Shown: positions 1-64,000 of the stretch, in pieces
How the letters are laid out: each line of letters opens with the position of its first letter
Position numbering within the stretch: position 1 is the first letter of the stretch
NCBI GenBank assembly: GCA_021108215.1
Contig: JAIORK010000050.1
Location: 10,498-74,497 of the forward strand
Length of the DNA: 64,000 nt
From: a bacterium
Lineage (GTDB): Bacteria; Oederibacteriota; JAAXVQ01; JAUVAV01
Direction of reading: 5' to 3'
The notes under the pieces: model-generated
Told to the model about the DNA's origin: nothing
The model's database searches: none
What the model saw: only the letters and a program-made list of their open reading frames with translations
Program-made: the position numbers and the translations under genes

Positions 1-1178
1 ACATTGACCATAAACATCGGAATCAGCATGGGAACAATGAAACGGAACTGAGTGAACACCCAGGAAGCAGCCATTCCGTACATAAAAACCGCCCCCAGCA
101 ATACAACGAAGCCCTTGATCGGTTTCATGCGGACGCAAATCAGGGACAACACCAATGCCATTAAATAATACAGAATAGTTGCCGCCCAACCGGGAATCAC
201 AGAAAAATAGTCCTCTTCCATAATGGTATTGAGTGCATTGGCATGAATTTCCACACCCGGCGTAGATGAGATTACACCCTTTTGATTTTCTTCCACATAA
301 TGAAAAAACGGAGTGGCATGATCATCCTGAGCTTCTGTAAACAAAGGACCAATCAAAATGATTTTATCCTTAAAAACCCCGGCATCCATAAGACCCTGAA
401 AAATATCATCATCAACAATATTATCAAACGAGATGGTACGGAAGTGTCCGCGCGCGCCCCTGAAATTGATCCGCATATTGGCATTGCGCTCCACGTTAAT
501 TTTCATGGGACCGTAATTAAGAATCCTTTTCGTCAACGTCACCATCGGCTTTTTTATTTTATAGTATCGGGATAATATTTTAAGCGTGAATGACTGGTAT
601 AATTTCCCCTGATGTTTCCTGACCAGCGCCGCATGCCGGACAATCCCATCTTTATCCGCCCAGTAATTGACATACCCGACATGGGTCTTGCCCGGATCAA
701 TATTCGGGATCGGCGCAACATACGACGTTTCCAGACCTGCAGTGGTTTTTTTTGCATAAAATTTACTTCCCAGCACAATCCAGGCACGGGAACGGACAAT
801 CGCATCCCCAAGAATTTTATCCTGCTTGCGTTTTTCTTCATCACTGGGTTCGGAAAAAATTAAGTCAAAGGCCACCACCCTCGCACCGGCTTTGGATAAA
901 TTATCAATCGCTTTGGCGTAAATAGAACGCGGCCAGGGCCAACGCACTTTCAAGGAGCTCAGCGTCTGATCATCAATCGCCACAATCACAATTTTATCTT
1001 CCGGCCCCGGAGCAACCGTATCCATCATCTTGTATCTAAAATCGAGCATCTTGTTTTCATAGACTTCCGCAAAATCCAAATAATCCAATACGGAAAATAA
1101 TGTTGCCACCAAAAGCGCAATAAAAACAGCCATCTTGGTCTTGCTGACCTTTGCCAGATACTCTCGAATATTCAGCAT
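1..1178 (-). CDS. CHASE2 domain sensor protein, N-terminal part (gene continues past window start)
   Basis: Minus-strand reading frame from ATG at 1178 with no stop before position 1. Translation MLNIREYLAKVSKTKMAVFIALL...IVIVAIDDQTLSSLKVRWPWPRSIYAKAIDNLSKAGARVVAFDLIFSEPS carries the CHASE2 extracytoplasmic sensor hallmark, followed by TM helices near the window edge. Not in the ORF track because it runs off the edge. Confidence 0.7.
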   Translation of the reverse strand, partial: MLNIREYLAKVSKTKMAVFIALLVATLFSVLDYLDFAEVYENKMLDFRYKMMDTVAPGPEDKIVIVAIDDQTLSSLKVRWPWPRSIYAKAIDNLSKAGARVVAFDLIFSEPSDEEKRKQDKILGDAIVRSRAWIVLGSKFYAKKTTAGLETSYVAPIPNIDPGKTHVGYVNYWADKDGIVRHAALVRKHQGKLYQSFTLKILSRYYKIKKPMVTLTKRILNYGPMKINVERNANMRINFRGARGHFRTISFDNIVDDDIFQGLMDAGVFKDKIILIGPLFTEAQDDHATPFFHYVEENQKGVISSTPGVEIHANALNTIMEEDYFSVIPGWAATILYYLMALVLSLICVRMKPIKGFVVLLGAVFMYGMAASWVFTQFRFIVPMLIPMFMVN

Positions 1179-2488
1179 GCTTCCCCCCTGGAAACGTGAT
1201 ATTCCTGCCCGTCAAATCCTGTAATACAGCCTGCGGCCAAAAGGCCAGCCTGTCCCGGCAGCTTCATCTGGGCGCGGTCATAGGTCTCGGTCGTGCCCAC
1301 CCAAACTCCGGGTTCTTTTTCCTGTTCCAGCAAAACCTTGACCGCAGATCCGATACGGCCGGTGCAATAGTCCGCATGTAGTTGTTTCCCGATTTCGCGC
1401 AGTTCCCCGGCCCGGTCGGTAATCTCACGCTGCAAAATTTTATCCGGCAAAGCCGCAGCGCTGGTCCCCGGGCGGGCGGAAAACGGAAAAACATGTAATC
1501 TTACCATGTTACATTGTTTTATCAACTCACAAGTATTCTCAAACGCTTCCCGGCTCTCACCGGGAAAACCCACAATCACATCCCCGGTGAAAACATAGTC
1601 AGGCCGGGAACAACGCAGAGTTTCTATACAATGATGAAAATATTCCGCCGTATACGTTCTTCCCATGGCTTGCAAAATAACATTGTCCCCGCTTTGCAAT
1701 GGCAGGTGGAGATGCGGGCAGAGTTTTTCATCTGCATTGATTAGAACGTGGATCAAGTCGTCATTAAGGTGCTGGGGTTCAATCGAAGAGAGCCGGATTC
1801 TGAAATCACCCGGCACTGCCAATAATTCAGGAATCAAGTGTGCCAGTCCAGGCTGCCAGCAACCGATATTCACGCCTGTAATGACGATTTCCTGAAATCC
1901 TTTCTCTACCAACCGGCGCATCTCCGTCAGAATATCCGCCAGCGGCCGGGAAATGGGTTTGCCCCGCGCCAGCCGGACACGGCAAAAAGTACAAATCCCA
2001 TCACAGCCATCTTCTATTTTAATCATGGCCCGGGACTTATTCTGATGAATTTCATCAGATGCTTGCATGAAAAAACCCTTATCAGCACCCTTGGACTCGC
2101 AAACAACTGCCGACTGATGAAGCGCCGCCTCAATCAGCTCACCGGCTTGATCGCGCTTGGCCTGGTCAATGACTGCAATCACGCCCGGCAAAGCGCGTAG
2201 TGTCTCCTTTTCCATTTCCGCCAAACAACCACTGACCGCCACCAGCGTCTGAGGATTTTCTTTTTGCGCCTGCAGGATAAATCGGCGGGAATCACGGTCC
2301 GCCCGCTGCGTCACCGTGCAGGTATGGACCAATACCAAATCAGGTGGTTGCCCGTCTTTACCGGGCTGCCAACCGCGGGCCTCCAGCTGGGCTGCCAGCA
2401 TCGCGGCCTCAACCTGATTGACCTTACAGCCCACAACTTTGACGCTGAATGTATGCTTTTTATTCCGGATCATGCCACCATTATGCAA
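1172..2488 (-). CDS. radical SAM tRNA methylthiotransferase, MiaB/RimO/MtaB family
   Basis: N-terminal MTTase domain (VKVVGCKVNQVEAA), radical SAM CxxxCxxC (CDGICTFCRV), C-terminal TRAM-like region. The N-terminus is MtaB-like. Confidence 0.85.
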   Translation of the reverse strand: MHNGGMIRNKKHTFSVKVVGCKVNQVEAAMLAAQLEARGWQPGKDGQPPDLVLVHTCTVTQRADRDSRRFILQAQKENPQTLVAVSGCLAEMEKETLRALPGVIAVIDQAKRDQAGELIEAALHQSAVVCESKGADKGFFMQASDEIHQNKSRAMIKIEDGCDGICTFCRVRLARGKPISRPLADILTEMRRLVEKGFQEIVITGVNIGCWQPGLAHLIPELLAVPGDFRIRLSSIEPQHLNDDLIHVLINADEKLCPHLHLPLQSGDNVILQAMGRTYTAEYFHHCIETLRCSRPDYVFTGDVIVGFPGESREAFENTCELIKQCNMVRLHVFPFSARPGTSAAALPDKILQREITDRAGELREIGKQLHADYCTGRIGSAVKVLLEQEKEPGVWVGTTETYDRAQMKLPGQAGLLAAGCITGFDGQEYHVSRGEAC

Positions 2489-2533
2489 GAAAACCGTTAT
2501 TGTTCAAATAAAAATAAGAATAAAAATCCATCC

Positions 2534-2624
2534 ACGAATTTACACGAATAGTCACGAATCCAAATCAAATGGGGTATAGCAAAAATCAAAAATACTACGG
2601 GACGTATTTACTACGGGACGTATT
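2534..2624. repeat. short tandem direct repeats (cacgaat x3 at roughly 10-nt spacing; 17-nt tactacgggacgtattt x2)
   Basis: Read directly in the intergenic region between the MTTase start and the higA stop. Confidence 0.6.
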
Positions 2625-2728
2625 TGAATTAAGGAATTAAGAACCATCCACCCTATTTCCCTATTTCAAATACGTCCCCTTATACGTCCCTTATATAGTC
2701 GTAGGGAACGGTCGCGACCGTTCCCTAC
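2614..2728. repeat. palindromic repeat element A
   Basis: A 14-bp inverted repeat (gggacgtatttgaa / ttcaaatacgtccc) encloses a 38-nt loop. A perfect 12-bp-arm palindrome gtagggaacggtcgcgaccgttccctac sits at 2701-2728. The same arm sequence and the ttcaaatacgtcccc motif recur at 19826-19954. Confidence 0.6.
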
Positions 2729-2778
2729 TGTAGTTCATTGTCTCGTCTGATTCGCGGATAGAGCAAAATTATTTAACC

Positions 2779-3066
2779 CTACCGTGATACTTTCAGTCTG
2801 AACCCCAGGGAATGCAGGATGGTGATGATGTTCATGAGTCCGGGATTGCCTTTACCGGATGTCATTTTGTACAAACTAACCCGGTTGATGTCTGTCTTTT
2901 TAGCAATTTTTGACATGCCGCCTTGGGCTTCGGCTACATTGCGTATAGCCATAAGAAAAGCATTTTTTTCTCCAGCTTCCATCGCGGCATTAAGGTAAGC
3001 GATTGCCTCACGTGTATCTTTCAGGTCATGAATAAGGTCTTTCTGGTAGCTTCTGGACGCTTTCAT
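2779..3066 (-). CDS. higA: HTH-type antitoxin, HigA-like addiction module antidote protein
   Basis: About 95 aa with the HTH motif ...REAIAYLNAAMEAGEKNAFLMAIRNVAEAQGGMSKIAKKTDINRVSLYKM. The start ATG overlaps the toxin stop (ATGA), and the gene lies immediately downstream of the killer gene. Confidence 0.7.
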   Translation of the reverse strand: MKASRSYQKDLIHDLKDTREAIAYLNAAMEAGEKNAFLMAIRNVAEAQGGMSKIAKKTDINRVSLYKMTSGKGNPGLMNIITILHSLGFRLKVSR

Positions 3067-3395
3067 AATTTTATTCTCCTTAAATAATCCTGCCAATATT
3101 GCTTTGCTTTTCGGATATCCTGTTTTTGGGTATTTTTTATACCACCGTATAACAAAAGAACTATTTTGCGCCCTTGTTCTCCATAGTATATCCGATATCC
3201 AGGTCCATAATGAATCCGCAGTTCCTGAATACCCTCTCCAAGAAAACGGTGATCGCCTGAATTTCCCAATCGTAAACGGTCCAATCGTGCCCGGACTTGT
3301 GCGCGTACTTTTTCATCATGCAACGAGAGCAACCATTTACGAAACGGACACTTCCCTTCACTTGTTTCAAATTGGAGAATAACCCGAATACTCAA
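3063..3395 (-). CDS. higB: addiction module killer protein, HigB/RelE-like toxin
   Basis: 110 aa. The RelE/ParE-fold family signature is ...FRKWLLSL.D...RAQVRARLDRLRLGNSGDHRFLGEGIQELRIHYGPGYRIYY. The toxin-first, antitoxin-second arrangement is typical of HigBA. Confidence 0.7.
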   Translation of the reverse strand: MSIRVILQFETSEGKCPFRKWLLSLHDEKVRAQVRARLDRLRLGNSGDHRFLGEGIQELRIHYGPGYRIYYGEQGRKIVLLLYGGIKNTQKQDIRKAKQYWQDYLRRIKL

Positions 3396-3757
3396 TCCGC
3401 CACCCCTTAAGTGTAGCCCGTAGTTAACACTTTGTCAATGCCCGGCATACAAGGTGAGACTGATTTTTTTATGTTTTCTTGCATATTATTTTTTTTTTAT
3501 TTTCATACAAGTGGAAAAAGAGTAATTCCAGGCATGGTTTCGTACAATCAGGGAATCAAAGAAACAGCGTTTGGTTTCATCCTGTTATTTTGCTTTTCCT
3601 TGCGCTCTCCGCGCCTTGGCGCGAGGATGATTTTAATTTTACCCTAATATTTTTTATCTGCCGGTCCTACGAATCAAATATTTTAATATCAGAGAGTAGG
3701 GTGGAAGATGTAATTATTTATACTAATTGGTGTATGTGTTTACGCAGAATATTCAAT

Positions 3758-3781
3758 AGGGGCGACCGAATGGTCGCCCCT
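3758..3781. terminator. perfect 10-bp GC-rich hairpin (aggggcgacc gaat ggtcgcccct) downstream of dapL
   Basis: Inverted repeat read directly; no strong T-tract on either side, so the terminator function is uncertain. Confidence 0.4.
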
Positions 3782-3814
3782 ATAATTAATCTCACAAGTC
3801 AACTTAAGACAAAT

Positions 3815-5053
3815 TTAAAATTCAAACTCTACTTCTGACAACCGTTTTTTAATTTCATCAATGACTTTTTTCTCATCCTCCGGTGTGGATGCATCAAAGG
3901 TGGCTGAAAACCGGACAAATGCACCGGCATCATCCCAGGGCACGGTTGAGATCAGTTTTTCACGTATCATAAATTGAGAAAACGCCTCTGCACTCGCAAA
4001 TGACTCGCCGCCTTTAATTCCCTTGGGAATCGGCATATATAAGTAGAAGGTTCCTTTCGGCTTTTCTGCCTTGAAGCCGACTGATTGCAAGGCTTCTGCC
4101 AACAGTCCTAAACGGCGGGAATACTTCTCTTTTGTTTTCTCTGTAATCTCCGGATGTTCCAGACAGTGAATACCAGCATATTGAATCGCCAAAAATTGCC
4201 CGGAATCATTGTTGTCTTTGACAGTTGCAAAAGCTTTCACAATTTTTTCGTTGCCGCATACAAACGCCAACCGCCAACCGGTCATATTGTAGGCTTTGGA
4301 TAGCGACTGAATGGCCACACCAACTTCTTTGGCACCGGAAACTGACAAAAAAGATAATGGCTTGACATCATCATAAACGAGTGCAGCATACGCTTCATCC
4401 GAGATAACGACCACACTGTTTTCTTTGGCAAACTTGATCACTTTTTCATAAAACGCAACAGTTGCCGCCCCACCGGTTGGATTATTGGGATAATTGATAT
4501 AAAACAGCTTGGCTTTTTGTTTCTGCTCTTTTGTCAGCGAATCCAAATCAGGCAAAAAATCATTTTCTTTGGTTAATGGCAAATTCACCACTTCACCGCC
4601 CAAACCTTTTGCCTGCGACCCAAGCACCGGGTATCCCGGCACGGTCATGATGGTAATGTCACCTGGATTGATAAAAGCGGACGGCATCAAGGCCAACGCC
4701 GGTTTGGAGCCAATGGCATGAACCACTTCGTTTACCGGGTCCAAATCCTCCACGCCAAAAACAGTCTTCATATATTTAGCAGCAGCATCTTTAAAATCCT
4801 GACAACCATTATCAGCATAACCGCGATTCCCGGGTTTCTTAGCATTTTCAAACAACGCGTCAACCACTTCCGGTTCAGCCATCCAATCCGGCTCACCCAC
4901 ACCCATATCAATCAATGCCACACCCGGATTCGCTTCCATGACAGCTTTTTTAGCACGTTTGATTTTTTCGAATTTATAGATAACCGTCGATTTCCCAAAC
5001 TGATTCCCACCGAGTCTTTCCGCGATCAATCCTTGAATATAAGTTTCCGACAT
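3815..5053 (-). CDS. dapL: PLP-dependent aminotransferase, LL-diaminopimelate aminotransferase (DapL)-like
   Basis: 412 aa class-I aminotransferase with NYPNNPTG and SLSKAYNMTGWRLAF (PLP lysine) motifs. Length and motifs fit the DapL family. Confidence 0.6.
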   Translation of the reverse strand: MSETYIQGLIAERLGGNQFGKSTVIYKFEKIKRAKKAVMEANPGVALIDMGVGEPDWMAEPEVVDALFENAKKPGNRGYADNGCQDFKDAAAKYMKTVFGVEDLDPVNEVVHAIGSKPALALMPSAFINPGDITIMTVPGYPVLGSQAKGLGGEVVNLPLTKENDFLPDLDSLTKEQKQKAKLFYINYPNNPTGGAATVAFYEKVIKFAKENSVVVISDEAYAALVYDDVKPLSFLSVSGAKEVGVAIQSLSKAYNMTGWRLAFVCGNEKIVKAFATVKDNNDSGQFLAIQYAGIHCLEHPEITEKTKEKYSRRLGLLAEALQSVGFKAEKPKGTFYLYMPIPKGIKGGESFASAEAFSQFMIREKLISTVPWDDAGAFVRFSATFDASTPEDEKKVIDEIKKRLSEVEFEF

Positions 5054-5227
5054 ATTTTCACTCCCTTAGAAATAAACTTCAGCACCCTTCCGCGACAATA
5101 ACAGGACTCCCTTGATTTCCAAAAAAATCACTGTTTTTTAGTAAGCTAAAATACAAGGAATTGCTCATCTCAGCAACCATTTTTTCTCGTCAATTCGGTA
5201 TAAAGTCTTTATTTTTTCTGCCGATGC

Positions 5228-8200
5228 TTGTCCTATCATTTATTATCGGAGGACAATGTGAAAAAAATCCATTTTGTATATCGCATCCCAATTTGTCTTT
5301 TCAGCTTCTTTTTACTTTCTGTCACCCTTGGTCACGCCGCCACCTATACTGTCACTAACACCAATGATAGCGGCGGCGGTTCATTCAGACAGGCTGTGCT
5401 GGATGCCAACGCTAATGGAGGCCCGGATGTTATTACCTTTACCGGCGGCTTGGGAACCATTACGGTTTCTTCCTATATTCCTGTCAATGATACGGTATTA
5501 ATGAACGGCAATGGTACCCAGGTTGTTTCCGGCGGCACAACAACCAATTTGGTTTATTTTGCAGCGGGTAGTGACGGCAGTACGATTACCGGGATGGCGT
5601 TTATTCAATCTTTGGGTTACGGTCTCGGGATTTATTCTAGTTGTAATAAAGTCTACAACTGCCGGTTTGGAACAGACTGGAGCGATACTCCCGGCTTAGG
5701 TAATAACTTTGGTCTATCTGTTAGTGGCAGTCATTACAATGATATTGGCGGAACAACAGGTGGTGAAAAAAACGTCATGTCCGGTAATAACAATACCGGC
5801 TTAGGTGTAAATAATGCTATTGGTACTCGTATCCGCGGTAACCATATTGGAACGAACAGCGCCGGAACAGCCGCTCTGGCCAATCCAACCGGACTCCAGT
5901 TATACGGCAACACGATGATGACTATGGTTGGCGGCAACCGTTCTTCCGGTGAAGGTAATTTGATTGCCGGCAACAGCAGTTATGGAGTTTATTTTAATAA
6001 TACTGAAGTATTTGGGAATACTCTTGTTGGAAATACCATTGGTGTTCAATTAACTCAGGATGCCGAGATTCCTAATCAGGTAGGTATGATGCTATACAAA
6101 TCATCAGGAAATCACATTGGTCTTCCAACCTCAGGCTATGAAAACATTATTGCCGGAAGCAATTCCTATGGCCTCTGGCTTTGGGTCGGCAGCACTTCTA
6201 CAGATCCGCATCCAGCTTGGAATCGTATCCAGAACAACTATATTGGTATCTGCCCTGATACCGGTAATGTCTATCCTAATGTTAATGGTATCTTTCTAAA
6301 TTATGCCGACAGCAATTTAATTGGTGGTGATTATGCCGCCGGTGAAGGCAATGTGATTTCCGGTAATACCTATCACGGTATTTATATGCTGCAAGGCATG
6401 GGCAATACTATTTGCGGTAATTTTATTGGCACTAATTTATCAGGCGCTGCTGAAGCTCATAATTCCGGTTGCGGCATTCGTATTGCTGCCGGCCATGGTA
6501 ATTTAATCGGCGGTCAGAATATCGGAGGAGCTTTCCGTTATGGCAATCTCATCTCCGGTAATTATCAACATGGTATTTCTTTTGAACGGGAAATTGTCGG
6601 TGAGCAACAGCGGGAGAATAAAATTTACGGCAACTGGATTGGCTTAAATCTAACCGGCACCGCTACGATTCCCAATTCGCAAAGTGGTATCAATTTTTAT
6701 ATTAATGCCGGTGATAATTATATCGGTACCTCGAATAGTGATTACCGCAATGTTATCTCCGGTAATGGCTGGTACGGCTTTCGCTCGCACTATGGTTTTA
6801 ATAATAAGGTTTATGGCAACTATATCGGAACCGACATTAATGGAACTGCTTTTCTTCCCAATAGCAATGACGCCCTTTACTGGACGCACAGTTACCGTAA
6901 CCGTATCGGCGGCACCTCTGCCGGCGAAGGAAATATTATTTGCGGTTCCAGCACCAACGGCATTTATTTATCCGATAGTTTTGAAAATACAATTATTGCC
7001 AATTATATCGGCACCTTGGCAAACACAACTGTTACCACTCCAAATCTGACCAATGGTATTTATCTGACTGATTGGAGTCATACCAACTGGATCGGCCTGA
7101 AAGCATCCAATTTGGGCAATATGGTTGCCGGACCGGATAATGGTATTCAAATTGCCCATGACAATGCTGATAGTGTTATGCTCAGCACCAATACAATTTG
7201 TGCCTTCAGCACAGCGGGTATTACCTTGGCCGCCGGCGCCAATAACAACCAGTCGGTTCCTGCCATCACTTCTCACGATGACGATTGGCTCTACGGCACC
7301 TGTGTCAGTGGTGATGATGTGATTGAAGTATTTGTCGCCGGCCGGGGCGAAGGCAGTTCCGGCGGCAGTTTAACTTTTGTCGGACGAACCACTGCCATCA
7401 TCGAAACCTCATGGGGACTTAATGCCCCCGGTCGCTTTAGCACCAGTGGCGATATGTTTACCGCCATTGCAACCAATGGTATGAACAGTTCCGCCTTTGC
7501 CGCAAACTATATGATCCCCTATCCATCAACACCAACCTTTACCGTAACCACCACTCCCAGTATGACACCAACACCTACCATCACATCCACCATCACCCGG
7601 ACTGCCACACCTTCCACCACCATAACGTATACAAGCACCCCAAGCGCAACACCGACGACTACAATAACCAGCACCGCCAGCATGACACCGACTGCGACCA
7701 TAACATCTACAACAACGCCAACCGCCACCGTCACACCAACCAGTACCATCACAATCACCAACACGCCGGGTGACACTCCGACGTTCACTGCCACACCAAC
7801 AATCACGCCAAGCGCCACACCAAGCACAACAGCAACACCAACCCTGACCATAACCCTTACAGCAACTCCGGGTGACACCAGTACCTATACTGCCACCCCG
7901 AGCATAACAGTGACCGTCACGCCAACTGCCACCGCATCCATTACCCGAACCGGTTCCCCCACGCCTACGATCACACCGACGTCTACGGCATCACCTTTTG
8001 TGACCGCCACCCCCACTGCGTCCATTACCCTGACCGCCGTTGTGACCAATACATTTACCACCTCACCGGTTATCAACCCGCCACAAACAAATAAAACAAT
8101 CCCGGCTTTCCCCAACCCTGCAAAAGACACCGTGTTTTTTAGTGTGCCTGAGTTCACGTCCGGGCAATTAAAAATTATTGTTTATAATGTTAACAGCGAG

Positions 8201-8341
8201 CGGGTTTTCGAATTGTCCAGCACCAGCCCCACTGAAATCCTTTCGTGGGATTGCCGCGAAGCCGGTGTTGGTATTTACATTGGTCTTATCACGATTGATA
8301 ATAAAAAAATACGATCATTTAAAATCGCTGTATTAAAATAA
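5228..8341 (+). CDS. T9SS-secreted surface protein: signal peptide, parallel beta-helix repeats, Thr/Pro-rich linker, C-terminal Por/T9SS sorting domain
   Basis: N-terminal signal peptide. Dozens of roughly 22-aa G-N-x-I-G-(T/G)-N repeats typical of a right-handed beta-helix. A 180-aa T/P/S-rich linker (TPTPTITSTITRTATPS...). The last about 85 aa carry T9SS C-terminal-domain motifs (AFPNPAKDTVFF...KIIVYNVNSERVF...GIYIGLITIDNKKIRSFKIAVLK). Confidence 0.85.
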   Translation: MSYHLLSEDNVKKIHFVYRIPICLFSFFLLSVTLGHAATYTVTNTNDSGGGSFRQAVLDANANGGPDVITFTGGLGTITVSSYIPVNDTVLMNGNGTQVVSGGTTTNLVYFAAGSDGSTITGMAFIQSLGYGLGIYSSCNKVYNCRFGTDWSDTPGLGNNFGLSVSGSHYNDIGGTTGGEKNVMSGNNNTGLGVNNAIGTRIRGNHIGTNSAGTAALANPTGLQLYGNTMMTMVGGNRSSGEGNLIAGNSSYGVYFNNTEVFGNTLVGNTIGVQLTQDAEIPNQVGMMLYKSSGNHIGLPTSGYENIIAGSNSYGLWLWVGSTSTDPHPAWNRIQNNYIGICPDTGNVYPNVNGIFLNYADSNLIGGDYAAGEGNVISGNTYHGIYMLQGMGNTICGNFIGTNLSGAAEAHNSGCGIRIAAGHGNLIGGQNIGGAFRYGNLISGNYQHGISFEREIVGEQQRENKIYGNWIGLNLTGTATIPNSQSGINFYINAGDNYIGTSNSDYRNVISGNGWYGFRSHYGFNNKVYGNYIGTDINGTAFLPNSNDALYWTHSYRNRIGGTSAGEGNIICGSSTNGIYLSDSFENTIIANYIGTLANTTVTTPNLTNGIYLTDWSHTNWIGLKASNLGNMVAGPDNGIQIAHDNADSVMLSTNTICAFSTAGITLAAGANNNQSVPAITSHDDDWLYGTCVSGDDVIEVFVAGRGEGSSGGSLTFVGRTTAIIETSWGLNAPGRFSTSGDMFTAIATNGMNSSAFAANYMIPYPSTPTFTVTTTPSMTPTPTITSTITRTATPSTTITYTSTPSATPTTTITSTASMTPTATITSTTTPTATVTPTSTITITNTPGDTPTFTATPTITPSATPSTTATPTLTITLTATPGDTSTYTATPSITVTVTPTATASITRTGSPTPTITPTSTASPFVTATPTASITLTAVVTNTFTTSPVINPPQTNKTIPAFPNPAKDTVFFSVPEFTSGQLKIIVYNVNSERVFELSSTSPTEILSWDCREAGVGIYIGLITIDNKKIRSFKIAVLK

Positions 8342-8347
8342 ATTTCC

Positions 8348-8386
8348 CCAGGGCGGAAATTCTTCAGCATGGGATTTCCGCCCTGG
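8348..8386 (+). terminator. 13-bp stem hairpin (ccagggcggaaat...atttccgccctgg) directly after the T9SS cargo gene
   Basis: Inverted repeat read directly 7 nt after the stop codon. Confidence 0.5.
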
Positions 8387-8466
8387 CATATCACGCTTCA
8401 AACCACCCAAAATTCATTACAAAACACTGTCATCTGCGGATATCCTTCACATTAAAAGCATCCCGA

Positions 8467-9879
8467 ATGATTCCCTTGCCTTTTCCACAGGGAACCTCTA
8501 TACTTTTTTTTATTTCATCAAGGAGACTCAACATGATTCAACCGATCACGCCCGAAGAACTGCAAAGCATCAACAAATACCGGCGTTCCAGTGCAAGTGC
8601 TTTTTTAACCATCATGTTCACATCCATTAAAAATTTCAGTCAAATCCGAAAACTTCAAGGAATTGAGTATATCAAGACCATCCTCGCTCTCCATGATACT
8701 CTCCTGGAAGATTCAATTGAAAAAGATGGCGCCGGTATGGTGGCCAAACGCATTGATGACTCCTATGTCGGTGTCTTTGCTTCTCCGGCGATTGCGATTG
8801 ATCGGGCCATGCAAATTCAGGCAAGTCTCAAAAAAATCAATGACGCGCATCCGGAGCTTGAAAATATCGAGATCATGATTGGTCTGGAGACCGGGCAAGT
8901 CACGGTTGGTGATGAAATCAATGTCGAAATTTTCAACTACCACCTTAAACGGTCCTATGCACTCCAAAACCTGGCTGACGGCAAACAAATTTTTCTTGGT
9001 TTTTCACCGGAAGATTGGTTTTTCGCACAGCAAAACAAGCAATTTGCCTGGAAAAGTCATGGGAAATATCACACCTCGGACCACACCTTGTTGATGGAAA
9101 TTTATGAAGTGGCTGACAAAGAAATTTGCAAAATAACACCCCCGAACAAAGGTAAGAAACTAAAAACCTTTCCCTGGATGGCCGCAGGCATCGGACTGCT
9201 GCTGCTGGCAATGCTGGCAGGCGGTTTTTTCTGGGTAGCCAACAAAACCGCTGTTTGGTTTGTCCATATGCCGGACACCAAAATATTTATTGACCAAAAA
9301 GACCAAATTATTCTGGACGGCACTTTGCAAAATACCGCCCGAAAATGCCTGCGTCCCATCACTCCGGGCAGGCATATCCTGCATTACGATATTCACTACC
9401 AGGTCAAATATTACGCTGAAATCGATATTGCCAAGGGAAAAAATTACATTGACCCGAAATTCAGTGAGACCCGGCTGCCTGATCTTTCCCGGCGTCTGGA
9501 TTTAAATGCCGATAATGACTATACGAATACAGTCACAGCGACCAAGCGTTTTCAATACATCACCTATACCAAGTCAAGTGAGAAAAAATCACATCAGGTC
9601 ATTATCGAATTAACCATCAAAGGGCACAAAGCCACAGAGAAGCCCGACCCGATCATCTTCGAGTTCCTCTCCTCAGTCACGCTGGACGGCAAGGTCGTTC
9701 ACGAGGCAACTCGGAGCATTCCCAGTTCTGCGAGCGAAAAAGAACCTATGCGGGTCAATATTCCAATTTATAATGATGAAGAACATTATTATTTTCTTAG
9801 CTATGGAATTAACCATCCATCAGCAGAGCTGACAATCGGCGCTGCTTATATTGAATACATGAAACCTGCCAAAGAATAA
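8467..9879 (+). CDS. membrane protein with a degenerate class-III nucleotidyl-cyclase-like N-terminal domain and a large extracytoplasmic C-terminal domain
   Basis: 470-aa ORF. The likely start is M at 8533 (MIQPITPEEL). The region AFLTIMFTSIKNFSQI...GAGMVAKRIDDSYVGVFASP...IGLETGQVTVGD resembles the cyclase homology domain but lacks clear catalytic residues. One TM helix (WMAAGIGLLLLAMLAGGFFWV) precedes a 220-aa C-terminal domain of unknown family. Confidence 0.55.
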   Translation: MIPLPFPQGTSILFFISSRRLNMIQPITPEELQSINKYRRSSASAFLTIMFTSIKNFSQIRKLQGIEYIKTILALHDTLLEDSIEKDGAGMVAKRIDDSYVGVFASPAIAIDRAMQIQASLKKINDAHPELENIEIMIGLETGQVTVGDEINVEIFNYHLKRSYALQNLADGKQIFLGFSPEDWFFAQQNKQFAWKSHGKYHTSDHTLLMEIYEVADKEICKITPPNKGKKLKTFPWMAAGIGLLLLAMLAGGFFWVANKTAVWFVHMPDTKIFIDQKDQIILDGTLQNTARKCLRPITPGRHILHYDIHYQVKYYAEIDIAKGKNYIDPKFSETRLPDLSRRLDLNADNDYTNTVTATKRFQYITYTKSSEKKSHQVIIELTIKGHKATEKPDPIIFEFLSSVTLDGKVVHEATRSIPSSASEKEPMRVNIPIYNDEEHYYFLSYGINHPSAELTIGAAYIEYMKPAKE

Positions 9880-9924
9880 TCTCATAGGACAAATTACGTT
9901 TGCCGTCAATAAAACATACCAATA

Positions 9925-9957
9925 AAAAAGTCCCGGGCAAATGACCCGGGACTTTTT
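9925..9957. terminator. bidirectional rho-independent terminator between convergent genes
   Basis: aaaaagtcccggg caaatga cccgggacttttt: a 13-bp stem flanked by an A-tract and a T-tract. Confidence 0.75.
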
Positions 9958-9981
9958 AGTATGTAATGTTAAATAGCCGGT

Positions 9982-11196
9982 TTACAGGCGGCGGCGAACA
10001 GTCACCGTACGGCGACTCCCCAGTGTTTTGGGTTTGAATGTCTCCGGCGGCTGACATTCTTTGGGCAGGGGTTCATCATAGGGAAAACCAGACAAAACCT
10101 TTCTTTCCAGCGGTCTGCCCAACAATTTTTCCACATCCCGGATAATATCATTGTCCTCCCATGTGACCATGGTGAGTGCATCGCCATTGCGTGCCGCCCG
10201 GCCGGTGCGGCCGATGCGATGAATATAGGATGTGGCAGTATCCGGCATATCGTAATTAATGACATGCGAAATGCTCTCGATATCCAATCCCCGGGCCGCA
10301 ATATCCGTGGCCACCAAAATAGGAATATGACCTTTCCGGAAGTTCTTTAAGATTTGCATGCGCTGCCCCTGAGTACGGTTGGCATGCAGGGCATCCGATG
10401 TAAAACCGGCCCGTTTGAGTTTGCGCGCCACCCCGTCGGCCCGGTGTTTGGTCCGGGTAAAAATAAGTACTGATTGTGTCTTCATGTTTTTCAGAACACG
10501 CACCAACAAATCAGACTTCATCATTCGGGAGATGGGATACAGCGTATGGGTAACTGTTTCCGCCGGCGCCTCAATACTCACTGCCAAGCGTTTGGGGTTG
10601 CGCATATTGTTGGCAATTAAATTTTCCAGCACTCTGGTAAATGTTGCCGAGAAAAGTGCGGTTTGACGTTTATTGGGAACGCAGCGCAGCAGCTTGCGAA
10701 TCGGGGGCAAAAACCCCATGTCCAGCATGCGGTCCGCCTCGTCGAGTACCACCCATTCAATATGTTTCAAATCCACTGTTTTTCGCTCCACATGATCCAG
10801 CAAACGCCCCGGACATGCGACGAGAATATCCACACCTTTTCTCAAGCCATCGAGCTGATTTTGCATGCTCATCCCGCCATAGATCGTTATCGACCGGATC
10901 CCGGTGTGTTTTCCCAAAACACGAATGACTTCATGAATCTGTTCCGCCAGCTCGCGGGTGGGTGTAATCACCAGGGCGCGTGCCTGCTTTTTACTCTCGC
11001 TTTGTAATAGTTTTTGCAGAATTGGGAGTACAAAGGCTGCGGTCTTTCCAGTGCCGGTCTGGGCGGTCGCGATCACATCGCGCCCTTCCATCAGCGGTGG
11101 AATCGCCAGAGATTGGATGGGCGTAGGGGTTTTATACCCTGCGGATTTCAGCCCTTTCCACAGTGTTTCGTGCAATTGCATACTTTCAAAATTCAT
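9982..11196 (-). CDS. DEAD-box ATP-dependent RNA helicase
   Basis: Q-motif, Walker A AQTGTGKT, PTRELA, DEAD (VLDEADRMLDMGF), SAT, HRIGRTGRAG, and a basic C-terminal tail. Start assigned to MNFESMQL at 11196; the 466-aa ORF-track start is probably too far upstream. Confidence 0.9.
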   Translation of the reverse strand: MNFESMQLHETLWKGLKSAGYKTPTPIQSLAIPPLMEGRDVIATAQTGTGKTAAFVLPILQKLLQSESKKQARALVITPTRELAEQIHEVIRVLGKHTGIRSITIYGGMSMQNQLDGLRKGVDILVACPGRLLDHVERKTVDLKHIEWVVLDEADRMLDMGFLPPIRKLLRCVPNKRQTALFSATFTRVLENLIANNMRNPKRLAVSIEAPAETVTHTLYPISRMMKSDLLVRVLKNMKTQSVLIFTRTKHRADGVARKLKRAGFTSDALHANRTQGQRMQILKNFRKGHIPILVATDIAARGLDIESISHVINYDMPDTATSYIHRIGRTGRAARNGDALTMVTWEDNDIIRDVEKLLGRPLERKVLSGFPYDEPLPKECQPPETFKPKTLGSRRTVTVRRRL

Positions 11197-11516
11197 TTTG
11201 TTTCCTTTTTTGTCTGCCGACCAACGATAGAATTGATATCCATTTCGATTAATTTTCAGTCGGCAGGATCCTGGTAAACATGGATCTTGAAAACAAGATG
11301 AAAGCGGATTCGTTGATGATTGCGAGGGTTTTCCTAAGACTGTTTCCAAAGGGAAAAAGGCGGGAAGAACAAAGCAAATCATTTATGTCTGGAAAGTATA
11401 CACTATCGCGGCCAAAATAGCGAGCACTATCTTCAGTTATTTCATTAATTTTCAACCCTCCCCGGACATGCTCCGGGCAACCGTGAGCAAAGGGAAACAG
11501 CCCAAAAAAACACCCT

Positions 11517-11729
11517 TTATTTTTTAAGCCTGAGTAAGTTGGTTTTGATCCAGCCCCAGTTTAAAATAATGTGGAACAAAAACAACAAATCCAAAATTAT
11601 GGCATTGTTCATATGCACCGAATGCGCCCATCCCGCATCAAACTTTTTCATGGCAATCCCGGTCACAATCTGCAAAAGCATGGCAACCAGCAACAATGGA
11701 TTAACCACCAACAACAGCTTCATTTTCAT
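11517..11729 (-). CDS. small hydrophobic protein, two predicted TM helices
   Basis: 70-aa ORF immediately downstream of the YihY-family gene. No recognisable family. Confidence 0.4.
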   Translation of the reverse strand: MKMKLLLVVNPLLLVAMLLQIVTGIAMKKFDAGWAHSVHMNNAIILDLLFLFHIILNWGWIKTNLLRLKK

Positions 11730-11747
11730 ACAGTTCCTCCCGGATAA

Positions 11748-12587
11748 TCATTTATTTATTATTCCGTTTTTTCGCTGCTCCTCTTCCCGCACGGTCTGAC
11801 AAGCCCGGGCAATGGCAGCACCCCAAAAAATAGTCAAGGAAGAATAATAAACCCACAGCAAAAGCGCCACCAATGACCGCGAGGACCCATAAAAAACGAC
11901 CATGGGATTGAAGACCCAATATTTTTCCAAACCATATTTTCCAATCTCAAATAAACAGGCTGCCCCCAGGGCACCCATAACCGCATCCTGCCACCGCACC
12001 TCGGTATCCGGCGCCCATTTGTACAGCAAAACAAACATGAGCACGGCAACAAAAAACGTAGTCGCAGCCTCAATCAATTTCCACTTAATCATAATGGACT
12101 GGGTCAGCAATGCAAAGAGTGTGCTCACAAAAAATGAAGTGACCAGAACGGTTGAAACGACCAGCATCATGCCCAATGGCACTGTCTGTTTTTTTAAAAA
12201 TGCCGGCCACTTCCGCTGTTTGCGCGGCGCAACCTGCCAAATCTTATTGAGCACATCATGAATATGGGCAAACACGATGATTGCCGCAAAAAAAGCAATC
12301 AGCAATCCAAAAAAAGTGGAAACCGGACCCTGAAAAATCCCCAGGGTGGTGCGCGTGGTCAGCGAATTAAAGATATCCCGGGCCTGAACAGTCATCATCG
12401 AATTTGCCTGGTGAAGAATCACATCCCGCGGTCCCCGCCCCGCAACATCTGCCAGCCATTGCATAAAAAAGGCGAATGGCGCCAGTGCCATCAATGAAAA
12501 AAAAGCCAGCCCGGCAGCATCAATGAATAATCGTTTTTTAAAAAGTGTGCTCAAAGAGCTGCGCACAATTTTCAGCCATAGAAGCAT
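11748..12587 (-). CDS. YihY/BrkB (virulence factor BrkB / RNase BN-like) family membrane protein
   Basis: FIDAAGLAFFSLMALAPF signature near the N-terminus and multiple TM helices. Confidence 0.8.
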   Translation of the reverse strand: MLLWLKIVRSSLSTLFKKRLFIDAAGLAFFSLMALAPFAFFMQWLADVAGRGPRDVILHQANSMMTVQARDIFNSLTTRTTLGIFQGPVSTFFGLLIAFFAAIIVFAHIHDVLNKIWQVAPRKQRKWPAFLKKQTVPLGMMLVVSTVLVTSFFVSTLFALLTQSIMIKWKLIEAATTFFVAVLMFVLLYKWAPDTEVRWQDAVMGALGAACLFEIGKYGLEKYWVFNPMVVFYGSSRSLVALLLWVYYSSLTIFWGAAIARACQTVREEEQRKNGIINK

Positions 12588-12645
12588 CGAACCGTCCTTG
12601 GGATAACCTGATTTTTAAATACGCTTATCCTACTTGCAATAAGTC

Positions 12646-13752
12646 TTAGTTTTTCCCCCGAGGTGTCTTCCCGCTCGCCATCATAATACCCAATGGCCGC
12701 AGCACCGGAATATGTTCACAGATGATTTTCAAAGCCACCGCAAAAATTACAGATAAAAATGCTCCCAGGATACCCCACAACCAGCCGCACAAAAGTAAAA
12801 AAATCAAAATTACAATCGGACTTAAATCCAGCTGGTCCCCCATAACCTTCGGACTGATCACATTCCCGATCACTTGATTAATGACCAAAATAACCAGCAC
12901 GATAATAATCGCCGGCCAAACATTGGGATAAAATTGGATCAATGCCAGCAAAACCGGTGGCAAGGCCGCAATAATCGAACCAATGGTGGGAATAAAATTA
13001 AGGAAAAATGCGAGCATGCCCCAGGTAAAAGCAAACTTCAACCCCAAAAGCGCACACAAGAGCCAAACCAAAAAACCGGTTATCATGCTCAACAAGGTCT
13101 GCATCAGGATATACTTGGATATTTTATTCGTAACAGACGCTGTAATCCGACTAACCTGTTCCGCCACATCCCGGGTAAACGCACGCTTCAGATTGTGCTG
13201 GGTATAGGGCCGGGCCACCAAAATAAATGCCAAAATAATAATGACGAATATCAAATTGGAAAGAAAGGTGGTCAGACTGCCCAATAATTTACCCAGCATC
13301 GCCATGAGAGATTCAAACGCCTGGGTCAGCCATTTGCTCATCTGGGCGTCAATATTATCATTAAGCTGTACTGGAACATGCCGGAGAATATCCTGAAGAA
13401 TGGCGGAAAACTTTCCCTGCAAGGCGGGCATCTGATTGATGAATCCGGCTGCATTGACGGAAAGCAATACCGCAAACCAGTACATCGCAACCATCAACAA
13501 AACCAGTACCACCGCAATGGAAAGACTGCGGGGAATTTTTTTACTGACAAACCAGCCAATGGGCGGTTCAAGCATCAAGGATAAAAACCAGGCAACCAGC
13601 GGCGGCATAATAACCGCATACCCGACTTTGAATACCGCCAGCAAGAGAACCACCGCAATAAAAACCAGGCACAGCGTGCTGATATTGCCCGGCGAGGCAA
13701 AAAGATTAAACTTAACCGGTTTCTCCGAACGTGTCGTCATCCCATCCCCCAT
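12646..13752 (-). CDS. AI-2E family transporter (UPF0118/PerM-like)
   Basis: 368-aa polytopic membrane protein with the conserved FLNFIPTIGSIIAALPPVLLALIQ region. Confidence 0.8.
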   Translation of the reverse strand: MGDGMTTRSEKPVKFNLFASPGNISTLCLVFIAVVLLLAVFKVGYAVIMPPLVAWFLSLMLEPPIGWFVSKKIPRSLSIAVVLVLLMVAMYWFAVLLSVNAAGFINQMPALQGKFSAILQDILRHVPVQLNDNIDAQMSKWLTQAFESLMAMLGKLLGSLTTFLSNLIFVIIILAFILVARPYTQHNLKRAFTRDVAEQVSRITASVTNKISKYILMQTLLSMITGFLVWLLCALLGLKFAFTWGMLAFFLNFIPTIGSIIAALPPVLLALIQFYPNVWPAIIIVLVILVINQVIGNVISPKVMGDQLDLSPIVILIFLLLCGWLWGILGAFLSVIFAVALKIICEHIPVLRPLGIMMASGKTPRGKN

Positions 13753-13883
13753 ACCGAAGTATATTTTTAATCACTGCCGGCCTAATTCATAAAATATTCT
13801 GACCGGCTTTATCGCGTACTGTCTTTCTTAATTTTGACAAAATAATTTTTAAATATCATAACAGATTTCTTTCTTCGGAAAAA

Positions 13884-14690
13884 TTACTTTTCCAGGGATT
13901 TCAAAATTCCCTGTATTTTGTCCTGATATTCGTCTGAAGTGACATAATCCATGTCATTGTGCCCGCCATCATACGGCAACAGCATTTTAGGCGGAAGCGC
14001 ATTTTGATGCAATAACGAGGCGTGCCGGAAAGCAATCATATCATCATAACGCCCATGTATAATCAACTTGGGTGTTTTAATATGCCGGATTTTCCTGACA
14101 CTGTCATACTTTTGCTGCGTCAACCAGGACATTGGGAGAAAAGGATACATTTCCTTGGACACCTGTTCAACCGAGGCAAATGGACTTTCCAGAACCAGGT
14201 AGCCTACCGGATTATGCAGTGCCAGATCCACGATGACAGCGCACCCCAGCGACTTGCCGTAGACAACAATCTGTTGCGGATCAATGTTCCTTTCGTGAAT
14301 CAGATAATCGTAAGCTGTCTGCACGTCGCGATACAGTCCTTTTTCACTCGGGCGGCCTGTGCTCTTTCCATACCCGCGATAATCAAACATAAGTAAATTA
14401 ACACGCAGCTCCTTGAAAAACGCGACCCGATGCAGCCTGCCCGACATATTTCCGGCATTGCCGTGACAAAAAAGCACAGCTTGTTTTGATTTGGGGGATT
14501 TAATATACCAGGCATGCAGAATTTGTTTATCCGATGTTTTCAGAAAAACATCTTCATACCGCACCTTAATATCCTTCGGTGTTTCCTCAATCTCCTTTTT
14601 AGGAAAATAGAGGCCCTTTTGCTCAATCACAATCGCCAGAATTTTGGCAACCATGATGCCGAGGATGATAATCGCGAGAAAAGTAGTCAT
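13884..14690 (-). CDS. alpha/beta-fold hydrolase
   Basis: N-terminal TM anchor, HGNAGN oxyanion region, nucleophile elbow GKSLG, and later Asp/His residues. Confidence 0.8.
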   Translation of the reverse strand: MTTFLAIIILGIMVAKILAIVIEQKGLYFPKKEIEETPKDIKVRYEDVFLKTSDKQILHAWYIKSPKSKQAVLFCHGNAGNMSGRLHRVAFFKELRVNLLMFDYRGYGKSTGRPSEKGLYRDVQTAYDYLIHERNIDPQQIVVYGKSLGCAVIVDLALHNPVGYLVLESPFASVEQVSKEMYPFLPMSWLTQQKYDSVRKIRHIKTPKLIIHGRYDDMIAFRHASLLHQNALPPKMLLPYDGGHNDMDYVTSDEYQDKIQGILKSLEK

Positions 14691-14703
14691 GTATTATCCT
14701 TTT

Positions 14704-14957
14704 GATAAAAATCCACGGGCTTACCCGGCATCCGGCATGCGCCGGACAAGTACGCCGGGCAGGCTGCCCGTGGTATTTTTGTCGGGAGATGTTCGCCCTG
14801 CCCCAAATACGGCAGGATGTCGCACCGATCTGCCGAAATATCAATTCGGTGCTCCACCTTCAATCGACGATATTTTTACTCGCTTCATCGATGGACTTAC
14901 CCGGCATTCGCCGGGCAAGCTGTCCATCGTGTTCGCGCTAGCACGATAACCAGGGTA
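14704..14957 (+). repeat. dispersed REP/MITE-like repeat, long copy (family core cccggcattcgccggg)
   Basis: Head gataaaaatccacgggcttacccggcatccggcatgcgcc and tail ccatcgtgttcgcgctagcacgataac match the copies at 59611-59766 (same orientation) and 61727-61840 (inverted). ORF-track entries 14644..14949 and 14702..14941 lie inside it and are treated as spurious. Confidence 0.7.
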
Positions 14958-14974
14958 CGTGCGCTCTCTACTGT

Positions 14975-15280
14975 TCACTTCGGCTTGGGCGATTTTCCCG
15001 TACCCCACAAAGGATCGTTCCCGAATTGCCGGCGGACCATTTCCTCGGGATTTTGCCGGTAAAATTCTTCTTGAGAGAATGCAAACCGGTATGCCCCCGT
15101 GTATTCCTGCAATATCCGGTAAGCGGTATTTATTTTCTGCATTTTCTCCGGCTCCTGCGCCCCTGCATCCGGATGATGCTGCTTTACCAATTCCCGGTGC
15201 CGGTCCTGAATTTCCGCGCGCGTAGCAGTTTCCCGAAGGCCAAACACTGCCAATGCAGCCTGCAACTCTTTATAGGTCAT
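14975..15280 (-). CDS. J-domain (DnaJ-like) protein
   Basis: The HPD motif (KQHHPDAG) within a J-domain-like helical region. 101 aa. Confidence 0.75.
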   Translation of the reverse strand: MTYKELQAALAVFGLRETATRAEIQDRHRELVKQHHPDAGAQEPEKMQKINTAYRILQEYTGAYRFAFSQEEFYRQNPEEMVRRQFGNDPLWGTGKSPKPK

Positions 15281-15283
15281 GGG

Positions 15284-15448
15284 TCAACAAGTCCAATCTA
15301 ATAGTGTATTCTGCGGCACCGGCCGCGTCTCAACCGCTTCCTTTATAACATCAAAACAATAACTGGGGAAGCTGACGACCAGCCTTTTTCGTCCCAAATT
15401 ATGGCGTTCCCCAGACAAGCGTGCGGCATTTAACTCCCTGGCTTTCAT
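15284..15448 (-). CDS. hypothetical small protein (54 aa from MKAREL)
   Basis: It fills the gap between the J-domain gene and the methyltransferase gene. No family recognised. Confidence 0.25.
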   Translation of the reverse strand: MKARELNAARLSGERHNLGRKRLVVSFPSYCFDVIKEAVETRPVPQNTLLDWTC

Positions 15449-15459
15449 TATATTCACTT

Positions 15460-16064
15460 TTACTTTTTCATCGCCCGAACAGCGATAAAACTGCCTGAAC
15501 CAAATCCCGGTTCCACTCTTTTGTCCTCGCTCTTGCCGGAAAATAAGGCCTGCCGGTAGACAAAACATGAGAATCCGGCTTGGCTCAAATGAGTTTCCAT
15601 TTCCCTGACTGAATAAAAGGTAGCTCGGGAATAAAATTTGCTCTGGGATTTTTTTTCGTTATATTTCTTTCCCAGTTCGCTCTCCCGGTCAATAAATCCG
15701 ATAATCAGGCTTCCTGCCGGTTTAAGTACACGGCCGGCTTCTCCAAACGCTTTATTAATATCATCAAGAAAACAAACCGAGGTCATCATAAGCGCAAAAT
15801 CAAACTCCGCATCACCAAACGGCAGTGCCTCGGCCGCCGCTTCCCGGATCTCAATTCCCCGCTGCCGGGCCAAAGCCGCCATCCGCGCAGCAGGTTCTAC
15901 CCCGACCGCAATCCCCAGCCGGGACGCAAATCTCCCAGCCCAGTCCCCTGACGAGGAATCAATTCACTTAAGGCTGCGAGTTCATCCTCATACGCTGTTT
16001 TATTTTCATCAAACCAGGCATCATATTTTTCAGCATTTTCATTAAAAACCATTATCTTGTCCAT
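15460..16064 (-). pseudogene. class I SAM-dependent methyltransferase (Methyltransf_11/UbiE-like) disrupted by a frameshift and deletion at SAM-binding motif I
   Basis: N-terminal piece MDKIMVFNENAEKYDAWFDENKTAYEDELAALSELIPRQGTGLGDLRPGWGLRSG* (ATG at 16064). The expected LEIGVGTGRFASRLGIAVGVEPAARMAALA continues in the +1 frame and joins the 15460..15882 ORF (ALPFGDAEFDFALMMTSVCFLDDINKAFGEAGRVLKPAGSLIIG). The core of motif I (E-I-G-V-G-T-G) is missing. Confidence 0.6.
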
Positions 16065-16333
16065 GACGCTCCCTAAAAAAGTTTTTATCTTAGGACCGCT
16101 TGGAAACCAGCGTCAGCTTGTCAACTTAGCGTACCGGCCCTTCCCGAAAATCCAGCCGTGACCCTATTTGGCGCAGCGCTTATCCTTCCTGCCATAAAAA
16201 AAAAGTATCATATTTTTCATTTGATTGGCATTATACAGGATAAAAAAAATAATTTGAATATAGAATCGAGAAATGAAGTGATACGTCAACTAATTAATTC
16301 CGGCCCCTTACAAAAAAGGAACAACTATAAATT

Positions 16334-17095
16334 TTATTCTTCCGGACTTATTTCTTCAGGCGCTTTTTTTCTTTGTTTGGGAAACAATTGATCAATCACA
16401 GAACGCTTTTTAGGTTTTTTACCAAATAAAACATTTAAATTATTCTTGGCCGTGTGATTGTCCGGCCATAGTTCCAAGGCTCTTTTTTGACTCGCGACTG
16501 CTTTTTCGAGCTGACCTTGGTGCCTATGGACGATCCCTAAATTAGTATAGCTGACAGACAATCTCCGCTTTACTTCTAATTGGGCCAACTCAATTTCACT
16601 TATTCTTTTATGCAACACCCTTTTATTCGTCTGAAAATAGGGTTCGATTTTTGTTTTGATCTCTTCGGCATTGAGTTCGCCATAGGTGTTGAGCCATCTT
16701 TCATAAAGTGCATTGCTGGTCAAAGCCGTTTGTTCCGCTTTTATAAGCAGGGGCGACCGCTCGGCCGCCCCTACATTTTTATCATATAAAGCCATTAACA
16801 AGTATGTTGCAGTTCGATTGTTATAAACAATGCCCGGTTCATAAGAATCAGCATATCCAAAAGTATTTTTATAAAGCCCCTCAAGTTCATCAAGCACAAT
16901 AAACGCCAAGGGGTATTTTTTTTCCTCAATGAGCCGGCTGTATTTGGCAAACAAATGCCGGGCTTCTGCAACCCGGGAATCTTCCGCCTGGTTAACGCTT
17001 CGGTAATAAAAATAAGCACCCGTACCAACAATGACTGAAATCGTTACTAAAACGATCAACAGTCTTTTCGTCCCTCTAATCATGTACTTTTTCAA
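16334..17095 (-). CDS. TPR-repeat protein with N-terminal membrane anchor
   Basis: TM helix LLIVLVTISVIVGTGAYFYY followed by TPR-like helical repeats (LGIVHRHQGQLEKAVASQKRALELWPDNHTAKNNL). Confidence 0.6.
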   Translation of the reverse strand: MKKYMIRGTKRLLIVLVTISVIVGTGAYFYYRSVNQAEDSRVAEARHLFAKYSRLIEEKKYPLAFIVLDELEGLYKNTFGYADSYEPGIVYNNRTATYLLMALYDKNVGAAERSPLLIKAEQTALTSNALYERWLNTYGELNAEEIKTKIEPYFQTNKRVLHKRISEIELAQLEVKRRLSVSYTNLGIVHRHQGQLEKAVASQKRALELWPDNHTAKNNLNVLFGKKPKKRSVIDQLFPKQRKKAPEEISPEE

Positions 17096-18767
17096 CTAAG
17101 AATTTTTTAATCTCAACCGGAGTGGGTGCCGTAAATGTCGAAACAACAATATTAACTATAATCGCAACCGGTGCACCAATCCACGCAAAATACCAAGCAT
17201 TCAGCCAGTAAGAAATAAATGCATGCGCAGGCAAGGTTACACCGAATTTCCCGGCCACAAAGTAGGTTAATGAAATTAAAGCGACCGCCATACCGGCACT
17301 CAGACCGGCAATCGCTCCGGCTCTATTGGATCGACACCACCAAATCCCCAGCAAGAATAACGGGAATATCGTAGAACCCGCCAAAGAGAATGCCAATGCA
17401 ACCAATTGTGCAATGAGTGCCAGTTTCATCAATGCGACCACGGCAACCGCCACCGCCATGATGACGGTTCCTAGTCTGGCCATGAGTAATTGTTTTGCCG
17501 GAGATGCGTTTGGATTTAATACTTTAAAATAGAGATCATGTGAAAAGGCCGAAGCACCGGCAACCAACAAACCTGAGACAGTGGAAAAAGCAGCTGAAAT
17601 AGCCCCGGCAGCTAAAAGCCCCACAATAAGCGGATTGATATCCCCCAATTGGGCGGTATAAACAACAATCGCATCTTTGGCCAATTTTCCAACTTCCGGA
17701 TTTGAAGACAAAATCTTTCCAAAAGCGGAATAAACCGGCGCACTCCAGTACAACAAGCAGATAAAGAACAATCCCCAAACAACCGACCATCTTGCATCCG
17801 AAGCTTTTGGCACAACATAAAACCTCTGAATAACATGCGGAAGACCGGCAGTACCGATCATGAGTGAAAAACAGGTGGCAATCCATTGAAAAAATGTTTT
17901 ACCGGTTGCAGAATCCCAGGGCATGGCATATTCCGGACTTGGCATGATGGCAAAACCATGGCCATACACATTCAGCAAAGACACCTGGTCGACGGTCTTG
18001 GGAATGGGAATGCCTTGAACAATATCAGACACAACAGAACCATAACCAATTTGGGGCAGCAGCCAAAAATAATCAAATTTAAATGTCAGCAGGAATAACG
18101 GAATCATAAATGAAATAATAATAATAACATATTGAATCTGCATGTTTTTGGTCACACCCAACATACCCGAAATAAGCGTGTAGGCAAGCACAACCGAAGC
18201 ACCGATAAGTACCGCCCACGCATAATCCACACCAAGGACCCACTTGAACATAAGTCCGATGCCGCCAAATTGTCCGACACAGTATGAAAAAGATATTAAG
18301 ATGGCAACGACTGCGGAAAAAGCTCTAAGCCCTTTTGAGTAGTATCGGTCACCAATAAAATCAGGCGCTGTGAATCTTCCGTATTTCCTGATTTGACCTG
18401 CCATTAAGATGAGTAACAAAACATACCCGCCGGTCCAACCGACAACATAGGATAATCCGTGATATCCAGAACCATACATAATGGCGGCCATCCCAAGAAA
18501 TGACGCGGCACTCATCCAGTTGCTTGCTATGGCCATTCCGGAACCAACGCGGGATATTTTCCGTCCTGCCGCCCAGTAATCATTGGTGTCTTTTGCTTTG
18601 TGAAACAAGCCGACACCAATAAATAAAGCCAACATTGAAATCAAAATAATTGCAGGTCCGATTTTAAAACTCCCTTCCAATGCCGTCACACTCGCCGCAT
18701 TGGAAAAAGCAGGTATACTCAAAAACAATAGCGTAAGCAAACTTTTCATTATCATTCTCCCCATCAC
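17076..18767 (-). CDS. sodium:solute symporter (SSS family), VC_2705/ActP-like subfamily
   Basis: 563 aa with about 13 TM helices and the SSS-family consensus region (GLLAAGAISAAFSTVSGLLVAGASAFSHDLYFK). It is preceded by a DUF4212-like small-subunit gene. Confidence 0.85.
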   Translation of the reverse strand: MMGRMIMKSLLTLLFLSIPAFSNAASVTALEGSFKIGPAIILISMLALFIGVGLFHKAKDTNDYWAAGRKISRVGSGMAIASNWMSAASFLGMAAIMYGSGYHGLSYVVGWTGGYVLLLILMAGQIRKYGRFTAPDFIGDRYYSKGLRAFSAVVAILISFSYCVGQFGGIGLMFKWVLGVDYAWAVLIGASVVLAYTLISGMLGVTKNMQIQYVIIIISFMIPLFLLTFKFDYFWLLPQIGYGSVVSDIVQGIPIPKTVDQVSLLNVYGHGFAIMPSPEYAMPWDSATGKTFFQWIATCFSLMIGTAGLPHVIQRFYVVPKASDARWSVVWGLFFICLLYWSAPVYSAFGKILSSNPEVGKLAKDAIVVYTAQLGDINPLIVGLLAAGAISAAFSTVSGLLVAGASAFSHDLYFKVLNPNASPAKQLLMARLGTVIMAVAVAVVALMKLALIAQLVALAFSLAGSTIFPLFLLGIWWCRSNRAGAIAGLSAGMAVALISLTYFVAGKFGVTLPAHAFISYWLNAWYFAWIGAPVAIIVNIVVSTFTAPTPVEIKKFLVEKVHD

Positions 18768-19420
18768 ACGTCTTCTATGATTTGATATTTTTTGTGAACG
18801 CGATCAATTAAAATGCAGTAGGACAGACACATTAATACAAACAGAATTAATAAAAATTCGGCAGTATACCAATAATGAAAAGGAAATCCTAAGAACCTGG
18901 CATCCGTAAGAACAGATTGATTATGGGTTAAATAAAGGCCCATAATTCCAGGCAGCCGGTCTTTCACATCTTGACCCATGGCATCAACTCTGGTTTCAGA
19001 AAGTTCTACCATAAGCAGTTTCGCTTCAAGGCTTTCCGCAGTCACACCAAGGTGCTCCGATGCTTGCGCTTTGGTTACATCCGGCGAAAGACTATAAACA
19101 CTCCAATTCAAAGCGTTTACCAAAACCGCCCGGTCTGCTTTTTTTACTGTTTTCCCTAAAACAGCTAACAATGATCTTGAAAAAGCTTGTGTTTCTGAAG
19201 GTGTCGCCGACCCTGCGGCAACAGTCTCCCAAACTTGTTCAAAAGCAATAAGACTTTTTTCTTTCGTCGGTTTTTCAATCACTTTTAATAAAATTTGAAA
19301 ACCAAATACCGCAACCGCCCAGATCACGACCATCGTGCTTATGATTTTCATATTTGCTTTGGCATGGTCAGTTCTCGGTTTAAAGAAATGGACTTTATAG
19401 TCAGTATTTTCCATGTTCAC
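18764..19420 (-). CDS. DUF4212-like solute symporter small subunit, long form with C-terminal extension
   Basis: N-terminal HAKANMKIISTMVVIWAVAVFGFQILL resembles the DUF4212 partner of VC_2705-type symporters. An extra roughly 130 aa and a second TM helix are present, and its stop overlaps the transporter start. Confidence 0.6.
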   Translation of the reverse strand: MNMENTDYKVHFFKPRTDHAKANMKIISTMVVIWAVAVFGFQILLKVIEKPTKEKSLIAFEQVWETVAAGSATPSETQAFSRSLLAVLGKTVKKADRAVLVNALNWSVYSLSPDVTKAQASEHLGVTAESLEAKLLMVELSETRVDAMGQDVKDRLPGIMGLYLTHNQSVLTDARFLGFPFHYWYTAEFLLILFVLMCLSYCILIDRVHKKYQIIEDV

Positions 19421-19825
19421 TCCCGCCCCCCATTATGCGTAATAATAAAATCTCACGATCAGATGCTTTAATATACCAAGAGGCGCATGAAAAATCACGC
19501 GCCTCCGCACAAAGAGCAACCATATCATTCCTGCCAAAAAGCGTCAATTTCTTTATTCCGCACTATTTCAAAACAATGATTTCGATATCCAATTCCTAAT
19601 TCCAATTTCACCTAATCACTTCAACAAACTTTATTTACAAAATGATAGTCGAAGCATCCTGTCAAGGATGCCGCTAAAACCTCAAATCATTCTTCACGCA
19701 AAGTTCGCAAAAAAAAATGCAGGGCGGTGTTAGGTTATCAGGTGCATGATTCTCAAATATATGCTGAATACCTTACTACCTAACACCGTCCCACATTTCT
19801 CGTCACGCCCGGGTGTTTTTGTAAT

Positions 19826-19954
19826 GTAGGGAACGGTTTCAAACCGTTCCCTACAGACCCGTCCCCATATCAAATAAGTGTGTTATCTGAATATTCTAAC
19901 TCAGGTAGCGAATCACTGCTTAATTCCTTATTTCAAATACGTCCCCTATCACGC
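19826..19954. repeat. palindromic repeat element B (second copy of the element-A family)
   Basis: gtagggaacggtttcaaaccgttccctac (19826-19854) has the same 12-bp arms as 2701-2728. ttatttcaaatacgtcccc at 19929-19947 matches 2660-2680. Short tatcacgccccctatcac tandem repeats follow. Confidence 0.6.
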
Positions 19955-20252
19955 CCCCTATCACACGCCTTCGCCCACGTCTCCCGCCCCGCTTAGTGAT
20001 CGCAACGTATTGGCATTTCCCAATCCGGGCAACAAGCATATTTATTTTCAACTTCAAACTTCGGCCGGCTCTGAAATTGAAATTAATTTCTATAATTTTA
20101 CCGGTGAGCGGATAGCGATATTAAGACAGCGTTTGGATCAAACCCGGATACTTCCCTGGAATTGTGAGAATATCGCACCGGGAGTTTATATGGCTGTGAT
20201 TAAGCTAGATGGCCGGATATGGGAGAAGCTTAAAATCAGCATCGTCAGATAA
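19878..20252 (+). pseudogene. orphan T9SS C-terminal sorting domain (remnant of a T9SS cargo gene lacking its cargo part)
   Basis: The ORF encodes only ...LAFPNPGNKHIYFQLQTSAGSEIEINFYNFTGERIAILRQRLDQTRILPWNCENIAPGVYMAVIKLDGRIWEKLKISIVR, a T9SS C-terminal domain homologous to the C-termini of 5228..8341 and 20465..22375. No signal peptide or functional domain lies upstream, and the upstream sequence is repeat element B. Confidence 0.6.
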
Positions 20253-20294
20253 AGGAACTTGGGAGATCGTACGCGTCTCTTTAATATTTTTTAG

Positions 20295-20372
20295 AAATAA
20301 AAAACCCCGCACCTTTCGGTGCAGGGTTTTTTATTTCTGGCGAGGCCGAGTAGACGAGTTTCGCACCTGGGG
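20295..20372. repeat. R1: bidirectional terminator hairpin plus tRNA-Asp-3'-end-like segment (tggcgaggccgagtagacgagtttc)
   Basis: aaaaaaccccgcacctttcggtgcagggttttttatttctggcgaggccgagtagacgagtttcgcac. The same architecture recurs at 23527-23600 and 26510-26560. Confidence 0.65.
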
Positions 20373-20464
20373 CCGGACCTGTCCGGCGAATGCCGCATGA
20401 AATTGGCGGCTTAGTGTTGTCCCTGCCAAATCTAATGTGTCAGGTAAATACTGTCTCTGTACAT

Positions 20465-22375
20465 TTAATGTACAATTGCAAGCTTAAGTACTTCGAATTT
20501 TTTCCCATTTTTATTTATTTTCGCGATATAAAAGCCCGGGGCCAACTCTTGACTATCCAAGATAATTACCTGTCCGTGCCCTGCTAATAACTCCTCAGTT
20601 ACAGTAATAGTTTTTTCTCCGGACATATTGTAAATCACAATCTCTATACTAGCAGCATTATCCAGATGCATCAAAAATTTAACTTCATCGCTAGCAGGAT
20701 TGGGATAAGCTAATACTTTTTTCCCGTTCAAATCCAACCCAGCCAAAGCATTGATAGGAGTTGTGGTTAAAGTTATAGTCATTGAGGCCTCAATTATAGT
20801 AACTGTAGGACTTGCGGTTGGTGTATTTGTAATGGTTGCTGTAGGTGTAGCTGTCAAAGTAGGCGTATATGTTTGAGTTGCAGTATTAGTATTAGTATTA
20901 GTAACTGTGGGTGCAACATTGGTAACTATCTGGGTATTTGAAAAAACTGATGTATTATTCGTTCCGCCTTTTGCAGTTGCGATTACAGTTTCACCATCTA
21001 AACAACTAGTACCTGGATTAAAATTCCAGAAACCTGAACCATCAGCAGTCGTAGAACCCACAAAACGCAGAGTATCACTACCATCTGTAGTTACAAATAC
21101 TTCAATATAATCATTAGCACCTGAGATGCCGCTGACCACAATGTTTTCTGCAGCATAATTGATCACAGGTGCAGTACCGGGTGCACTACTGCTATCTACA
21201 ATCATATTCGTGCAAGCTACCATGGTATTTCCATTACTCTCATTATTCGTAGAAATTACTACTGACCCATCTCTAAACCAAATAGCACTGCCAGTAGCAC
21301 TCGAAAACAAATTGCCATTACCATTAGTTAATCCAATATAATTATTCGCTCCACCATATATATCAATTGCATAAGCCAGCGCTGTGGTACTACCATCCGG
21401 CAAAATACCAAAACGATTGTTAACCAAGGTATTGTATTGAGCTAAATTGGAAGCATTGATAGCGCTTTGGCGCATAAGTATCCCCTTACCAAAACTATTA
21501 CCTTCGATCCAGATTCCATCACTACCACCTACAAAAATTGACCAATTTCCATTGGAAATCACTGCATCTCCAGTAGCATTGATTGAAAAATAATTGCCTA
21601 CAAACCGATTGTTATCTCCAACATTTGTAGTAGCAATGTAAATACCATTACTAGAATTACCTGCTATTATATTTCCAGCACCAGCTACTAACCCACCAAC
21701 CAATAAATCACTAACCGTTGCATTAATATGTATGCCCGTTGCTTGTACTCCTAAACCAGCGCTCCCATCAATGTTGGTTCCAATATAATTCCCGCAAATA
21801 GAATTCGAATCAGACTGTCCCCATAAATAAATCCCAGCATTAATATTACAAGAAATTACATTTCGTTGCGCTGCAATCAATCCGCCAATAATATTATTTG
21901 GACTGGAACGAAAATATATACCGTTTGAATTACTTTGATCTGTTGCGCTATTATAATCCGTGCCGATCAAACAACCCGTAATAGTTATTCCAGATATTCC
22001 AGTAAAATTTGTCTGAATTGCATTCTCACTATTAATCAGCACTAAATCATTAATAATTGAATTACTACTACCAGTATCAAAATATAATAATGTTACTCCT
22101 GAAGAAGTTCCGGTTGACTGAATTGTGGTTCCGTAACCTTCTATAATCACTTGATCAGATATAGATAAATCAGCAGTCAATGTGATTGGACCAGATACAT
22201 TAAAATCAATTGTATCAGTTACACTTGTGCTGAGATCCGAAAAACCTATAGCTTCGCGCAAGGAACCTGTTCCATCATTTGCTGTACTAGTAACTGTGTA
22301 AGTGAGAGCAGAAACTTCAGAGACAATTAAAATCAATACAAAAATTGATACTACAAATCGAAATACTTTTTTCAT
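20465..22375 (-). CDS. T9SS-secreted beta-helix surface protein (paralog of 5228..8341)
   Basis: Signal peptide, G-N-x-I-G-x-N beta-helix repeats, a T/N/P-rich linker (TVTNTNTNTATQTYTPTLTATPTATITNTPTASPTVT), and a C-terminal T9SS domain (KVLAYPNPASDEVKF...GFYIAKINKNGKKFEVLKLAIVH). Confidence 0.85.
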   Translation of the reverse strand: MKKVFRFVVSIFVLILIVSEVSALTYTVTSTANDGTGSLREAIGFSDLSTSVTDTIDFNVSGPITLTADLSISDQVIIEGYGTTIQSTGTSSGVTLLYFDTGSSNSIINDLVLINSENAIQTNFTGISGITITGCLIGTDYNSATDQSNSNGIYFRSSPNNIIGGLIAAQRNVISCNINAGIYLWGQSDSNSICGNYIGTNIDGSAGLGVQATGIHINATVSDLLVGGLVAGAGNIIAGNSSNGIYIATTNVGDNNRFVGNYFSINATGDAVISNGNWSIFVGGSDGIWIEGNSFGKGILMRQSAINASNLAQYNTLVNNRFGILPDGSTTALAYAIDIYGGANNYIGLTNGNGNLFSSATGSAIWFRDGSVVISTNNESNGNTMVACTNMIVDSSSAPGTAPVINYAAENIVVSGISGANDYIEVFVTTDGSDTLRFVGSTTADGSGFWNFNPGTSCLDGETVIATAKGGTNNTSVFSNTQIVTNVAPTVTNTNTNTATQTYTPTLTATPTATITNTPTASPTVTIIEASMTITLTTTPINALAGLDLNGKKVLAYPNPASDEVKFLMHLDNAASIEIVIYNMSGEKTITVTEELLAGHGQVIILDSQELAPGFYIAKINKNGKKFEVLKLAIVH

Positions 22376-22529
22376 TTATTCACTCCTTAATTTTGCTAAT
22401 TAATATCCATAGGTTAACACCATTTAAATTAAATTACGATTAAAAACATTTCGACCCCTGTTATAATCGGACAAAACTAAATAGTAGAAATCTGCTATGC
22501 TAAGAGCCTCAAAATCAGGAGACAAAACA

Positions 22530-22621
22530 GTGAGCAAAGGCAAAAAATGGACATCGGAAGAAAAAATGGCAGCAGTTATGGAAGGGCTAAAAGGTCGGCC
22601 AGCTCGTGCTAGGGTCGAGTA
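22530..22621 (+). pseudogene. possible IS3-family-like transposase OrfA N-terminal remnant (frameshifted, 30 codons)
   Basis: Frame 1 reads VSKGKKWTSEEK and continues in the -1 frame as MAAVMEGLKGRPARARVE*. Joined across the 5-A run at 22561-22565, KKWTSEEK-AAVMEGLKG resembles the HTH_Tnp_1 N-terminus of IS3-type OrfA. The call is weak and rests on recollection of the family. Confidence 0.25.
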
Positions 22622-23231
22622 GCCCAGAGGCATCTCACTTCCAGGCTCTCACAGAACCGTACTTAAATCTCTCAATTCATACGGCTCTTACTGTTCGGCC
22701 ATTATGATTAACATAATGACTTGCTTCATGACTAAAGTTCCTCCGGTTTTTCAACAGTTGACAATAGTCACCAAGCTGAACAGTTCGGTCCCGCAGCGAA
22801 ACTTCCATTACAGAAGCTTCTTCACTACTACGAACCGATCGCCCCTATATCATGCCTTGGTACTCACAACCTAACACCGTGCTACGATGCTTGGATGGCT
22901 CCCTTTACATCATGATATAGGTTCCCACGTTCTCCGTAAAAGCCCGAACAGAGCTCATGCCACCTCTATGCCGGATGCCGCACAGCCAGTAAACACGTTT
23001 CCGCTATGCTTGTCCCAAGATTCCAGCAACACCTTGGTTTTGACATCATCATTTTGACTTTCGACACTTTATCAGTGGTTCACTTTCGTTCATCTTCTCT
23101 GTTCATACCTCACCTTGACGCTCACCACCATGTCTTTTGAACACAGCAGCTCAAGGCGGTTTGGCACCTGCTCGTGCAAGCCGATGCCGAAGGACCGACC
23201 CCTTCATCTCTTACGAAACTTCGTGGCACAC
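22618..23231 (-). mobile_element. ORF-less group II intron candidate (or 3' intron fragment) with canonical domain V
   Basis: The minus-strand sequence GAGCCGTAT-GAATT-GAGA-GATTT-AA-GTACGGTTC (plus 22653-22686) reproduces the domain V architecture. That comprises a 9-bp lower stem with the AGC triad and G-U pairs, a 2-nt bulge, a 5-bp upper stem and a GNRA loop (compare Ll.LtrB GAGCCGTATACTCCGAGAGGGGTACGTACGGTTCC). A D6-like helix AGCCTGGA...TCTGGGCT followed by AC lies 7 nt downstream. The candidate 5' GTGTG is at 23231. The 1.37-kb region 22376-23742 has no credible ORF. The boundaries are approximate. Confidence 0.6.
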
Positions 23232-23452
23232 TGCCGGAGTTCAAATGTTCAAATAACACTCCACTATTCCTACCATTTCAAAACGCTAATTTCCAGATAA
23301 TAAAATCCGTTCAATCTTCGGATGCTCAAATACCAGCACCAAGCAACGCTTCCCGATTGGAGGTCGCAATTTGCGATCTCCAATTTTCTGTTTCTTGCTT
23401 GGGTAACCAGAACATAAAATCTCCAGCCAGCTCAATTTAAATTGACTCGATA

Positions 23453-23600
23453 ATTCACGAAAATCGAACAATAGAGCAGTTGAGCAGCAGACCGCCCTAA
23501 ACCACGTAGGGTTTAGGGCTTCAGAAATAAAAACCCCAGTCCTTATTGGACTGGGGTTTTTATTTCTGGCGGGGCCGAGTAGACGAGTTTCACAACTGGT
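23453..23600. repeat. R2: roughly 110-nt repeat (acgaacaatagagcagttgagcag...accgccctaaaccacgtagggtttagggcttcag), terminator hairpin and tRNA-Asp-3'-like segment
   Basis: Near-identical to 26451-26560 over about 110 nt. The hairpin is aaaaaccccagtccttattggactggggttttt and the tail is tggcggggccgagtagacgagtttc. Confidence 0.7.
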
Positions 23601-23742
23601 GCCAAGAAAAACCGGCTGCTCAAATTAGCTTTTACATATAGTGATCGTCCATTATTATAGACTGAATTAATTATTTTTATTTTATTTCATTGAAATAAAA
23701 CCTACACAAACCTAAAAAACCGATTTTCTCTCTAAGACTGCA

Positions 23743-25059
23743 TTATCGCCTCTCATGACGTTCGTTATCTTGCGGAGTAAGCGTAATGGTTTTATCATAA
23801 TCCGATAATAACTTCGAAATACCAATAGCTTGGATTTCTTCATTGGCAGCACCATCAAGATTTAATTGAAGCTGACAGTTATCACATTTGCGATCACAAA
23901 ATACCGGTTCATAAGAATCCGGCTCTTTATAGGTTGTAATAACACCTTCAAAATTACGAAGAATAACTTTGTTCGTAGACCAACTGATCAGATATTGAGG
24001 CATAACAGGTATTTTCCCTCCACCTCCAGGAGCATCGATAACGTAAGTAGGCACTGCAAAACCGCTGGTATGACCAATAAGATTTTCCATTATTTCCATA
24101 CCCTTGCCAACCGGTGTACGGAAATGATTTAATCCTTCGGCCAAATCACACTGATATAGATAATAAGGACGCACACGATTCTGTACGAGTTTATGCACTA
24201 ACCGCTTCATTATCCTTGGACAATCATTAACACCAGCTAAAAGTACTGATTGATTACCTAGTGGTATTCCGCTATCAGCCAATTTGGCCAATACTTCTTT
24301 AGAAGAATTGGTGATTTCTCTTGGATGATTAAAGTGCGTGTTTATCCAAAGCGGATGATGTTTTTTCAATATATTTACTAATTCATCGGTAATACGATAA
24401 GGCAAAACGACCGGCATACGTGTCCCTATCCGAATAACTTCTACATGGTCAATAGAACGCAATTCTGTCAAAATCCAATCGAGGTAATCATCACTTAACA
24501 TCAACGGATCACCACCGGAAAGCAATACATCACGCACTTGTGGTGTTCGGCGAATATAATCCAATCCTGCTTGAATGGTTTTACGATCAGGGATAAAATC
24601 AACATCCCCGACCTTTCTCTTTCTGGTGCAATGTCGGCAATACATCGAACACATATTGCTGATCAGAAAAAGAACACGATCAGGGTAACGATGCGTGATA
24701 CCCGGCGCAGGTGAATCTTTGTCTTCAGCCAAAGGATCATTCATGTCATACTGAACCTTTTCCAGTTCGTGAATAGAAGGAAAAGATTGCAAAAAAACAG
24801 GATCATTCTCAAGATCTGCTTTATCAATCAGCGATAAATAATAAGGTGTAATCGAAAGCGGAAATTTTTCCAGTGTTTCTTCCAAATCTTTTCTTTTTTC
24901 AGTGGTAAATCGAACATCCAGTAGCTTTTCAAACAAAGCAACCGAAGTAATGCGATGCTTTAATTGCCAACGCCAATCATTCCACTGATCAGTGGTATTC
25001 GTTTGATCAATCTTATTGGCAATCGTTTCCTGATGATTTGATAAATCTTTATTCGTCAT
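23743..25059 (-). CDS. kamA: lysine 2,3-aminomutase (radical SAM, KamA/AblA)
   Basis: 438 aa with [10 protein letters not shown] (CxxxCxxC) and the KamA-family motifs ([20 protein letters not shown]-terminal CDxxC region). Confidence 0.85.
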
Positions 25060-25069
25060 ATTTCATCCT

Positions 25070-25984
25070 TCATACTATAGTTTTATTCCAGATATTCATT
25101 GATTCCCAACCGGTTGGCATGCGGCAATTATTCACCAAGCGCCCGCCATAGCCATAACCCAATTTTGCAAAAGCAGCATTGATGCCAACAATAGGCGCAC
25201 GACAAAGTGTATAGTAATCAACAATTCCAAATACGTCCTTCAAAACCCGTTCAAGTTCTCCAAGCAAAACCAGCATCAAACCATGTCCACGATAGTCCGG
25301 ATCGGTTGCACAATCTGTTAATTCAGCTGTTTTTCGTCCATGATCGATTTCAGCTGAAGCACAAGCGATCATTTCATTTTTTTCGTTTTCAACAAACAAA
25401 AATAACGAATCCTTATTTTGAATATTTTGAGCAATCGTTGCCGGTTCCAAAGAAGATGGATAATCAGAAAATATTTTTTTGAGTAAGCCGCTCAATCCGG
25501 CGGCATCTTCTGTTTTGGCTATTTGCACATCAAAATCATTTTGTATCCGAGCCGGATCAATCACCGGTTTTGATTGAACAGATGTGACGATCTTATTTTG
25601 TTCACCTGCACGATCATCTTGCCCCCGATGGTCAGACAAAAAAAAAGACCAAATTACCGAGTCAAGATGACTCTTAAAAAAACCATTAATCTTCCCTTCT
25701 TTGACAAAACCTATTTCTTGCCAAGCTTGATCATCCCCCTGCGTGGTGTACACAATAATCTTTGAAAATACCAGATCAGCATTTGCAGAAGATACAGGCG
25801 GAGAACATTGAGCTTGTATATCAGCAATCGTCACACCATATAACTTCACACGCTCATTACGGGGATCAAAAACAGACTCAAAATCTTTTTGTCCAAACCG
25901 AATAGACATTGAAATCGTCTTTTTGCTATTGATTGCTTTTGGTGTACCAAATGCCTCGTGTAAATAATGTTGAAGTTCAAGCAT
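25070..25984 (-). CDS. ablB: GNAT acetyltransferase, beta-lysine N-acetyltransferase (AblB)-like
   Basis: 304 aa with a C-terminal GNAT fold (ACASAEIDHGRKTAELTDCATDPDYRGHGLMLVLLGELE). Its length and its adjacency to kamA match the ablA-ablB pairing used for N-epsilon-acetyl-beta-lysine synthesis. Confidence 0.6.
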   Translation of the reverse strand: MLELQHYLHEAFGTPKAINSKKTISMSIRFGQKDFESVFDPRNERVKLYGVTIADIQAQCSPPVSSANADLVFSKIIVYTTQGDDQAWQEIGFVKEGKINGFFKSHLDSVIWSFFLSDHRGQDDRAGEQNKIVTSVQSKPVIDPARIQNDFDVQIAKTEDAAGLSGLLKKIFSDYPSSLEPATIAQNIQNKDSLFLFVENEKNEMIACASAEIDHGRKTAELTDCATDPDYRGHGLMLVLLGELERVLKDVFGIVDYYTLCRAPIVGINAAFAKLGYGYGGRLVNNCRMPTGWESMNIWNKTIV

Positions 25985-26124
25985 AATTCTATTCCTTTTA
26001 CATCAATGCTTTTTTCACAGCATCTTGCGAAACTTTGTTCGTACTGAGTACATCTTCAACCGATTGATCAATCCGGTTGTGTTAAATTTTTGGGTGTGAA
26101 TTCATCTTAGAGCGCACACTGGTT

Positions 26125-26439
26125 ATGGAGCTACAAACTCATAACCCAAACGACGTGTACGCCATGAAAAGTGTATCACAAATAATCCAAAAACAAACTC
26201 ACCAACAGCTCAGAAACCGCACCCGTGAAAGTATCCAACCCGGAACGATCCAGGCTGTCTTTGCCCAAGAAATCAATTCCATTATCGGAGATGCTCTCAA
26301 TGCCCAATTGGTTGCTGAGCGGGATGCCGCCCTGGGCTGCGCTGCTTACGAACGCAAATCCGGGGCATCCCGCAACGGCTTCAAGTCAATCAAAGAAAAC
26401 CGGGGAGGTGTGGAGTTCCTCACGCCCACAATGCCTTAA
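26125..26439 (+). pseudogene. IS256-family transposase N-terminal fragment (truncated at repeat R3)
   Basis: ...LVAERDAALGCAAYERKSGASRNGFKSIKENRGGVEFLTPTMP* matches the IS256/mutator N-terminal signature (AERD..LG...YER...RNGY...G.I.L.VP). The ORF stops 12 nt before R3 begins, and no DDE domain follows. Confidence 0.6.
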
Positions 26440-26450
26440 AAAGCTCAAAA

Positions 26451-26556
26451 ACACGAACAATAGAGCAGTTGAGCAGTAGACCGCCCTAAACCACGTAGGG
26501 TTTAGGGCTTCAGAAATAAAAAACCCCACACCGAAAGGTGCGGGGGTTTTTATTTC
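26451..26556. repeat. R3: copy of the R2 repeat plus bidirectional terminator, immediately 3' of tRNA-Asp
   Basis: acgaacaatagagcagttgagcagtagaccgccctaaaccacgtagggtttagggcttcagaaataaaaaaccccacaccgaaaggtgcgggggtttttatttc. Confidence 0.7.
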
Positions 26557-26633
26557 TGGCGGGGTTGACGAGGCTCGAACTCGCGACCTCCTGCGTGACA
26601 GGCAGGCGCTCTAACCAACTGAGCTACAACCCC
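26557..26633 (-). tRNA. tRNA-Asp (anticodon GTC), CCA encoded
   Basis: The minus-strand sequence GGGGTTGTAGCTCAGTTGGTTAGAGCGCCTGCCTGTCACGCAGGAGGTCGCGAGTTCGAGCCTCGTCAACCCCGCCA folds as a cloverleaf: acceptor GGGGTTG/CAACCCC, anticodon stem CCTGC/GCAGG, loop CTGTCAC, T-loop TTCGAGC. Confidence 0.9.
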
Positions 26634-26766
26634 GCGAACACAGTGAGCAGCTCTGCTGTTCTGCTGATCCGCTGTTCAATGTTTAACTTCTCCAGATTCG
26701 AGTTTTCCCTACTTTCAAATTTTTACTCTCAATTGCTCTGCTTTTTCATCCCCAGGACGAAAAAAC

Positions 26767-26843
26767 TGGTGGGCGAAACAGGACTCGAACCTGTGACCCC
26801 CTGCTTGTAAGGCAGGTGCTCTAACCAACTGAGCTATTCGCCC
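26767..26843 (-). tRNA. tRNA-Val (anticodon TAC), CCA encoded
   Basis: The minus-strand sequence GGGCGAATAGCTCAGTTGGTTAGAGCACCTGCCTTACAAGCAGGGGGTCACAGGTTCGAGTCCTGTTTCGCCCACCA has the anticodon loop CTTACAA. Confidence 0.9.
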
Positions 26844-27031
26844 AAAATTTTGCTTCACAAAATTTAGAGCAATTGAGCAACCAAAGGTTCAATTGCGGTC
26901 TATTGTTCAACTGCTCAATTTTCATGTAATATTATCCTGCCCAACAACTAAGGAAAAACAATAATACTAAAATTTCTTAACAAGTCAAGATTTTTTTCTT
27001 AAAAGTCACTGCCCTGTTATCCAGAGACTTT

Positions 27032-27523
27032 TTACCCTTTTTTCTTTTTTTTCAAAGGTTTTTTTACTTTTCGCAGGTCCAGCAAAACTGCAATTTCATT
27101 ACAATTGGGGAAATGCGGGCACTTGATGCAGTCGCTCCAAACCTTGTGCGGCAATATTTCCCGTTTGATCCGCTTAAATTTAAGCTTTTTAAAAAAAACC
27201 GGAACATAGGTCAGAGCAAAAAACTGCTGTATCTTCAATTCCCGTCCCTCTGCCAAACAGGCCTCCACCAATTTCCGTCCCAGCCCTTTTCCCTGATACG
27301 CAGGTTTGACTGCCAGTGATTTAATCTCCGCCAGGTCGTCCCAGCTGATATGTAACCCGCAGACTCCGACCAGCGTATTGCGGGCAATCACAACAAAATA
27401 GTCCCGGATGTTTTCATAAATCTCCGACAAGGACCTTCCCAGCATTTCACCTTTTTTCGCCCGGCTGTTTATCAGCTGATGGATGGCAATGGCATCTTCC
27501 AAGGTTGCTTTGCGGATCATCAT
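27032..27523 (-). CDS. GNAT family N-acetyltransferase (ArgA short-form-like) with C-terminal Cys-rich tail
   Basis: The acetyl-CoA binding motif QGKGLGRKLVEACLAEGRE, and a C-terminal CIKCPHFPNC plus poly-K tail. Confidence 0.75.
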   Translation of the reverse strand: MMIRKATLEDAIAIHQLINSRAKKGEMLGRSLSEIYENIRDYFVVIARNTLVGVCGLHISWDDLAEIKSLAVKPAYQGKGLGRKLVEACLAEGRELKIQQFFALTYVPVFFKKLKFKRIKREILPHKVWSDCIKCPHFPNCNEIAVLLDLRKVKKPLKKKKKG

Positions 27524-28054
27524 TTCCCTGCCACACTTTCCGTGCCCTTTTGCAAAGCAACCAAATTAACCTGCAGGCGTTCCTGTTTGTTGGCAAACCG
27601 GTGCTGAAGTATTTCCCGGATCGGTTCCATATGTACACCGGGGACGATGGCAAGAAAAGCGCCCAGCATAACCAAATTCAAGGGCCCGTTCTCCGGATAA
27701 ATCTTATTGGCAATACTTGATGCAGGAATCGAGATTACTTCCGAACTTTCATTTTCTGCCGGTTGCGAGGCCAGATCTGAGTTAACCAATATTTTTCCGT
27801 TTTCCCTGATAAGTGCACCATAGGTGTTGCGCGCCCGCTGATCAAATGCAATCAAAATATCCGGATGCTTAAAAATAGGTGTGTAGACTTCTTTATTTGC
27901 GACCACCACGTAACAAAATGAGGGACCGCCCCGCCGTTCGGCGCCATAGGTAGGCACATACGTTGCCACCAGGTTTTGCTGCACTGCCGCCCGGGCCAGC
28001 AGCTGCCCGTCAAATTGAATGCCCTGCCCGCCTGAGCCGGCAATAATGATCCGG

Positions 28055-28062
<8 letters not shown>
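27520..28062 (-). CDS. 2-oxoacid:ferredoxin oxidoreductase gamma subunit
   Basis: IIIAGSGGQGIQFDGQLLARAA (PorG/KorC family). Start assigned to MFNRIII, overlapping the beta-subunit stop. Confidence 0.8.
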
Positions 28063-28821
<759 letters not shown>

Positions 28822-28825
<4 letters not shown>

Positions 28826-29916
28826 CGCAGCACCTCCATCGCCTGATCCACAATATCTTCCGCAATCGGGATCGCGCCGCCCGGATTCTGAATCAGACGG
28901 ATATCAACATCTTTAAGACTCTTTTCCCGGGCAATGGCAAGTTGTACATCCTCAATATATTGACCCATGCTCATCTCAACCACGATAAACTTAGAAAGCC
29001 GTTTTGCCAAGTCGGTCAATTCCCGGGTCGGGAAAGGCCACACTGTTATAGGCCTGAACAAACCTGCCTTAATGCCTTTTTTCCGGAGCAACTCCTGGGA
29101 CTGTTTGGCAATCCGCGCACTACTGCCATAACCGGTTAAAACAATTTCCGCATCCTCACATCCGGTCATTTCCACCCGGGTTTCATTAGCTTCAATTTCT
29201 GCATATTTTTTCCCAAGTTTATAATTATGCGCTTCCAAAGCACCCGGCTCCATCAACAGCGAGCGAATGAGCCGTGGTTTCCGGCCTTTGGCACCTGTCA
29301 AAGCCCAGTCCTTGGGCGGCAATTCCCTGCCCCGAAGCAATCCACGCAGACGCTGGGTCTCAGGATCAGGAAACACGACTTTTTCCATCATCTGCCCCAG
29401 CAAACCATCCGCCAAAACCAGAACCGGATTGCGATACAAATCAGCCAGATCAAAAGCATCCATGGTCAATTCAACCAATTCAGTCACTGTATGCGGTACC
29501 AGCACAATGGTCCGGTAATCACCATGTCCGCCGCCGCGAGTGGATTGCCAGTAATCACTCTGGGACGGAGAAATGTTACCCAGACCGGGACCACCCCGCA
29601 TAACATTGGCAATCACGCCCGGCAATTCACAGCCGGCCATATAGGAAATCCCTTCCTGTTTCAGAGAAATCCCGGGTGAAGAGGATGATGTCATCGCCCG
29701 CGCACCCACAACTGCTGCCCCAAAAACCATATTGATGGCTGCCAGTTCTGATTCTGCCTGTAGAAAAGTACCGCCCACCTCCGGCATGCGGCGCGACATA
29801 TATGCCGGAACCTCATTTTGAGGTGTGATCGGGTAACCAAAATAAAAACGACACCCTGCCCGAATGGCAGCTTCCGCCATGGCATCATTACCTTTCATAA
29901 AAACCGCTTCGCTCAT
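28822..29916 (-). CDS. 2-oxoacid:ferredoxin oxidoreductase alpha subunit
   Basis: The PorA/VorA/KorA-family N-terminus (MKGNDAMAEAAIRAGCRFYFGYPITPQNE) and transketolase-like C-terminal domains. Confidence 0.85.
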
Positions 29917-30155
29917 GCTTCGGTCTCCTTGAATATCTCAATTGCCACCTCAGGACATACTAAGGCGCAGGCTTGGCAGCCGGTACAGCTATCTTCATCC
30001 ACACACGCGACGACACGAAACCCGGTTTTATTAATCTTCTCCGAAAACCGGATTATTTTTTTCGGACAGACTGCAATGCACATTTCACAGGCCTTGCATC
30101 GATCCGGATCAATTTTCAATCGAAAAGTCATAAAACCATCTCCTGATTCATACAA
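29913..30155 (-). CDS. 2-oxoacid:ferredoxin oxidoreductase delta subunit (2x[4Fe-4S] ferredoxin)
   Basis: 80 aa with two CxxCxxCxxxCP clusters (CKACEMCIAVCP, CTGCQACALVCP). Confidence 0.85.
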   Translation of the reverse strand: MYESGDGFMTFRLKIDPDRCKACEMCIAVCPKKIIRFSEKINKTGFRVVACVDEDSCTGCQACALVCPEVAIEIFKETEA

Positions 30156-30282
30156 TCAATTCGTCACGAAAAGACGTTTATACCTTCCTTTCGTGGGTTC
30201 AAGCTGATTTTGAAAGGATTTACTCTAGCATTGGGCCTGTGGACTGTCAAGAGCACGAGTAACGAAAATCACTTGAAAAGCA

Positions 30283-30708
30283 TTCACCGCCGAGGCGCTG
30301 AGGACGCAGAGAAAATCATTTAAAAACAAATATTTTACTGAATAATAACTATAACTATTTTGATTTTCTCTGTGTTCACCGCTGAGACGCTGAGAACACA
30401 GATGAAAATATTTATTATGAAAATCGCTTGTTAAAAAATATTAAATATAATTCAAACACTAACACCCTGTTACAAAGCCGGTCAAAATGCTTATTTTTAA
30501 AAGAAAAACCGGCACTGTCACCACATAACCAAGCAAGTTTTGACGATATGGCCCACGAAGGCTATACCTCTATTGATGATGTGTGTTTTTTCTTTAAAAA
30601 TAAGTATTCTGACCGGTCATAGCATCGTCTGTATTACTTAATTTGGACAAAAGTATAATTTAAACCTTCAAATATTGTGGTTTTCTCTGCGTCTTCAGCG
30701 TCTCGGCG
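30283..30708. repeat. three copies of a roughly 33-nt unit (caccgcCGAGgCGCTGAgGACgCAGAGAAAAt) in the oxidoreductase upstream region: two direct, one inverted
   Basis: 30283-30318 (+), 30376-30412 (+, within the imperfect palindrome gattttctctgtgttc...gaacacagatgaaaat), and 30673-30708 (-). Confidence 0.5.
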
Positions 30709-30716
30709 ATGAAATG

Positions 30717-32423
30717 CTAGGATTTTTCTATAAGTTCCCGGGCATGATTAAGTGCAGTATCTGTGATCTGGTCACCTGCCATAAGCCGGGCAAGTTCCTT
30801 GACTTGCGCGTCTCGATCCAGCGGACTCACCTGAGAAATGGTTCTACCTTGTTCCACATACTTACTGATTAAAAAATGACTCCGGGCAAAACGCGCTATC
30901 TGGGGAAGATGGGTAATCACCATAACCTGCCGGTGTTTCGACAATTCCTTTAGTTTCCGTCCAACCGCCTCTGCGGTTGCGCCGCCAACACCGGCATCCA
31001 CCTCATCGAATATCATGGTGGGTACACGCGCGGCAGATGCCGCAATTACCTTAATTGCCAGCATAATACGGGAGAGCTCCCCGCCTGAGGCTATTTTGGA
31101 TACCGGCTTGGCCTCCTCGCCGGGGTTGGGGGCAATCAAAAACTGAATATCATCTGCGCCATGCGGTCCGCATTTATAGTGTTTTCCATCCCAGCTGATC
31201 CATCCGCCGGTATCTTCACGCGGTTCAACTTGAATCTCAAACATCGCCTGATTAAATCCCAGTGATTTTAATTCAAGTTCCAGGGCCTTTGCCAATTCCT
31301 TACCCGCTGCACGCCTTTTTCCCGAGAGTTCTCTTGCTTTTTGCGACAAATCCGCGCTCAAGGCCGCTTCTTCTTGGGCAAGCCGCTCCAATTCTTCATC
31401 TTTGTGGGTCAAACTCTCTTTTTCCACCAGCTTTGATTCATAAAACCCGAGAATGGCCTCTTCCGACTCGCCGTATTTTTTCTTCAATTTATATAAAACA
31501 TCCAGACGTTCTTCCACTGTTTCCAGTTGCGCCGGATCCGCCTCAAATCCTTCAGAAAAATCCGCCAACCGGTCAACCACGTCCGTGATCAAGACCTCGG
31601 CAGACCGCAAATCATCTGCCAGGGAGCCCATCTGACTGTCAAAACGCGCCAGATCACTAATTGCATTCACCGCTTGCGTAAGGCTCTCACGCGCTGAGCC
31701 TTCTTCTTTGCGATGAAGACTATCCAGGGCGGTTATGACATTGGCGAGCATCCGCTCGGCATTGGCCAATTTATTTTTTTCTTCCTGCAACTGTTCATAC
31801 TCGCCGGGTTGAATCCGGGCTTTTTCAATTTCCTCAATCTGATAGACCAAAAGATCAAGCTGGCGTACGCGTTCCGCCTCATCCATGGCCAATTGCTCCC
31901 GCGCTGCCCGCGAAGCACGCAATTCCCCATAGACATCCGCCACCTGTTTACGCAGCGTCTCCAGGCCTGCCCAGGCATCAAGTAAATCACGTTGCTGATG
32001 ACGCTGGAGCAACGATTGATGCTGGTGTTGACCGTGCAGATCAACCAATTCCTCGCCAATGCGCTCCAAAATTGCCAGGGTTGTATAGCCGCCATTGATA
32101 AAACATTTGCTCCGGCCATTGCGTGCCAGCGTCCTTTTGATTACAAGTTGATTATCTTCACAGGGTTCAAGACCGGATTCCTCCAACAACGCATGTACCG
32201 GTGATTGCATCTCCAGGCGAAAAAGGCCTTCCACCGTAGCGGTATCGCAATCCGCCCGGATCAAATCCACAGAAGCGCGCTCGCCTAAAAGCAGCGACAA
32301 TGCTCCGAGTAAAATGGATTTCCCCGCACCGGTTTCACCGGTCAAAATACTCAAACCCTCATCCGGCGCCAGTGTCAATGCAGGAATAAGCGAAATATTT
32401 TTTACGGAAATTTCAAGTATCAT
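30717..32423 (-). CDS. recN: DNA repair protein RecN
   Basis: Walker A GETGAGKS at the N-terminus, a long coiled-coil, and C-terminal signature and Walker B motifs. 568 aa. Confidence 0.9.
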   Translation of the reverse strand: MILEISVKNISLIPALTLAPDEGLSILTGETGAGKSILLGALSLLLGERASVDLIRADCDTATVEGLFRLEMQSPVHALLEESGLEPCEDNQLVIKRTLARNGRSKCFINGGYTTLAILERIGEELVDLHGQHQHQSLLQRHQQRDLLDAWAGLETLRKQVADVYGELRASRAAREQLAMDEAERVRQLDLLVYQIEEIEKARIQPGEYEQLQEEKNKLANAERMLANVITALDSLHRKEEGSARESLTQAVNAISDLARFDSQMGSLADDLRSAEVLITDVVDRLADFSEGFEADPAQLETVEERLDVLYKLKKKYGESEEAILGFYESKLVEKESLTHKDEELERLAQEEAALSADLSQKARELSGKRRAAGKELAKALELELKSLGFNQAMFEIQVEPREDTGGWISWDGKHYKCGPHGADDIQFLIAPNPGEEAKPVSKIASGGELSRIMLAIKVIAASAARVPTMIFDEVDAGVGGATAEAVGRKLKELSKHRQVMVITHLPQIARFARSHFLISKYVEQGRTISQVSPLDRDAQVKELARLMAGDQITDTALNHARELIEKS

Positions 32424-33169
32424 GTCCTACGCTCCGCGAAAAGAAAAAATTCCTGATTACCGTCGGTCCCTTTGATGCAACTGGGCCGCACATTAATTTT
32501 CTTCAAATGACAGTCCGGCAGACACTGCAAAACATGCTGCACCGCACCATCTCTGGCCTGTTTGTCGCGTACGATGCCGCCTTTGCCGATCGCGGCCGGC
32601 CCAACCTCAAATTGCGGTTTAATCAGGGCAATTATTTTTCCGCCTTGGGGTTCCAGTAATTCTGAAACTGCCGGTAAAATTTTGGTCAATGAAATAAACG
32701 AGACATCAATCACTGCCAGATCAAACGTTTCTGCAAAATCTTCCGGTTTGAGATACCGTGCATTCACACCTTCCGAGACAGTCACCTGAGGGTGCTTCCG
32801 AATTTTAAAATCCAGCTGACCCTTGCCCACATCAATACAATGCACACGGACGGCATGATGCTGCAACAGGCAATCCGTAAACCCGCCGGTCGAAGACCCA
32901 ATATCCACACAAACCATGTCGCGCACCTCAAACTGAAAATCCTTGAGCGCGCCCTCCAGTTTGAATCCACCGCGACCGACATACCGCTGCCGCCGGCTTT
33001 TGCGGGACAGCGGTATATCCGCTTTGACCAGATGACCCGGCTTGCTCAACATACTATCATCCGAATAAAGCTCGCCCGCCATGATTCCGGCCTGTGCCTG
33101 ATTGCGGCTCTGGAACAGACCGCGTTCAACCGCCAATTGATCAACCCGACATTTTTTGACTTTATTCAT
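32420..33169 (-). CDS. tlyA: TlyA family rRNA (cytidine-2'-O)-methyltransferase
   Basis: An S4 domain at the N-terminus followed by an FtsJ-like MTase (VCVDIGSSTGGFTDCLL). Confidence 0.85.
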   Translation of the reverse strand: MNKVKKCRVDQLAVERGLFQSRNQAQAGIMAGELYSDDSMLSKPGHLVKADIPLSRKSRRQRYVGRGGFKLEGALKDFQFEVRDMVCVDIGSSTGGFTDCLLQHHAVRVHCIDVGKGQLDFKIRKHPQVTVSEGVNARYLKPEDFAETFDLAVIDVSFISLTKILPAVSELLEPQGGKIIALIKPQFEVGPAAIGKGGIVRDKQARDGAVQHVLQCLPDCHLKKINVRPSCIKGTDGNQEFFLFAERRT

Positions 33170-35079
33170 TTCTTCGTGCCGGATTTCCCGGTCTTTTTCA
33201 TTTTTAAGCGCTTCTTATCCAAAACAGAAAGTGCAACACGCACAATTCCCTCCGAAGTCAACCCGTATTGCTCAAAAAGCTCACAAATCGATCCTTGCTC
33301 CACAAATGCATCCGGCAGACCCAGCCGGGCAATGCTGATGGCCGTCATCTCCTGAGATGCCAGCATCTCCAAAACAGCACTGCCAAAACCACCCGACAAA
33401 ACATGATCTTCGATGGTAACCACCTTGCCGGTTTTCCTGATCTCCCGCAGCAAAGTCTGCGTATCCAGCGGTTTGATACACCGCACATCAACCACCGTTG
33501 TTGCAATTTTTTTGGTTTCCAATACCCGTGCTGCAGCCAGCGCAGGTTCCACCATATTCCCCACTGCCAATAGCGTTATCGCACTGCCCTTAGCCGGTAC
33601 TTTGGCCTTGCCTACCGGAACAGCGGTAATGGTCTTACCCACTTTACCAATCACACCGGCACCGCGCGGATACCGCAAGACTGTCGGCCCCCGCCTGGCC
33701 AGTGCGGTTTTCAACATTCCGGCCAGATCACTTTCATTACCGGGAGAAAAGATAACGAGATTCGGAATATGCCTGAGATAGGCAATATCAAAAACACCAT
33801 GATGTGTCGGACCGTCCTCGCCGACCAGCCCGGCACGATCCAGTGCAAAAACCACCGGAAGATTCTGTAGACAGACATCATGTACAATCTGGTCATAGGC
33901 ACGCTGCAAAAATGTCGAATAAATCGTAACAACCGGCTTATATCCCTGACTGGCCATACCGGCCGCCAGGGTGACCGCGTGTCCCTCGGCAATGCCCACA
34001 TCAAAAAAACGTTCCGGCAGTTGTTCTGCAAATTCATCCAATGCCGTCCCTGAGGTCATCGCCGCCACAATGGCGACAACTTTTTTATCTTGCTTGGCAA
34101 GCCGCAACAGGCTTTGTGAAAAGGCCTGAGAAAATGTAAGCTGAGGACTTAGGCGACACTGTCCGGTCCGGGCGTCAAACTTGGGTGTGCCGTGAAAAGC
34201 CACTGGATTTTGTTCCGCCGGAGAGAACCCCTTTCCTTTTTGCGTCAGAACATGCAATAGAATCGGGCCGGAAAAATCCTTGACGCGTTTCAAGGTTGAA
34301 ATCATTTGTTCGACATCATTGCCATCCACCGGACCCAGATAACGAAATCCCAGTTCTTCAAAAAGAACACCCGGAACAATCAACCCCTTGGTGGCTTCCT
34401 CCAGATAATGCGTCAAACCCAGGGCAGTCTTACCCACTGCCGGAATAGCAGCCAACATCCCCTCGACTTGCGACTTGAGCCGGTTGTACATCCGTCCGGT
34501 AATAATCTGATTCAAATAATTGGAGAGTCCCCCCACCGGACGGGAGATCGACATCCGGTTATCATTTAAGATAACCAGCAGATCGGTTTTTTTATGCCCG
34601 GCATCATTGAGTGCTTCCAGAGCCGTGCCGTTTGAAAGCGACCCGTCACCAATGACTGCAATAATTTTTTGTGGGGATTTGGTAAGATCACGTGCCCGTG
34701 CCATCCCCAGCGCAGCGGAAATCGACGTGGAGGAATGGCCCGTATTAAACGTATCATAAGGACTCTCCTCGCGTTTGGGAAATCCGGAAAGCCCTTTGTA
34801 CTGGCGCAAGGTTGCGAAACGATCGCGGCGTCCGCTTATTATTTTATGCGCATATGTTTGGTGCCCAACATCCCAGACAATTTTATCCTGAGGTGTCTGA
34901 TAAACATGGTGCAGCGCCAACGTCAGCTCAACTGCGCCCAGCGAGGACGCCAGATGCCCACCGGTCTTGGAAACCGCATCAACCATAAATACCCGGATTT
35001 CTTCCGACAATTGTTTGAGTTGAGCGACCGTGAGCTTTTTGACAGCTTGCGGAGAATTGATTTTTTCCAAAAGAGACAT
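33166..35079 (-). CDS. dxs: 1-deoxy-D-xylulose-5-phosphate synthase
   Basis: 637 aa with the TPP motif (GDGSLSNGTALEALNDAG) and the transketolase-like domains typical of Dxs. Confidence 0.9.
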   Translation of the reverse strand: MSLLEKINSPQAVKKLTVAQLKQLSEEIRVFMVDAVSKTGGHLASSLGAVELTLALHHVYQTPQDKIVWDVGHQTYAHKIISGRRDRFATLRQYKGLSGFPKREESPYDTFNTGHSSTSISAALGMARARDLTKSPQKIIAVIGDGSLSNGTALEALNDAGHKKTDLLVILNDNRMSISRPVGGLSNYLNQIITGRMYNRLKSQVEGMLAAIPAVGKTALGLTHYLEEATKGLIVPGVLFEELGFRYLGPVDGNDVEQMISTLKRVKDFSGPILLHVLTQKGKGFSPAEQNPVAFHGTPKFDARTGQCRLSPQLTFSQAFSQSLLRLAKQDKKVVAIVAAMTSGTALDEFAEQLPERFFDVGIAEGHAVTLAAGMASQGYKPVVTIYSTFLQRAYDQIVHDVCLQNLPVVFALDRAGLVGEDGPTHHGVFDIAYLRHIPNLVIFSPGNESDLAGMLKTALARRGPTVLRYPRGAGVIGKVGKTITAVPVGKAKVPAKGSAITLLAVGNMVEPALAAARVLETKKIATTVVDVRCIKPLDTQTLLREIRKTGKVVTIEDHVLSGGFGSAVLEMLASQEMTAISIARLGLPDAFVEQGSICELFEQYGLTSEGIVRVALSVLDKKRLKMKKTGKSGTKK

Positions 35080-35121
35080 AATCGAGCAACACCTGCTTTA
35101 AGGGCAAAACCCTTCCTTAAA

Positions 35122-35598
35122 TTAATAAAAAAACAGACCCCACATAACACCAATCGTCGCACCGGCCATGACCTCCAGCCGGGTATGGCCCAGAAATTCC
35201 TTGAGCCTTCCCTGGCTGATATGCTTATGCTGGGACATGTCGTCTAATATCACATTGAGTATCCGTGCCTGATGGCCGGCTGCCCGGCGTACACCGGAGG
35301 CATCATTCATGACCAGAATGGCAAATCCCAGGGCAAACAGATACAACGGGCTGTCCCAACCGGTTTCCAACCCCACCACGGTGGATAAACACATGACAAA
35401 TGCCGAATGCGAACTGGGCATGCGTCCGGTATCCACCAGAAGTCTAAAATCAAATTTCCTCGCTTTAATTAAATGGAGTACCACTTTAACAAAGGAGGCG
35501 AAAAGCCAGGCAGTGAATACCGTTATAAAAAAATGACTGGTGACTACCGTACTTAAAGCAATCCATGTTTCCTGCAACATCCAAATACCTTTTTCCAA
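35122..35598 (-). CDS. divergent PAP2 family membrane protein (DUF212/YuiD-like)
   Basis: 158 aa with 4 TM helices and the GRMPSSHSAFV...GATIGVMWG motifs. Confidence 0.7.
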   Translation of the reverse strand: MEKGIWMLQETWIALSTVVTSHFFITVFTAWLFASFVKVVLHLIKARKFDFRLLVDTGRMPSSHSAFVMCLSTVVGLETGWDSPLYLFALGFAILVMNDASGVRRAAGHQARILNVILDDMSQHKHISQGRLKEFLGHTRLEVMAGATIGVMWGLFFY

Positions 35599-35602
35599 TA
35601 TG

Positions 35603-36601
35603 CTACACCTCGCGTTCTGTTACGTAGTTTGCAATCGCCGTTAATGGCGCCGCCTTTTTCCCAAAAACTTTAAGCGCTGACAATCCCTTGGCAATAAGTG
35701 TCTCCGCATGTTTTTTAGATTCCTCCAGCCCGAACAGTGCCGGATAAGTCGCCTTGCCTCTGGCTTCATCTGTTCCCACACTTTTGCCAAGATCGCGCAT
35801 TTCTCCGATTACATTTAAAACATCATCCGATATCTGAAAAGCCAAGCCAATGGTCTCGCCATAGACTGAAAGTGCTTTCATTTTTTCAGATGACGCCTTG
35901 GCCAGACATCCCCCGATTTTAAGTGCCGCCTGAATCAGCTGCCCGGTCTTATGCGTATGAATATACTGCAGCATGGGCAGATTAATATCCTGGCCTTCTG
36001 CATCAATATCCGCCATCTGGCCGCCGACCATACCTGCCATGCCTGCTGCCTTGGCAAGAATACGCGACGCTGCTATGACTTGTTCCGCCTCATCCGCTTT
36101 TTTGGGAGAAAATTCCAATTTCCCCATCAGCTCAAACGCAAAGGTCAAAAGTGCATCCCCTGCTAAAATCGCGGCTGCTTCGCCGAAAATTTTGTGACAG
36201 GTCGGCTGCCCCCGACGCAGCGCATCATCATCCATCGCAGGTAAATCATCATGCATGAGTGAATAGGTATGGATGCATTCCAATGCACATGCCGCCGGCA
36301 TCACCGCTTGGGCCGTGCTCCCGCAAGCCTCCGCTGCGGCGATCACTAAAATCGGACGCAAACGCTTACCCCCAGAAAACATACTGTGCCGAACCGCAGC
36401 ATGCAATTTCGCCGGAAAATAATCCTTACGCGGCAAATAACGATTTAAGGCCTCGTCAACCAGCTTCCCCCGGGAAGCCAAATAGGTTTTTAGGTTAAAG
36501 TGGCTGTCATCTTTCACCAAGGACTTCTTTTTAACCGCCGCTTTCGTGACGGTTTTGCGAGATGCTCTGTTTGACTTAGAAGAGGCTTTCCTGATCTTCA
36601 T
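35603..36601 (-). CDS. ispA: polyprenyl (farnesyl/geranylgeranyl) diphosphate synthase
   Basis: The aspartate-rich motifs LMHDDLPAMDDD and the second DDxxD region. The start is uncertain. The 354-aa ORF-track start at 36667 would give a lysine-rich N-terminus that is the +1 frame of the xseB acidic tail. More plausible starts are the ATG near 36601 or the GTG at about 36532 (VKDDSHFNLKTYL). Confidence 0.8.
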   Translation of the reverse strand: MKIRKASSKSNRASRKTVTKAAVKKKSLVKDDSHFNLKTYLASRGKLVDEALNRYLPRKDYFPAKLHAAVRHSMFSGGKRLRPILVIAAAEACGSTAQAVMPAACALECIHTYSLMHDDLPAMDDDALRRGQPTCHKIFGEAAAILAGDALLTFAFELMGKLEFSPKKADEAEQVIAASRILAKAAGMAGMVGGQMADIDAEGQDINLPMLQYIHTHKTGQLIQAALKIGGCLAKASSEKMKALSVYGETIGLAFQISDDVLNVIGEMRDLGKSVGTDEARGKATYPALFGLEESKKHAETLIAKGLSALKVFGKKAAPLTAIANYVTEREV

Positions 36602-36971
36602 CTTCATCTTCGTCTTCGTCGCCTTCTTCATCTTCTTTGTCGCTTTCGTTTTCGTCATCGTCTTCATCCTCGTCTTCTACGATTTTTGAAGCGCTTGCGC
36701 CATTTAATTCATCTTCAAAAGGACGACTCCGCAGCTTAGTGCCTTTATCCTCGAGTAGTTCCACCTTGCGCTCGGCAGCCTTGAGCTGTGTTGAGCAGGT
36801 TCGCGCCAGACCGACCCCTTCTTCATACAGGGACAATGCTTTTTCCAGCGGCGCCTCGGCACCTTCCAATTGGTTCACGATCTCTTCCAGCCGTTCCAAC
36901 GCCTTTTCAAAAGATGGCGCCTTATTGGTTTCCACCTTGTTTTTCGTACTTTTTTGGATTTTCTTAGTCAT
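36576..36971 (-). CDS. xseB: exodeoxyribonuclease VII small subunit with an unusual roughly 45-aa poly-Asp/Glu C-terminal tail
   Basis: The core SFEKALERLEEIVNQLEGAEAPLEKALSLYEEGVGLARTCSTQLKAAERKVELL is XseB, followed by EDEDEDDDENESDKEDEEGDEDEDEDEDQESLF. Start assigned to MTKKIQ. Confidence 0.8.
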   Translation of the reverse strand: MTKKIQKSTKNKVETNKAPSFEKALERLEEIVNQLEGAEAPLEKALSLYEEGVGLARTCSTQLKAAERKVELLEDKGTKLRSRPFEDELNGASASKIVEDEDEDDDENESDKEDEEGDEDEDEDEDQESLF

Positions 36972-37211
36972 GTGACAGGCTTTTCCTTTATTTAGGTAAC
37001 TCAAACATCCCCAAACTCCCCACCAATATACTATATTTCATAGAATAATAAATACTTAAATCCGATTAAATTTACTGGAAAAGGTATTACAAAAGAGCTA
37101 AATGACCGCAAAAAAGGTCTATCAAAAAAAGAAGCACGTCGATAAAAACAGACAACCGGATATTCCCCCTTGCCAAAATCCGGCATCAGGTGAATACCTA
37201 TTCCGGACAAC

Positions 37212-37751
37212 TTACCATTGCATTTGCCAGCGCAATTCTTGTGAATCTATTTCCTTAAAAATAACGACTGCATTTTTGTGCCCGGTCAATTCAAATAGAA
37301 TCAAGAGATGGCCTTTCACAATTTCCCGGGAATACTCCGGATAATCCGGGAATTTCCTCACAACAAAATCCGCACTGTTTTTCGTTATATTCTCGACACT
37401 GGCCTCACCTTTATCATGATACGTTTTCCAAATACCGGCTGCGCGCTTAACAATAAATTGTATATTCGGAATACGCAAAAACACTTTATATATCCCCGTA
37501 TAACTTTTATACGACATTGCTTTTCCCAGCAGAATAAGCCGGTCCGGATTGGTTGGATATAAAATCTGCGCAGCGAAAAAATAAATCTGGGCGACTTCTT
37601 CTTCCGGCGCCCAACTGGTACTGACGACTTTATTGTATATTTTTTCTAAGTCACCGGATAAACTTGCCGTAAATTTCTTTTCCAGCTCCGGGTTGGCTTC
37701 GCTGAATATTTTTCTCAAATTTACGACATCCGAGCATTTACTTAAAGCCAT
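37212..37751 (-). CDS. hypothetical cytoplasmic protein (179 aa), part of the inserted module
   Basis: No signal peptide or TM helix and no recognised family. It begins the AT-rich insert between xseB and xseA. Confidence 0.5.
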   Translation of the reverse strand: MALSKCSDVVNLRKIFSEANPELEKKFTASLSGDLEKIYNKVVSTSWAPEEEVAQIYFFAAQILYPTNPDRLILLGKAMSYKSYTGIYKVFLRIPNIQFIVKRAAGIWKTYHDKGEASVENITKNSADFVVRKFPDYPEYSREIVKGHLLILFELTGHKNAVVIFKEIDSQELRWQMQW

Positions 37752-37944
37752 GGTTCACTCCTAACTACTTTTAGATATGTCTTAGCCTCGCTACCAAAAA
37801 GGCTGAACTTAACCCGGTTTGATAAATATTTTTAAATTATAGAACAGGTGTCCGCATCCTACTCCACCGATTTCTATACTAAATGCAAACTCCAATTAAA
37901 CTGTTTTTCTGCGATTTTTTTAAAATAACTGCGTACATTTAAAA

Positions 37945-39516
37945 CTATTTAAATTTAATAACTCCGCCAATAACCACTTCACTGGAACTTCCATCATTTC
38001 TTTTATTCAGCCTATGCGTCTTTAAATACATTATCTTCCCACTTTCATCCATTCGCGTTCCCCATAATGCATTCGATCCAGATCCCCACATTAAATCACC
38101 TACCGTCTCATCCCCATAATCAGGATCAGCAGCATATTTTACTTTTTGAGGTGACCCGCCATACAATATTCTTGTTTTACAGTCTCCAAAATCATACTCA
38201 CTGACATCCCTCTGAAGTATCGTTTTCCCATCAGCTTGAACTTCATCGCCATCTGTCAGAACACCATAAAAAACCTCTTGATATGTTTTGGGAATAAAAT
38301 CCCCTCCCCCGCTTAAACTATATTCAGCATCCGCACTTAAAAACGTTGCAGTTGTATATGATGTTTTTTTACTTTTTCTTTTAACTTTTTTGTCGAATTC
38401 TTTAATTAGCCTATCAAATTCTGCATTTTTTATTTTTATTGTAAAATTCAAAATAAATCCAACCTCAAGTGTGGCTGTTCTGCCATCTGAATAATATCTC
38501 CAATCTGTATTTTTGGTCCAACCATTTATGATGCCCTCACCTGCTTTTAATTCCTTGATATTGATTTGATCACTTCTAATTTCCTCCCTATTTTCTTCCT
38601 CCGCTTCATCTTTTTTGACGCGGACATTTTTAGTATCCCTATATTTCCTGTTTTTTTTATTGATTTTCGTTGTAGCTTTTATAGCAATCTTGTGTTTCCC
38701 ATCATCTTCTTGTTCAATATCCCAATAATGTTTTAATATTTCGTTTCTTTTGAGTTTTATTGCCTTCACCACTTTTTTATCGATTGCAAGCTGGACATCA
38801 ACCTCTTTCTCCCAAGCTTTCTTCTTGGTCTCCGCTTTTACCATATCAACATATTCCCAACTTTTCCGGAAACCATTATAAGCTTTCAATAATATTTCAG
38901 TGTCACTATGTCCGGCGAGATCATACTTCATGGTCCATCTTTTCCATTTTTTGGGTTTGTTTTTTGTGTCCTCTATCCATTTTTTCTTACTTTCTATCAC
39001 CGCGACTCCTGCCGTGATATTATATTCTGTATTTTGCATAATTTTCGTAAAATCCCACTTATCTTCTTCTAAGCCACTATACTTATTATTAATTTGCATA
39101 ATCCCATAATCAGTTGATTCGACTTCTTTTCTTCTTGTTTTTGGATCAACAATCACTTTTCCGGTCTTATCTATTTTATAGTTTATTCCTTTATACACAT
39201 TGCCGTTTTCATCAAATTGCTGCCAACCACCGCTTTCATGGTATGCAATCACTTTCAGCATTTCGCTTGGTAAGCAGGATTTGGTTTTCTCAAACAATTG
39301 ATCAATTTCGGAATAACTCATATTTTTGTTGCTTTTATTCCGAAACATTTCAGCAATGATGTTTATTGATTCAGAAATAACTTGTTCATCAACCGGTGTT
39401 GTAATTCTTATATCAAAACCACTAGCATTGTTTATAAACAACGAGCTAAAAGTCATTAAGATCAATGTAATTACTTTTATATTAGTCGACGAATATGTCA
39501 TACGGGTCTCCATCAA
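37945..39516 (-). CDS. secreted protein with N-terminal lytic transglycosylase (SLT/lysozyme-like) domain, K/E-rich central region and unknown C-terminal domain
   Basis: A signal peptide (ITLILMTFSSLFINNASG). The SLT motifs are AYHESGGW (catalytic Glu-Ser), STDYGIMQIN, NITAGVAVI and LLKAYNGF. These are followed by about 150 aa of lysine- and glutamate-rich low-complexity sequence and a 150-aa Gly/Asp-rich C-terminal domain. Coding GC is about 35%. Confidence 0.65.
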   Translation of the reverse strand: MMETRMTYSSTNIKVITLILMTFSSLFINNASGFDIRITTPVDEQVISESINIIAEMFRNKSNKNMSYSEIDQLFEKTKSCLPSEMLKVIAYHESGGWQQFDENGNVYKGINYKIDKTGKVIVDPKTRRKEVESTDYGIMQINNKYSGLEEDKWDFTKIMQNTEYNITAGVAVIESKKKWIEDTKNKPKKWKRWTMKYDLAGHSDTEILLKAYNGFRKSWEYVDMVKAETKKKAWEKEVDVQLAIDKKVVKAIKLKRNEILKHYWDIEQEDDGKHKIAIKATTKINKKNRKYRDTKNVRVKKDEAEEENREEIRSDQINIKELKAGEGIINGWTKNTDWRYYSDGRTATLEVGFILNFTIKIKNAEFDRLIKEFDKKVKRKSKKTSYTTATFLSADAEYSLSGGGDFIPKTYQEVFYGVLTDGDEVQADGKTILQRDVSEYDFGDCKTRILYGGSPQKVKYAADPDYGDETVGDLMWGSGSNALWGTRMDESGKIMYLKTHRLNKRNDGSSSEVVIGGVIKFK

Positions 39517-40486
39517 TACTTATTCTTTTTAAAATATTTCCAGTTTCAACATCTAACACAACAACCTCACCGGATGTTGAGGAACTAACAAATATTTTCT
39601 TCCCACCATTAGATAGTCCAGCATTGTATCCTTTAAAACCCATCGAATATGTTTTTACAACAGTATGGTTACCAATATTAATCTTCGCCAATTGACCATC
39701 ACCCGCAACATATAAATAACCATCTTTCAGAATTGCTATTTTTCGAATTTTTTTAATGGTTTCCAATTGAATATGATCCATGCTTCCGTTTTTCGCATTA
39801 AAAACCACCAATCTATATTGACTTCTGGTTGTTTTATTATCGTATGGGTCATATTTATAGATAACCAAATAAATCGTTTCCTCATCTATAACGACAATAT
39901 CGTGAATACGCTCTCCTGCGGTGATATAAAACGTTTTCTCAATCTGGTCGGTTTGAGTTGATATCTTTTTCAAACAATTGTATTCCGCTGCATAAACATA
40001 CTTACCATCTTTTGTAATATCTAAAAATCCGGTTTCCAAACTATTTTTCAACAGTATTTTTATTTGTTTGTTTTTTTTCAGATCAAGCACAAATATCCCG
40101 GATGGATTAACATCATCCCAGGAAATAACACCAACATAAAGCTTTTGAACATCCGGAGCTATTACTGCTTTTGACAACCCCGGGGTTATAACCCCATCAT
40201 ACTCTATATCCCCAAGTTCTTTTAAGGAATGGCGGTCATGAATATTCACAAAAAGAGGATTAATGAAATAAAGCCTATCCCCATTCGCAACAATAATATG
40301 TGCCAATGTATGATTGAGCTTTGATTCCAAAATTTCATAATAATCATCCACACCAAACATCTGTACTGACATAGAATATCTTGTTGTTACTAAAAGTCGT
40401 TCATTTGGCTTTGCTGCTGAAACGGACACACTTGAACTAACTATCGTTAATAAAAAAAAGACAATTGCTATTCGAGAATATTTCAT
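39482..40486 (-). CDS. secreted YVTN-type beta-propeller protein
   Basis: A signal peptide and repeated YVTN/LVIVD-like blades (KKIFVSSSTSGEVVVLDVETGNILKRISIDGDPYDIFV, GYLYVAGDGQLAKINIGNHTVVKTY). AT-rich like its neighbour. Confidence 0.65.
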   Translation of the reverse strand: MKYSRIAIVFFLLTIVSSSVSVSAAKPNERLLVTTRYSMSVQMFGVDDYYEILESKLNHTLAHIIVANGDRLYFINPLFVNIHDRHSLKELGDIEYDGVITPGLSKAVIAPDVQKLYVGVISWDDVNPSGIFVLDLKKNKQIKILLKNSLETGFLDITKDGKYVYAAEYNCLKKISTQTDQIEKTFYITAGERIHDIVVIDEETIYLVIYKYDPYDNKTTRSQYRLVVFNAKNGSMDHIQLETIKKIRKIAILKDGYLYVAGDGQLAKINIGNHTVVKTYSMGFKGYNAGLSNGGKKIFVSSSTSGEVVVLDVETGNILKRISIDGDPYDIFVD

Positions 40487-40550
40487 TAGTAACTCCTATT
40501 AATACTTTTCAATGGTGTCATCTTCAAGACACTTTATTCATTCTTAGTCA

Positions 40551-41840
40551 TTAGACTTCATTTCCAATGATTTCTTTCGTTTTATTCACATCACACTCAA
40601 CCTGTCCTTCAGACAGCTTGATGCGAATTTGATCCCCTTGCTTGAGGGATTTGGATGATTTGATGAGTTGGTTATCCGGCTGTTTATACACCAGTGAGTA
40701 CCCGCGCGACATGACTTTCAAAGGCGAGAGGGCTTCAAGCTGGGCGATCCGGCCTTTAAGTTCCTGGCGGGAAAATCTGAGACGGTTGGTCAGGGATTGA
40801 CGCAAATCAGCGGTTAAATCATCCAGCCGCTGGGCCATGGGCTCAAAAACCGCCAGGGGTTTTTGCAAAAAACGGGATGCGGTCGCACGGTCGAGACGTT
40901 GCCGCATACTGTTGAGCTGCTCATACATCCGGTTGGATAAATGACGCTGCAAGGATTTAACCTGTCCGCTCATCTCACGACGATCGCGTACGACCATTTC
41001 AGCTGCCGCAGTCGGGGTCTCAGCCCGCACATCCGCTGTGAAATCGGCAATGGTATAATCCACCTCATGCCCTACTGCAGAAATAACCGGAATTTCAGAT
41101 GCGGCAATGGCCCGGGCCACGATCTCCTCATTAAAAGCCCAGAGATCTTCCAAAGAACCGCCGCCGCGACCGCAGATAATCACATCCCAGCCGCCTATTT
41201 CATTGAGCCGGTTTACGGCATGCGCAATTTCTTTGGCCGACCCATCGCCTTGGACCCGGACCGGATAGATCGAAATATCCGCCAGGGGCGAACGCCGTCC
41301 GGTGACATTTAAAATATCGCGGATCGCAGCACCGGTCGGCGACGTGATCACCACAATACGGCGCGGGAATTCAGGTAATATTTTTTTTCGTCCCGGATCA
41401 AACAGACCTTCTGCGGCAAGTTTTTTCTTGAGTTGCTCATAGGCAAGCTGCAATGCACCCAACCCGGCCGGCTCCATGCTCTCGATGACCATCTGGAAAT
41501 CACCCCGCGCCGTATAAAGCGAAAGACGGCCCAAGGCAATTACCTTGAGACCGTCTTCGGTCTTAAAACGCATGGTGCGGTTGGCACCACGAAACATCGC
41601 AGCGCGCAACTGGCTGCCGCTGTCTTTGAGTGTGAGATAAAAGTGCCCGGAAGAGTGGTGCTTAAAATTAGAAATTTCACCTTCCACCCAAACACGGGAA
41701 AATGCCCCCTCTAATAACCCGCGGGCACTCTCGACCAGTTCGGAAACCGAATAGACTTTACGCTGCTGGTCGGTTGAATCTATGCTCACTTCTTCTTTTT
41801 CTTCATCTCGTATTTCGAGCCTCCAATGGCGCTTTTGCAT
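40551..41840 (-). CDS. xseA: exodeoxyribonuclease VII large subunit
   Basis: An OB-fold N-terminus (VWVEGEISNFKHHSSGHFYLTLKD), the catalytic core, and a C-terminal coiled-coil. 429 aa. Confidence 0.9.
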   Translation of the reverse strand: MQKRHWRLEIRDEEKEEVSIDSTDQQRKVYSVSELVESARGLLEGAFSRVWVEGEISNFKHHSSGHFYLTLKDSGSQLRAAMFRGANRTMRFKTEDGLKVIALGRLSLYTARGDFQMVIESMEPAGLGALQLAYEQLKKKLAAEGLFDPGRKKILPEFPRRIVVITSPTGAAIRDILNVTGRRSPLADISIYPVRVQGDGSAKEIAHAVNRLNEIGGWDVIICGRGGGSLEDLWAFNEEIVARAIAASEIPVISAVGHEVDYTIADFTADVRAETPTAAAEMVVRDRREMSGQVKSLQRHLSNRMYEQLNSMRQRLDRATASRFLQKPLAVFEPMAQRLDDLTADLRQSLTNRLRFSRQELKGRIAQLEALSPLKVMSRGYSLVYKQPDNQLIKSSKSLKQGDQIRIKLSEGQVECDVNKTKEIIGNEV

Positions 41841-42394
41841 TTTCCGGCGAATTTACCTTTGGGAGAGGCTTTGATGGACTGCTGAAACGCCTCAATCGCT
41901 TCTTCATATTCCTCGATCTGATGCAGTGCATACCCCAGCGCATAATAATCTTCACTCAAAATAGCCCATTTGTTATCCGTATCCGGTGCCTGCGCATCAA
42001 TCTCCACCAGGTATTCATAATACTTGGCAGCACCGTCAAAATCCTCATCTTCCCAAAAAAACTGGGCAAGTTTATTGGCCATGCCGGCATCTGTGGGGAT
42101 CAGTTCAAATCCTTTTTCATAATATTTGAGTGCAGCTTCCAAACTGCCCGCCAATTCCAGCTGACCGCCATGATAGTAATAGGCATTTTTGAAACGTTCG
42201 CGTAATTCTTTATCTTCATCAAAAATAACCGGATCCCTCTGATAAGCCCGTTCAAACGCTTTGAAGGATGCATCATATTTCTTATTCTCGAAAAAAGTGT
42301 TGCCGCGCCGCACATCAGGATCTTGACCCGCACAGCCTGCCATCATCGCCATTATGATCACAACAATCAATCCGTATCCTTTTGCTTTCATGTT
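41786..42394 (-). CDS. TPR-repeat lipoprotein
   Basis: The lipobox MAMMAGCAG after the start MKAKGYGLIVVII, TPR-like repeats, and a poly-K C-terminus. Confidence 0.6.
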   Translation of the reverse strand, partial: NMKAKGYGLIVVIIMAMMAGCAGQDPDVRRGNTFFENKKYDASFKAFERAYQRDPVIFDEDKELRERFKNAYYYHGGQLELAGSLEAALKYYEKGFELIPTDAGMANKLAQFFWEDEDFDGAAKYYEYLVEIDAQAPDTDNKWAILSEDYYALGYALHQIEEYEEAIEAFQQSIKASPKGKFAGKCKSAIGGSKYEMKKKKK

Positions 42395-42457
42395 TTTCCT
42401 CCTGATGATTTTTGTTGCTTCCCCTGCAAAAACGCGGAATTTTTTTCCGTCCGGCAT

Positions 42458-43231
42458 TCACGCTAAAAAATGAAATTCATCACCGGATTTGGCAATATGA
42501 ATTTTCAGTTGCTCCATCTGCGTCACTTCTTCTGAAATAATTTGGGCGAACTGCGGTTTCAAATGATAGAGATAGACAGGCATCTCTCCGCTGCGCCCGG
42601 TCTTGGCAACCTCTGTCGGAATATCTCCGGTTGCAAGGTGCTTGGTCATCCTCGCCAAATCCTTTTGTTCATCGGAAAAAGAACACTCCATAAAAATCGC
42701 ATGAATTTTTCTTTTTTGCGACAGTTTTTTCCATAAATCCAAGGTAGGGCCGGTATCACCGGTAAAGGCCACGCTGCCGTTTTCATCACTGATGATATAT
42801 CCCAGTGCCGCAAAGGAATGGTCCACCGCAATGGGTTCAACCGTATAACCATTGATCTTCAACAACTGATTTGCAACCAAGGGGTTGAAACGAAGAATGG
42901 GATTTTCCGGTGTCGGCAGTACCGTAAAATCAGGCCAAATTTTGTTATTAAAAATATTTTTCTGAATGGTCTCTAAAACCTGGGACAATCCATACACATT
43001 GACCGGCCCGGAAATCCGTCCGATGAGGTTGTCCAGCAAAAACGGGAGTGAATGAATATGGTCCAGGTGAGCATGGGTAATCAATACATCTGAAATATCT
43101 TTTTGCTGCTCCAGCCCGAGCTTACTCCCAATCGTACCGGCATCCACCAGCATGGTGTTATCAATTAAAAATCCGGTCAAATTGTGTCCGGGCGCTTCTC
43201 CACCCGATGCACCTAATACAGTAATTTTCAT
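42458..43231 (-). CDS. MBL-fold metallo-hydrolase (class II cyclic-nucleotide phosphodiesterase-like)
   Basis: The HAHLDH metal-binding motif, with additional His/Asp ligands later. 257 aa. Confidence 0.75.
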   Translation of the reverse strand: MKITVLGASGGEAPGHNLTGFLIDNTMLVDAGTIGSKLGLEQQKDISDVLITHAHLDHIHSLPFLLDNLIGRISGPVNVYGLSQVLETIQKNIFNNKIWPDFTVLPTPENPILRFNPLVANQLLKINGYTVEPIAVDHSFAALGYIISDENGSVAFTGDTGPTLDLWKKLSQKRKIHAIFMECSFSDEQKDLARMTKHLATGDIPTEVAKTGRSGEMPVYLYHLKPQFAQIISEEVTQMEQLKIHIAKSGDEFHFLA

Positions 43232-43289
43232 GACAGAACCCTTTAATTAAGATGGTCGTAAATCCCCACGCTTTTGCGCAGGAAATAAA

Positions 43290-43930
43290 TTATTCTCCGA
43301 ATTCTTCTTTCATCTCCAGATACTTGACGAATTTTTCAAGATTCTCCAAAGATAAAATAACGATCTGTTCACCTTCAAAAGCAATGACTTTGGCTTTGGC
43401 CAGTTTAGCAAGTATATCTCTTACCTTGGACAAATCACTTGTCAAACCTGCTGCATCTGCCAGCTCAACCGCACCATGCCCTTGGCACCCTTCGTGCCAT
43501 GCTTATGTGCCAGCAATGCCAGGGTATTGGCGACACGGCGTTTGTGGTCCTTGACCAAAAGATTTTCAATCTGTTTATTGGCATCCCGCAGGCGGGAGCT
43601 CATATTACGCAGAATTTTTTTAACAATATGAATGTTTGACTGCATGGTGGATTCAAAAACTTCTTGATTAAGCACAATACATTTGGTATCCGTCACTGCT
43701 GTTGCCGATGCGGAACGCGGTTCCCGGTCAATCACCGCCATCTCACCAAAAAAATCACCATCGGAAAGGACTACCAGGGTTTTCTCCCCTTCACTGGTTT
43801 TTTTGTGAATTTTGATCTGACCGTTTTGGATGATAAACATCTCTTCCCCAATATCATTCTCACGAAAAACAATCTTTCCGGCAGAAAAAGTCTTGCCATA
43901 GCGTTCAAAGATCTCTTGGGCCGTTGTCAT
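43290..43930 (-). pseudogene. Crp/Fnr family transcriptional regulator split by a -1 frameshift (or sequencing error)
   Basis: The cNMP-binding domain (43442..43930) ends ...GMVRLSWQMQQV*. The HTH C-terminus GLTSDLSKVRDILAKLAKAKVIAFEGEQIVILSLENLEKFVKYL continues in the +1 frame to a TAA at 43290-43292. The shift maps to caggtttgaca, where cagggtttgaca is expected. Confidence 0.6.
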
Positions 43931-43948
43931 AAGTCCCCCCTTGGTCTC

Positions 43949-46024
43949 CTATTGAGCGTCAGCCTGATTTTGAAGACGTTTCTTCAATGCTTCCAGATCA
44001 ACCCCGGAAGCTTCGCCCAGCGAAATGCCGGGTTTGTTTTGCGGGTTCAAATATTTTTTCATTTCCGCCGCTTCCTGCGCCATAAGCGCCTCGCGGATCG
44101 AAAGACCGATCTTGTGTTCTTCCCAATTGACCCGAATAACTTTAGCCTCAACCATCCCGCCTTCCGTCAGTGGCTCGGGATCATTTTTGGTTTTTTCTTT
44201 TTCCAATTGCGAGATATGAATCAAGCCCTCCACTCCCGGTTCCAATTCCACAAAGGCACCGAACTTGGTATTGCGCACCACCTTTACCTGAACCACGGTT
44301 CCCACCGGATATTTTTTAGCACTGGCAAGCCAGGGATCATCGGTCATCTGTTTCAACCCCAAAGAAACTTTCTTTTTCTCCTGACTGATCTCCAAAATCT
44401 TAACCTTGAGGCGCTCCCCAACCGTGAGTAAATCACCCGGCTGCTTAATTGACCCGTTCCAGGCAAGATCGGAAATATGCAGCAATCCGGTCACACCTTC
44501 CGCCAATTCGATAAAAACACCGTATTTAGCAAGGGTTTTAACCTCTCCTGCAACAATATCACCGCGCTTATGTGATTCTAAAAAAAGCGAAAACGGTTCC
44601 GGTTCCGTCTGGCGAAGACCCAGGGTTATTTTCTTGGCCCCGCCGTCAATCACCAATACCTTGACCCGAACACTATCGCCTTTTTTCAACATTTCCTTGG
44701 GATGACGCACACGCCTTGTCCAGGACATTTCCGAAACCGGCAAAAGCCCTTCCACACCCTCTTCCAGACGCAGAAAAGCGCCGAAATCCGCCAGCGTGAC
44801 GACCTCACCTTCCACCATACTGTCTTTAGGATATTTTTCCGCAATATTTACCCAGGGATCTTCACTTTTTTGTTTAAGACCCAAAGCGACTTTCCCGGAT
44901 TCAGCATCAATGCTTAAAATCAAGACTTCCAGTTCATCTCCCAACGTGACATAGTGCCGGGGGTTGTTCACTTTGGACCAGGACATATCATTGACATGAA
45001 GCAATCCGTCCACGCCGCCAATATCTAAAAATGCGCCAAAATTGGTGATGTTCTTTACCACACCATGTACCATGCGCCCGGGGGTGAGCTTTGAAATAAC
45101 ATCATCCCGTTGCTTGCTGCGAATATCCAACAAATGGCTGCGCCGCGAAACAACAATATTTCCGCGCTCACGATTGAGTTTTTCAATTTTAAACTGAAAA
45201 GACTTATCAAGAAAATCATCAGGATTGCTCACTTGGGTAAGGTCCAACTGGGACGCCGGCAGAAACGCCTGTACGCCTCCCAAGTCAACCATAAAGCCGC
45301 CTTTGCACTTTTGAAAAATCAATCCTTCCATAGACGTGTTATTGGCCAACGCCGCTTTAGCAACATTCCAGCCTTTACGTTTGTCCACTTTTTCTTTGGA
45401 TAATACCAGCAACCCCTCACGGTTTTCCCGGCGCTCCATCAAAACTTCCACTTCATCGCCAACCACGGTATTAAATTCACCCTTGGCATTTAAAAATTCC
45501 TGTTTCGGTATAATACCCTCGGATTTGGAACCAATGTCAATTACAACGCCATCATCATCAATCCGAATAACCTTGCCGCGTACGATCTCGCCGGGTTCCG
45601 GTTCGCTTTCCATGGCTTGGGCGAGTTCCGTTGCAAAGTCACCCTCAGGTTCGCTGGAAACAGCCTCCGGTTCAACTGCGGGCTGTTCCGGTTCCGGCGT
45701 TACTGCGGCTTGCGCAACCGGTTCCGGCTGCGGTACAGACGCAACCACGGGTCCGGGTTCCGATACCGGTGCCACCGGTTCCTTTGCCGGAGGATGTGCC
45801 TCAACAACCGGTGGTTCACTTACTTCCATGGGTTCAGGCTCATTCAAAGGCGTGCCCGGACCAATGCCGACGACCGGATCAAGTTTGTCTTTTGAAACAT
45901 AAAGGGGTGTTTCGGATTCATCAGTATCATGCAGCGGTGTCCCGCCGCTGATCTGTTCATCCTGATCTTTTACGGGTGTCCCCTCGAAACCCGGTTCAAA
46001 ACTTCTTTTTTCATCAACCATCAT
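43949..46024 (-). CDS. rpsA: 30S ribosomal protein S1 with a roughly 140-aa Pro/Glu-rich N-terminal extension
   Basis: Six S1 domains (GEIVRGKVIRIDDDGVVIDIG... and others), preceded by a low-complexity N-terminus (PVVEAHPPAKEPVAPVSEPGPVVASVPQPEP...). Confidence 0.9.
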   Translation of the reverse strand: MMVDEKRSFEPGFEGTPVKDQDEQISGGTPLHDTDESETPLYVSKDKLDPVVGIGPGTPLNEPEPMEVSEPPVVEAHPPAKEPVAPVSEPGPVVASVPQPEPVAQAAVTPEPEQPAVEPEAVSSEPEGDFATELAQAMESEPEPGEIVRGKVIRIDDDGVVIDIGSKSEGIIPKQEFLNAKGEFNTVVGDEVEVLMERRENREGLLVLSKEKVDKRKGWNVAKAALANNTSMEGLIFQKCKGGFMVDLGGVQAFLPASQLDLTQVSNPDDFLDKSFQFKIEKLNRERGNIVVSRRSHLLDIRSKQRDDVISKLTPGRMVHGVVKNITNFGAFLDIGGVDGLLHVNDMSWSKVNNPRHYVTLGDELEVLILSIDAESGKVALGLKQKSEDPWVNIAEKYPKDSMVEGEVVTLADFGAFLRLEEGVEGLLPVSEMSWTRRVRHPKEMLKKGDSVRVKVLVIDGGAKKITLGLRQTEPEPFSLFLESHKRGDIVAGEVKTLAKYGVFIELAEGVTGLLHISDLAWNGSIKQPGDLLTVGERLKVKILEISQEKKKVSLGLKQMTDDPWLASAKKYPVGTVVQVKVVRNTKFGAFVELEPGVEGLIHISQLEKEKTKNDPEPLTEGGMVEAKVIRVNWEEHKIGLSIREALMAQEAAEMKKYLNPQNKPGISLGEASGVDLEALKKRLQNQADAQ

Positions 46025-46142
46025 TCATTGCCTCCATCGTATCAACCCGTTCATTCAATTTCCCCGCTCTGAAAATCGGGGATTTGGATATAATCTGTAA
46101 AAAACCATTATGACTGTCCCGCTTCAGCCCCGGTTAAAAACC

Positions 46143-46180
46143 GAACCTGCCCGGCGAATGCCGGGTGCCGGGAAATTCGC
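46143..46180. repeat. partial copy of the REP-like family core (cccggcgaatgccgggtgccggg)
   Basis: It matches the core of the copies at 14704, 59611 and 61727; another fragment is at 20372-20398. Confidence 0.5.
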
Positions 46181-46187
46181 GGTTGAT

Positions 46188-47060
46188 CTATAAAAAACTC
46201 TTCTCAAGGAATTTGATGCGTTCCATAACGTCATTGATTATCCAATCGGGTGTTGACGTCCCTGCCGTCACACCGACGTGATTCATCTTTTCCAGCCAGC
46301 TACCCTGAATCTCATCCGCTGTTTCAATATGATAAGTCTGCACACCTGCTGTGCGGCTTATCTCCGCCAAACGCGAGGTGTTGGCGCTGTTACGACCACC
46401 CACCACCAGCATTATATCCACCTCTTTGGCAAGCATCTGTGTTTCAGCCTGTAAATCAGTGGTGGCATTACAAATCGTATTCATCACTTTGAGCGTTGTC
46501 GTGCGCGTCAGTAAAGCACTGGTCACTGCCTGAAGATTCTCAAGACTCTGGGTTGTCTGCGCAATCAGTCCATACTTGCTTTTCCGCGGCAACGCAACAA
46601 CTTCTTCTGCACTGCTGATCACCAAAGCAGCACCTTTCACCGCTCCTAAGATGCCTTCCACTTCGGGATGGGCTGCATCACCTAAAATCAGAAGATCATA
46701 GCCTTGTTCCACCAGCTCCTTGGCCAGTTTATGCGCCCGCTGCACAAATGTACAGGTTGCATCTACAATAGACAGTCCTCGGGCGGCCGCTTCTTCCAAT
46801 ACATCGGGTGATACGCCATGAGAACGAATGATTATAACACCCTTTGATATCTCGCTCAAGTTTTTAACAGCAAAAACACCTTCCTTTTCAAGCTTTTCAA
46901 CCACTTGCGGGTTATGAATAATCGGTCCCAATGTATGAATGGCATCATGTCCCGATTCGGCAGTCTCAAAGGCTTTTTTCATCGCAGCCTTAACTCCAAA
47001 ACAGTGACCTGCATGTTTGGCAAGTGTGATTTTCACAAGCCTACCTCTTTTTCTTTTCAA
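46188..47060 (-). CDS. ispH: 4-hydroxy-3-methylbut-2-enyl diphosphate reductase
   Basis: GHCFGVKAAMKKAFE and the conserved Cys/His ligands. 290 aa. Confidence 0.9.
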   Translation of the reverse strand: MKRKRGRLVKITLAKHAGHCFGVKAAMKKAFETAESGHDAIHTLGPIIHNPQVVEKLEKEGVFAVKNLSEISKGVIIIRSHGVSPDVLEEAAARGLSIVDATCTFVQRAHKLAKELVEQGYDLLILGDAAHPEVEGILGAVKGAALVISSAEEVVALPRKSKYGLIAQTTQSLENLQAVTSALLTRTTTLKVMNTICNATTDLQAETQMLAKEVDIMLVVGGRNSANTSRLAEISRTAGVQTYHIETADEIQGSWLEKMNHVGVTAGTSTPDWIINDVMERIKFLEKSFL

Positions 47061-47688
47061 CCAAGGTGATCTCGGTTTCCTTTTTCAAACCGGAAATGGC
47101 GTCCATCACACGGTCCGATATTTGTCGAAGCGTACGTTTCTCGCCTGATTGCAGAAAAAGATCCTCCAACTGAACCTGACTGCCAAAACGAACCGACACC
47201 TTGCCCGGCTTCCACTTACCGCCTTTGGGCCAGGCTTGAAAAGTTCCTCTAACATAAACCGGATAAACCGGCACCTGACACATGTGTACTAAAAGTCCGA
47301 CACCGGTTTTTCCCCGCTGTAATTCTCCGTCTTTGGTCCGTGTCCCTTCAGGAAAAACCAGCAATGCTTCGCCCTGCTCTACCAGATTAACAAACGCATC
47401 CCAGTTTTGCTCGCGGCCTTTGCCGCGAATAATAGGATGGGAATTGACCGCTTCAATAACTTTCCCAAACCAGGCCGGCTTAAACAACGTGGAACGTGCC
47501 ATAAAATGAAGGTTGCGTTTTTTCACTGCCACGCCGACTGTCGGCGGGTCCATATGGCTGGCATGATTACACGCCAGAATAATCCCGCCTTTTTTGGGCA
47601 CCCGATCACGCCCGTAAACCTTAATGCCGTGAAACAGGTGGAGTAACAGCGAAGACATTGTACGCCCAAACCAATAAAGAAAATTCAT
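47041..47688 (-). CDS. plsC: 1-acyl-sn-glycerol-3-phosphate acyltransferase
   Basis: NHASHMDPP (HxxxxD) and FPEGTRT motifs. Confidence 0.85.
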   Translation of the reverse strand: MNFLYWFGRTMSSLLLHLFHGIKVYGRDRVPKKGGIILACNHASHMDPPTVGVAVKKRNLHFMARSTLFKPAWFGKVIEAVNSHPIIRGKGREQNWDAFVNLVEQGEALLVFPEGTRTKDGELQRGKTGVGLLVHMCQVPVYPVYVRGTFQAWPKGGKWKPGKVSVRFGSQVQLEDLFLQSGEKRTLRQISDRVMDAISGLKKETEITLVEKKKR

Positions 47689-48377
47689 AATACTTTTTTC
47701 TCATTCTTTCTGACCGCTTGAATAATCGAATCAATCACCTGATCAATTGTCAAACCAGTCGAATTAATGACCACGGCGTCTTTGACACACTGCAAGGCGC
47801 CGCCGGGCCGGTTTAAATCCTCTTGGTCCCGTTTTTTCAGATCAGCCAGTAATTCTTCAAAGGGCTGTTCTTTTCCTTTGTGCTTCAATTCCTCAAACCG
47901 GCGACGGGCGCGCTCGGTCTGGTCCGCATCCAGATAAATCCTCATCTCTGCATCCGGAAAAACCACGGTGGTAATATCCCGGCCTTCCATCACCACACCA
48001 CCATCCTGCCCCATCTGTTGCTGTTGGGCAACCATCACCCGGCGCACCCCGGCATAATTGGCCACATACGCAGAAACACTCCGCGTCACATCGGGTGTCC
48101 GAATCGCTTCTGAGACATCCCGGCCATCCATTAGAATCGTTCCAATCTTACCGGGGATAAATTGCAGTGAAATCATTTCCGCAATCTGTTCCACTGCCTT
48201 TTGATCGGCAAGCTCGATTCCGCTTTCCATGGACTTCAAGGTAACCGCACGGTACATCGCGCCGGTATCAATATAAAGATAATTCAGCTTCTGTGCCACA
48301 GCTTTGGCCACAGTGCTTTTCCCGGCACCGGCCGGGCCGTCAATCGCTATAATCGGTTTGCTGCGCAGTTTCATACA
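47685..48377 (-). CDS. cmk: cytidylate kinase
   Basis: IAIDGPAGAGKSTVAKAVAQKL; start assigned to MKLRSKPI. Confidence 0.9.
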   Translation of the reverse strand, partial: CMKLRSKPIIAIDGPAGAGKSTVAKAVAQKLNYLYIDTGAMYRAVTLKSMESGIELADQKAVEQIAEMISLQFIPGKIGTILMDGRDVSEAIRTPDVTRSVSAYVANYAGVRRVMVAQQQQMGQDGGVVMEGRDITTVVFPDAEMRIYLDADQTERARRRFEELKHKGKEQPFEELLADLKKRDQEDLNRPGGALQCVKDAVVINSTGLTIDQVIDSIIQAVRKNEKKVL

Positions 48378-49681
48378 CATGCCCCCGCCAACAACTCCCA
48401 GAATCCAGGAAAGGATGTCTTGACACAATCGGAATTTTCAATGGTCACGCCTTTTTCCGAGACCAGCCCGGCAATGGCCAGACTCATAGCCAAGCGATGG
48501 TCGCCATGCGAATCAGCCTTCCCGCCCAAAAGCGGTTTGCCGCCGGTCCCGTGAATAATCATACCATCCTCAAGTTCCTCAATCGCGACCCCGATTTTTT
48601 TCATTTCTTCAACCAACACATGAATCCGATCGGTCTCTTTCACCCGCAACTCTTCTGCATTGCGGACCTCCGTATCCCCCTGGGCCATCGCCGCTGCCAC
48701 CGTCAAAATCGGGACTTCATCAATAAAAGTGGCCAATGTCCCCACTGTTTCAATACGCTGACCGACCAGAAGCTGCCGGTTGCGGATGATGATATCACCC
48801 ATGGCTTCCCCGCCTGAAATCCGCTCATTTTCTATCTCGATTTCCGCACCCATTTGTTCCAGCACACTGAGTACCCCGGTCCGGGTAGGATTGATACCGA
48901 CTGAAGGAATTACCAGTTCAGACCCGGTAATCAATAGCGCCGCAATCATAAAAAACGCTGCCGAAGAAATATCCACCGGCACGTTGACCGGTTGTCCCGT
49001 CAATTTTTGCCCGTCTCTCAAGCTGACCATTTCGGACTGTTCTCCCAGTACGGACCGCGTGAGCTGCACACCAAATCCTTTGAGCATGCGCTCGGAATGG
49101 TCCCGCGAGACCGAGGGTGAGGTTACCGACGTTTCTCCCGCAGCGAACAACCCCGCCAGCAAGATACAAGACTTCACCTGCGCACTTGCAACCGGAGATT
49201 GATATTCAATTCCTTTTAAATTCCCACCTTTAATTTTTAAAGGACATTTCCCGCCGGGTTGACTCTCAATGCCGGCACCCATCATTTCCAGGGGTTTGAT
49301 AATACGATTCATGGGACGACGCTGAATCTGTTCATCACCGGTAATCTCGGATTCAAAATCCTGACCTGCCAAAACACCGGAAAGCAAACGGACACCTGTC
49401 CCGGAATTGCCGCAATCGATTACTTGCGCGGGTTTCTGAAGCCCGTGTAATCCCACACCAGTGATATGCAATACATCATCTTCCCAAACTACCTTGGCGC
49501 CAAGTGATTCACAAGCATGCAGCGTATTCATGCAATCGTCGGCTTGTAAAAAACCGGTTACCACGGTCTCGCCTTCAGCCAAAAGACCTAAAATGGCGGC
49601 ACGATGCGAGATGGATTTATCGCCTGGAATGTGAAGGGTTCCTTTAAACGTCGAGACCGGCTGGATATTTTTTTCAGACAC
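48371..49681 (-). CDS. aroA: 3-phosphoshikimate 1-carboxyvinyltransferase (EPSP synthase)
   Basis: 436 aa with LHIPGDKSISHRA and the EPSP synthase fold motifs. Confidence 0.9.
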   Translation of the reverse strand: MSEKNIQPVSTFKGTLHIPGDKSISHRAAILGLLAEGETVVTGFLQADDCMNTLHACESLGAKVVWEDDVLHITGVGLHGLQKPAQVIDCGNSGTGVRLLSGVLAGQDFESEITGDEQIQRRPMNRIIKPLEMMGAGIESQPGGKCPLKIKGGNLKGIEYQSPVASAQVKSCILLAGLFAAGETSVTSPSVSRDHSERMLKGFGVQLTRSVLGEQSEMVSLRDGQKLTGQPVNVPVDISSAAFFMIAALLITGSELVIPSVGINPTRTGVLSVLEQMGAEIEIENERISGGEAMGDIIIRNRQLLVGQRIETVGTLATFIDEVPILTVAAAMAQGDTEVRNAEELRVKETDRIHVLVEEMKKIGVAIEELEDGMIIHGTGGKPLLGGKADSHGDHRLAMSLAIAGLVSEKGVTIENSDCVKTSFPGFWELLAGACV

Positions 49682-49685
49682 TCGA

Positions 49686-50597
49686 TCATTTCTCCATTTT
49701 CATTCTAAAATGACTTGCCTGTTCCAATTCGCGCAGGAGCTGGACTTTTTGCTGTTTTTTCAGCATGGTTTGCATGCTGCGCATTTTTTTTATAAACTGT
49801 TCTATGGCCAAAGAAACCTGATCATGGTTGGTCATGAGGATATCCAGCCACATTTTCGGCAATCCTCCGGCAATACGGGTGGTATCGCAAAAACCGGTCG
49901 CAGCTGACTCCAAAATCCGCCGGTCTTTTCCGGCAAGTGTCTGTAATTGATTGACCAAGCCTACGGCCACCATATGCGGCAAGTGGGACACCATGGCGAC
50001 AAAAGCATCGTGCTCACGAGGTTTGATCACCATAATCCGCGAGCATCCGGCCGTGCGCCAAATGTGTTTCAACCGTCTCAGTGCCGGAGCATGCTTGGTT
50101 GACACCGGCATGAGCATGCACAAAGAACCTTTGTACAAATCCTTATCCGCCGCCGCGACACCTGATTTTTCCGACCCTGCCATGGGATGGGACCCAATAA
50201 ACACCGGGCGCTTGACCGATGTTTTATTTTTAAAATAGGAATCCAGGGTATGATTTATTTGCCGCAACAACCCCGTCTTGGTGCTGCCAACGTCCGTCAC
50301 CAGACATCCGGGTTCCAGATACGGAAGCATGCTGCGCAGCAATGATGCCGTCGAACTGACCGGACCTGCCAGGACAACAACATCCGCGCCTGCCACTGCT
50401 TTGGAAATCAAGAGCGTCCCTTCGTCAATGCAGCCCATTTTCTTTGCCTGACGCAATGTCTGTTGACGACGGGCCAATCCGACAATGGTCCGGGCAATCC
50501 CGGACCGCTTAACTGCCCTTCCGAGCGAGCCGCCCATAAGCCCAACACCGGCAATCACCATTTTATTAAACTGCGGTTTTTGCTTCATTCTATCCAT
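49686..50597 (-). CDS. tyrA: prephenate dehydrogenase
   Basis: A Rossmann GxGxxG motif (VIAGVGLMGGSLG) and a TyrA-family C-terminal domain. Confidence 0.85.
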   Translation of the reverse strand: MDRMKQKPQFNKMVIAGVGLMGGSLGRAVKRSGIARTIVGLARRQQTLRQAKKMGCIDEGTLLISKAVAGADVVVLAGPVSSTASLLRSMLPYLEPGCLVTDVGSTKTGLLRQINHTLDSYFKNKTSVKRPVFIGSHPMAGSEKSGVAAADKDLYKGSLCMLMPVSTKHAPALRRLKHIWRTAGCSRIMVIKPREHDAFVAMVSHLPHMVAVGLVNQLQTLAGKDRRILESAATGFCDTTRIAGGLPKMWLDILMTNHDQVSLAIEQFIKKMRSMQTMLKKQQKVQLLRELEQASHFRMKMEK

Positions 50598-50614
50598 CCT
50601 TTATTTTAGCTGGT

Positions 50615-51628
50615 TTACCAGCTTACCTTACACAGGGGTGCCAGCTCTTTGATCGATTTCACCACTGCATCAAAGTCTTCCGGCAGTAACGATTGATCGC
50701 CGTCCGAAAGCGCATCCTCCGGATGCGGGTGCACCTCAATGGTCAGCCCATCCGCACCGGCAACCATCCCTGCCCGGGCCATCACACCGATCAAGCTGCG
50801 GCGGCCGGTTGCGTGAGAAGGATCCACCACCACCGGAAGATGGGACAATTCCTTGGCTGCTGCGACAGCTGCCAAATCAAGCGTATTGCGCGTGTAGGTC
50901 TCAAATGTCCGGATACCCCGCTCACACAGCACAACATCATAATTCCCGCGTGACAGAATATATTCCGCCGACATAAGCCATTCTTTAATCGTGGCGGAGA
51001 GTCCGCGCTTGAGCAGGACCGGTTTTTTTATGTCCCCCACTGCTTTGAGCAGATCAAAGTTCTGCATATTCCGTGCACCAATCTGGAGCATATCCGCATA
51101 CTGGGCGATCAGCTCAACGTGATTGACATTCATGACCTCGGTCACAACTGGCAAGCCGGTTTCCACACGCGCTTTGGCCAGGAGTTTCAATCCTTCCTCT
51201 CCCATCCCCTGAAAGGCATAGGGACTGGTACGTGGTTTAAATGCTCCTCCGCGCAGGATATTCGCTCCGGAAGCTTTCACTTTTTGTGCCGCCTCAATGA
51301 GGGTCTCCCAATTTTCTACAGAGCAGGGCCCGGCAATCAACCCAAAATGCCCGCCTCCAATCTTAACCGAACCCACTTGAACCACGGTAGCTTCCTGTTT
51401 GAATTCACGCGAGACCAGTTTAAAGGGTTGCAAAATTTGCACTGATTGCTCGACGCCGGGAAAGGCTTCCAACGGCACTGCCTGCAAAACCCGCTCATCT
51501 CCAATCGCACCTACAATGGTTCGCTCGGTACCCTTGGAAACATGTGCCGCGAGTCCCTTTGCTTTGAGTTTTTCGACCAGATGTTCAATCTGTGCATCGG
51601 TTGCATCTTTACGCATTACAATAACCAT
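50615..51628 (-). CDS. aroF: 3-deoxy-7-phosphoheptulonate (DAHP) synthase, class I-beta with N-terminal regulatory domain
   Basis: An ACT/FL-like N-terminal domain followed by the DAHPS/KDOPS (beta/alpha)8 core ([20 protein letters not shown]). Confidence 0.85.
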
Positions 51629-51732
51629 AATTCATCCTCCGTATATTTAAAACAAGCGTTGTTGTTTAGTGTCATCTCCGCATGTTGTAAGCGGGCATAA
51701 CACTACTTATGTGCTTTACCAAGCCACTGCAA

Positions 51733-52821
51733 TCATCCCACACTCTTTTTTAATGCCCTTAACATTTTATTATTCTCCGCCACTTTCCCCAGCGTGATGC
51801 GGGCATACCCTTCCGGAAAAGGCCGGACAATAATACCGCGCTGCATAAGCGTATCCACCAAATCCTTGCTGTCTGTTGGATTCAACTTCGTAAATAAAAA
51901 ATTGGTCTGACCGGCAACAACCTTGAACCCCATTTGACGGAGCTCTTTGGCAACCCGCTTCCGTTCACTTTTGGCCAAAGCAACACATTTTTTCATATAG
52001 GCCTGATCTCCCAAAGCTGCAATCGCCGCAACTTGGGCCAGACTATTGACATTGAACGGATCACGAACGCGTTCAATTGTTTGCGTCACCTCAGGTGCCG
52101 CCACGCCATAACCAATACGCAACCCGGCCAATCCATAGGCCTTGGAAAACGTCCGCAAGACCACCAGGTTTTTTCGTTCCCGGACCCAGTCGATTGTATT
52201 GACTGCCCACTGCGGGTCAACATATTCAAAATAAGCTTCATCCAACACAATCAAACAACTGCCGGGAATACGATTGATAAAATTCCTCAGCACTTTTGCA
52301 TCCACCAGGGTTCCGGTTGGATTATTGGGATTGGCAATAAAAATCATTTTGGTTTTCGGAGTAAACTTTTTTGCCATGGCTTCCAAATCATAAGCAAAAT
52401 CCCGCATCGGCACCGCGATAAATTCCGCCCCCATGATTTGCGCTACCGTTTTGTATACCACAAAACTCATTTGGGACGTTAACACTTCATCCCCCGGATT
52501 TAAATAAGCCAGACCAAGCAGTACCAACAATTCATTCGAACCGTTGCCAATCATCAGAGTATCCGGCCGGCATTTGAGTTGTTTGGCCAACGCCTGACGT
52601 AAATAGAAACAGGCGCCATCCGGATAAAGCTGCATTTTATCGACCGCATTTTTCACGGCATTTTTCACGCGCACTGACGGCCCCAGGGTATTTTCATTGC
52701 TCGCCAATTTGATGACCGCTGTAATTCCCAGCTCGCGTTCCACCTCTTCAATCGGTTTTCCCGGTTGATATGGCTGCATGCCTTCAATCTGCGTACGGGA
52801 CGTGAGCCGGTTGATCCCCAT
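51733..52821 (-). CDS. hisC: histidinol-phosphate / aromatic aminotransferase
   Basis: LASNENTLGP, NPNNPTG and the PLP-lysine region FSKAYGLAGLRIGY. Start assigned to MGINRL, overlapping the pheA stop. Confidence 0.85.
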   Translation of the reverse strand: MGINRLTSRTQIEGMQPYQPGKPIEEVERELGITAVIKLASNENTLGPSVRVKNAVKNAVDKMQLYPDGACFYLRQALAKQLKCRPDTLMIGNGSNELLVLLGLAYLNPGDEVLTSQMSFVVYKTVAQIMGAEFIAVPMRDFAYDLEAMAKKFTPKTKMIFIANPNNPTGTLVDAKVLRNFINRIPGSCLIVLDEAYFEYVDPQWAVNTIDWVRERKNLVVLRTFSKAYGLAGLRIGYGVAAPEVTQTIERVRDPFNVNSLAQVAAIAALGDQAYMKKCVALAKSERKRVAKELRQMGFKVVAGQTNFLFTKLNPTDSKDLVDTLMQRGIIVRPFPEGYARITLGKVAENNKMLRALKKSVG

Positions 52822-53891
52822 CAATCCGCACTCCTGGGATAGGATCCCAAAACGCGTAATTCCGATGTAAGCGGTTTTAGGGCTGCCAGCGTTTTTTTCA
52901 TGGGTGCATCGCTGACATGTCCCTGGCAATCAATAAAAAAAAGATAACTCCAAACACCGGTCCGGGCAGGACGCGATTCGATATTGGTTAAATTAATTTT
53001 ATTGTGTGCAAAGGGCCTCAAGATACGATGCAATGCACCGACACTGTCTTTGATCGCCAACATAAGCGAAGTTTTATCTTTGCGCGTCGCACCTGTAATC
53101 TGGCGGCCCAGCACCAAAAAACGGGTCTGGTTTTCCGGATTGTCCTCAATACTTTTTTCCAATATCCGCAAATTATAGAGGTTTGCCGCCAATTTCGAGG
53201 CAATGGCAGCCGAGGCCTTGGTCTTGACCGCCATCTGAGCAGCCTTGGCATTGGAAGAGACTTCCACAATTTCAACCTCCGGCATATTACCGTCCAACCA
53301 TAGCCGGCATTGTCCCAATGTCTGAGGATGAATAAAGATTTTTTTAATTTCCGAGCGTACCGTCTCCATCGAAAGCAGGTTGTGAACCACACGCAAGGAA
53401 ACTTCCGCGCATATCTTAACCGTGCTGTTGACAAACATATCCAGCGTATGATTAACAACACCCTCGGTGGAATTTTCAATTGGCGCCACACCATAGTCGG
53501 CCCGGCCGCGTTCCACCTCGCGAAAAACATCTGCAATACTTTTCACTGCCAAATAATCTGCAGAAGAACCGAATTGTTTTTTAGCTGCTTCATGAGTAAA
53601 CGTTCCGGCCGGACCAAAAAACGCAATTTTTTGGCTGCCCTGCAATGCAATGGATGCTGAAATAATTTCACGATAAATCGCCTGAATGGCCTGAGGCGGC
53701 AACGGACCATTTTTTGCCAATGCCTTTAATCGCTGCAAGAGCTGGCTTTCGCGATCAGGCGCAAAAACGGGTTTATTGGTCCGCCTTTTTTGATGGGATA
53801 TTTCCACTGCCAGTCCGGCACGGTCATTGAGTAATTTAACAATTTGTTGATCTATATGATCTATTCCACGCCGAACTTTTTCAAGTTTCAC
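52821..53891 (-). CDS. pheA: bifunctional chorismate mutase / prephenate dehydratase (P-protein)
   Basis: An N-terminal chorismate mutase helix bundle, the PDT domain (IAFFGPAGTFTHEAA), and a C-terminal ACT domain. Confidence 0.85.
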   Translation of the reverse strand: MKLEKVRRGIDHIDQQIVKLLNDRAGLAVEISHQKRRTNKPVFAPDRESQLLQRLKALAKNGPLPPQAIQAIYREIISASIALQGSQKIAFFGPAGTFTHEAAKKQFGSSADYLAVKSIADVFREVERGRADYGVAPIENSTEGVVNHTLDMFVNSTVKICAEVSLRVVHNLLSMETVRSEIKKIFIHPQTLGQCRLWLDGNMPEVEIVEVSSNAKAAQMAVKTKASAAIASKLAANLYNLRILEKSIEDNPENQTRFLVLGRQITGATRKDKTSLMLAIKDSVGALHRILRPFAHNKINLTNIESRPARTGVWSYLFFIDCQGHVSDAPMKKTLAALKPLTSELRVLGSYPRSAD

Positions 53892-53896
53892 TTGAC

Positions 53897-54976
53897 TTAG
53901 CCCCCCCTGATAGTAAGCATTGCTTCAACTTGCCGTATCCTATTTTGTAAGTGCTCGTGATCTTCGCGGCACAAAACCGGTTTGATTTCTTCGGCCATAA
54001 TAATTTCCCGAATAAGACAGCGTTTTTCATACAGAACGATAACGTGCATCATCCGGCTATACAGTGTCTCTTTGTTCCCTTCGCTCCAGGCGGTTTCATA
54101 AGCTTTTAAACCATTTTTCAATTCAGCCGCCTGCGGACGCTCCTGCAAAAGCAGCCATTCCACCAAAATCGTTACCATGGCCGTCAACCCGGTCAAATAG
54201 GCTAAGAGGCGTCCTTTAAGATCAAACCAAAAAAACTTACCCAACCAGCCGATAGGCGTCCCGTCATTATAAGCAAGCCGTTCAAAAAATATCCAACCTA
54301 AAAAGAAAATACCCAGGCTGATGACAATCCCCCGGGCCCAATAGCCGTTCAAATCGGGTCCAATAAGAAAACGGACAATGCCAATGATGGTTCCAAAAAG
54401 CAACCCCCAAACAGCCGGACTGGAACATGCCACCGCGAGCTGTGTATGGCCGATCATTCCCGGCAATTGGGGAAAAATCCCCAAGCTGATTCCTTGAAAG
54501 CTGCCCGCCCCGGGATGGATCACGCTAATTCCAATTTCCAGCCCCACACCCAAACCAAGTCCGAGAATGGAAAAATCCATGATACTCCCGGTGTAGCGCA
54601 AACGGCTTTTAGGCCACAAACAGAGCCCGACCAACAGGGATGTTATCAAGGCCGCTTCAAGCGTCGCGCTCAACGCTGATGCTAAAATCGAGTCCTTACC
54701 CAGAATTAAAATTAAAGGAACCTCAATCACCATGGCAGCGGGAATAAGGAAGATCATCCCGGTTCCCAACGCGACAACAATGGACGAGACGGTCACGGTC
54801 CGGTTCTCCGCACTCAGCATCGTCCAAAAAAACAACATGACCAGTGGTGCTAAAAGCCGGTCCCCCGGCGGAATAAATAAAACAAAAAAAAGAACCGCCC
54901 CACCTTGAATAAAAAAGCGGACCGCAGGAGACAATTTTCGGAATTTTTGATAGGGTGTTTCAATCCAGCCCGCCAT
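53897..54976 (-). CDS. polytopic membrane protein with cytoplasmic C-terminal domain (family not recognised)
   Basis: 359 aa with about 8 TM helices. Confidence 0.5.
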   Translation of the reverse strand: MAGWIETPYQKFRKLSPAVRFFIQGGAVLFFVLFIPPGDRLLAPLVMLFFWTMLSAENRTVTVSSIVVALGTGMIFLIPAAMVIEVPLILILGKDSILASALSATLEAALITSLLVGLCLWPKSRLRYTGSIMDFSILGLGLGVGLEIGISVIHPGAGSFQGISLGIFPQLPGMIGHTQLAVACSSPAVWGLLFGTIIGIVRFLIGPDLNGYWARGIVISLGIFFLGWIFFERLAYNDGTPIGWLGKFFWFDLKGRLLAYLTGLTAMVTILVEWLLLQERPQAAELKNGLKAYETAWSEGNKETLYSRMMHVIVLYEKRCLIREIIMAEEIKPVLCREDHEHLQNRIRQVEAMLTIRGG

Positions 54977-54978
54977 AC

Positions 54979-55146
54979 CTAGATCTCCGAGTCTGTTTCT
55001 GTTTTCTTTGACTGTTCTTCACAAACAATATCCTGCAATACTCGCTGGGAATGCTGCCAGCAGATGCCGATCGTCATGATAACCAAAACTAAAAACCAAA
55101 TAAAGTAGTCCCCTTTGGCCAGCGCCAATCCTGCGGAAAAATCCAT
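54979..55146 (-). CDS. possible 55-aa small membrane protein (not in the ORF track because it is under 60 aa)
   Basis: MDFSAGLALAKGDYFIWFLVLVIMTIGICWQHSQ...: a single TM helix, exactly filling the gap between rluB and the membrane protein gene. Confidence 0.3.
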   Translation of the reverse strand: MDFSAGLALAKGDYFIWFLVLVIMTIGICWQHSQRVLQDIVCEEQSKKTETDSEI

Positions 55147-55149
55147 AGT

Positions 55150-55995
55150 CTACCTCTTGCTACGTGTGTGTTTTTTTGTGCGACCGACCGGTCGCCCACT
55201 TGTCTTCCGAACCGGCCGGGACAAAGAACTGCTTTTCTCCGGCCTAAACTGACGAATCCTGCCAACCTCCGCATCTGATAAATAGCGCCATCGCCCGGCC
55301 AACAGCCCGGCAGAGGTTAAAAATCCAAATTTAATTCTTACGAGCCGGTCAACCGGATGCCCGATGGCCGCGCACATTTTCTTCACCTGATGCTGCCGGC
55401 CCTCGCGCAGCACTAATTCCACCACCGCATTCTTGCCTACCTTCCTGACCAGCCGTGCTTTGGCAGGCAGGGTTTTCTCATAACGACCCGACCAGGCCGG
55501 GATACGCACACCGGCGGCAAGCCTTTGAATTGCAGTTGGGGTGGGAACACCTTTTACGGTCGCATGATATGTTTTGGAAAATCCATAGCGGGGATGCATA
55601 AGCTTTTGCGCCAGATCCCCGTCATTGGTCAACATGAGAGCACCTGATGTATTAAAATCCAGTCTCCCGACCGGATAAACCCGGTACTTAACACCTTTGA
55701 GCAAGTCCACCACCGTGGTCCGCTTTTCCGGATCTTCCACCGTCGAAATAACACCTTCAGGTTTATTCATCAAAATATAAACCAGACGCTGCGGGAAAAT
55801 GCGCTTGCCGGAAACTTTTACGGCATCTTTTTCAACGTTAATTCTGACAAAAGAATCCTTAACTGTTTCTCCATTGACCGTTACCCGGCCTGCTGATATC
55901 ACTTCGTCCGCATCACGTCTGGAACACACGCCGGCATCTGCTAAAAACCGGTTAATGCGCACCTGAGCATCGGACGTCTCATGGGTTTCCATCAT
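55150..55995 (-). CDS. rluB: rRNA pseudouridine synthase, RsuA/RluB family
   Basis: An S4 domain, the catalytic motif VGRLDFNTSGALMLTNDG, and a basic C-terminal tail. Confidence 0.85.
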   Translation of the reverse strand: MMETHETSDAQVRINRFLADAGVCSRRDADEVISAGRVTVNGETVKDSFVRINVEKDAVKVSGKRIFPQRLVYILMNKPEGVISTVEDPEKRTTVVDLLKGVKYRVYPVGRLDFNTSGALMLTNDGDLAQKLMHPRYGFSKTYHATVKGVPTPTAIQRLAAGVRIPAWSGRYEKTLPAKARLVRKVGKNAVVELVLREGRQHQVKKMCAAIGHPVDRLVRIKFGFLTSAGLLAGRWRYLSDAEVGRIRQFRPEKSSSLSRPVRKTSGRPVGRTKKHTRSKR

Positions 55996-57050
55996 TACTC
56001 TCCTGCAGGATCATCTTTTTCCATTTCACTTTGTTGACCGGATGTTTTTTTTTCTTGTTCCAATTCCCCAGCCTGTATCTCGGCAGTCACGATTTCCTCA
56101 GCATGCGCGTGATCATCATTGTGCCCATTGCCGTCTTCCGGATGTGGTTCTTCTTCCAGCTCTGATAAATTGACGTTGTCATCTTCATCAGCTTCATCTT
56201 CATCCGTTTCATCTTCATCCGTTTCATCTTCATCCGTTTCATCTTCATCAGCTTCGTCTTCATCCGTTTCATCTTCATCAGCTTCGTCATTCTCTTTAGA
56301 TGGATCTAACTCTATATCCGGCTTGCCATTACCGCTGTCATCGGCAACGATTTCATTTTCTTCCGCAGATGCTCCCACATCTGACTGGGATACTTCCGGT
56401 TGCTGTTCAGACTCCGCAGCCATGGTCTGCTCCTCGTCCGCTTCGCCTTCTTCGCCAACTTTGACTTTGGCAATTAATTCTCCCTGTTGATTCATTTCCC
56501 AGGCCTGGCCGGCATCATCCGACTCTAAAATATCCTGTAAATCTTTGAGCATGGGCATATCCGTGAGGTCCTTAAGCCCGAAATAGTGCAAAAATTCTTT
56601 GGTGGTGCCATAAAGAATTGGCCGACCTATAACTTCCTTACGTCCGACAATACGTATAAATTTTCTGTCCAGCAGCGCATTGACAACTCCGTCAGCTGAA
56701 ACACCCCGGATATCCTCAATCTCAGCCTTGGTGATGGGCTGACGGTAGGCAATAATCGCGAGTGTTTCCAAAGCCGCGCGCGAGAGTTTATTACTCGTGC
56801 GTGTCTTGAACATTTTTCGAATCCAGGGAGCATACTGTACACGGGTCGCCAATTGATAGCCTTCCGCGATTTCCACCAAGTGAAACGCTCTTCCCTGCAT
56901 ATCATATTCAGCCTTCAATTCATCCAGGCACGCCAGAACCGTTCGGCGGTCCACATCTTCCAGCAGTCCCTGCATAACACCCAAGGACATGGGTTTGTCA
57001 CCCACAAACAACAAACACTCAATAATCGCTTTAATCTCTTTTTGTTCCAT
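55995..57050 (-). CDS. scpB: segregation and condensation protein B with a roughly 170-aa poly-acidic C-terminal extension
   Basis: The ScpB winged-helix core (IIECLLFVGDKPMSL...), then DEADEDETDEDETDEDE... repeats. Confidence 0.85.
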   Translation of the reverse strand: MEQKEIKAIIECLLFVGDKPMSLGVMQGLLEDVDRRTVLACLDELKAEYDMQGRAFHLVEIAEGYQLATRVQYAPWIRKMFKTRTSNKLSRAALETLAIIAYRQPITKAEIEDIRGVSADGVVNALLDRKFIRIVGRKEVIGRPILYGTTKEFLHYFGLKDLTDMPMLKDLQDILESDDAGQAWEMNQQGELIAKVKVGEEGEADEEQTMAAESEQQPEVSQSDVGASAEENEIVADDSGNGKPDIELDPSKENDEADEDETDEDEADEDETDEDETDEDETDEDEADEDDNVNLSELEEEPHPEDGNGHNDDHAHAEEIVTAEIQAGELEQEKKTSGQQSEMEKDDPAGE

Positions 57051-57836
57051 TTAGTCTTCCTCCGTACCACTTGTCGCGATTTCACGCGCTGTACTGGTAA
57101 ATTCATCCATACGATGAATTTCTATTTCATCAAATAAAGCACCCTGGACAATAATGACCGCCTTGAGGCGGGCTAATTCCAGCAATGCCAAAAAGGCGGC
57201 CACCATGGCAACCTTGCTCCCTTGGCGACGCATAAAATCCACAAACTGAATCCGTGCCGTTTCTTCCAGCGCATCTAAAATCTCATTGATTTTCTGACTG
57301 GTCTTGATCTCCTCACGCTGAATTTGTTTGAATGTTTCCGGCGTGGCATAGGCAACCACGCGTTTGAACGCGGTCAACAGATCAAACATGTTCACTTCCT
57401 TAAATTGTACCGCCGGTTCATCCTTGACGTGTTTTTCCAGGTCCTCATCACTGGGGTGGGCGGCCCGCCGCCAAAAAACCCGGCGCTGCTCGATCTCATT
57501 GTGGTCCAAACCACCGGCAACCTCTTTGTACCGTTTGTATTCCAAAAGCCGACGAATCAAGTCGGCGCGCGGATCAAGCTCCTCGCCGTCTTCCAATGCC
57601 AGTGATTCTTTGGGCAAAAGCATGCGCGATTTGATATGCATCAGTGTTGAGGCCATAAGAATGAAATCACCTGCCACTTCAAGATCCATTTCTTTGATCA
57701 AAGAAACGTACTCCATGAATTCTTCCAGAATTTTTGCGATCGGAATATCATAGATATCAATCTCGTTTTTTTTAATTAAATACAACAGCAGATCAAACGG
57801 CCCGTCAAACACATCCAAATTCAGACGGTAGGTCAT
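57051..57836 (-). CDS. scpA: segregation and condensation protein A
   Basis: LDVFDGPFDLLLYLIKKNEIDIYDIPIAKI; start assigned to MTYRLNL. Confidence 0.85.
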   Translation of the reverse strand: MTYRLNLDVFDGPFDLLLYLIKKNEIDIYDIPIAKILEEFMEYVSLIKEMDLEVAGDFILMASTLMHIKSRMLLPKESLALEDGEELDPRADLIRRLLEYKRYKEVAGGLDHNEIEQRRVFWRRAAHPSDEDLEKHVKDEPAVQFKEVNMFDLLTAFKRVVAYATPETFKQIQREEIKTSQKINEILDALEETARIQFVDFMRRQGSKVAMVAAFLALLELARLKAVIIVQGALFDEIEIHRMDEFTSTAREIATSGTEED

Positions 57837-57838
57837 GC

Positions 57839-58852
57839 TCAGCTCCTTCCCGATGTCAATGAAGACCACTGCATGGCTTTCCGGACAGCCTGCATGGTTT
57901 CCTGCGCTCTTTGCCTCGCCCGTTGCGCGCCCTGGGCCAGGATGGCTTTCAACCGTTCCCGATCATCAGCATACAACGCGCGCTTTTCACGAATCGGAGA
58001 GAGTATCCCGTCTAAAATAGGCATCAACGCTTTTTTACAAACCATACAACCACGCTTGCCTTCCCGGCATTCCGTCTCAATCAAAACCGCATCTTTGGAC
58101 GCATACATTTTAAATAAAGCCAGAACAACGCATCCCTTGGGATTACCCGGTGTATTCACGTGGATTTTCTGAGGATCAGTATACATCTGTTTAATTTTTT
58201 TCTCCACGACTTCTGTCGTGTCTGAAAGATGGATTGAATTCCCATAGCTTTTACTCATCTTTCTACCGTCTGTTCCCGGAACTTTAGGACTCTCGGTTAG
58301 CATGGATTGCGGTTCCGGCAGGGTCTCACCGTATAAATGATTGAATCGCCGACCGATTTCCCGGGTAATTTCCAGATGCGGCAGCTGATCCTGGCCCACT
58401 GGAACATGGGTTGCCCGATAGAGTAAAATATCAGCGGCCTGTAAAACCGGATACCCCAAAAATCCCAGGGTAGAAAGATCACGATCCTGCAATTCCTGCT
58501 GCTGCTCTTTATAAGTCGGACAGCGCTCTGCCCAAGCCAAGGGTGTCAGCATTCCTAAAATAACGTACAATTCTGAGTGTTCCCGGACTTCCGATTGAAC
58601 AAACATGGTTGTTTTTTCCGGATCAAGACCCACTGCCAGCCAATCCAGGAGTAATTCCATGGAATTTTGCACTATGTTGCCGGGACCTTTATATTCTGTG
58701 CTCAAGGCATGAATATCCGCCACCATAAAATAACACTGCGCGCCACTCTCCTGCATTTTAAAATAATTTTTCAGGGCGCCTTCCAAATGACCTAAATGAA
58801 GACGGCCGGTGGGCCGCATGCCGCTTAAGATAATTTTTTCCTGCTCAGCCAT
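57839..58852 (-). CDS. trpS: tryptophan--tRNA ligase
   Basis: The HIGH-like GHLEGAL and KMSKS motifs, within the class I TrpRS fold. Confidence 0.9.
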   Translation of the reverse strand: MAEQEKIILSGMRPTGRLHLGHLEGALKNYFKMQESGAQCYFMVADIHALSTEYKGPGNIVQNSMELLLDWLAVGLDPEKTTMFVQSEVREHSELYVILGMLTPLAWAERCPTYKEQQQELQDRDLSTLGFLGYPVLQAADILLYRATHVPVGQDQLPHLEITREIGRRFNHLYGETLPEPQSMLTESPKVPGTDGRKMSKSYGNSIHLSDTTEVVEKKIKQMYTDPQKIHVNTPGNPKGCVVLALFKMYASKDAVLIETECREGKRGCMVCKKALMPILDGILSPIREKRALYADDRERLKAILAQGAQRARQRAQETMQAVRKAMQWSSLTSGRS

Positions 58853-58901
58853 CGTCCATCCTTTCCCTAAACCGCCTGTGCTGCACCTTCGATCGCATCA
58901 T

Positions 58902-59555
58902 TCAAATAAAAGGATTGCCAAACGGCGCCAATAACAATTTTATAAAAAACGAAATCGGAACCATAATAACCCCTAATAAACCCGTGGCAAAAAGCGCCAT
59001 TAAAATCAAAAAAGAATATCTCCCGATTTTCTGAAATTGATATGCCCACGGACCCGGCAGAATCGTTGTGAGAATTTCAGCGCCATCCAATGGCGGCAGT
59101 GGGATCAAATTGAAAGCCGCCAGGATAATATTAATATTCAATGCTGCATATAAAACATTGCGTATTCCATTATTTTCCATCAACCCCATGTATCTTGCCA
59201 GCCAACCAACCAGTAATATCGCGATTGCCATTAGGATATTTGCTGCCGGACCGGCCAGAGAAACCAACAACATATCACGTTTGGGATTTTTAAAATTGTC
59301 CGGTGAGACTGGTACCGGTTTGGCATATCCAAAAACCATGGTTCCGCGCGACATCATAATGAGAAATAAGGGAAGCAACACTGTTCCCCAAAGATCGACA
59401 TGCCGCATGGGATTCAATGTCAATCTACCCATCATTTTGGCAGTAGCATCACCGAGGCGATTGGCCATCCAGCCATGGGAATATTCATGGATGACAATTG
59501 CCAGCAGCAACCCGGGAGCGAAAATGATTATTTGCATTACTAATTGAGAACCCAT
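58902..59555 (-). CDS. site-2 protease family (peptidase M50) membrane metalloprotease
   Basis: HEYSHGW (HExxH) in TM1, and a later LDG motif. Confidence 0.8.
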   Translation of the reverse strand: MGSQLVMQIIIFAPGLLLAIVIHEYSHGWMANRLGDATAKMMGRLTLNPMRHVDLWGTVLLPLFLIMMSRGTMVFGYAKPVPVSPDNFKNPKRDMLLVSLAGPAANILMAIAILLVGWLARYMGLMENNGIRNVLYAALNINIILAAFNLIPLPPLDGAEILTTILPGPWAYQFQKIGRYSFLILMALFATGLLGVIMVPISFFIKLLLAPFGNPFI

Positions 59556-59610
59556 AAAAACCCCACTTTAATATCCTTGCGCTATCTGTTTTCCCAAAAG
59601 GGTGTTTTTC

Positions 59611-59766
59611 GATAAATATCCACGGTCTTACCCGGCATCCGGCATTCGCCCCCGCATACGCGGGGCAAGCTGGGCAAGTACACCGGGCAGGCTGCCCCGA
59701 CCTGATAAATACTATTTCTTTGGGATGCTATCGCAGCCCATCGTGTTCGCACTGGCACGATAAAAC
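59611..59766 (+). repeat. REP/MITE-like repeat copy (same family as 14704-14957)
   Basis: gataaatatccacggtcttacccggcatccggcattcgcccccgcatacgcggggcaagctgggcaagtacaccgggcaggctg...cccatcgtgttcgcactggcacgataaaac. Confidence 0.7.
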
Positions 59767-59945
59767 CTTTTTAATCAAACACTTTTCAGGAATTCACGAG
59801 GAACATAAACCCCCAAAACACGAAAAAAAAATTCTGTAAAATGAAAAAAAGTTTAGCAAAGTTAACCAAGGCTGTCAACGACTTATATAGAACACTTTTT
59901 TTTAAAAAAACAATTGATTTTAAATGTTTTTCAGGGACATTCCGG

Positions 59946-60566
59946 TCAATTCCAGGAAGAAAAATGCTTCAGTATTGTTCGGATTGCGTCTTCATGGCCT
60001 GTCCCAAAAAAAAGCAGTCCTTTTTCATGGCCGCCCATAATAACCGTCCCGCCTTTGAGAACATTACGATCACTTATCAAGGCGGCAATCGCGCGTGCCA
60101 TTTCCGGTGTTCCATAGGTTGCCTGGGAAGACGTGGTGGGCAGTACATTCCGGTATTTTTCCCACATCCCTTGATGATGTATGTGAATCACGTTGGAAAT
60201 ACTTTGAAACTGACGGTAAATGTATGCATGCGTCATGGACTCAGAGGAAGCCTGGATGGGTCCCTGACAGTCAAGCCGGTTTTCTTCCAGATCAAATCCA
60301 ACCACCCGGGTTACATGTTCGGATGCAATAGATACCAGATGACCCGTCTGGGTTCCGGTAACAATGAAGTCATCTGTTTTGTCAATCCGCAGACTGACAT
60401 TGCCGTACCCGATCCCGGCTGAATCCACACCCACCAAACCTTTGGCAAGCAACCGGCTGCGGATGGCATCCATGGCTTTCCACGGCCAGGCAGTATCTGC
60501 CCTGGTTTTGGTCCAGTGGCAATTAAATTTTAAAACACCTTCTCTGGGTTCCGGCATCGAACTCAT
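59946..60566 (-). CDS. class II aldolase/adducin family protein (MtnB-like methylthioribulose-1-phosphate dehydratase candidate)
   Basis: The fold-family His cluster (IHIHH) and size; it is translationally coupled to mtnA. Confidence 0.55.
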   Translation of the reverse strand: MSSMPEPREGVLKFNCHWTKTRADTAWPWKAMDAIRSRLLAKGLVGVDSAGIGYGNVSLRIDKTDDFIVTGTQTGHLVSIASEHVTRVVGFDLEENRLDCQGPIQASSESMTHAYIYRQFQSISNVIHIHHQGMWEKYRNVLPTTSSQATYGTPEMARAIAALISDRNVLKGGTVIMGGHEKGLLFFGTGHEDAIRTILKHFSSWN

Positions 60567-61687
60567 CGGTGGTCGGGATAAAGACTCAGGATACTTCTTT
60601 CTTCCGCCTCACAGACTCCCCGCTCCGTAATCAATCCGGTCACAAGATGTGCCGGGGTCACATCAAATCCGTAATTAGCGACCGGACTACCCTTCGGGGT
60701 CAACAATACCTGTTTGATTTCCCCGTCGCATACGCCCTGAATCTTCCTGACTTCTTCCCCGCCCCGTTCTTCAATGGGAATTTCCTGCAACCCATTGCGC
60801 ATGGTCCAGTCAAATGTGGAAGACGGCAGCGCGACATAAAAAGGAACCGTATTATCTTTGGCAGCCAGTGCTTTTAGGTAGGTCCCGATTTTATTGGCCA
60901 CGTCACCTGTCCGGGTCGTGCGGTCACTCCCCACGATCACCATGTCAACCATCCCGTGCTGCATCAGGTGACCGCCGGCATTGTCCACAATCACGGTGTG
61001 CGGAACATGATGCTGTCCCATTTCCCAAGCGGTGAGACGCGCACCTTGGTTCCAGGGGCGTGTCTCATCCACCCAGACATGCACCGGGATGCCGGCATCG
61101 AACGCAGCATAAATCGGTGCGGTTGCTGTTCCATAATCAACACATGCCAACCAACCGGCATTGCAATGCGTAAGAATGTTGACCGGCTTCCCGTCCTTGG
61201 ATTCGCTGATTTTCCTGATAATATCCATACCATACCCGCCAATCTTCCGGCATGCGTCCTCTTCCTTAAGTGCAATGGCAATGGCATTGCTCATCGCAAG
61301 CGATTTTTTCTCACCCAGGTCATTGCCTTTGGCTATTTTGGAAAACTGTAAATCAACCGCCCAGGCCAAATTCACTGCAGTAGGACGTGATGCTTTCAGT
61401 TTTTCAGCGGATTCCATCACAAAAGCATCAAACCGGTCGGCCGGCGCTTCCAATGTGGCAATATACATCCCATACGCCGCTGCCACACCAATCAAAATCG
61501 CACCGCGAACATGCATCTCCCCGATAGCACGCACAAAATCATCGACCTGTTTTAATTCCTCAATTACAAACGCATGCGGTAGACGTGTTTGATCAATAAT
61601 AAATACCGTATCTTTTTTCCGGTCATTGAGCCAGATGGTCTTCGTCGCTTTCCCATTAACTTTCATCACTTCCTCCAGGTTGATCAA
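60563..61687 (-). CDS. mtnA: S-methyl-5-thioribose-1-phosphate isomerase (eIF-2B alpha/beta/delta-like)
   Basis: 374 aa with the MtnA-family motifs (VFIIDQTRLP, HCNAGWLA, VGSDRTTRTGDVANKIGTY). Confidence 0.85.
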   Translation of the reverse strand: MINLEEVMKVNGKATKTIWLNDRKKDTVFIIDQTRLPHAFVIEELKQVDDFVRAIGEMHVRGAILIGVAAAYGMYIATLEAPADRFDAFVMESAEKLKASRPTAVNLAWAVDLQFSKIAKGNDLGEKKSLAMSNAIAIALKEEDACRKIGGYGMDIIRKISESKDGKPVNILTHCNAGWLACVDYGTATAPIYAAFDAGIPVHVWVDETRPWNQGARLTAWEMGQHHVPHTVIVDNAGGHLMQHGMVDMVIVGSDRTTRTGDVANKIGTYLKALAAKDNTVPFYVALPSSTFDWTMRNGLQEIPIEERGGEEVRKIQGVCDGEIKQVLLTPKGSPVANYGFDVTPAHLVTGLITERGVCEAEERSILSLYPDHR

Positions 61688-61726
61688 TTGCTTGGCATTG
61701 TAGCATAGGTGAGGAACCCCGCCGTG

Positions 61727-61840
61727 CTATTTATCGTGCCAGCGCGAACACGATGGACAGCCTGCCCCGCGAACTTGCCCAGCTTGCCCCGCGTATGCGG
61801 TGGCGAATGCCGGGTGCCGGGTAAGCCCGTGGATTTTTAT
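61727..61840 (-). repeat. REP/MITE-like repeat copy in inverted orientation (minimal roughly 115-nt form)
   Basis: Its reverse complement reads gataaaaatccacgggcttacccggcacccggcattcgccaccgcatacgcggggcaagctgggcaagttcgcggggcaggctgtccatcgtgttcgcgctggcacgataa. Confidence 0.7.
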
Positions 61841-62946
61841 TTCTTCTTAGAAAAATTTTCAGAAAGCATTTCAAAAAGCAGCGCCTCTGTCACCGTATAG
61901 GGATTATTCATATGATTGTGTGAATGAATTGCCTTGGCAGCATAGCATTTTTGTTCTTCTTGGGTCAGGACTATTTTTTTTGGAAAAATTTTTCCCAAAA
62001 AAACCTGAAATGCTCCCCAGTGTTCCAGGCGCAAAAGACTCAAAACCCGGTTGGCCTTGCTGCTCACGCTTGCGCATCGCTTCATCTGGCTGGTTAAAAG
62101 ATACCCATTGGCCCGTCCATGGGGTATCTTTTTATGATACGTCAAGGGATATCCCAAGGCATGCACGGTTGCGGTTCCGGCGGTTGCGATCACCATCCCC
62201 CCCAGTGTGGATGCCAGCATGAGCTTTTCCCGTACCCCTCGGTTGATATCCTCGTGCTCCAGATTGAGCATACATTCGCGAAAAATTTGAAGTCCTTTTT
62301 CAGCCAGGGTATCGGTTAAAACATTGGCTTTTTTTGAAATGTACCCTTCCAAAAGATGCGAGAGCGCATCAATTGCGGTATCCAGGGTAATGGCCCACGG
62401 GAGATCCAGTGTATAGACCGCATCAACCAACGCCAGCTGGGGAAATGTATAATAGCCGGCAAATGCCCTTTTGGACCCTTTCCTTTGATCTGTCAACACG
62501 CCATACGGTGTTACTTCGGTTCCGGTCCCCGCCGTAGTGGGTATTGCCACAATGGGCAACGCCGGTGTCAAATAGTCCATCGTATACAATTGTTCCGGTG
62601 CCATACCGGGATTTGCCATCAGGACGGCCATGGCCTTGGCCGCATCAATGGCAGAACCACCGCCTACCCCGACAACCACGCTTACCGCTGCTGCGCGTCC
62701 ACAGGCCGCACCGTTTTCCACGGTTTCAAAGGAAGGATCCGGTTCAACGCCGCAAAACAATTCATAACCTAAATCGGCCTTTGCCAGACTTTTTTTCAAA
62801 TCATCCAGGGAACCGTTTTTCGCTGCCGAAGTTTTACCGGTTACCACCAGTGCTTTTTTTCCAAACCGCGTCCATTCCTTGGTTTGCGCTGTCACACAAT
62901 GATTGCCAAAAAACAGTCGCGTCGGATTATAAAATTGAACAGACAT
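61837..62946 (-). CDS. iron-containing alcohol dehydrogenase
   Basis: GGGSAIDAAKAMAV and the His metal ligands (HALGYPLTYHKKIPHG). Start assigned to MSVQFYNP. Confidence 0.85.
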   Translation of the reverse strand: MSVQFYNPTRLFFGNHCVTAQTKEWTRFGKKALVVTGKTSAAKNGSLDDLKKSLAKADLGYELFCGVEPDPSFETVENGAACGRAAAVSVVVGVGGGSAIDAAKAMAVLMANPGMAPEQLYTMDYLTPALPIVAIPTTAGTGTEVTPYGVLTDQRKGSKRAFAGYYTFPQLALVDAVYTLDLPWAITLDTAIDALSHLLEGYISKKANVLTDTLAEKGLQIFRECMLNLEHEDINRGVREKLMLASTLGGMVIATAGTATVHALGYPLTYHKKIPHGRANGYLLTSQMKRCASVSSKANRVLSLLRLEHWGAFQVFLGKIFPKKIVLTQEEQKCYAAKAIHSHNHMNNPYTVTEALLFEMLSENFSKKK

Positions 62947-62961
62947 CAAGCCGCCTCTCAC

Positions 62962-63417
62962 TTAAAACCAGGGTGTGTCCACCAACTTGATAACCGGTTT
63001 GAATCGCTTTTTCCACGCACTCAAAATCGGCTCTCGAATTTCGGGATAAAACGTCAACTGCTTTAGCTCTGCCGGTGTAACCCAGCAAACACCTTTCAGT
63101 CTGCGGTCGGGATTCAAATGAAGCCGGCCACCTTGCAAGCGGGCATAAAACGTCAAATTTAAAATATGCCGTTTTCCCCGTGGTGCAATGGATTCATTAA
63201 TAAAAAGCAAGGAACCCACCTTTATTTCCAAAGAGAGTTCCTCCATAAATTCACGCGCCAAACCAGCCTCACAGGTCTCACCCCACTCAAGTCCGCCTCC
63301 GGGAAGTAAAAAATATTCCTTGCCCGCACGGTGATGTTTAACCACCAGCAACTTACCCTTTTGTACCACCACACCGCCCAAACGAATACGGGGTAACCGC
63401 TCTTGGGCAGTACTCAC
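62962..63417 (-). CDS. NUDIX hydrolase
   Basis: Nudix box [24 protein letters not shown]. Confidence 0.85.
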
Positions 63418-64000
63418 AATAAGCTCCCCTGTTCTCTTGGCGGCAGGCTTATCCCCAGATGTGTATAGGCTGCCAACGTTACCTTGCGCCCCATCGAGGT
63501 TCTTTGTAAAAACCCGGTTTGAATTAAAAACGGTTCATAAACATCTTCCAGCGTCCCGGTTTCTTCCCCCAGGGCAACCGCAATGGTTTCAATCCCTACC
63601 GGTCCGCCGTTATAATGTTCAATAATGATCTTCAGCAGCCGGCGGTCCATCATATCCAATCCCCTCGCATCAATTTCCATCATCCCCAATGCTTCAGATG
63701 CAATCTGTTTATCCATCTTGCCGGCGTTTTTTACTTGCGCATAATCCCTGACTCTTTTTAGCAACCGGTTGGCAATACGCGGCGTCCCTCGCGAACGACG
63801 CGCAATCTCCAGGGCGCCATCCTTATGCAAGACGAGTGAATAAACCGATGCTGATCTCTCGATGATTTGCTGCAATTCCTCGGGTTGGTAAAAATCCAGC
63901 CGGTGCGAAACTCCAAAGCGGTCCCGCAGCGGCCCGGTGATCAGCCCGGCCCGGGTGGTCGCGCCAATGAGCGTGAATTTGGGTAAATCCAAACGAATGG
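63414..64000 (-). CDS. ruvB: Holliday junction branch migration helicase RuvB, C-terminal part (gene continues past window end)
   Basis: [20 protein letters not shown] (sensor 1 / arginine finger region) and a winged-helix C-terminus. The reading frame is open to position 64000. Confidence 0.85.

Follow-up and report, generated by a model that had tools for sequence, protein, structure and literature searches.

The spacer near 14.7 kb of the window (i.e., the whole stretch of DNA analyzed here, 64,000 nucleotides in length) contains a sequence that recurs at other positions, which raises the question of what kind of repeat it is and how it came to be dispersed. A preliminary description had proposed a repeat family and named REP/BIME-type elements, MITEs, and a structured small RNA as candidate identities. 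We found that the repeats are a real, dispersed, multicopy, noncoding, and hairpin-forming family, so that this part of the proposal stands, but none of the three identities fits cleanly and the repeats are probably nonautonomous mobile DNA. The family is specific to one species or lineage and is chromosomal, its host being an uncultured bacterium of the Goldbacteria/FCPU426 type. It has not been described before; its kind, the small gene-less bacterial repeat, is familiar. Our best reading, to which we give a probability of roughly 70%, is that the repeats are a nonautonomous DNA element that has inserted many times at ATAA in a single lineage through a trans-acting enzyme with the head and tail as its substrates.

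Repeat copies in the window

Direct reading and alignment of the window confirmed three full copies sharing a head and a tail, as had been claimed, with refined limits that are a few bases tighter than those given earlier. Two additional fragments had been reported. The one at 46143-46180 was significant in the nhmmer search and extends over 46142-46188, and the one at 20372-20398 was not significant. The copies and their surroundings are as follows.

14705-14949, plus strand: copy 1, full, long form, 245 nt (by reading, alignment, and nhmmer). It is composed of a head (14705-14720), a GC hairpin unit (14721-14765), module X (14766-14900), a second GC unit with an exact palindrome (14900-14915), and a tail hairpin (14922-14949). 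Its neighbors are a DnaJ-domain gene (14975-15280, minus strand), on the side of the stop, and an alpha/beta hydrolase gene (13884-14690, minus strand), on the side of the start, and it is antisense to both.
59612-59763, plus strand: copy 2, full, 152 nt, with a head, GC units including CCCCGCATACGCGGGG, module Y (~45 nt), and a tail. It lies between the start of an M50 peptidase gene (59555) and the end of a class II aldolase gene (59946), antisense to both.
61731-61840, minus strand: copy 3, full, 110 nt, with a head, GC units, and a tail. Its neighbors are an Fe-ADH gene (61837-62961) and mtnA (60563-61687), and it is in the sense orientation.
46142-46188, minus strand: decayed or partial copy, with a GC hairpin unit and a degenerate head and without a tail (nhmmer E = 9.5e-6). 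It directly follows the stop of ispH, upstream of rpsA, and contains an exact palindrome (46150-46165).
20374-20399, minus strand: doubtful fragment, having GGCATTCGCCGG in common with a GC unit (nhmmer E = 0.15, no statistical support).

The three full copies share the head ATAAAAATCCACGG(G/T)CTTACCCGGCA(T/C)CCGGCAT and the tail CCATCGTGTTCGC(G/A)CT(G/A)GCACGATAA, and an nhmmer profile built from minimal copies recovered them with E values of 3e-23 to 1e-12. The motif CTTACCCGGCAYYCGSC occurs five times in the window against 0.09 occurrences expected, a number reached by none of 100 shuffles, and the exact palindrome CCCGGCATTCGCCGGG, for which 0.01 occurrences are expected in the window, is found both in copy 1 and in the partial copy, at the positions given above. 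A hairpin described as common to the full copies is present as CCCCGCATACGCGGGG in copy 2 and as the variant CACCGCATACGCGGGG in copy 3, but it is absent from copy 1. The statement that all copies are intergenic holds in the window, although the gene upstream of copy 3 has its TAA stop within the element's head and one copy elsewhere is situated inside a coding sequence. In total, 26 of the 27 copies that we collected are outside genes, and 1 of the 27 is intragenic.

Host, copy number, and lineage restriction

The existence of more copies genome-wide, on which the proposal of a family depended, was confirmed by a metagenome scan. The scan returned 18 loci, 15 of which carry elements of the same build, the other 3 being chance matches. 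The true loci come mostly from the JGI Ga0255xxx series and have GC contents of 0.43 to 0.51, against ~0.6 for the three chance matches. With the window and the other contigs of the same organism taken together, the number of distinct copies is 27, i.e., ~23 beyond the window's 4. An 838-aa secretin is 100% identical between JGI Ga0255438 and the ENA sample ERZ26872907, and the latter also includes a 5.5-kb contig with 99.7% identity to the window near 14.7 kb, on which copy 1 is unchanged. Because the identical 838-aa protein links both sets and the GC content also matches, the JGI contigs and the window are attributed to the same organism. The nearest named relatives are from "candidate division FCPU426," which is the candidate phylum Goldbacteria (PMC7031533), and a gene order of >15 kb is common to an FCPU426 genome and a contig of this organism.

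Six copies are present in ~104 kb of DNA not selected for the repeat (the window, L040, and L042, minus the copies by which L040 and L042 were retrieved), corresponding to a density of ~1 per 17 kb. At the observed density, a ~3-Mb genome would contain one or two hundred copies; a published Goldbacteria metagenome-assembled genome is 2.89 Mb in size (PMC7031533). At four places (L002, L035, L038, and L039), Logan unitigs end within the element, as expected because multicopy repeats break de Bruijn graphs, and the family thereby explains the fragmented short-read assemblies of this organism.

No copy was found in the syntenic DNA of three related species (~75 kb in total), including orthologous spacers and the ortholog of the VWA gene that is interrupted in the present organism. 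This set consisted of L032 and L046 (MtnA 79% identical), L043 (the FCPU426 genome), and the ENA contigs L044, L045, and L033. At a density of ~1 per 17 kb, the probability of zero copies in ~75 kb is ~0.012. A scan of representative-genome contigs with CTTACCCGGCAYCCGGCAT, in a collection without this species, gave 11 unrelated chance matches (Streptomyces, Paracoccus, and others), a scan of viral contigs with the tail pattern gave 0 matches, and blastn searches with two copies against plasmids and against Escherichia coli genomes gave no match. The family is usable as a marker for strain typing and for contig binning in a poorly known candidate phylum.

Anatomy and folding of the element

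The element consists of a 16-nt head (ATAAAAATCCACGGGC), a variable cargo, and a 28-nt tail hairpin (GTCCATCGTGTTCGCGCTGGCACGATAA), and the order of its parts is constant in all full copies. The head has the pattern ATAAAAATCCAC-N-GGC, where N is hypervariable, and is followed by the linker TTAC. The cargo is made up of 0 to 4 GC-rich hairpin units (CCCGGC-ATTC-GCCGGG, CCCGC-ATAC-GCGGG, and GGGCA-GGC-TGCCC) and, optionally, module X or Y. That the GC units are related was judged by eye, and TRF did not score them as a tandem array. Module X (~135 nt), found at six loci, starts with an inverted head copy (GCCCGTGGTATTTTTGT) and ends with CATCGATGGAC, an inverted copy of the tail start; it also includes two further hairpins with conserved stems and variable loops. 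Module Y (~45 nt) is found at three loci (copy 2, L018, and L019). The tail, with the pattern G(T/C)CCAT(C/T)GTGTT-CGCGCT-(G/A)GCACGATAA, folds into an 8-bp hairpin. The elements range from 43 to 247 nt in length, with no gene inside, and in the shortest one (43 nt; L023 9764-9806) the head is joined straight to the tail, leaving a single hairpin. The preliminary description had ascribed the variation in length to internal insertions. The lengths do differ, but what differs are recurrent modules that reappear at other loci rather than random insertions. The copy ends are 87 to 89% identical among copies, a level from which the expansion may be old.

A search for terminal inverted repeats, as recommended earlier, was negative: the head (ATAAAAATCCACGGGC) shows no match to the tail in reverse complement (TTATCGTGCCAGCGCG), and only a short CACG..GG box is common to the two. 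The MITE reading does not fit cleanly, as head and tail do not form an inverted pair and no parent insertion sequence (IS) was found among the loci retrieved.

The folding data bear on the idea that the family is a functional RNA or a cis-regulatory family (a small RNA, a terminator or attenuator, or mRNA-stabilizing hairpins) kept by selection. As single-stranded DNA, the long form (copy 1) folds far better than its shuffles (z = -4.86), the head pairing with its internal inverted copy, and the stems of the X-module hairpins are kept while the loops vary. Besides, one terminator-like motif is located within the long form, and many copies are in operon spacers, where they are necessarily cotranscribed. 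However, no advantage over shuffles is seen for the short forms (z = -0.71 for copy 3 and -1.49 for copy 2), and the sole terminator-like motif is antisense to the adjacent genes. In the tail hairpin, 96% of cells are paired with G-T counted, and all variation is one-sided and wobble compatible on the top strand. No pair shows double-sided, compensatory changes, and the shuffle control matched the tail hairpin in this respect, which indicates conservation only. No relevant Rfam match was obtained either at the gathering score or at E values up to 10, a promoter and terminator scan gave nothing above shuffle expectation, and one copy is within a coding sequence. Orientation is random with respect to transcription: relative to flanking codirectional genes, 9 copies are sense and 8 are antisense, so that no orientation bias is seen. 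We consider it highly improbable that the repeats are such an RNA family, and a function at the RNA level is unlikely to be the reason for their existence; the cotranscribed hairpins may affect mRNA locally. Head position 13 seemed to covary with the tail (A with T in L014, L023, and L024), but this signal was dropped, since it is not independent of subfamily descent.

Ends and insertion site

All 19 full copies (19/19) have ATAA at both ends, with variable outer flanks. Outside the ATAA, G is enriched at -1 and A at +1 and +3 (A is next after ATAA in 13 of the 19), and the junctions read G-ATAA-A on both sides. A tandem pair in L017 (...CACGATAAAAATCCAC..., the junction also being given as ...GGCACGATAAAAATCCAC...) has one ATAA common to both elements. 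Furthermore, of the nine copies in sense orientation, three have a left ATAA whose bases 2 to 4 form the TAA stop of the gene upstream, and in the window the Fe-ADH gene ends in this way on bases 2 to 4 of the ATAA of copy 3. Such sharing of stop codons could also come from insertion just inside the 3' end of a gene.

A target-site duplication, for which a check had been suggested, is in accord with the ATAA at both ends, with the ATAA shared in the tandem pair, and with a net length of 156 nt for the in-frame insertion described below. Nevertheless, a 4-bp duplication is not proven, and there is no sign of current activity, because six independent assemblies of the organism all carry the same copies and none of them offers a DNA-level empty site. 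The assemblies compared include ENA ERZ26872896, ERZ26872904, and ERZ26872907 and Logan SRR15668623 and SRR32473248; L047 is 99.9% identical to the window.

We propose that the element spreads at the DNA level and that an enzyme supplied in trans would recognize its head and tail via the CACG-containing boxes common to both. Insertion at ATAA would leave an ATAA on each side, which would be a 4-bp duplication or else the shared core of a recombination event. Insertions would fall mainly in AT-rich spacers and at TAA stop codons and would occasionally be tolerated in frame within a gene. Once in place, the element would add stable hairpins to any transcript crossing it.

The same ends might also be explained by an IS200/IS605-like element of the PATE type, which would insert 3' of ATAA without duplication, have the same tetranucleotide at its right end, and use the tail hairpin as the structure recognized by a Y1 transposase. 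Such an element is in keeping with the lack of inverted terminal repeats, with the fixed tetranucleotide that borders the left end and closes the right one, with the single ATAA in the tandem pair, and with a tail hairpin tolerating only wobble-compatible changes of the top strand. The top strand, judged from local GC skew, is on the C-rich strand in 18 of the 27 copies, as would also be expected, but this 18:9 bias is not significant (p = 0.12) and several of the copies are linked. Moreover, elements of this type have similar subterminal hairpins at both ends, recognized on one strand, but here the head is without a conserved tail-like hairpin, only the tail having one; the 43-nt copy has one hairpin only, and no Y1 transposase was seen in 383 kb with approximate queries. 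Taken with these objections, an IS200/IS605-like origin seems improbable to us.

As to the strand composition of the window itself (1-64000), the GC skew is strongly negative throughout, ranging from -0.09 to -0.31 per 2 kb, and nearly all long open reading frames (ORFs) are on the minus strand. Because of this uniform skew and the strand of the ORFs, the window is placed wholly on one replichore, with its genes co-oriented with replication. In a separate case, two JGI assemblies of one locus (L018 3046-3439 versus L028 8878-9382) differ by the inversion of a ~500-nt segment in which an element copy is located. The inversion junctions are not at the element ends, and the inversion is either real or a chimera produced in amplification or assembly.

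Search for a mobilizing gene

A RAYT or another transposase had been suggested as a gene to look for. None was found among the window ORFs or in 383 kb; for the latter, tblastn with three only approximate Y1 sequences, which is a weak test, revealed no Y1/RAYT-like ORF. The 64-kb window contains housekeeping genes only (for example, rpsA, ispH, dxs, recN, aro genes, scpAB, and mtnA), and neither a RAYT nor any other transposase or integrase is among them. When 92 ORFs of the JGI loci were compared with PHROGs, the matches listed (25 of 49 families) included no transposase or integrase. A parent IS was also sought among the retrieved loci, and neither a longer element with the same ends nor a repeated segment of >300 nt was detected. 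A cognate RAYT gene typically has inverted REPs on either side, but the two window copies in opposite orientation, near 59.6 and 61.8 kb, flank mtnA and the class II aldolase gene, and the idea of a RAYT between them was rejected.

These results are of direct relevance to a REP/BIME system, in which a RAYT (REP-associated tyrosine transposase, of the Y1 HUH type) would act on the GC hairpins as REP units, cutting and copying them in single-stranded form, and the composites would be BIME-like mosaics. Indeed, the GC units are short, GC-rich, imperfect palindromes, mostly extragenic and variable in number per site, and one of them stands nearly alone at 46142-46188. A conserved GTAG or CGTC tag at one end of the palindrome defines the two REP superfamilies (PMC3733652), whereas no conserved GTAG/CTAC or CGTC/GACG at a fixed position was seen in any of 20 copies. 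In addition, the hairpins are nearly always inside a unit with fixed nonpalindromic ends, and E. coli genomes, in which REP, BIME, and ERIC sequences occur, showed nothing similar to the copies. With the placement of the two inverted window copies and the outcome of the weak search for a Y1/RAYT-like ORF also against it, a REP/BIME system has little probability in our view.

Copies in and beside coding sequences

The preliminary description had mentioned spurious ORFs called inside the copies. This was not borne out, as public gene calls leave the element-bearing spacers empty, and when the translated element was compared with 5.8 billion proteins, two matches only were obtained, a secretin and a VWA/BatA protein.

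In the second of these, a 160-nt copy (L042 10564-10723, minus strand) is situated inside the VWA/BatA coding sequence and is read in frame. The protein (P0128; 407 aa) has 52 extra residues, ...AVNRLLDY[RASANT...PVDFY]RGPEV..., and the insert is placed in a variable loop that separates the conserved NRLL block from the conserved ILATDG block. Because all nine orthologs (347 to 363 aa), including the FCPU426 one, are without the insert, the insertion in P0128 is derived. The reading frame is kept, which fits a net gain of 156 nt if ATAA was duplicated, although a net gain of 159 nt would keep the frame too.

In the PilQ-type secretin (P0127), the annotated start is just outside an element copy (L040 9455-9659), and the first ~70 residues are translated repeat. 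A signal-peptide-like stretch begins only after the translated repeat, and the annotated start codon is probably miscalled. The family is thus a source of annotation errors, namely, the N-terminal extension of the secretin and the 52-residue insert in the VWA protein.

A bolder form of the proposed mechanism would be a recombinase or nuclease working in a manner undescribed for small bacterial repeats. Such an enzyme would recognize the CACG boxes, need no inverted ends, exchange strands in a shared ATAA core, be specific to a branch of the Goldbacteria, and graft peptide segments into proteins. We regard this version as doubtful.

Relation to known small repeats

For a nonautonomous element inserting at ATAA, the closest behavior is that of bcr1, BOX, and the Rickettsia palindromic elements (RPE). 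The likeness appears to be one of behavior and architecture only, and no family membership is claimed. The bcr1 repeats (group A of the Bacillus cereus repeats) are ~155 bp, noncoding, stem-loop forming, and dispersed, with positions not conserved between relatives and without terminal inverted repeats; they have a fixed TTTAT direct repeat at their flanks, and a mobility resembling site-specific recombination has been proposed for them (PMC6542083, PMC3184786). The present elements are likewise small, gene-less, stem-loop forming, and dispersed, and the ATAA(A) at both ends is the reverse complement of the (T)TTAT of bcr1. On the other hand, the host belongs to another phylum than the Bacillus cereus group, to which bcr1 is restricted, and the present family is far more modular (43 to 247 nt). 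Furthermore, bcr1 is transcribed and has compensatory changes, whereas the present family shows no compensatory changes.

The BOX elements of Streptococcus pneumoniae have a constant 5' module, variable internal modules, and a constant 3' module, cover a wide size range, and are nonautonomous (PMC3184786). By architectural analogy only, the boxA-(boxB)n-boxC order resembles that of a head, 0 to 4 GC units and/or X/Y, and a tail in all full copies. The internal units of the present family differ from those of BOX in being short GC hairpins too divergent to score as a tandem array; in addition, the ends carry ATAA, and no candidate mobilizing IS is known.

RPE are listed as palindromic repeats of ~100 to 150 bp (PMC3184786). 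Unlike RPE, the present family has an intragenic position in 1 of 27 copies only, the remaining copies being in spacers. RPE reportedly can occupy in-frame positions within genes and lengthen the encoded protein by a stretch of peptide (Ogata et al., 2000), and in this respect the copy that adds 52 residues to the VWA protein is similar.

The resemblance to REP/BIME/REPIN is in the GC-rich extragenic hairpins, the many copies, and the mosaic combinations, and the difference is in the missing GTAG/CGTC tag, the RAYT that was not found, and the fixed nonpalindromic ends. The elements are also similar to MITEs (Correia/NEMIS, RUP, ERIC, and Nezha) in size, noncoding nature, high copy number, and a short AT-rich repeat at both ends, and similar to ERIC in having larger variants through internal insertions. 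Unlike classical MITEs, they have ends that are not mutual inverted repeats, an inverted head copy only inside the long form, and no parent IS among the loci retrieved. The family is therefore one more small repeat without terminal inverted repeats and with a fixed AT-rich boundary, like bcr1. Nothing in it overturns present understanding, and it is of mild interest for a design that is modular, bounded by ATAA, and free of terminal inverted repeats.

Other features of the window

The window contains several additional repeats and structured sequences. On the minus strand at 22614-23203, Rfam models matched group II intron domains D1-D4 (23097-23203, 81 bits) and D5/D6 (22614-22689, 57.8 bits). 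This looks like an ORF-less mini group II intron, because the domains are ~590 nt apart, with no room for an intron-encoded protein.

Three terminator-like hairpins (20290-20374, 23519-23603, and 26509-26564) have stems with compensatory differences, and each is followed by TGGCG(A/G)GG. The first two include a 35-nt stretch resembling a tRNA 3' end, and the third runs into a tRNA-Asp gene (26557-26633). Together they bracket a gene for a T9SS-tail protein with the mini intron, and a lysine-2,3-aminomutase/GNAT gene pair. It is possible that these three hairpins are att-like duplications that arose from integration events.

In the 800-nt spacer upstream of recN (29917-30716), nested inverted repeats are found at 30283-30318/30678-30713 and 30478-30509/30585-30616. 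A 62-nt stretch of this spacer (30602-30663) is 71% identical to 13792-13853, and each of the two has a TTGACA...TATAAT-like motif on the plus strand. This pair is a second repeat or regulatory motif, unrelated to the hairpin family.

Finally, in-frame 9-nt and 15-nt periodic repeats (TCATCTTCATC..., plus strand) are located at 36589-36681 and 56149-56318. Read on the minus strand, they encode acidic Asp/Glu-rich tracts in a polyprenyl synthetase-like gene and the ScpB gene.

Follow-up and report, generated by a model that had tools for sequence, protein, structure and literature searches.

Do the three repeats beside a tRNA-Asp gene in this genome record successive insertions of DNA at that gene, or do they have another origin? 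In the 64-kb stretch of DNA that we analysed (the window), an initial annotation had described three repeats, R1, R2 and R3, as possible serial attachment-site (att) scars. This description stood in part: we found the shared-flank pattern, a displaced tRNA relic and cargo of outlying composition, but also no integrase, shared sequence that is mainly tRNA trailer, and hairpin centres that differ. The locus is a tRNA-Asp-linked insertion hotspot, and we give an even chance to the explanation that R1-R3 are copies of a module ending the tRNA unit, with two segments inserted successively at this eroded hotspot.

The tRNA unit and the repeats

ARAGORN recognizes two real tRNAs in the window and no others; they form one unit, with a promoter-like site at 26988-26961. 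The unit and the repeats comprise the following features.

26895-26920, reverse strand: 26-nt block in the leader of tRNA-Val that repeats, in inverted orientation, the trailer blocks at 26459-26484 and 23470-23495
26767-26843, reverse strand: tRNA-Val (TAC), first gene of the two-tRNA unit
26557-26633, reverse strand: tRNA-Asp (GTC), acceptor stem GGGGTTG/CAACCCC
26511-26558, reverse strand: T3, palindromic intrinsic terminator directly 3′ of the tRNA-Asp CCA
26454-26508, reverse strand: R3 trailer, with hairpin H (26483-26508) and an octamer-repeat block (26454-26484)
23567-23623, reverse strand: X2, tRNA-Asp 3′-half relic ending in CCAGTTGTGAAACTCGTCTACTCGGCCCCGCCA, preceded by the leader-like TTTGAGCAGC
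23522-23568, reverse strand: T2, predicted terminator of ablB-ablA, with a 15-nt centre unrelated to T3
23465-23519, reverse strand: R2 trailer, with hairpin H (23494-23519) and an octamer-repeat block
20339-20400, reverse strand: X1, tRNA-Asp 3′-half relic ending in CCAGGTGCGAAACTCGTCTACTCGGCCTCGCCA
20293-20339, no strand assigned: T1, predicted bidirectional terminator between a T9SS gene and a convergent C-terminal-domain pseudogene

All three repeats, with their strong bidirectional hairpins, were recovered where they had been described. T1, T2 and T3 are paralogous 45-nt palindromic terminators, one in each of R1, R2 and R3, with arms of 21-22 nt that are 91-100% complementary and folding z-scores of -7 to -9. 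T3 (arms of 22 nt, 91% complementary, with an A-tract and a T-tract on both sides) begins at the base after the tRNA-Asp CCA, so R3 indeed abuts the genuine tRNA. The half-site GAAATAAAAACCCC, at up to one mismatch, has six matches in 64 kb, against 0.09 expected by chance, and all six are the arms of T1, T2 and T3. Today the three hairpins most likely act as Rho-independent terminators, a predicted role in which T3 would end the tRNA unit, T2 ablB-ablA, and T1 both the T9SS gene and the convergent transcript.

The near-identity reported between R2 and R3 was confirmed at 95-98% (23465-23537 versus 26454-26526). Their trailers differ by one substitution and have the second hairpin and a 30-nt block in common, and in total they share 8 nt of tRNA and about 103 nt of trailer, with homology stopping exactly at 26454, the start of a transposase stump. 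The related motif reported beyond tRNA-Val is the leader block, 88% complementary to 26459-26484. The octamer block occurs in this leader and also in the tRNA spacer of a close relative (L009), and is of host type, the kind found around tRNA genes in the clade. The regular spacing of about 3.1 kb did not hold up, as the intervals are 3229 and 2990 nt.

The repeats form a mosaic. X, a tail of ~40 nt that occupies in R1 and R2 the place of tRNA-Asp in R3, is common to R1 and R2 together with the left flank, while CCCCGCCA, the terminator flanks and 85 nt rightward are common to R2 and R3; R2 turns from R1-like to R3-like within the acceptor-strand bases. Both flanks of T2 and T3 are 98-100% identical, yet their centres are unrelated, and T1 corresponds to T3 in flipped orientation (94% identity in inverted alignment, 84% in direct alignment). 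The mismatched T2 centre and the flip of T1 are observations that no model explains well.

X and the loci of relatives

The tails of R1 and R2 are about 89% identical (20339-20374 versus 23567-23603) and had been said to mimic the 3′ end of the adjacent tRNA-Asp. They match this gene over only 8 contiguous nucleotides, CCCCGCCA, plus CTCGTC across a 5-nt indel, and the window's tRNA-Asp ends in CAACCCC, with compensating GGGGTTG on the 5′ strand, and so differs from the X tail. Once its last 8 nt are removed, X aligns to tRNA-Asp in free local alignment no better than shuffled sequence does. Derivation from tRNA-Asp is nevertheless supported by the last 12 nt of X, TCGGCCCCGCCA, which are identical to the 3′ end that tRNA-Asp has in the closest relatives (L009, L086 and L087). 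X consists of what is left of a T loop, 5 nt inserted where the T stem meets the acceptor stem, and an ancestral acceptor end.

Another FCPU426-group genome, L007, carries a relic, CCAGGTTCGAAACTCATCTATTCGGCCCTGCCA, 3.9 kb downstream of its tRNA-Asp. This relic has the same 5-nt insertion and an intact GGTTCGAAAC T-loop motif, and agrees with the L007 tRNA-Asp at 21 of 26 positions in a hand alignment with a single 6-7-nt deletion and a single 5-nt insertion allowed. The window and L007 versions of X share 78-82% identity, whereas the DNA upstream of X, the leader and the Val-Asp spacer are at shuffle level (0.58-0.62). Because of the 12-nt match to the sister lineages, and because the same relic persists in L007 well above neutral DNA, we regard X as an old tRNA-Asp 3′-half relic that is conserved across genera. 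In L007 it lies at the far edge of cargo that adjoins tRNA-Asp and is unrelated to the window's (a Y1 transposase, a metallophosphatase and a Phd/ParE pair). A diverged copy of the L007 tRNA-Asp trailer and terminator follows, and host-like trailer is found 3′ of both the tRNA and X.

We compared all seven relatives with sequence downstream of tRNA-Asp (L006, L007, L009, L010, L012, L086 and L087), and ablB-ablA, with the IS256 stump, is absent there from every one. T9SS genes also lie 3′ of tRNA-Asp in L006 and L010. L006 and L012 have a tandem second unit derived from tRNA-Asp, 220-310 nt downstream, which ends in the 3′ 20 nt of tRNA-Asp and a terminator with the same flanks and a different stem, and which has been kept as a structured tRNA-like RNA. 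L006 further contains an exact 38-nt direct repeat of the tRNA-Val 3′ half, a sequence pattern that suggests att-type events at tRNA genes in the clade. Three assemblies of the window's own species are identical at the locus and hence provide no empty-site or excision evidence.

The segments between the repeats

Between R3 and R2 lies segment A, the IS256 stump and ablB-ablA; between R2 and R1 lies segment B, which consists of 228 nt, an intron, a short putative ORF and the T9SS gene.

26164-26439, forward strand: N-terminal stump of an IS256-family (Transposase_mut) transposase, homologous to residues 1-77 of about 408
25070-25984, reverse strand: ablB, beta-lysine N-acetyltransferase (NCBIfam equivalog above cut-off; GC3 0.30)
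23743-25059, reverse strand: ablA/kamA, lysine 2,3-aminomutase (NCBIfam equivalog above cut-off; GC3 0.31)
22614-23236, reverse strand: ORF-less group II intron, 3′ end from the Rfam D5-D6 match, putative 5′ end at GTGTG
20465-22375, reverse strand: T9SS C-terminal sorting-domain protein, 636 aa (GC3 0.24, the window minimum)
19878-20252, forward strand: convergent ORF with a T9SS C-terminal domain only, probably a gene fragment

The cargo identities proposed earlier were upheld, the intron by two Rfam matches above gathering score. The transposase gene is truncated as had been noted, with its junction at 26454; the stump itself has no Pfam or NCBIfam match, and the complete proteins homologous to it, of 407-409 aa, belong to Transposase_mut. 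Mobile-element debris is present at both inner junctions. Both segments are compositional outliers, the cargo genes having GC3 values of 0.24-0.31 compared with a mean of 0.48 (sd 0.085) over the window. Segment A is an acquisition, and AblA homologues at 73-77% identity are spread across many phyla. Segment B is not clearly foreign, because tRNA-Asp is followed by T9SS genes in L006 and L010 as well. The T9SS orthologue of a sister species (81% nucleotide identity) is in another context, and homology ends at its stop codon, without X-T1. As the initial annotation stated, no integrase remains in the 64 kb: the roughly 40 large ORFs of the window, the gene table for ±10 kb and the L007 block include no tyrosine or serine recombinase. 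A REP-like repeat (19921-19961) overlaps the 5′ part of the convergent ORF.

Origin of the arrangement

A right flank common to R3 and R2 and a left flank common to R2 and R1 are expected of two successive insertions at one site. The module ending the tRNA-Val/tRNA-Asp unit would comprise the last tRNA-Asp bases and the 45-nt palindromic terminator, followed in R2 and R3 by the second hairpin and the octamer-repeat block, and X in R1 and R2 would be a 'displaced tDNA fragment', marking the far edge of a tRNA-adjacent insert. Segments A and B would have entered successively, in either order, through recombination inside this module, giving R3 as tRNA joined to the incoming right arm, R2 as X joined to that same arm (a complete 'attP-like' junction) and R1 as X joined to the original host flank. 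The recombinase may have been lost or have acted in trans, or the events may instead have been homologous crossovers of the Campbell type, with circularised DNA donated by a close relative; a circle fits well, because R2/R3 homology stops exactly at the truncated IS256 junction, as at a circle-closure joint. Among the observations against insertion, what R2 and R3 share is mostly tRNA trailer, whereas a typical att identity block in a tRNA shows the opposite, and host-like trailer follows both the L007 tRNA and X, which plain site-specific integration does not predict.

Tandem duplication of a tRNA-Asp unit, as in L006 and L012, accounts for much of the pattern without an integrase. A tandem unit with its terminator would have decayed to X, further duplication would have given R1, gene conversion would keep R2 and R3 alike, and cargo and mobile debris would have arrived later through IS activity, illegitimate recombination or homologous exchange, the repeats being by-products reused as terminators. 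The inclusion of trailer and terminator in the duplicated sequence of both the window and L007, the host-type octamer block and the lack of an integrase in either block fit such a history, and X, like a tRNA duplicate or pseudogene, derives from tRNA-Asp and keeps its trailer and terminator. However, X lacks the whole 5′ half and lies kilobases of cargo away from the tRNA, a covariance model of the L006/L012 unit finds no match in the window, and the T arm has changed differently in X and that unit. Local duplication also leaves unexplained why a dead fragment stays so well conserved amid saturated intergenic DNA, far above neutral sequence, and why X is always at the far edge of variable cargo, and it needs separate ad hoc events for the orderly left- and right-shared mosaic. 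We therefore regard it as possible but rather unlikely.

Conservation of X across genera would also be expected if X and the terminator were a functional RNA module, a tRNA-half-like 3′-UTR element or a small RNA ending in CCA, kept because of processing or binding that might, for example, stabilise or mark upstream mRNA 3′ ends, with the likeness to an att scar secondary. In three of three cases X is part of the 3′ UTR of the gene before it (about 130 nt beyond ablA, about 75 nt beyond the T9SS gene and about 15 nt beyond the L007 ParE-like gene); the leader-like TTGAGCAGC in R2 base-pairs with the trailer block around X-T2-H, an enclosure that mirrors the tRNA unit; and relatives did make a structured RNA from a tRNA-Asp copy. 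On the other hand, X has no match in Rfam, not even to the tRNA family, at E<=10, ARAGORN does not call it, and X has no convincing conserved helix, its internal feature being the direct repeat ACTCG-TCT-ACTCG. The four known copies of X are too few for covariation analysis, and a promoter-like site for an independent X transcript was not found. We consider this reading improbable. That the hairpins are unrelated terminators converged on an A-tract, a GC stem and a T-tract is scarcely credible: their stems differ, T2 especially, and terminator-only matches to unrelated phage DNA do occur, but the flank pair GAAATAAAAA/TTTTTATTTC is identical across the repeats and occurs at R1-R3 only, homology continues past the hairpins for 35-60 nt to one side and 70-85 nt to the other, and T1 and T3 are 94% identical as inverted copies. 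The flanking homology refutes convergence.

If successive insertion is correct, the locus would be an eroded, integrase-less version of a familiar tRNA-linked hotspot, with blocks of roughly 3 kb, which we judge equally likely to be right or wrong. The signature of a tDNA plus a displaced tDNA fragment, used by Islander, has been described together with a junction subsite J and damaged fragments (PMC4383910). As in tRNA-gene islands, including tandem arrays, an intact tRNA is here followed by 3′-end fragments in the same orientation that bound blocks of atypical, lineage-specific DNA; two serial blocks give the expected flank pattern, X is broken between T stem and acceptor stem, which is one of the known crossover subsites, and fragment damage is known there too (PMC4383910). 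Unlike in such islands, no block holds an integrase, block length is only some 3 kb, the fragment has degenerated heavily (8-12 nt exact, the rest with indels), and copy identity is mainly in trailer and terminator, with hairpin centres not conserved.

Xer-dependent IMEX elements and the pdif modules of Acinetobacter plasmids lack an integrase and use a host recombinase, with short, partly palindromic sites bounding small modules such as toxin-antitoxin pairs or metabolic genes. The window resembles these in its short conserved sites, small cargo, serial modules and lack of a recombinase gene in cis, but its site is tied to a tRNA 3′ end and terminator, and no 11-6-11 dif-like site was recognised by eye at the locus. 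The hairpins themselves resemble Rho-independent bidirectional terminators in having a perfect GC-rich stem between an A-tract and a T-tract and in their positions, which are where the tRNA unit, ablB-ablA and the T9SS gene end and where convergent genes meet; unlike ordinary terminators, they are paralogous copies with tens of nucleotides of conserved flank.

Arrangement of the repeats at the tRNA-Asp gene

The source organism is a member of the candidate division FCPU426 group, in which the order POR-GNAT-tRNA-Val-tRNA-Asp is conserved. All relevant genes of the locus lie on the minus strand, and its features are listed accordingly, in order of descending coordinates. R1, R2 and R3 denote the three repeat copies, and T1, T2 and T3 their palindromic terminators. 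X1 and X2 are the tails of about 40 nt on the tRNA side of the terminator in R1 and R2, and H is a second hairpin.

Features of the repeat locus
26988-26961, minus: promoter-like site ahead of tRNA-Val
26843-26767, minus: tRNA-Val
26633-26557, minus: tRNA-Asp
26558-26511, minus: terminator T3, immediately 3′ of the tRNA-Asp CCA
26508-26483, minus: hairpin H of R3 (26 nt), after T3
lower end at 26454, minus: 30-nt block of octamer repeats in R3, after H
26164-26439, plus: IS256-family transposase stump, antisense to the tRNA unit
25984-25070, minus: ablB
25059-23743, minus: ablA/kamA, followed by about 130 nt of AT-rich DNA up to X2
23623-23567, minus: X2
23568-23522, minus: terminator T2
lower end at 23465, minus: second copy of H and block, in R2, followed by 228 nt of unknown origin
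about 23236-22614, minus: group II intron without ORF (about 620 nt)
between the intron and the T9SS gene, plus: short unverified ORF (VSKGKKW...)
22375-20465, minus: T9SS gene
20400-20339, minus: X1
20339-20293: terminator T1, facing the end (20252) of a convergent CTD-only ORF

The three repeats reported in the initial annotation are real: the half-site GAAATAAAAACCCC occurs six times in the window, solely as the arms of T1-T3, where 0.09 occurrences are expected. These arms are 21-22 nt long, are 91-100% complementary, have A and T tracts beside the stems, and fold with z-scores of -7 to -9 relative to shuffled sequences. Each terminator has the GC-rich stem-loop and T-run of a Rho-independent terminator on both strands, and each stands at the end of a unit, after tRNA-Asp (T3), ablA (T2) or the T9SS gene (T1). 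Whatever their origin, they most probably serve today to end transcription of the tRNA unit, ablB-ablA and the T9SS gene.

On the tRNA side, a stretch of about 37 nt is common to R1 and R2 (about 89% identity). The homology between R2 and R3 comprises CCCCGCCA, the two terminator flanks and a further 85 nt on the opposite side, and is broken by one substitution and a single 1-nt indel. The repeats form a mosaic: R3 has the tRNA on its left and terminator, H and block on its right, R2 has X on its left and the same right side as R3, and R1 has X on its left and unique host DNA on its right. The switch within R2 from R1-like to R3-like sequence falls within the acceptor-strand bases. Two further properties are unexplained. 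The 15-nt centre of T2 is unrelated to that of T3 despite flanks that are 98-100% identical, and T1 (20293-20339) is a flipped T3 (26511-26557), matching it at 94% as an inverted copy and at 84% as a direct one. Three assemblies of the species, compared as a check on strain polymorphism, are identical at R1-R3.

The 30-nt block is of host type: the tRNA leader of the window contains an inverted copy, the Val-Asp spacer of another compared locus (L009) has a similar 22-mer, and GARCAGNN tracts with octamer periodicity are found around tRNA genes throughout the clade.

Positions of GARCAGNN tracts
window: 26454-26484, 23465-23495 and 26895-26920
L012: 19300-19450
L007: 12310-12350
L087: 10850-10890
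L009: about 6073-6094

Together, the window's leader and trailer copies of the block constitute an inverted repeat of 26 nt (88%) around tRNA-Val, tRNA-Asp, T3 and H, and these copies may act as a processing stem or a protein-binding array.

Ancestry and conservation of the X tails

X1 and X2 follow the intact tRNA-Asp gene on its own strand, in the manner of the cognate 3′ tDNA fragments of tRNA-linked islands, and each terminates in ..GGCC(C/T)CGCCA. The tails had been described as mimicking the T-stem and acceptor end of the adjacent tRNA-Asp. With respect to the resident gene the likeness is smaller than claimed: only CCCCGCCA (8 nt) is contiguous, and without these last 8 nt the unanchored local alignment score is at shuffle level. 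Once relatives are included, however, it rises above chance. In L086, L087 and L009 the tRNA-Asp gene ends in CTCGTCGGCCCCGCCA, which X2 reproduces without change in its final 12 nt, and the first two of these loci come from the closest relatives by identity of the neighbouring GNAT gene (79% and 75%, respectively). Since the acceptor stem of the window's tRNA-Asp instead pairs CAACCCC with GGGGTTG, X retains the older acceptor sequence. A gapped match reaches about 24 nt, via CTCGTC and on into a remnant of the T-loop, if a 5-nt insertion is allowed where the T stem meets the acceptor stem. A by-eye alignment extending to the anticodon stem was dropped, because free local alignment is not significant past the last 8-13 nt.

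X is not recognized as a tRNA gene or pseudogene by covariance model or ARAGORN: neither RF00005 nor any other Rfam family matches it even at E<=10, and ARAGORN finds the two real tRNAs in the window and none at X. The exact X 22-mer is absent from genome contigs and from viral contigs, and a degenerate pattern likewise finds nothing in the latter. The one match of the 22-mer in metagenome contigs is in L004, a soil-type high-GC contig. There (142-175, minus strand), GAACTCGTCTACTCGGCCCCGCCA is identical to X2 over 24 nt and includes the same TACTC insertion; upstream, within a short context, lies ..TCGTCACGAGAGGT.. with GTCACG, like a tRNA-Asp anticodon loop.

The tRNA origin of X is seen clearly in L007, the locus of an FCPU426-group metagenome-assembled genome whose GNAT is only 65% identical to that of the window. 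Here, CCAGGTTCGAAACTCATCTATTCGGCCCTGCCA is found 3.9 kb downstream of tRNA-Asp; this is the element seen in the window, again with the 5-nt insertion, and its T-loop, GGTTCGAAAC, is still recognizable. It is followed by a diverged copy of the trailer and terminator of L007's own tRNA-Asp. The DNA between tRNA-Asp and X in L007 is unrelated to the window's cargo, and encodes an IS200-like Y1 transposase flanked by repeats of its own, a metallophosphatase and a Phd/ParE pair. X is 78-82% identical between the window and L007, while identity in the tRNA leader, in the Val-Asp spacer and in the 60 nt that precede X is at shuffle level (0.58-0.62); X is therefore either under selection or moving horizontally. 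This cross-genus conservation is the one mildly surprising feature of the locus, and X is no recent local accident. Contigs of closer relatives, found via GNAT, AblA and T9SS homologues, were too short or broken at the tRNAs, and extension of the sequence past the window contributed little. All three repeats are related by descent, and their source is the 3′ end of tRNA-Asp with its trailer.

Two other loci of FCPU426-group genomes, L006 and L012, have a tandem second unit after tRNA-Asp, in which the last 20 nt of tRNA-Asp are followed by a terminator with the same flanks and a different stem.

tRNA-Asp-derived structured RNAs (about 150 nt), directly after tRNA-Asp and its terminator
L006: 12376-12525
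L012: 19622-19768

In this RNA the acceptor-like stem ends in GCCA, a 14-nt hairpin is inserted into the loop of the T arm, and the other arms differ in sequence and keep their pairing. The RNA has its own terminator. It matches no Rfam family, and a covariance model of the unit finds no match in the window or the other loci; it may be an undescribed tRNA-like RNA. L006 also contains an exact 38-nt direct repeat (11846-11883 and 11990-12027) of the tRNA-Val 3′ half, from anticodon stem to CCA, with a gap of only 106 nt between the gene and the downstream copy, an att-type duplication that encloses almost nothing.

Content of the two intervals

The intervals between repeats are 3.0 and 3.2 kb long, within the 2-200 kb range that the Islander criteria (PMC4383910) set for islands in tRNA genes, and mobile-element debris occurs at both inner junctions. 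Segment A, between R3 and R2, carries the IS256 stump and ablB-ablA. The annotation of the latter pair, for the synthesis of N-epsilon-acetyl-beta-lysine, is confirmed at equivalog level by TIGR03820 (783 bits, cut-off 525) and TIGR03827 (215.7 bits, cut-off 205.1), and the genes are adjacent. Segment A is clearly an insertion: none of the seven relatives with sequence downstream of tRNA-Asp has ablB-ablA there, homologues of AblA (73-77% identity) occur in many scattered phyla of bacteria and archaea, and GC3 is low (0.31 for ablA and 0.30 for ablB; window mean 0.48, sd 0.085). The transposase fragment itself has no Pfam or NCBIfam match; its assignment is borne out by the homologues P0247 (409 aa) and P0259 (407 aa), which match the Mutator-family transposase domain Transposase_mut, PF00872, at 1e-73 and 1e-64, and in an exhaustive HMMER search it aligns to homologue residues 1-77 only.

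Segment B, between R2 and R1, is less clear as an insertion. Its T9SS gene, correctly identified in that the protein carries the sorting domain, shows the window's lowest GC3 (0.24). Its orthologue in a sister species (81% nucleotide identity) has different surroundings; the homology runs up to the stop codon and no further, and X-T1 is lacking there. T9SS-domain genes are also found 3′ of tRNA-Asp in L006 and L010. The group II intron scores above the gathering threshold for both RF00029 (57.8 bits) and RF01999 (81 bits), and its ORF is missing, leaving a 13-codon remnant in domain 4. Targeting of the terminator by a class C intron is not supported, as the inferred 5′ end lies about 230 nt from R2 and not directly behind the terminator. 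The ORF VSKGKKW... was considered as an IS3 OrfA fragment and matches no Pfam or NCBIfam family.

Elsewhere in the window, positions 37945-40486 form a second compositional outlier, with two ORFs of GC3 0.31 and 0.28, one without a Pfam match and the other weakly PorZ/beta-propeller-like; this is probably another acquired patch. At about 15934, a methyltransferase gene lacks 19 nt relative to L001 and L002, metagenome assemblies that are otherwise 99.9% identical, reflecting either a strain-level frameshift or an assembly difference.

Origin of the array

The mosaic is exactly the pattern that two successive insertions at one attachment module would leave (B-O-P′, P-O-P′, P-O-B′). For tRNA-linked islands, an intact tRNA gene with a displaced fragment, tandem forms, a junction subsite and damaged fragments have all been described (PMC4383910). 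Furthermore, the R2/R3 homology ends on the R3 side exactly at the truncated IS256 gene, and on the R2 side continues into other DNA, a trace expected of a circularised fragment that recombined in Campbell fashion within the terminator, H and block. The most likely history, to which we give an even chance, is serial insertion by recombination within the module of tRNA end and terminator, which could have been site-specific or homologous. The initial annotation had linked such repeats to tyrosine-integrase integration into a tRNA and proposed an eroded tandem island or a recombination hotspot. Insertion at a tRNA hotspot stands, and the statement that no integrase remains proved correct: Pfam reveals no recombinase in the interval ORFs, in about 40 large window ORFs or in the L007 block, nor does the gene table for ±10 kb list one, so that neither interval has the integrase expected of each member of a tandem of tDNA islands. 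We do not accept the integrase account as proposed, because no recombinase was found and because the R2/R3 identity is centred on the trailer: it continues about 103 nt past the tRNA, into a block of host type. The host-like trailer after both tRNA and X in L007, the tandem unit of L006 and L012, the T2 centre and the T1 flip count against it as well.

The main rival, which we rate as less likely, is that the tRNA unit was duplicated in tandem and the second copy decayed, with unrelated insertions afterwards. The plain tandem second unit of L006 and L012, evolved into a structured tRNA-like RNA, makes such an origin of X credible. It is also conceivable, and in our view improbable, that X and the tRNA-end/terminator module serve a trans-acting cargo-capture system of FCPU426-group bacteria as its recognition site. 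A chromosomal recombinase, or an RNA-guided or HUH-type enzyme, would then load and unload small integrase-less modules 3′ of tRNA-Asp, such as ablB-ablA, toxin-antitoxin pairs and surface proteins; its use of the site would keep X conserved across genera, and R2 would be a complete, reconstituted attachment site. A search of phages and plasmids with the R2 module gave only chance matches at the level of terminators.

At least one clear acquisition at this tRNA-linked hotspot is delimited by the repeats, and X, the relic at the boundary, is conserved between genera. The locus adds a further case to a known class, that of eroded, integrase-less arrays of tRNA-linked islets. It shows a route by which an osmolyte operon (ablB-ablA) and a surface-protein gene reached a tRNA-adjacent site in a poorly known candidate phylum, and X, with the degenerate pattern CCAGNTNNGAAACTCRTCTAYTCGGCCYYGCCA, provides a 33-40-nt marker for tracing the hotspot through related genomes. 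If X is an active site and not a fossil, it points to integrase-less module exchange at a tRNA gene; if inactive, the locus is a textbook-type eroded islet whose boundary repeats were retained as terminators.

Several known repeat classes were considered. An integron or attC array was rejected: R″/R′ boxes (RYYYAAC ... GTTRRRY) and, in a complete integron, an IntI gene are expected, whereas direct reading of the sequence shows no such boxes in the terminators and no integrase was found. Hairpin H (GCCCTAAAC..GTTTAGGGC) merely resembles attC boxes, with 7-mers that do not fit and a length of 26 nt. With Xer-dependent modules such as IMEX and pdif in mind, no conserved XerD-type arm of a dif-like site (11-6-11 bp, XerC/XerD) was seen by eye in X or the terminators. 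A MITE reading was also rejected, as was REP/BIME with RAYT, given only three copies within 6.3 kb of the 64-kb window and no Y1_Tnp gene in the window. A different REP-like repeat (..CCTTATTTCAAATACGTCCCC..) occurs in the window at 2654-2694 and 19921-19961, and in the sister-species contig L089 at 417-448, 2507-2538, 2965-2996, 4058-4086 and 6661-6692, with several of these five copies beside two Y1 (IS200-like) transposase genes. One of the window copies, 330 nt away from T1, falls within the 5′ portion of the CTD-only ORF.

Follow-up and report, generated by a model that had tools for sequence, protein, structure and literature searches.

The region described here is a 1.37-kb gap (22376-23742) within a window of 64,000 nucleotides, the window being the whole stretch of bacterial DNA that was analysed. 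It is bounded by a T9SS-tail gene that starts at 22375 and a lysine-2,3-aminomutase gene whose stop lies at 23743. Between these genes there are short open reading frames (ORFs) only, none of which has a family match, in agreement with an earlier reading made from the letters alone (the sequence-only reading), which had described the gap as free of genes. The gap amounts to a pile-up of selfish elements, with an intron in an IS remnant and tRNA-like debris upstream, and a terminator also lies upstream, at about 300 nt from the intron. Judged by its sequence and predicted fold, the minus strand from 23231 to 22614 is a complete ORF-less group II intron of 618 nt; its domains, exon-binding sites and exons are collected in Table 1.

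Table 1. Features of the intron and its flanking exons, in positions of the window
Feature	Position	Strand	Basis
Complete ORF-less group II intron, 5' GUGUG ... CUACUCGAC 3'	22614..23231	-	Rfam matches, boundaries from relatives, fold
5' exon target: IBS2 UUUGA (23245-23241), spacer AC, IBS1 UCCGGCA (23238-23232)	23232..23245	-	
Predicted exon junction ...CUCCGGCA / CCUAGCAC...	23232/22613	-	
Domain I, intron nt 6-307, closing helix CCACG/CGUGG; holds RF01999 match 23203..23097	22925..23226	-	compensatory pairs
EBS2 UCAAA	23053..23057	-	pairs with IBS2; same alignment position as EBS2 in relatives
EBS1 UGCUGGA, terminal loop of hairpin 23037..23015	23022..23028	-	7 bp with last 7 nt of 5' exon
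Domain II, intron nt 308-391	22841..22924	-	consensus pairs, covariation
Domain III, intron nt 394-447	22785..22838	-	consensus pairs, covariation
8-nt block UUCGCUGC in place of GGAGCGAA (family and 89% relative)	22793..22800	-	alignment, fold
Domain IV stub, 95 nt: closing stem CUGUUCA/UGAACAG, GUCAAC...GGAGGA motif, small hairpin, no IEP ORF	22690..22784	-	
Domain V, 34 nt: AGC triad, AA bulge, GAGA loop	22654..22687	-	sequence reading and Rfam
Domain VI, bulged branch-point A at 22620, 7 nt from 3' splice site	22616..22651	-	Rfam, relatives, alignment
IS3-family left end, promoter-like site, first 39 orfA codons (ATG 22497), cut off at the intron; 3' exon, antisense to the intron	22446..22613	+	

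Covariance models and folding, both proposed as checks with the sequence-only reading, agree on the identity of the element. Domains V and VI score 57.8 bits against Rfam RF00029 (gathering score 40; E = 9.6e-9 for the whole window), and domain I scores 81 bits against RF01999, group-II-D1D4-2 (gathering score 36; E = 1e-14), while BLASTN matched group II introns in 433 plasmid records. The predicted folding energy of the 618-nt RNA is -230 kcal/mol, compared with -181 +/- 6 for its shuffles (z = -8), and 146 of the 151 family-consensus pairs form in the window copy, so that all six domains fold; the same domains are recovered by a single-sequence MFE fold, and compensatory changes occur in 107 of the 144 pairs of the family alignment. 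Direct reading of domain V likewise bears out the canonical structure that had been claimed for it, with GAGCCGUAU-GAAUU-GAGA-GAUUU-AA-GUACGGUUC on the minus strand forming a lower stem with two G.U pairs, a 2-nt bulge that is also present in the relatives, a 5-bp upper stem and the GAGA loop; its place had been given correctly, apart from a shift of one base (22653-22686 for 22654-22687).

The boundaries of the intron were set by homology with about 60 ORF-less and three ORF-containing relatives. The 5' GTGTGCCACGA and the 3' CTACTCGAC are common to these relatives, and the flanks diverge at both boundaries. Introns of Methylomonas, Clostridium estertheticum and Ca. Megaera begin with the same 5' sequence, which confirms GTGTG at 23231, until now a candidate, as the 5' end. 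The 3' terminus required revision: the flanks of the roughly 60 relatives diverge exactly at 22614, 6 nt beyond the 'AC' that had been read as an AY end near 22618, and the A of that dinucleotide is the bulged branch point rather than the terminus. The helix previously offered as domain VI is real and forms only the inner part of that domain. Once the 3' end is moved, the earlier estimate of about 614 nt becomes 618 nt, running from GUGUG to GAC.

Both exon pairings, the identification of which had also been suggested as a check, were found. EBS1/IBS1 comprises 7 bp and EBS2/IBS2 5 bp, with the 2-nt spacing typical of the family. In a permutation test that placed the loops by alignment columns, the EBS1 loop covaried with the exon across the family (mean run 5.59 for cognate and 2.76 for permuted exons), and 7 bp was reached by 0 of 31 non-cognate exons. 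The corresponding means for EBS2 are 5.22 and 3.86, and 5 of the 31 non-cognate exons equal its pairing, so EBS2 alone is weak evidence. Damaging deletions in domain I, where the 5' section is short and a hairpin of RF01999 is missing, were considered and rejected, four relatives (L008, L044, L048 and L066) being equally short. The proposal that there is no intron here, only a chance domain-V-like palindrome or a 3' intron fragment, gained no point in its favour on testing and has next to no probability left, being refuted by two independent Rfam models above gathering score, the consensus-pair count, the 107 covarying pairs of the full-length alignment, the conserved 5' end and the EBS/IBS pairing, and the fragment alternative, which the sequence-only reading had entertained, fails because the element is full length.

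In place of a reverse transcriptase (RT), domain IV carries a ribosome-binding motif followed by an AUG and 13 codons (from 22727 downwards), the only ORF in the stub; in ORF-carrying relatives the RT ORF begins directly after the same GGAGGA motif. A tblastn search of the 64-kb window with the RT of a relative was empty, as the reported absence of an RT or maturase ORF had led one to expect, and a look-up of an intron-internal 56-aa ORF gave no record. Because neither domain IV nor the 64-kb window holds an RT, the element is classed as an ORF-less derivative and not as an autonomous retroelement.

The age of this ORF-less state is addressed by L245, a fragment from another metagenome that is 89% identical over the last 240 nt; its domain IV stub is the same, whereas its 3' exon differs. 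Since the same stub is found at two different sites, the deletion would predate both insertions, and the lineage would have moved while already ORF-less, presumably with protein supplied in trans. A history in which an autonomous full-length intron inserted here, lost its ORF later in place and was never mobilised in trans would explain why the stub, with its GGAGGA motif, AUG and 13 codons, resembles an ORF-deletion scar. We regard this history as highly improbable, given that L245 shares the stub end points and hairpin next to a different 3' exon, and that whole sub-lineages of relatives each share their own type of domain IV stub across genera.

Mobilisation in trans, as put forward in the sequence-only reading, is further supported, if indirectly, by related ORF-less introns that are multi-copy with a conserved IBS in Saprospiraceae, and by others that adjoin full-length class D introns or are nested within them (L053, L069). 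Experimentally, an RmInt2 deltaORF ribozyme has been mobilised by the intron-encoded protein (IEP) of RmInt1 (PMC4615759). Searches for a parent or further copy of the window intron itself gave no close match: an exact domain V pattern had 0 matches in JGI metagenomes; a relaxed pattern returned 116 JGI loci, none more than about 70% identical beyond the D5-D6 region; and a GTDB pattern scan gave at most about 67% identity among the matches listed. The L245 fragment excepted, about 67% is the highest full-length identity among the GTDB and JGI matches listed, and no second copy or RT gene was seen in the 64-kb window.

Judged by the relatedness of its RNA to ORF-carrying relatives alone, the intron would belong to the RmInt1-like lineage (IEP class D, RNA type IIB3). 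Over domains I-III the window RNA can be aligned with introns that encode IEPs sharing about 52% identity among themselves; those of the relatives, of 414-446 aa, are about 52% identical to a 419-aa IEP of S. meliloti pSymB, which we take to be that of RmInt1 or a close relative and whose intron is inserted in a transposase-like gene. The C-terminal signature of class D, LX3AX3PXLF[V/A]HW (PMC4615759), is exact in the S. meliloti protein and has one substitution in each of the other two, in all cases at or nearly at the end. The GC skew of the plus strand is negative throughout the window, and the intron therefore lies in the G-rich strand. Class D proteins have no endonuclease and prime from nascent lagging-strand DNA. 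We infer that the intron occupies the lagging-strand template, which class D introns prefer (PMC4615759). Behaviour of the class C, terminator-targeting kind was considered and rejected, the terminator being some 300 nt away and the RNA IIB/class D-like.

The 3' exon is a fragment of an IS3-family element that ends at the 3' splice site, so the earlier observation that the predicted 3' end abuts an IS3-type orfA on the opposite strand holds. The remnant DNA is 87.6% identical to an intact IS in L245, and a large protein search matched its orfA portion to protein P0001 (PF01527) at E = 2.8e-12, with 57% identity in a gapless alignment; tblastn of the same portion against plasmids gave E = 1-9 only, and Pfam and NCBIfam gave no match to it, alone or joined across the intron. 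The OrfA remnant recognised in the sequence-only reading is thus genuine, but it comprises 39 codons rather than 30 and is not frameshifted, merely ending at the intron. A promoter-like site lies at 22440-22467. With the orfA N-terminus present, orfB and the orfA C-terminus absent from the whole window when sought by tblastn, and the IS right end missing, what survives is a remnant and not an element.

On the other side, significant similarity between the 5' exon and the IS is lacking beyond 5-8 nt upstream of the intron, so insertion into an intact IS requires a later deletion or recombination. The same observation could be read to mean that the IS fragment was joined secondarily to the intron 3' end by recombination or deletion, and that the intron never homed into orfA. 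The 87.6% similarity does stop at or near the junction, upstream of which just 5-8 bases match and the in-frame resemblance is weak, and in L245 the same type of IS sits inside the intron, so that intron and IS have come together in different ways. Nevertheless we judge a secondary junction improbable: the 3' splice site is exactly where the IS fragment stops; CGGCA, the 5 nt before the 5' splice site, continues the IS sequence expected from L245; the joined exons are in frame across the junction, which is spanned by weak tblastn matches to annotated IS3 transposases; and homing into IS elements is a known behaviour of class D introns (PMC4615759).

Whether the copy still splices is a separate matter, on which domain III bears. 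Its replaced motif is conserved in at least 90% of relatives, and the 8-nt block found in its stead shares 7 of its 8 bases with the reverse complement of GGAGCGAA, a pattern resembling a micro-inversion. Where domain III otherwise has a conserved purine-rich internal loop, the block produces a helix, and in the single-sequence fold it pairs with intron nt 404-411. Furthermore, each of three pairs that the other 33 representatives retain is disrupted in exactly one aligned sequence, taken as the window copy. Deviations from conserved columns number 17 of 194, a high count yet within the family range (15 in a mobile Saprospiraceae intron). The window copy may be crippled by the domain III change, although we infer the effect on splicing from sequence, and given this lesion its splicing activity is doubtful.

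The strongest competing explanation is that the copy is functional now, splices accurately and is still mobilised by an IEP elsewhere in the genome. Domains V and VI, the ends and the EBS/IBS pairings are intact, most changes within domains V and VI give wobble pairs or are compensatory, and the deviation count is no worse than in a relative that is clearly multi-copy. The copy is also unchanged in three independent assemblies: when an intron-less allele was sought, three metagenome contigs with the neighbouring kamA gene were all identical across the gap. Set against these points are the replacement of the conserved domain III motif, the broken pairs, the intergenic site, which imposes no selection for splicing, and the lack of a second copy or IEP in the window and among the JGI and GTDB matches listed. 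We consider a working copy unlikely on balance, while giving it appreciable weight.

The history that we favour, and hold to be probable, is that a complete ORF-less RmInt1-like intron arrived by trans-aided reverse splicing and is now most likely a stranded, weakened or dead copy. The lineage would already have been ORF-less when it moved, the intron being reverse-spliced into the site and then reverse-transcribed by an RT/maturase that another intron in the same cell, related, full-length and of class D, supplied in trans. After insertion, the IS would have lost most of its sequence on the side of the 5' exon. In its intergenic location splicing would be under no selection, and it is this location, together with the domain III change, that makes a stranded, weakened or dead copy the most likely outcome.

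In this genome the intron and the IS remnant account for most of the 1.37-kb 'empty' gap, and the contents of the gap have no evident effect on the neighbouring genes. The relatives have broader implications. A narrow pattern run on one-genome-per-species GTDB data returned at least 120 stretches of similar ORF-less introns, the matches listed coming from Bacteroidota, Rhodothermales, Rhodohalobacter, Gammaproteobacteria, Desulfobacterota, Nitrospirota, Chlamydiota, Planctomycetota and Methanosarcina, with more than 20 loci on one Saprospiraceae chromosome. These relatives suggest that the older literature greatly understates how common non-autonomous introns are in environmental bacteria. We see an even chance that the window intron belongs to a large, phylum-spanning set of non-autonomous class D-like introns of about 620-720 nt that persist and multiply as ORF-less lineages, in the manner of MITEs, by exploiting proteins made by their full-length kin. 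Bacterial introns without an ORF would in that case be neither scarce nor transient, in contrast to the view of a 2015 review. The expansion of ORF-less introns in certain genomes has already been observed in a survey (PMC8919778), and the present result therefore extends known facts and overturns none. The rarity that the sequence-only reading had implied for the element is not upheld, ORF-less bacterial group II introns being an already described category of which the window copy, with its domain III lesion, is a new member. It also exemplifies how protein-based annotation misses such introns, and natural class D ribozymes that are compact and retain their exon-binding sites may interest engineers of RmInt1-type targeting vectors.

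Compared with known systems, the window intron would be of the same RNA type as RmInt1 and the other class D (IIB3) introns of Shigella, Bradyrhizobium, Clostridium and Ca. Megaera plasmids, the latter being about 66-70% identical to it over domains I-III. The class D relatives share its 5' GUGUGC, a domain V beginning GAGCCGUAU, and a similar domain VI and 3' end. The RF01999 domain I module also occurs in three ORF-carrying or ORF-less plasmid relatives, while the BLASTN match between an RmInt1-like locus and the window domain I is limited to about 85 nt. Two hairpins are missing from the window intron, the small one that follows the 5' end and a peripheral one of the RF01999 model. Like the RmInt1 group it sits in an IS element, RmInt1 itself being located in ISRm2011-2 (PMC4615759), but it differs from that group in having no IEP and a domain IV of 95 nt rather than about 1.3 kb. 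The IS concerned, when compared with IS3-family elements (orfA HTH_Tnp_1, orfB rve), is represented in the 3' exon by the left end and 39 orfA codons of the L245 element; about 170 bp remain of what would be an intact IS3, with no orfB, right end or frameshift site.

The best-studied ORF-less introns either belong to the chloroplast-like (CL) lineage or lie in housekeeping genes, whereas the window intron is class D-like and intergenic or IS-borne. Natural ORF-less introns such as those of Thermosynechococcus, Trichodesmium and Methanosarcina and C.te.I1 resemble it in being ribozymes without an IEP. Such introns are about 600 nt long (PMC12350094) and usually share their genome with related introns whose IEPs act in trans (PMC4424553, PMC12584367); the Thermosynechococcus and Trichodesmium copies are served by a related IEP, whereas for the window intron none was seen in 64 kb. 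An architectural parallel is provided by the engineered RmInt1 and RmInt2 deltaORF donors, in which a class D ribozyme with a domain IV stub relies for its mobility on a class D IEP encoded separately (PMC4615759). These donors are laboratory constructs, whereas the deletion in the window intron is natural and has end points in common with its 89% relative, L245.

The presence of an ORF-less group II intron in the gap at 22376-23742, in which only short ORFs lacking family matches occur, is confirmed, and the sequence-only reading of this element holds with small coordinate corrections, its interpretation being supported. Answering the covariance-model check proposed with that reading, a whole-window, unbiased Rfam search gave four matches that exceed the curated cut-offs: two tRNAs, RF00029 (group II domains V-VI; 22689..22614, 57.8 bits, E = 9.6e-9) and RF01999 (group-II-D1D4-2; 23203..23097, 81 bits, E = 1e-14). 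The latter two share a strand and lie in the correct order with approximately 400 nt between them, as expected for an ORF-less intron (PMC12350094). All of the domain V features originally listed are present on the minus strand, one base from the position first assigned. Single-sequence folding of the 618-nt RNA already reveals six domains, with an energy of -230.3 kcal/mol versus -181.3 +/- 6.1 kcal/mol for shuffles (z = -8).

Coordinates of the intron domains and neighboring features (window positions unless marked as intron nt)
Feature	Position	Strand	Remarks
636-aa gene with T9SS sorting tail	20465..22375	minus	its start borders the gap
orfA remnant ORF	starts 22497, runs into intron	plus	orfA-like
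Domain I	intron nt 6-307		closing helix CCACG/CGUGG
Domain II	intron nt 308-391
Domain III	intron nt 394-447
Domain IV	intron nt 448-542
Domain V	intron nt 545-578; 22687..22654	minus	GAGCCGUAU GAAUU GAGA GAUUU AA GUACGGUUC, read from sequence
Domain VI	intron nt 582-615
Strong terminator hairpin	23565-23525		intron lies downstream of the hairpin and upstream of the T9SS-tail gene
Lysine-2,3-aminomutase gene	23743..25059	minus	its stop borders the gap

A BLASTN search against plasmids found related group II introns in 433 records, including an ORF-less Methylomonas relative of 658 nt whose alignment covers 92% of the query, and several ORF-carrying relatives in which likeness ends at the start of the reverse transcriptase (RT) gene. 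The 5' start GTGTGCCACGA is common to these plasmid relatives and the window intron, which bears out the proposed GTGTG 5' end at 23231. The proposed domain VI and 3' end required adjustment: since approximately 60 relatives end further 3', at ...CUACUCGAC, beyond which their sequences are unrelated, the A at 22620 is the bulged branch point and not the penultimate base. The window intron thus ends ...GGGCU-A-CUCGAC, with its last base at 22614 and a length of 618 nt.

Folding of the domains and identification of the exon-binding (EBS) and exon (IBS) partners, both suggested as further checks, were approached through a family alignment. A scan of GTDB (one genome per species) with a pattern requiring a short distance from the domain III motif to domain V matched at least 120 stretches, a pattern that selects a fixed domain IV length and gives counts of ORF-less introns that are lower bounds. 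From the matches listed we excised 62 introns whose ends were clear (618-721 nt), and 34 non-redundant representatives, drawn from these and the window copy, were aligned. RNAalifold predicted 144 pairs, 107 of them with compensatory changes; the window copy forms 146 of the 151 consensus pairs and breaks two. EBS1 (UGCUGGA, in the terminal loop of a domain I hairpin) pairs over 7 bp with UCCGGCA, the final seven bases of the 5' exon, and EBS2 (UCAAA, in an upstream loop) over 5 bp with UUUGA, two bases above IBS1. Both loops covary with their own exons across the family, with mean cognate runs of 5.59 versus 2.76 for permuted exons at EBS1 (500 permutations, maximum 3.44) and 5.22 versus 3.86 at EBS2. 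None of 31 foreign exons reaches the 7-bp EBS1 pairing of the window intron, while its EBS2 pairing is weak when taken alone (5/31 also reach 5). The window intron therefore occupies a site that its own RNA recognizes, a match that, as judged from sequence, is the signature expected of insertion by reverse splicing.

The interrupted site appears to have belonged to an insertion sequence, in line with the IS3-type OrfA remnant, and the homing into or near IS elements, noted in the sequence-only reading. Pfam and NCBIfam left the remnant ORF unscored; searched against a large protein collection, however, the joined-exon product gave one match (E = 2.8e-12), to P0001, a 106-aa PF01527 (HTH_Tnp_1) protein with 57% identity over 98% of the query. 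P0001 is encoded on the metagenome contig L245 (JGI 3300040954) within an intact IS3-type pair, orfA plus rve orfB, and this IS, over its left end and the beginning of orfA, shares 87.6% DNA identity with window positions 22446-22606. The most economical reading would be that the intron entered orfA in antisense orientation and that the IS on its upstream side was afterwards lost or exchanged; a tblastn search of the 64 kb found neither the orfA C-terminus nor orfB. That the intron-IS junction is instead secondary, and did not arise through insertion into orfA, seems improbable to us: past the junction the likeness is confined to five bases (CGGCA), a continued reading frame and some faint similarity, as such a junction might leave, but the alignment to P0001 crosses the exon junction without gaps.

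The intron carries no protein of its own, in keeping with the original reading: tblastn with a relative's RT as query found no RT gene within the 64-kb window (best E = 0.23). Its domain IV is reduced to 95 nt: it retains the conserved GUCAAC...GGAGGA motif, which in ORF-carrying relatives stands ahead of the RT start codon, and continues with AUG, 13 codons and a stop before ending in a small hairpin and the closing stem. ORF-carrying relatives occur in C. estertheticum, Ca. Megaera, Shigella plasmids and Bradyrhizobium and encode proteins of 414-446 aa that lack an endonuclease domain; the C. estertheticum intron-encoded protein (IEP) is 52-53% identical to those of Megaera and of S. meliloti pSymB, the latter a 419-aa protein whose intron sits within a transposase-like gene. 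RmInt1-type proteins are 419-aa, class D proteins with the C-terminal motif LX3AX3PXLF[V/A]HW (PMC4615759), which is exact in the S. meliloti protein (LRKLARENPGLFVHW) and carries one substitution apiece in those of C. estertheticum and Megaera. Because proteins of ORF-carrying relatives bear this motif, exactly or with one substitution, we place the window RNA, by RNA relatedness to a protein-defined class, in the putative class D/IIB3 lineage.

A second member of the lineage lies on L245, where positions 184-423 hold an intron fragment, the final 240 nt, with 89% identity to the window intron. This fragment directly adjoins the left end of the IS3-type element (423-1700), which has cut off its 5' side; its 3' exon differs from the window's, and its domain IV stub is that of the window intron, with the stem, the motif and the hairpin all shared. 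The nesting is reciprocal, the window intron lying within an IS3-type orfA and the L245 IS truncating an intron near the domain II/III boundary. The same stub at two sites with different 3' exons indicates that the ORF was lost before the lineage reached both, a spread that, from these comparisons, would require protein supplied in trans. The earlier suggestion of mobilization in trans gains indirect support from this copy. For the window's organism neither a helper IEP nor further copies were found, pattern scans of GTDB and JGI giving no close match. At the family level, supply in trans is plausible, given multi-copy loci, neighboring full-length introns and experiments in which a class D ribozyme lacking its ORF was mobilized by a separately expressed IEP (PMC4615759). 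One Saprospiraceae chromosome (OZ252053.1) holds more than 20 loci among the matches listed, and the eight of these read in detail have different flanks and keep an IBS1-like ACAYC. At L053 two ORF-less copies lie less than 8 kb from a full-length class D intron, and at L069 (1-2500) one is nested within such an intron, upstream of its IEP. Three matches from cultured isolates (L010, L084, L106) are intron-sized contigs, the names of the last two giving coverage of approximately 180-210x.

Domains V and VI of the window copy show only wobble or largely compensatory changes, and 17 of 194 highly conserved columns deviate overall, which is high yet inside the family range. In domain III, nt 432-439 (22800-22793) read UUCGCUGC versus GGAGCGAA in the family and the 89% relative, in a block with at least 90% conservation at five positions. 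As the window block matches the reverse-complemented consensus at 7/8 positions, a micro-inversion would be its simplest origin. Three pairs that the remaining 33 representatives retain are each disrupted in a single aligned sequence, taken to be the window copy, and the predicted fold turns a purine-rich internal loop into an 8-bp helix. In IIB introns domain III acts as a catalytic effector, so splicing of this copy is likely to be reduced or lost.

No coding sequence depends on removal of the intron. The plus strand has a negative GC skew throughout the 64 kb, almost every gene is on the minus strand, and the intron occupies the G-rich strand, which we infer to be the template for lagging-strand synthesis, the orientation preferred by endonuclease-less class D introns (PMC4615759). 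Approximately 125 nt upstream of the intron 5' end, a perfect 14-bp palindrome (GATTGGAGGTCGCAATTTGCGATCTCCAATT; 23355-23385) precedes a T-rich run on the plus strand and resembles a terminator of plus-strand transcripts. Three direct copies of a module comprising a tRNA 3' end with CCA and a terminator hairpin occur on the minus strand (23519-23640, 26509-26633 and 20290-20374); one is part of a real tRNA-Asp (26633..26557), and the others follow degenerate tRNA-like sequence uncalled by ARAGORN and Rfam. The first two share 78 nt with hairpin (23460-23537 and 26449-26526, 95% identical), and the modules could be remnants of att sites from islands integrated at tRNA-Asp, or tRNA duplicates that have decayed. 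Adjoining the 78-nt repeat beside tRNA-Asp, a 104-aa ORF (26125-26439, plus) resembles by eye an IS256-type transposase N-terminus (…ERDAALG…YERK…RNGF…), with no meaningful Pfam or NCBIfam match. An 86-nt inverted repeat (59612-59697 / 61755-61840, 91% complementary, approximately 2 kb between), with related pieces at 14700-14769 / 14907-14949, possibly marks the ends of another mobile element. Near 15934 the window lacks 19 nt carried by the otherwise near-identical metagenome contigs L001 and L002, inside what is annotated there as a 207-aa methyltransferase gene, and the window ORFs 15460..15882 and 15638..16045 look split. At 23743-25984 the lysine-2,3-aminomutase gene (radical SAM + LAM_C) adjoins a GNAT acetyltransferase gene, which we take to be an ablAB-like pair for N-epsilon-acetyl-beta-lysine synthesis; this pair and two T9SS-tail proteins suggest that the host is a salt-adapted Bacteroidota/FCB member.

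The GTDB matches (L007-L126) include ORF-less class D-like introns from many phyla, with hosts among the matches listed including Bacteroidota, Rhodothermales, Rhodohalobacter, Gammaproteobacteria (many Methylococcales), Desulfobacterota, Nitrospirota, Nitrospinota, Chlamydiota, Planctomycetota (Scalindua), Zetaproteobacteria, Bdellovibrionota, Spirochaetota, Lachnospiraceae and Methanosarcina. A multi-copy Saprospiraceae intron (L014:6826-7500 and sister copies L020, L031, L039 and others) carries an extra hairpin of approximately 20 nt (…CAC AGCCUGUCCCGAAAAUCGGGA UACGGUUC) at the bulge of domain V, which normally varies less in length than any other part of a group II intron. The many near-identical copies of this intron suggest that the variant may be functional. 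At six loci (L016, L035, L064 in Rhodothermales OZ253559.1, L038, L045, L049) the domain V 3' strand gives way to unrelated sequence after ...CUUUCAC, followed at least in L016 by another D1-D4 module (RF02003) and in the first four by an RT of a different class approximately 650 nt downstream, which looks like a second intron inside domain V (a putative twintron) repeated at several sites. L041 and L078 contain head-to-tail tandem ORF-less copies, the intron 3' end being followed by GTGCG/GTGTG of the next.

ORF-less introns, judged rare by a 2015 review, usually co-occur with related IEP-encoding introns (PMC4424553), and pipelines joining RF00029 and D1-D4 models can already find them and have recorded that they expanded in some genomes (PMC8919778). 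The number and spread of similar introns in environmental genomes are mildly surprising, as a lead rather than a census. The window intron itself belongs to this known ORF-less kind, its class D-like lineage, EBS/IBS match and IS context all being as expected.
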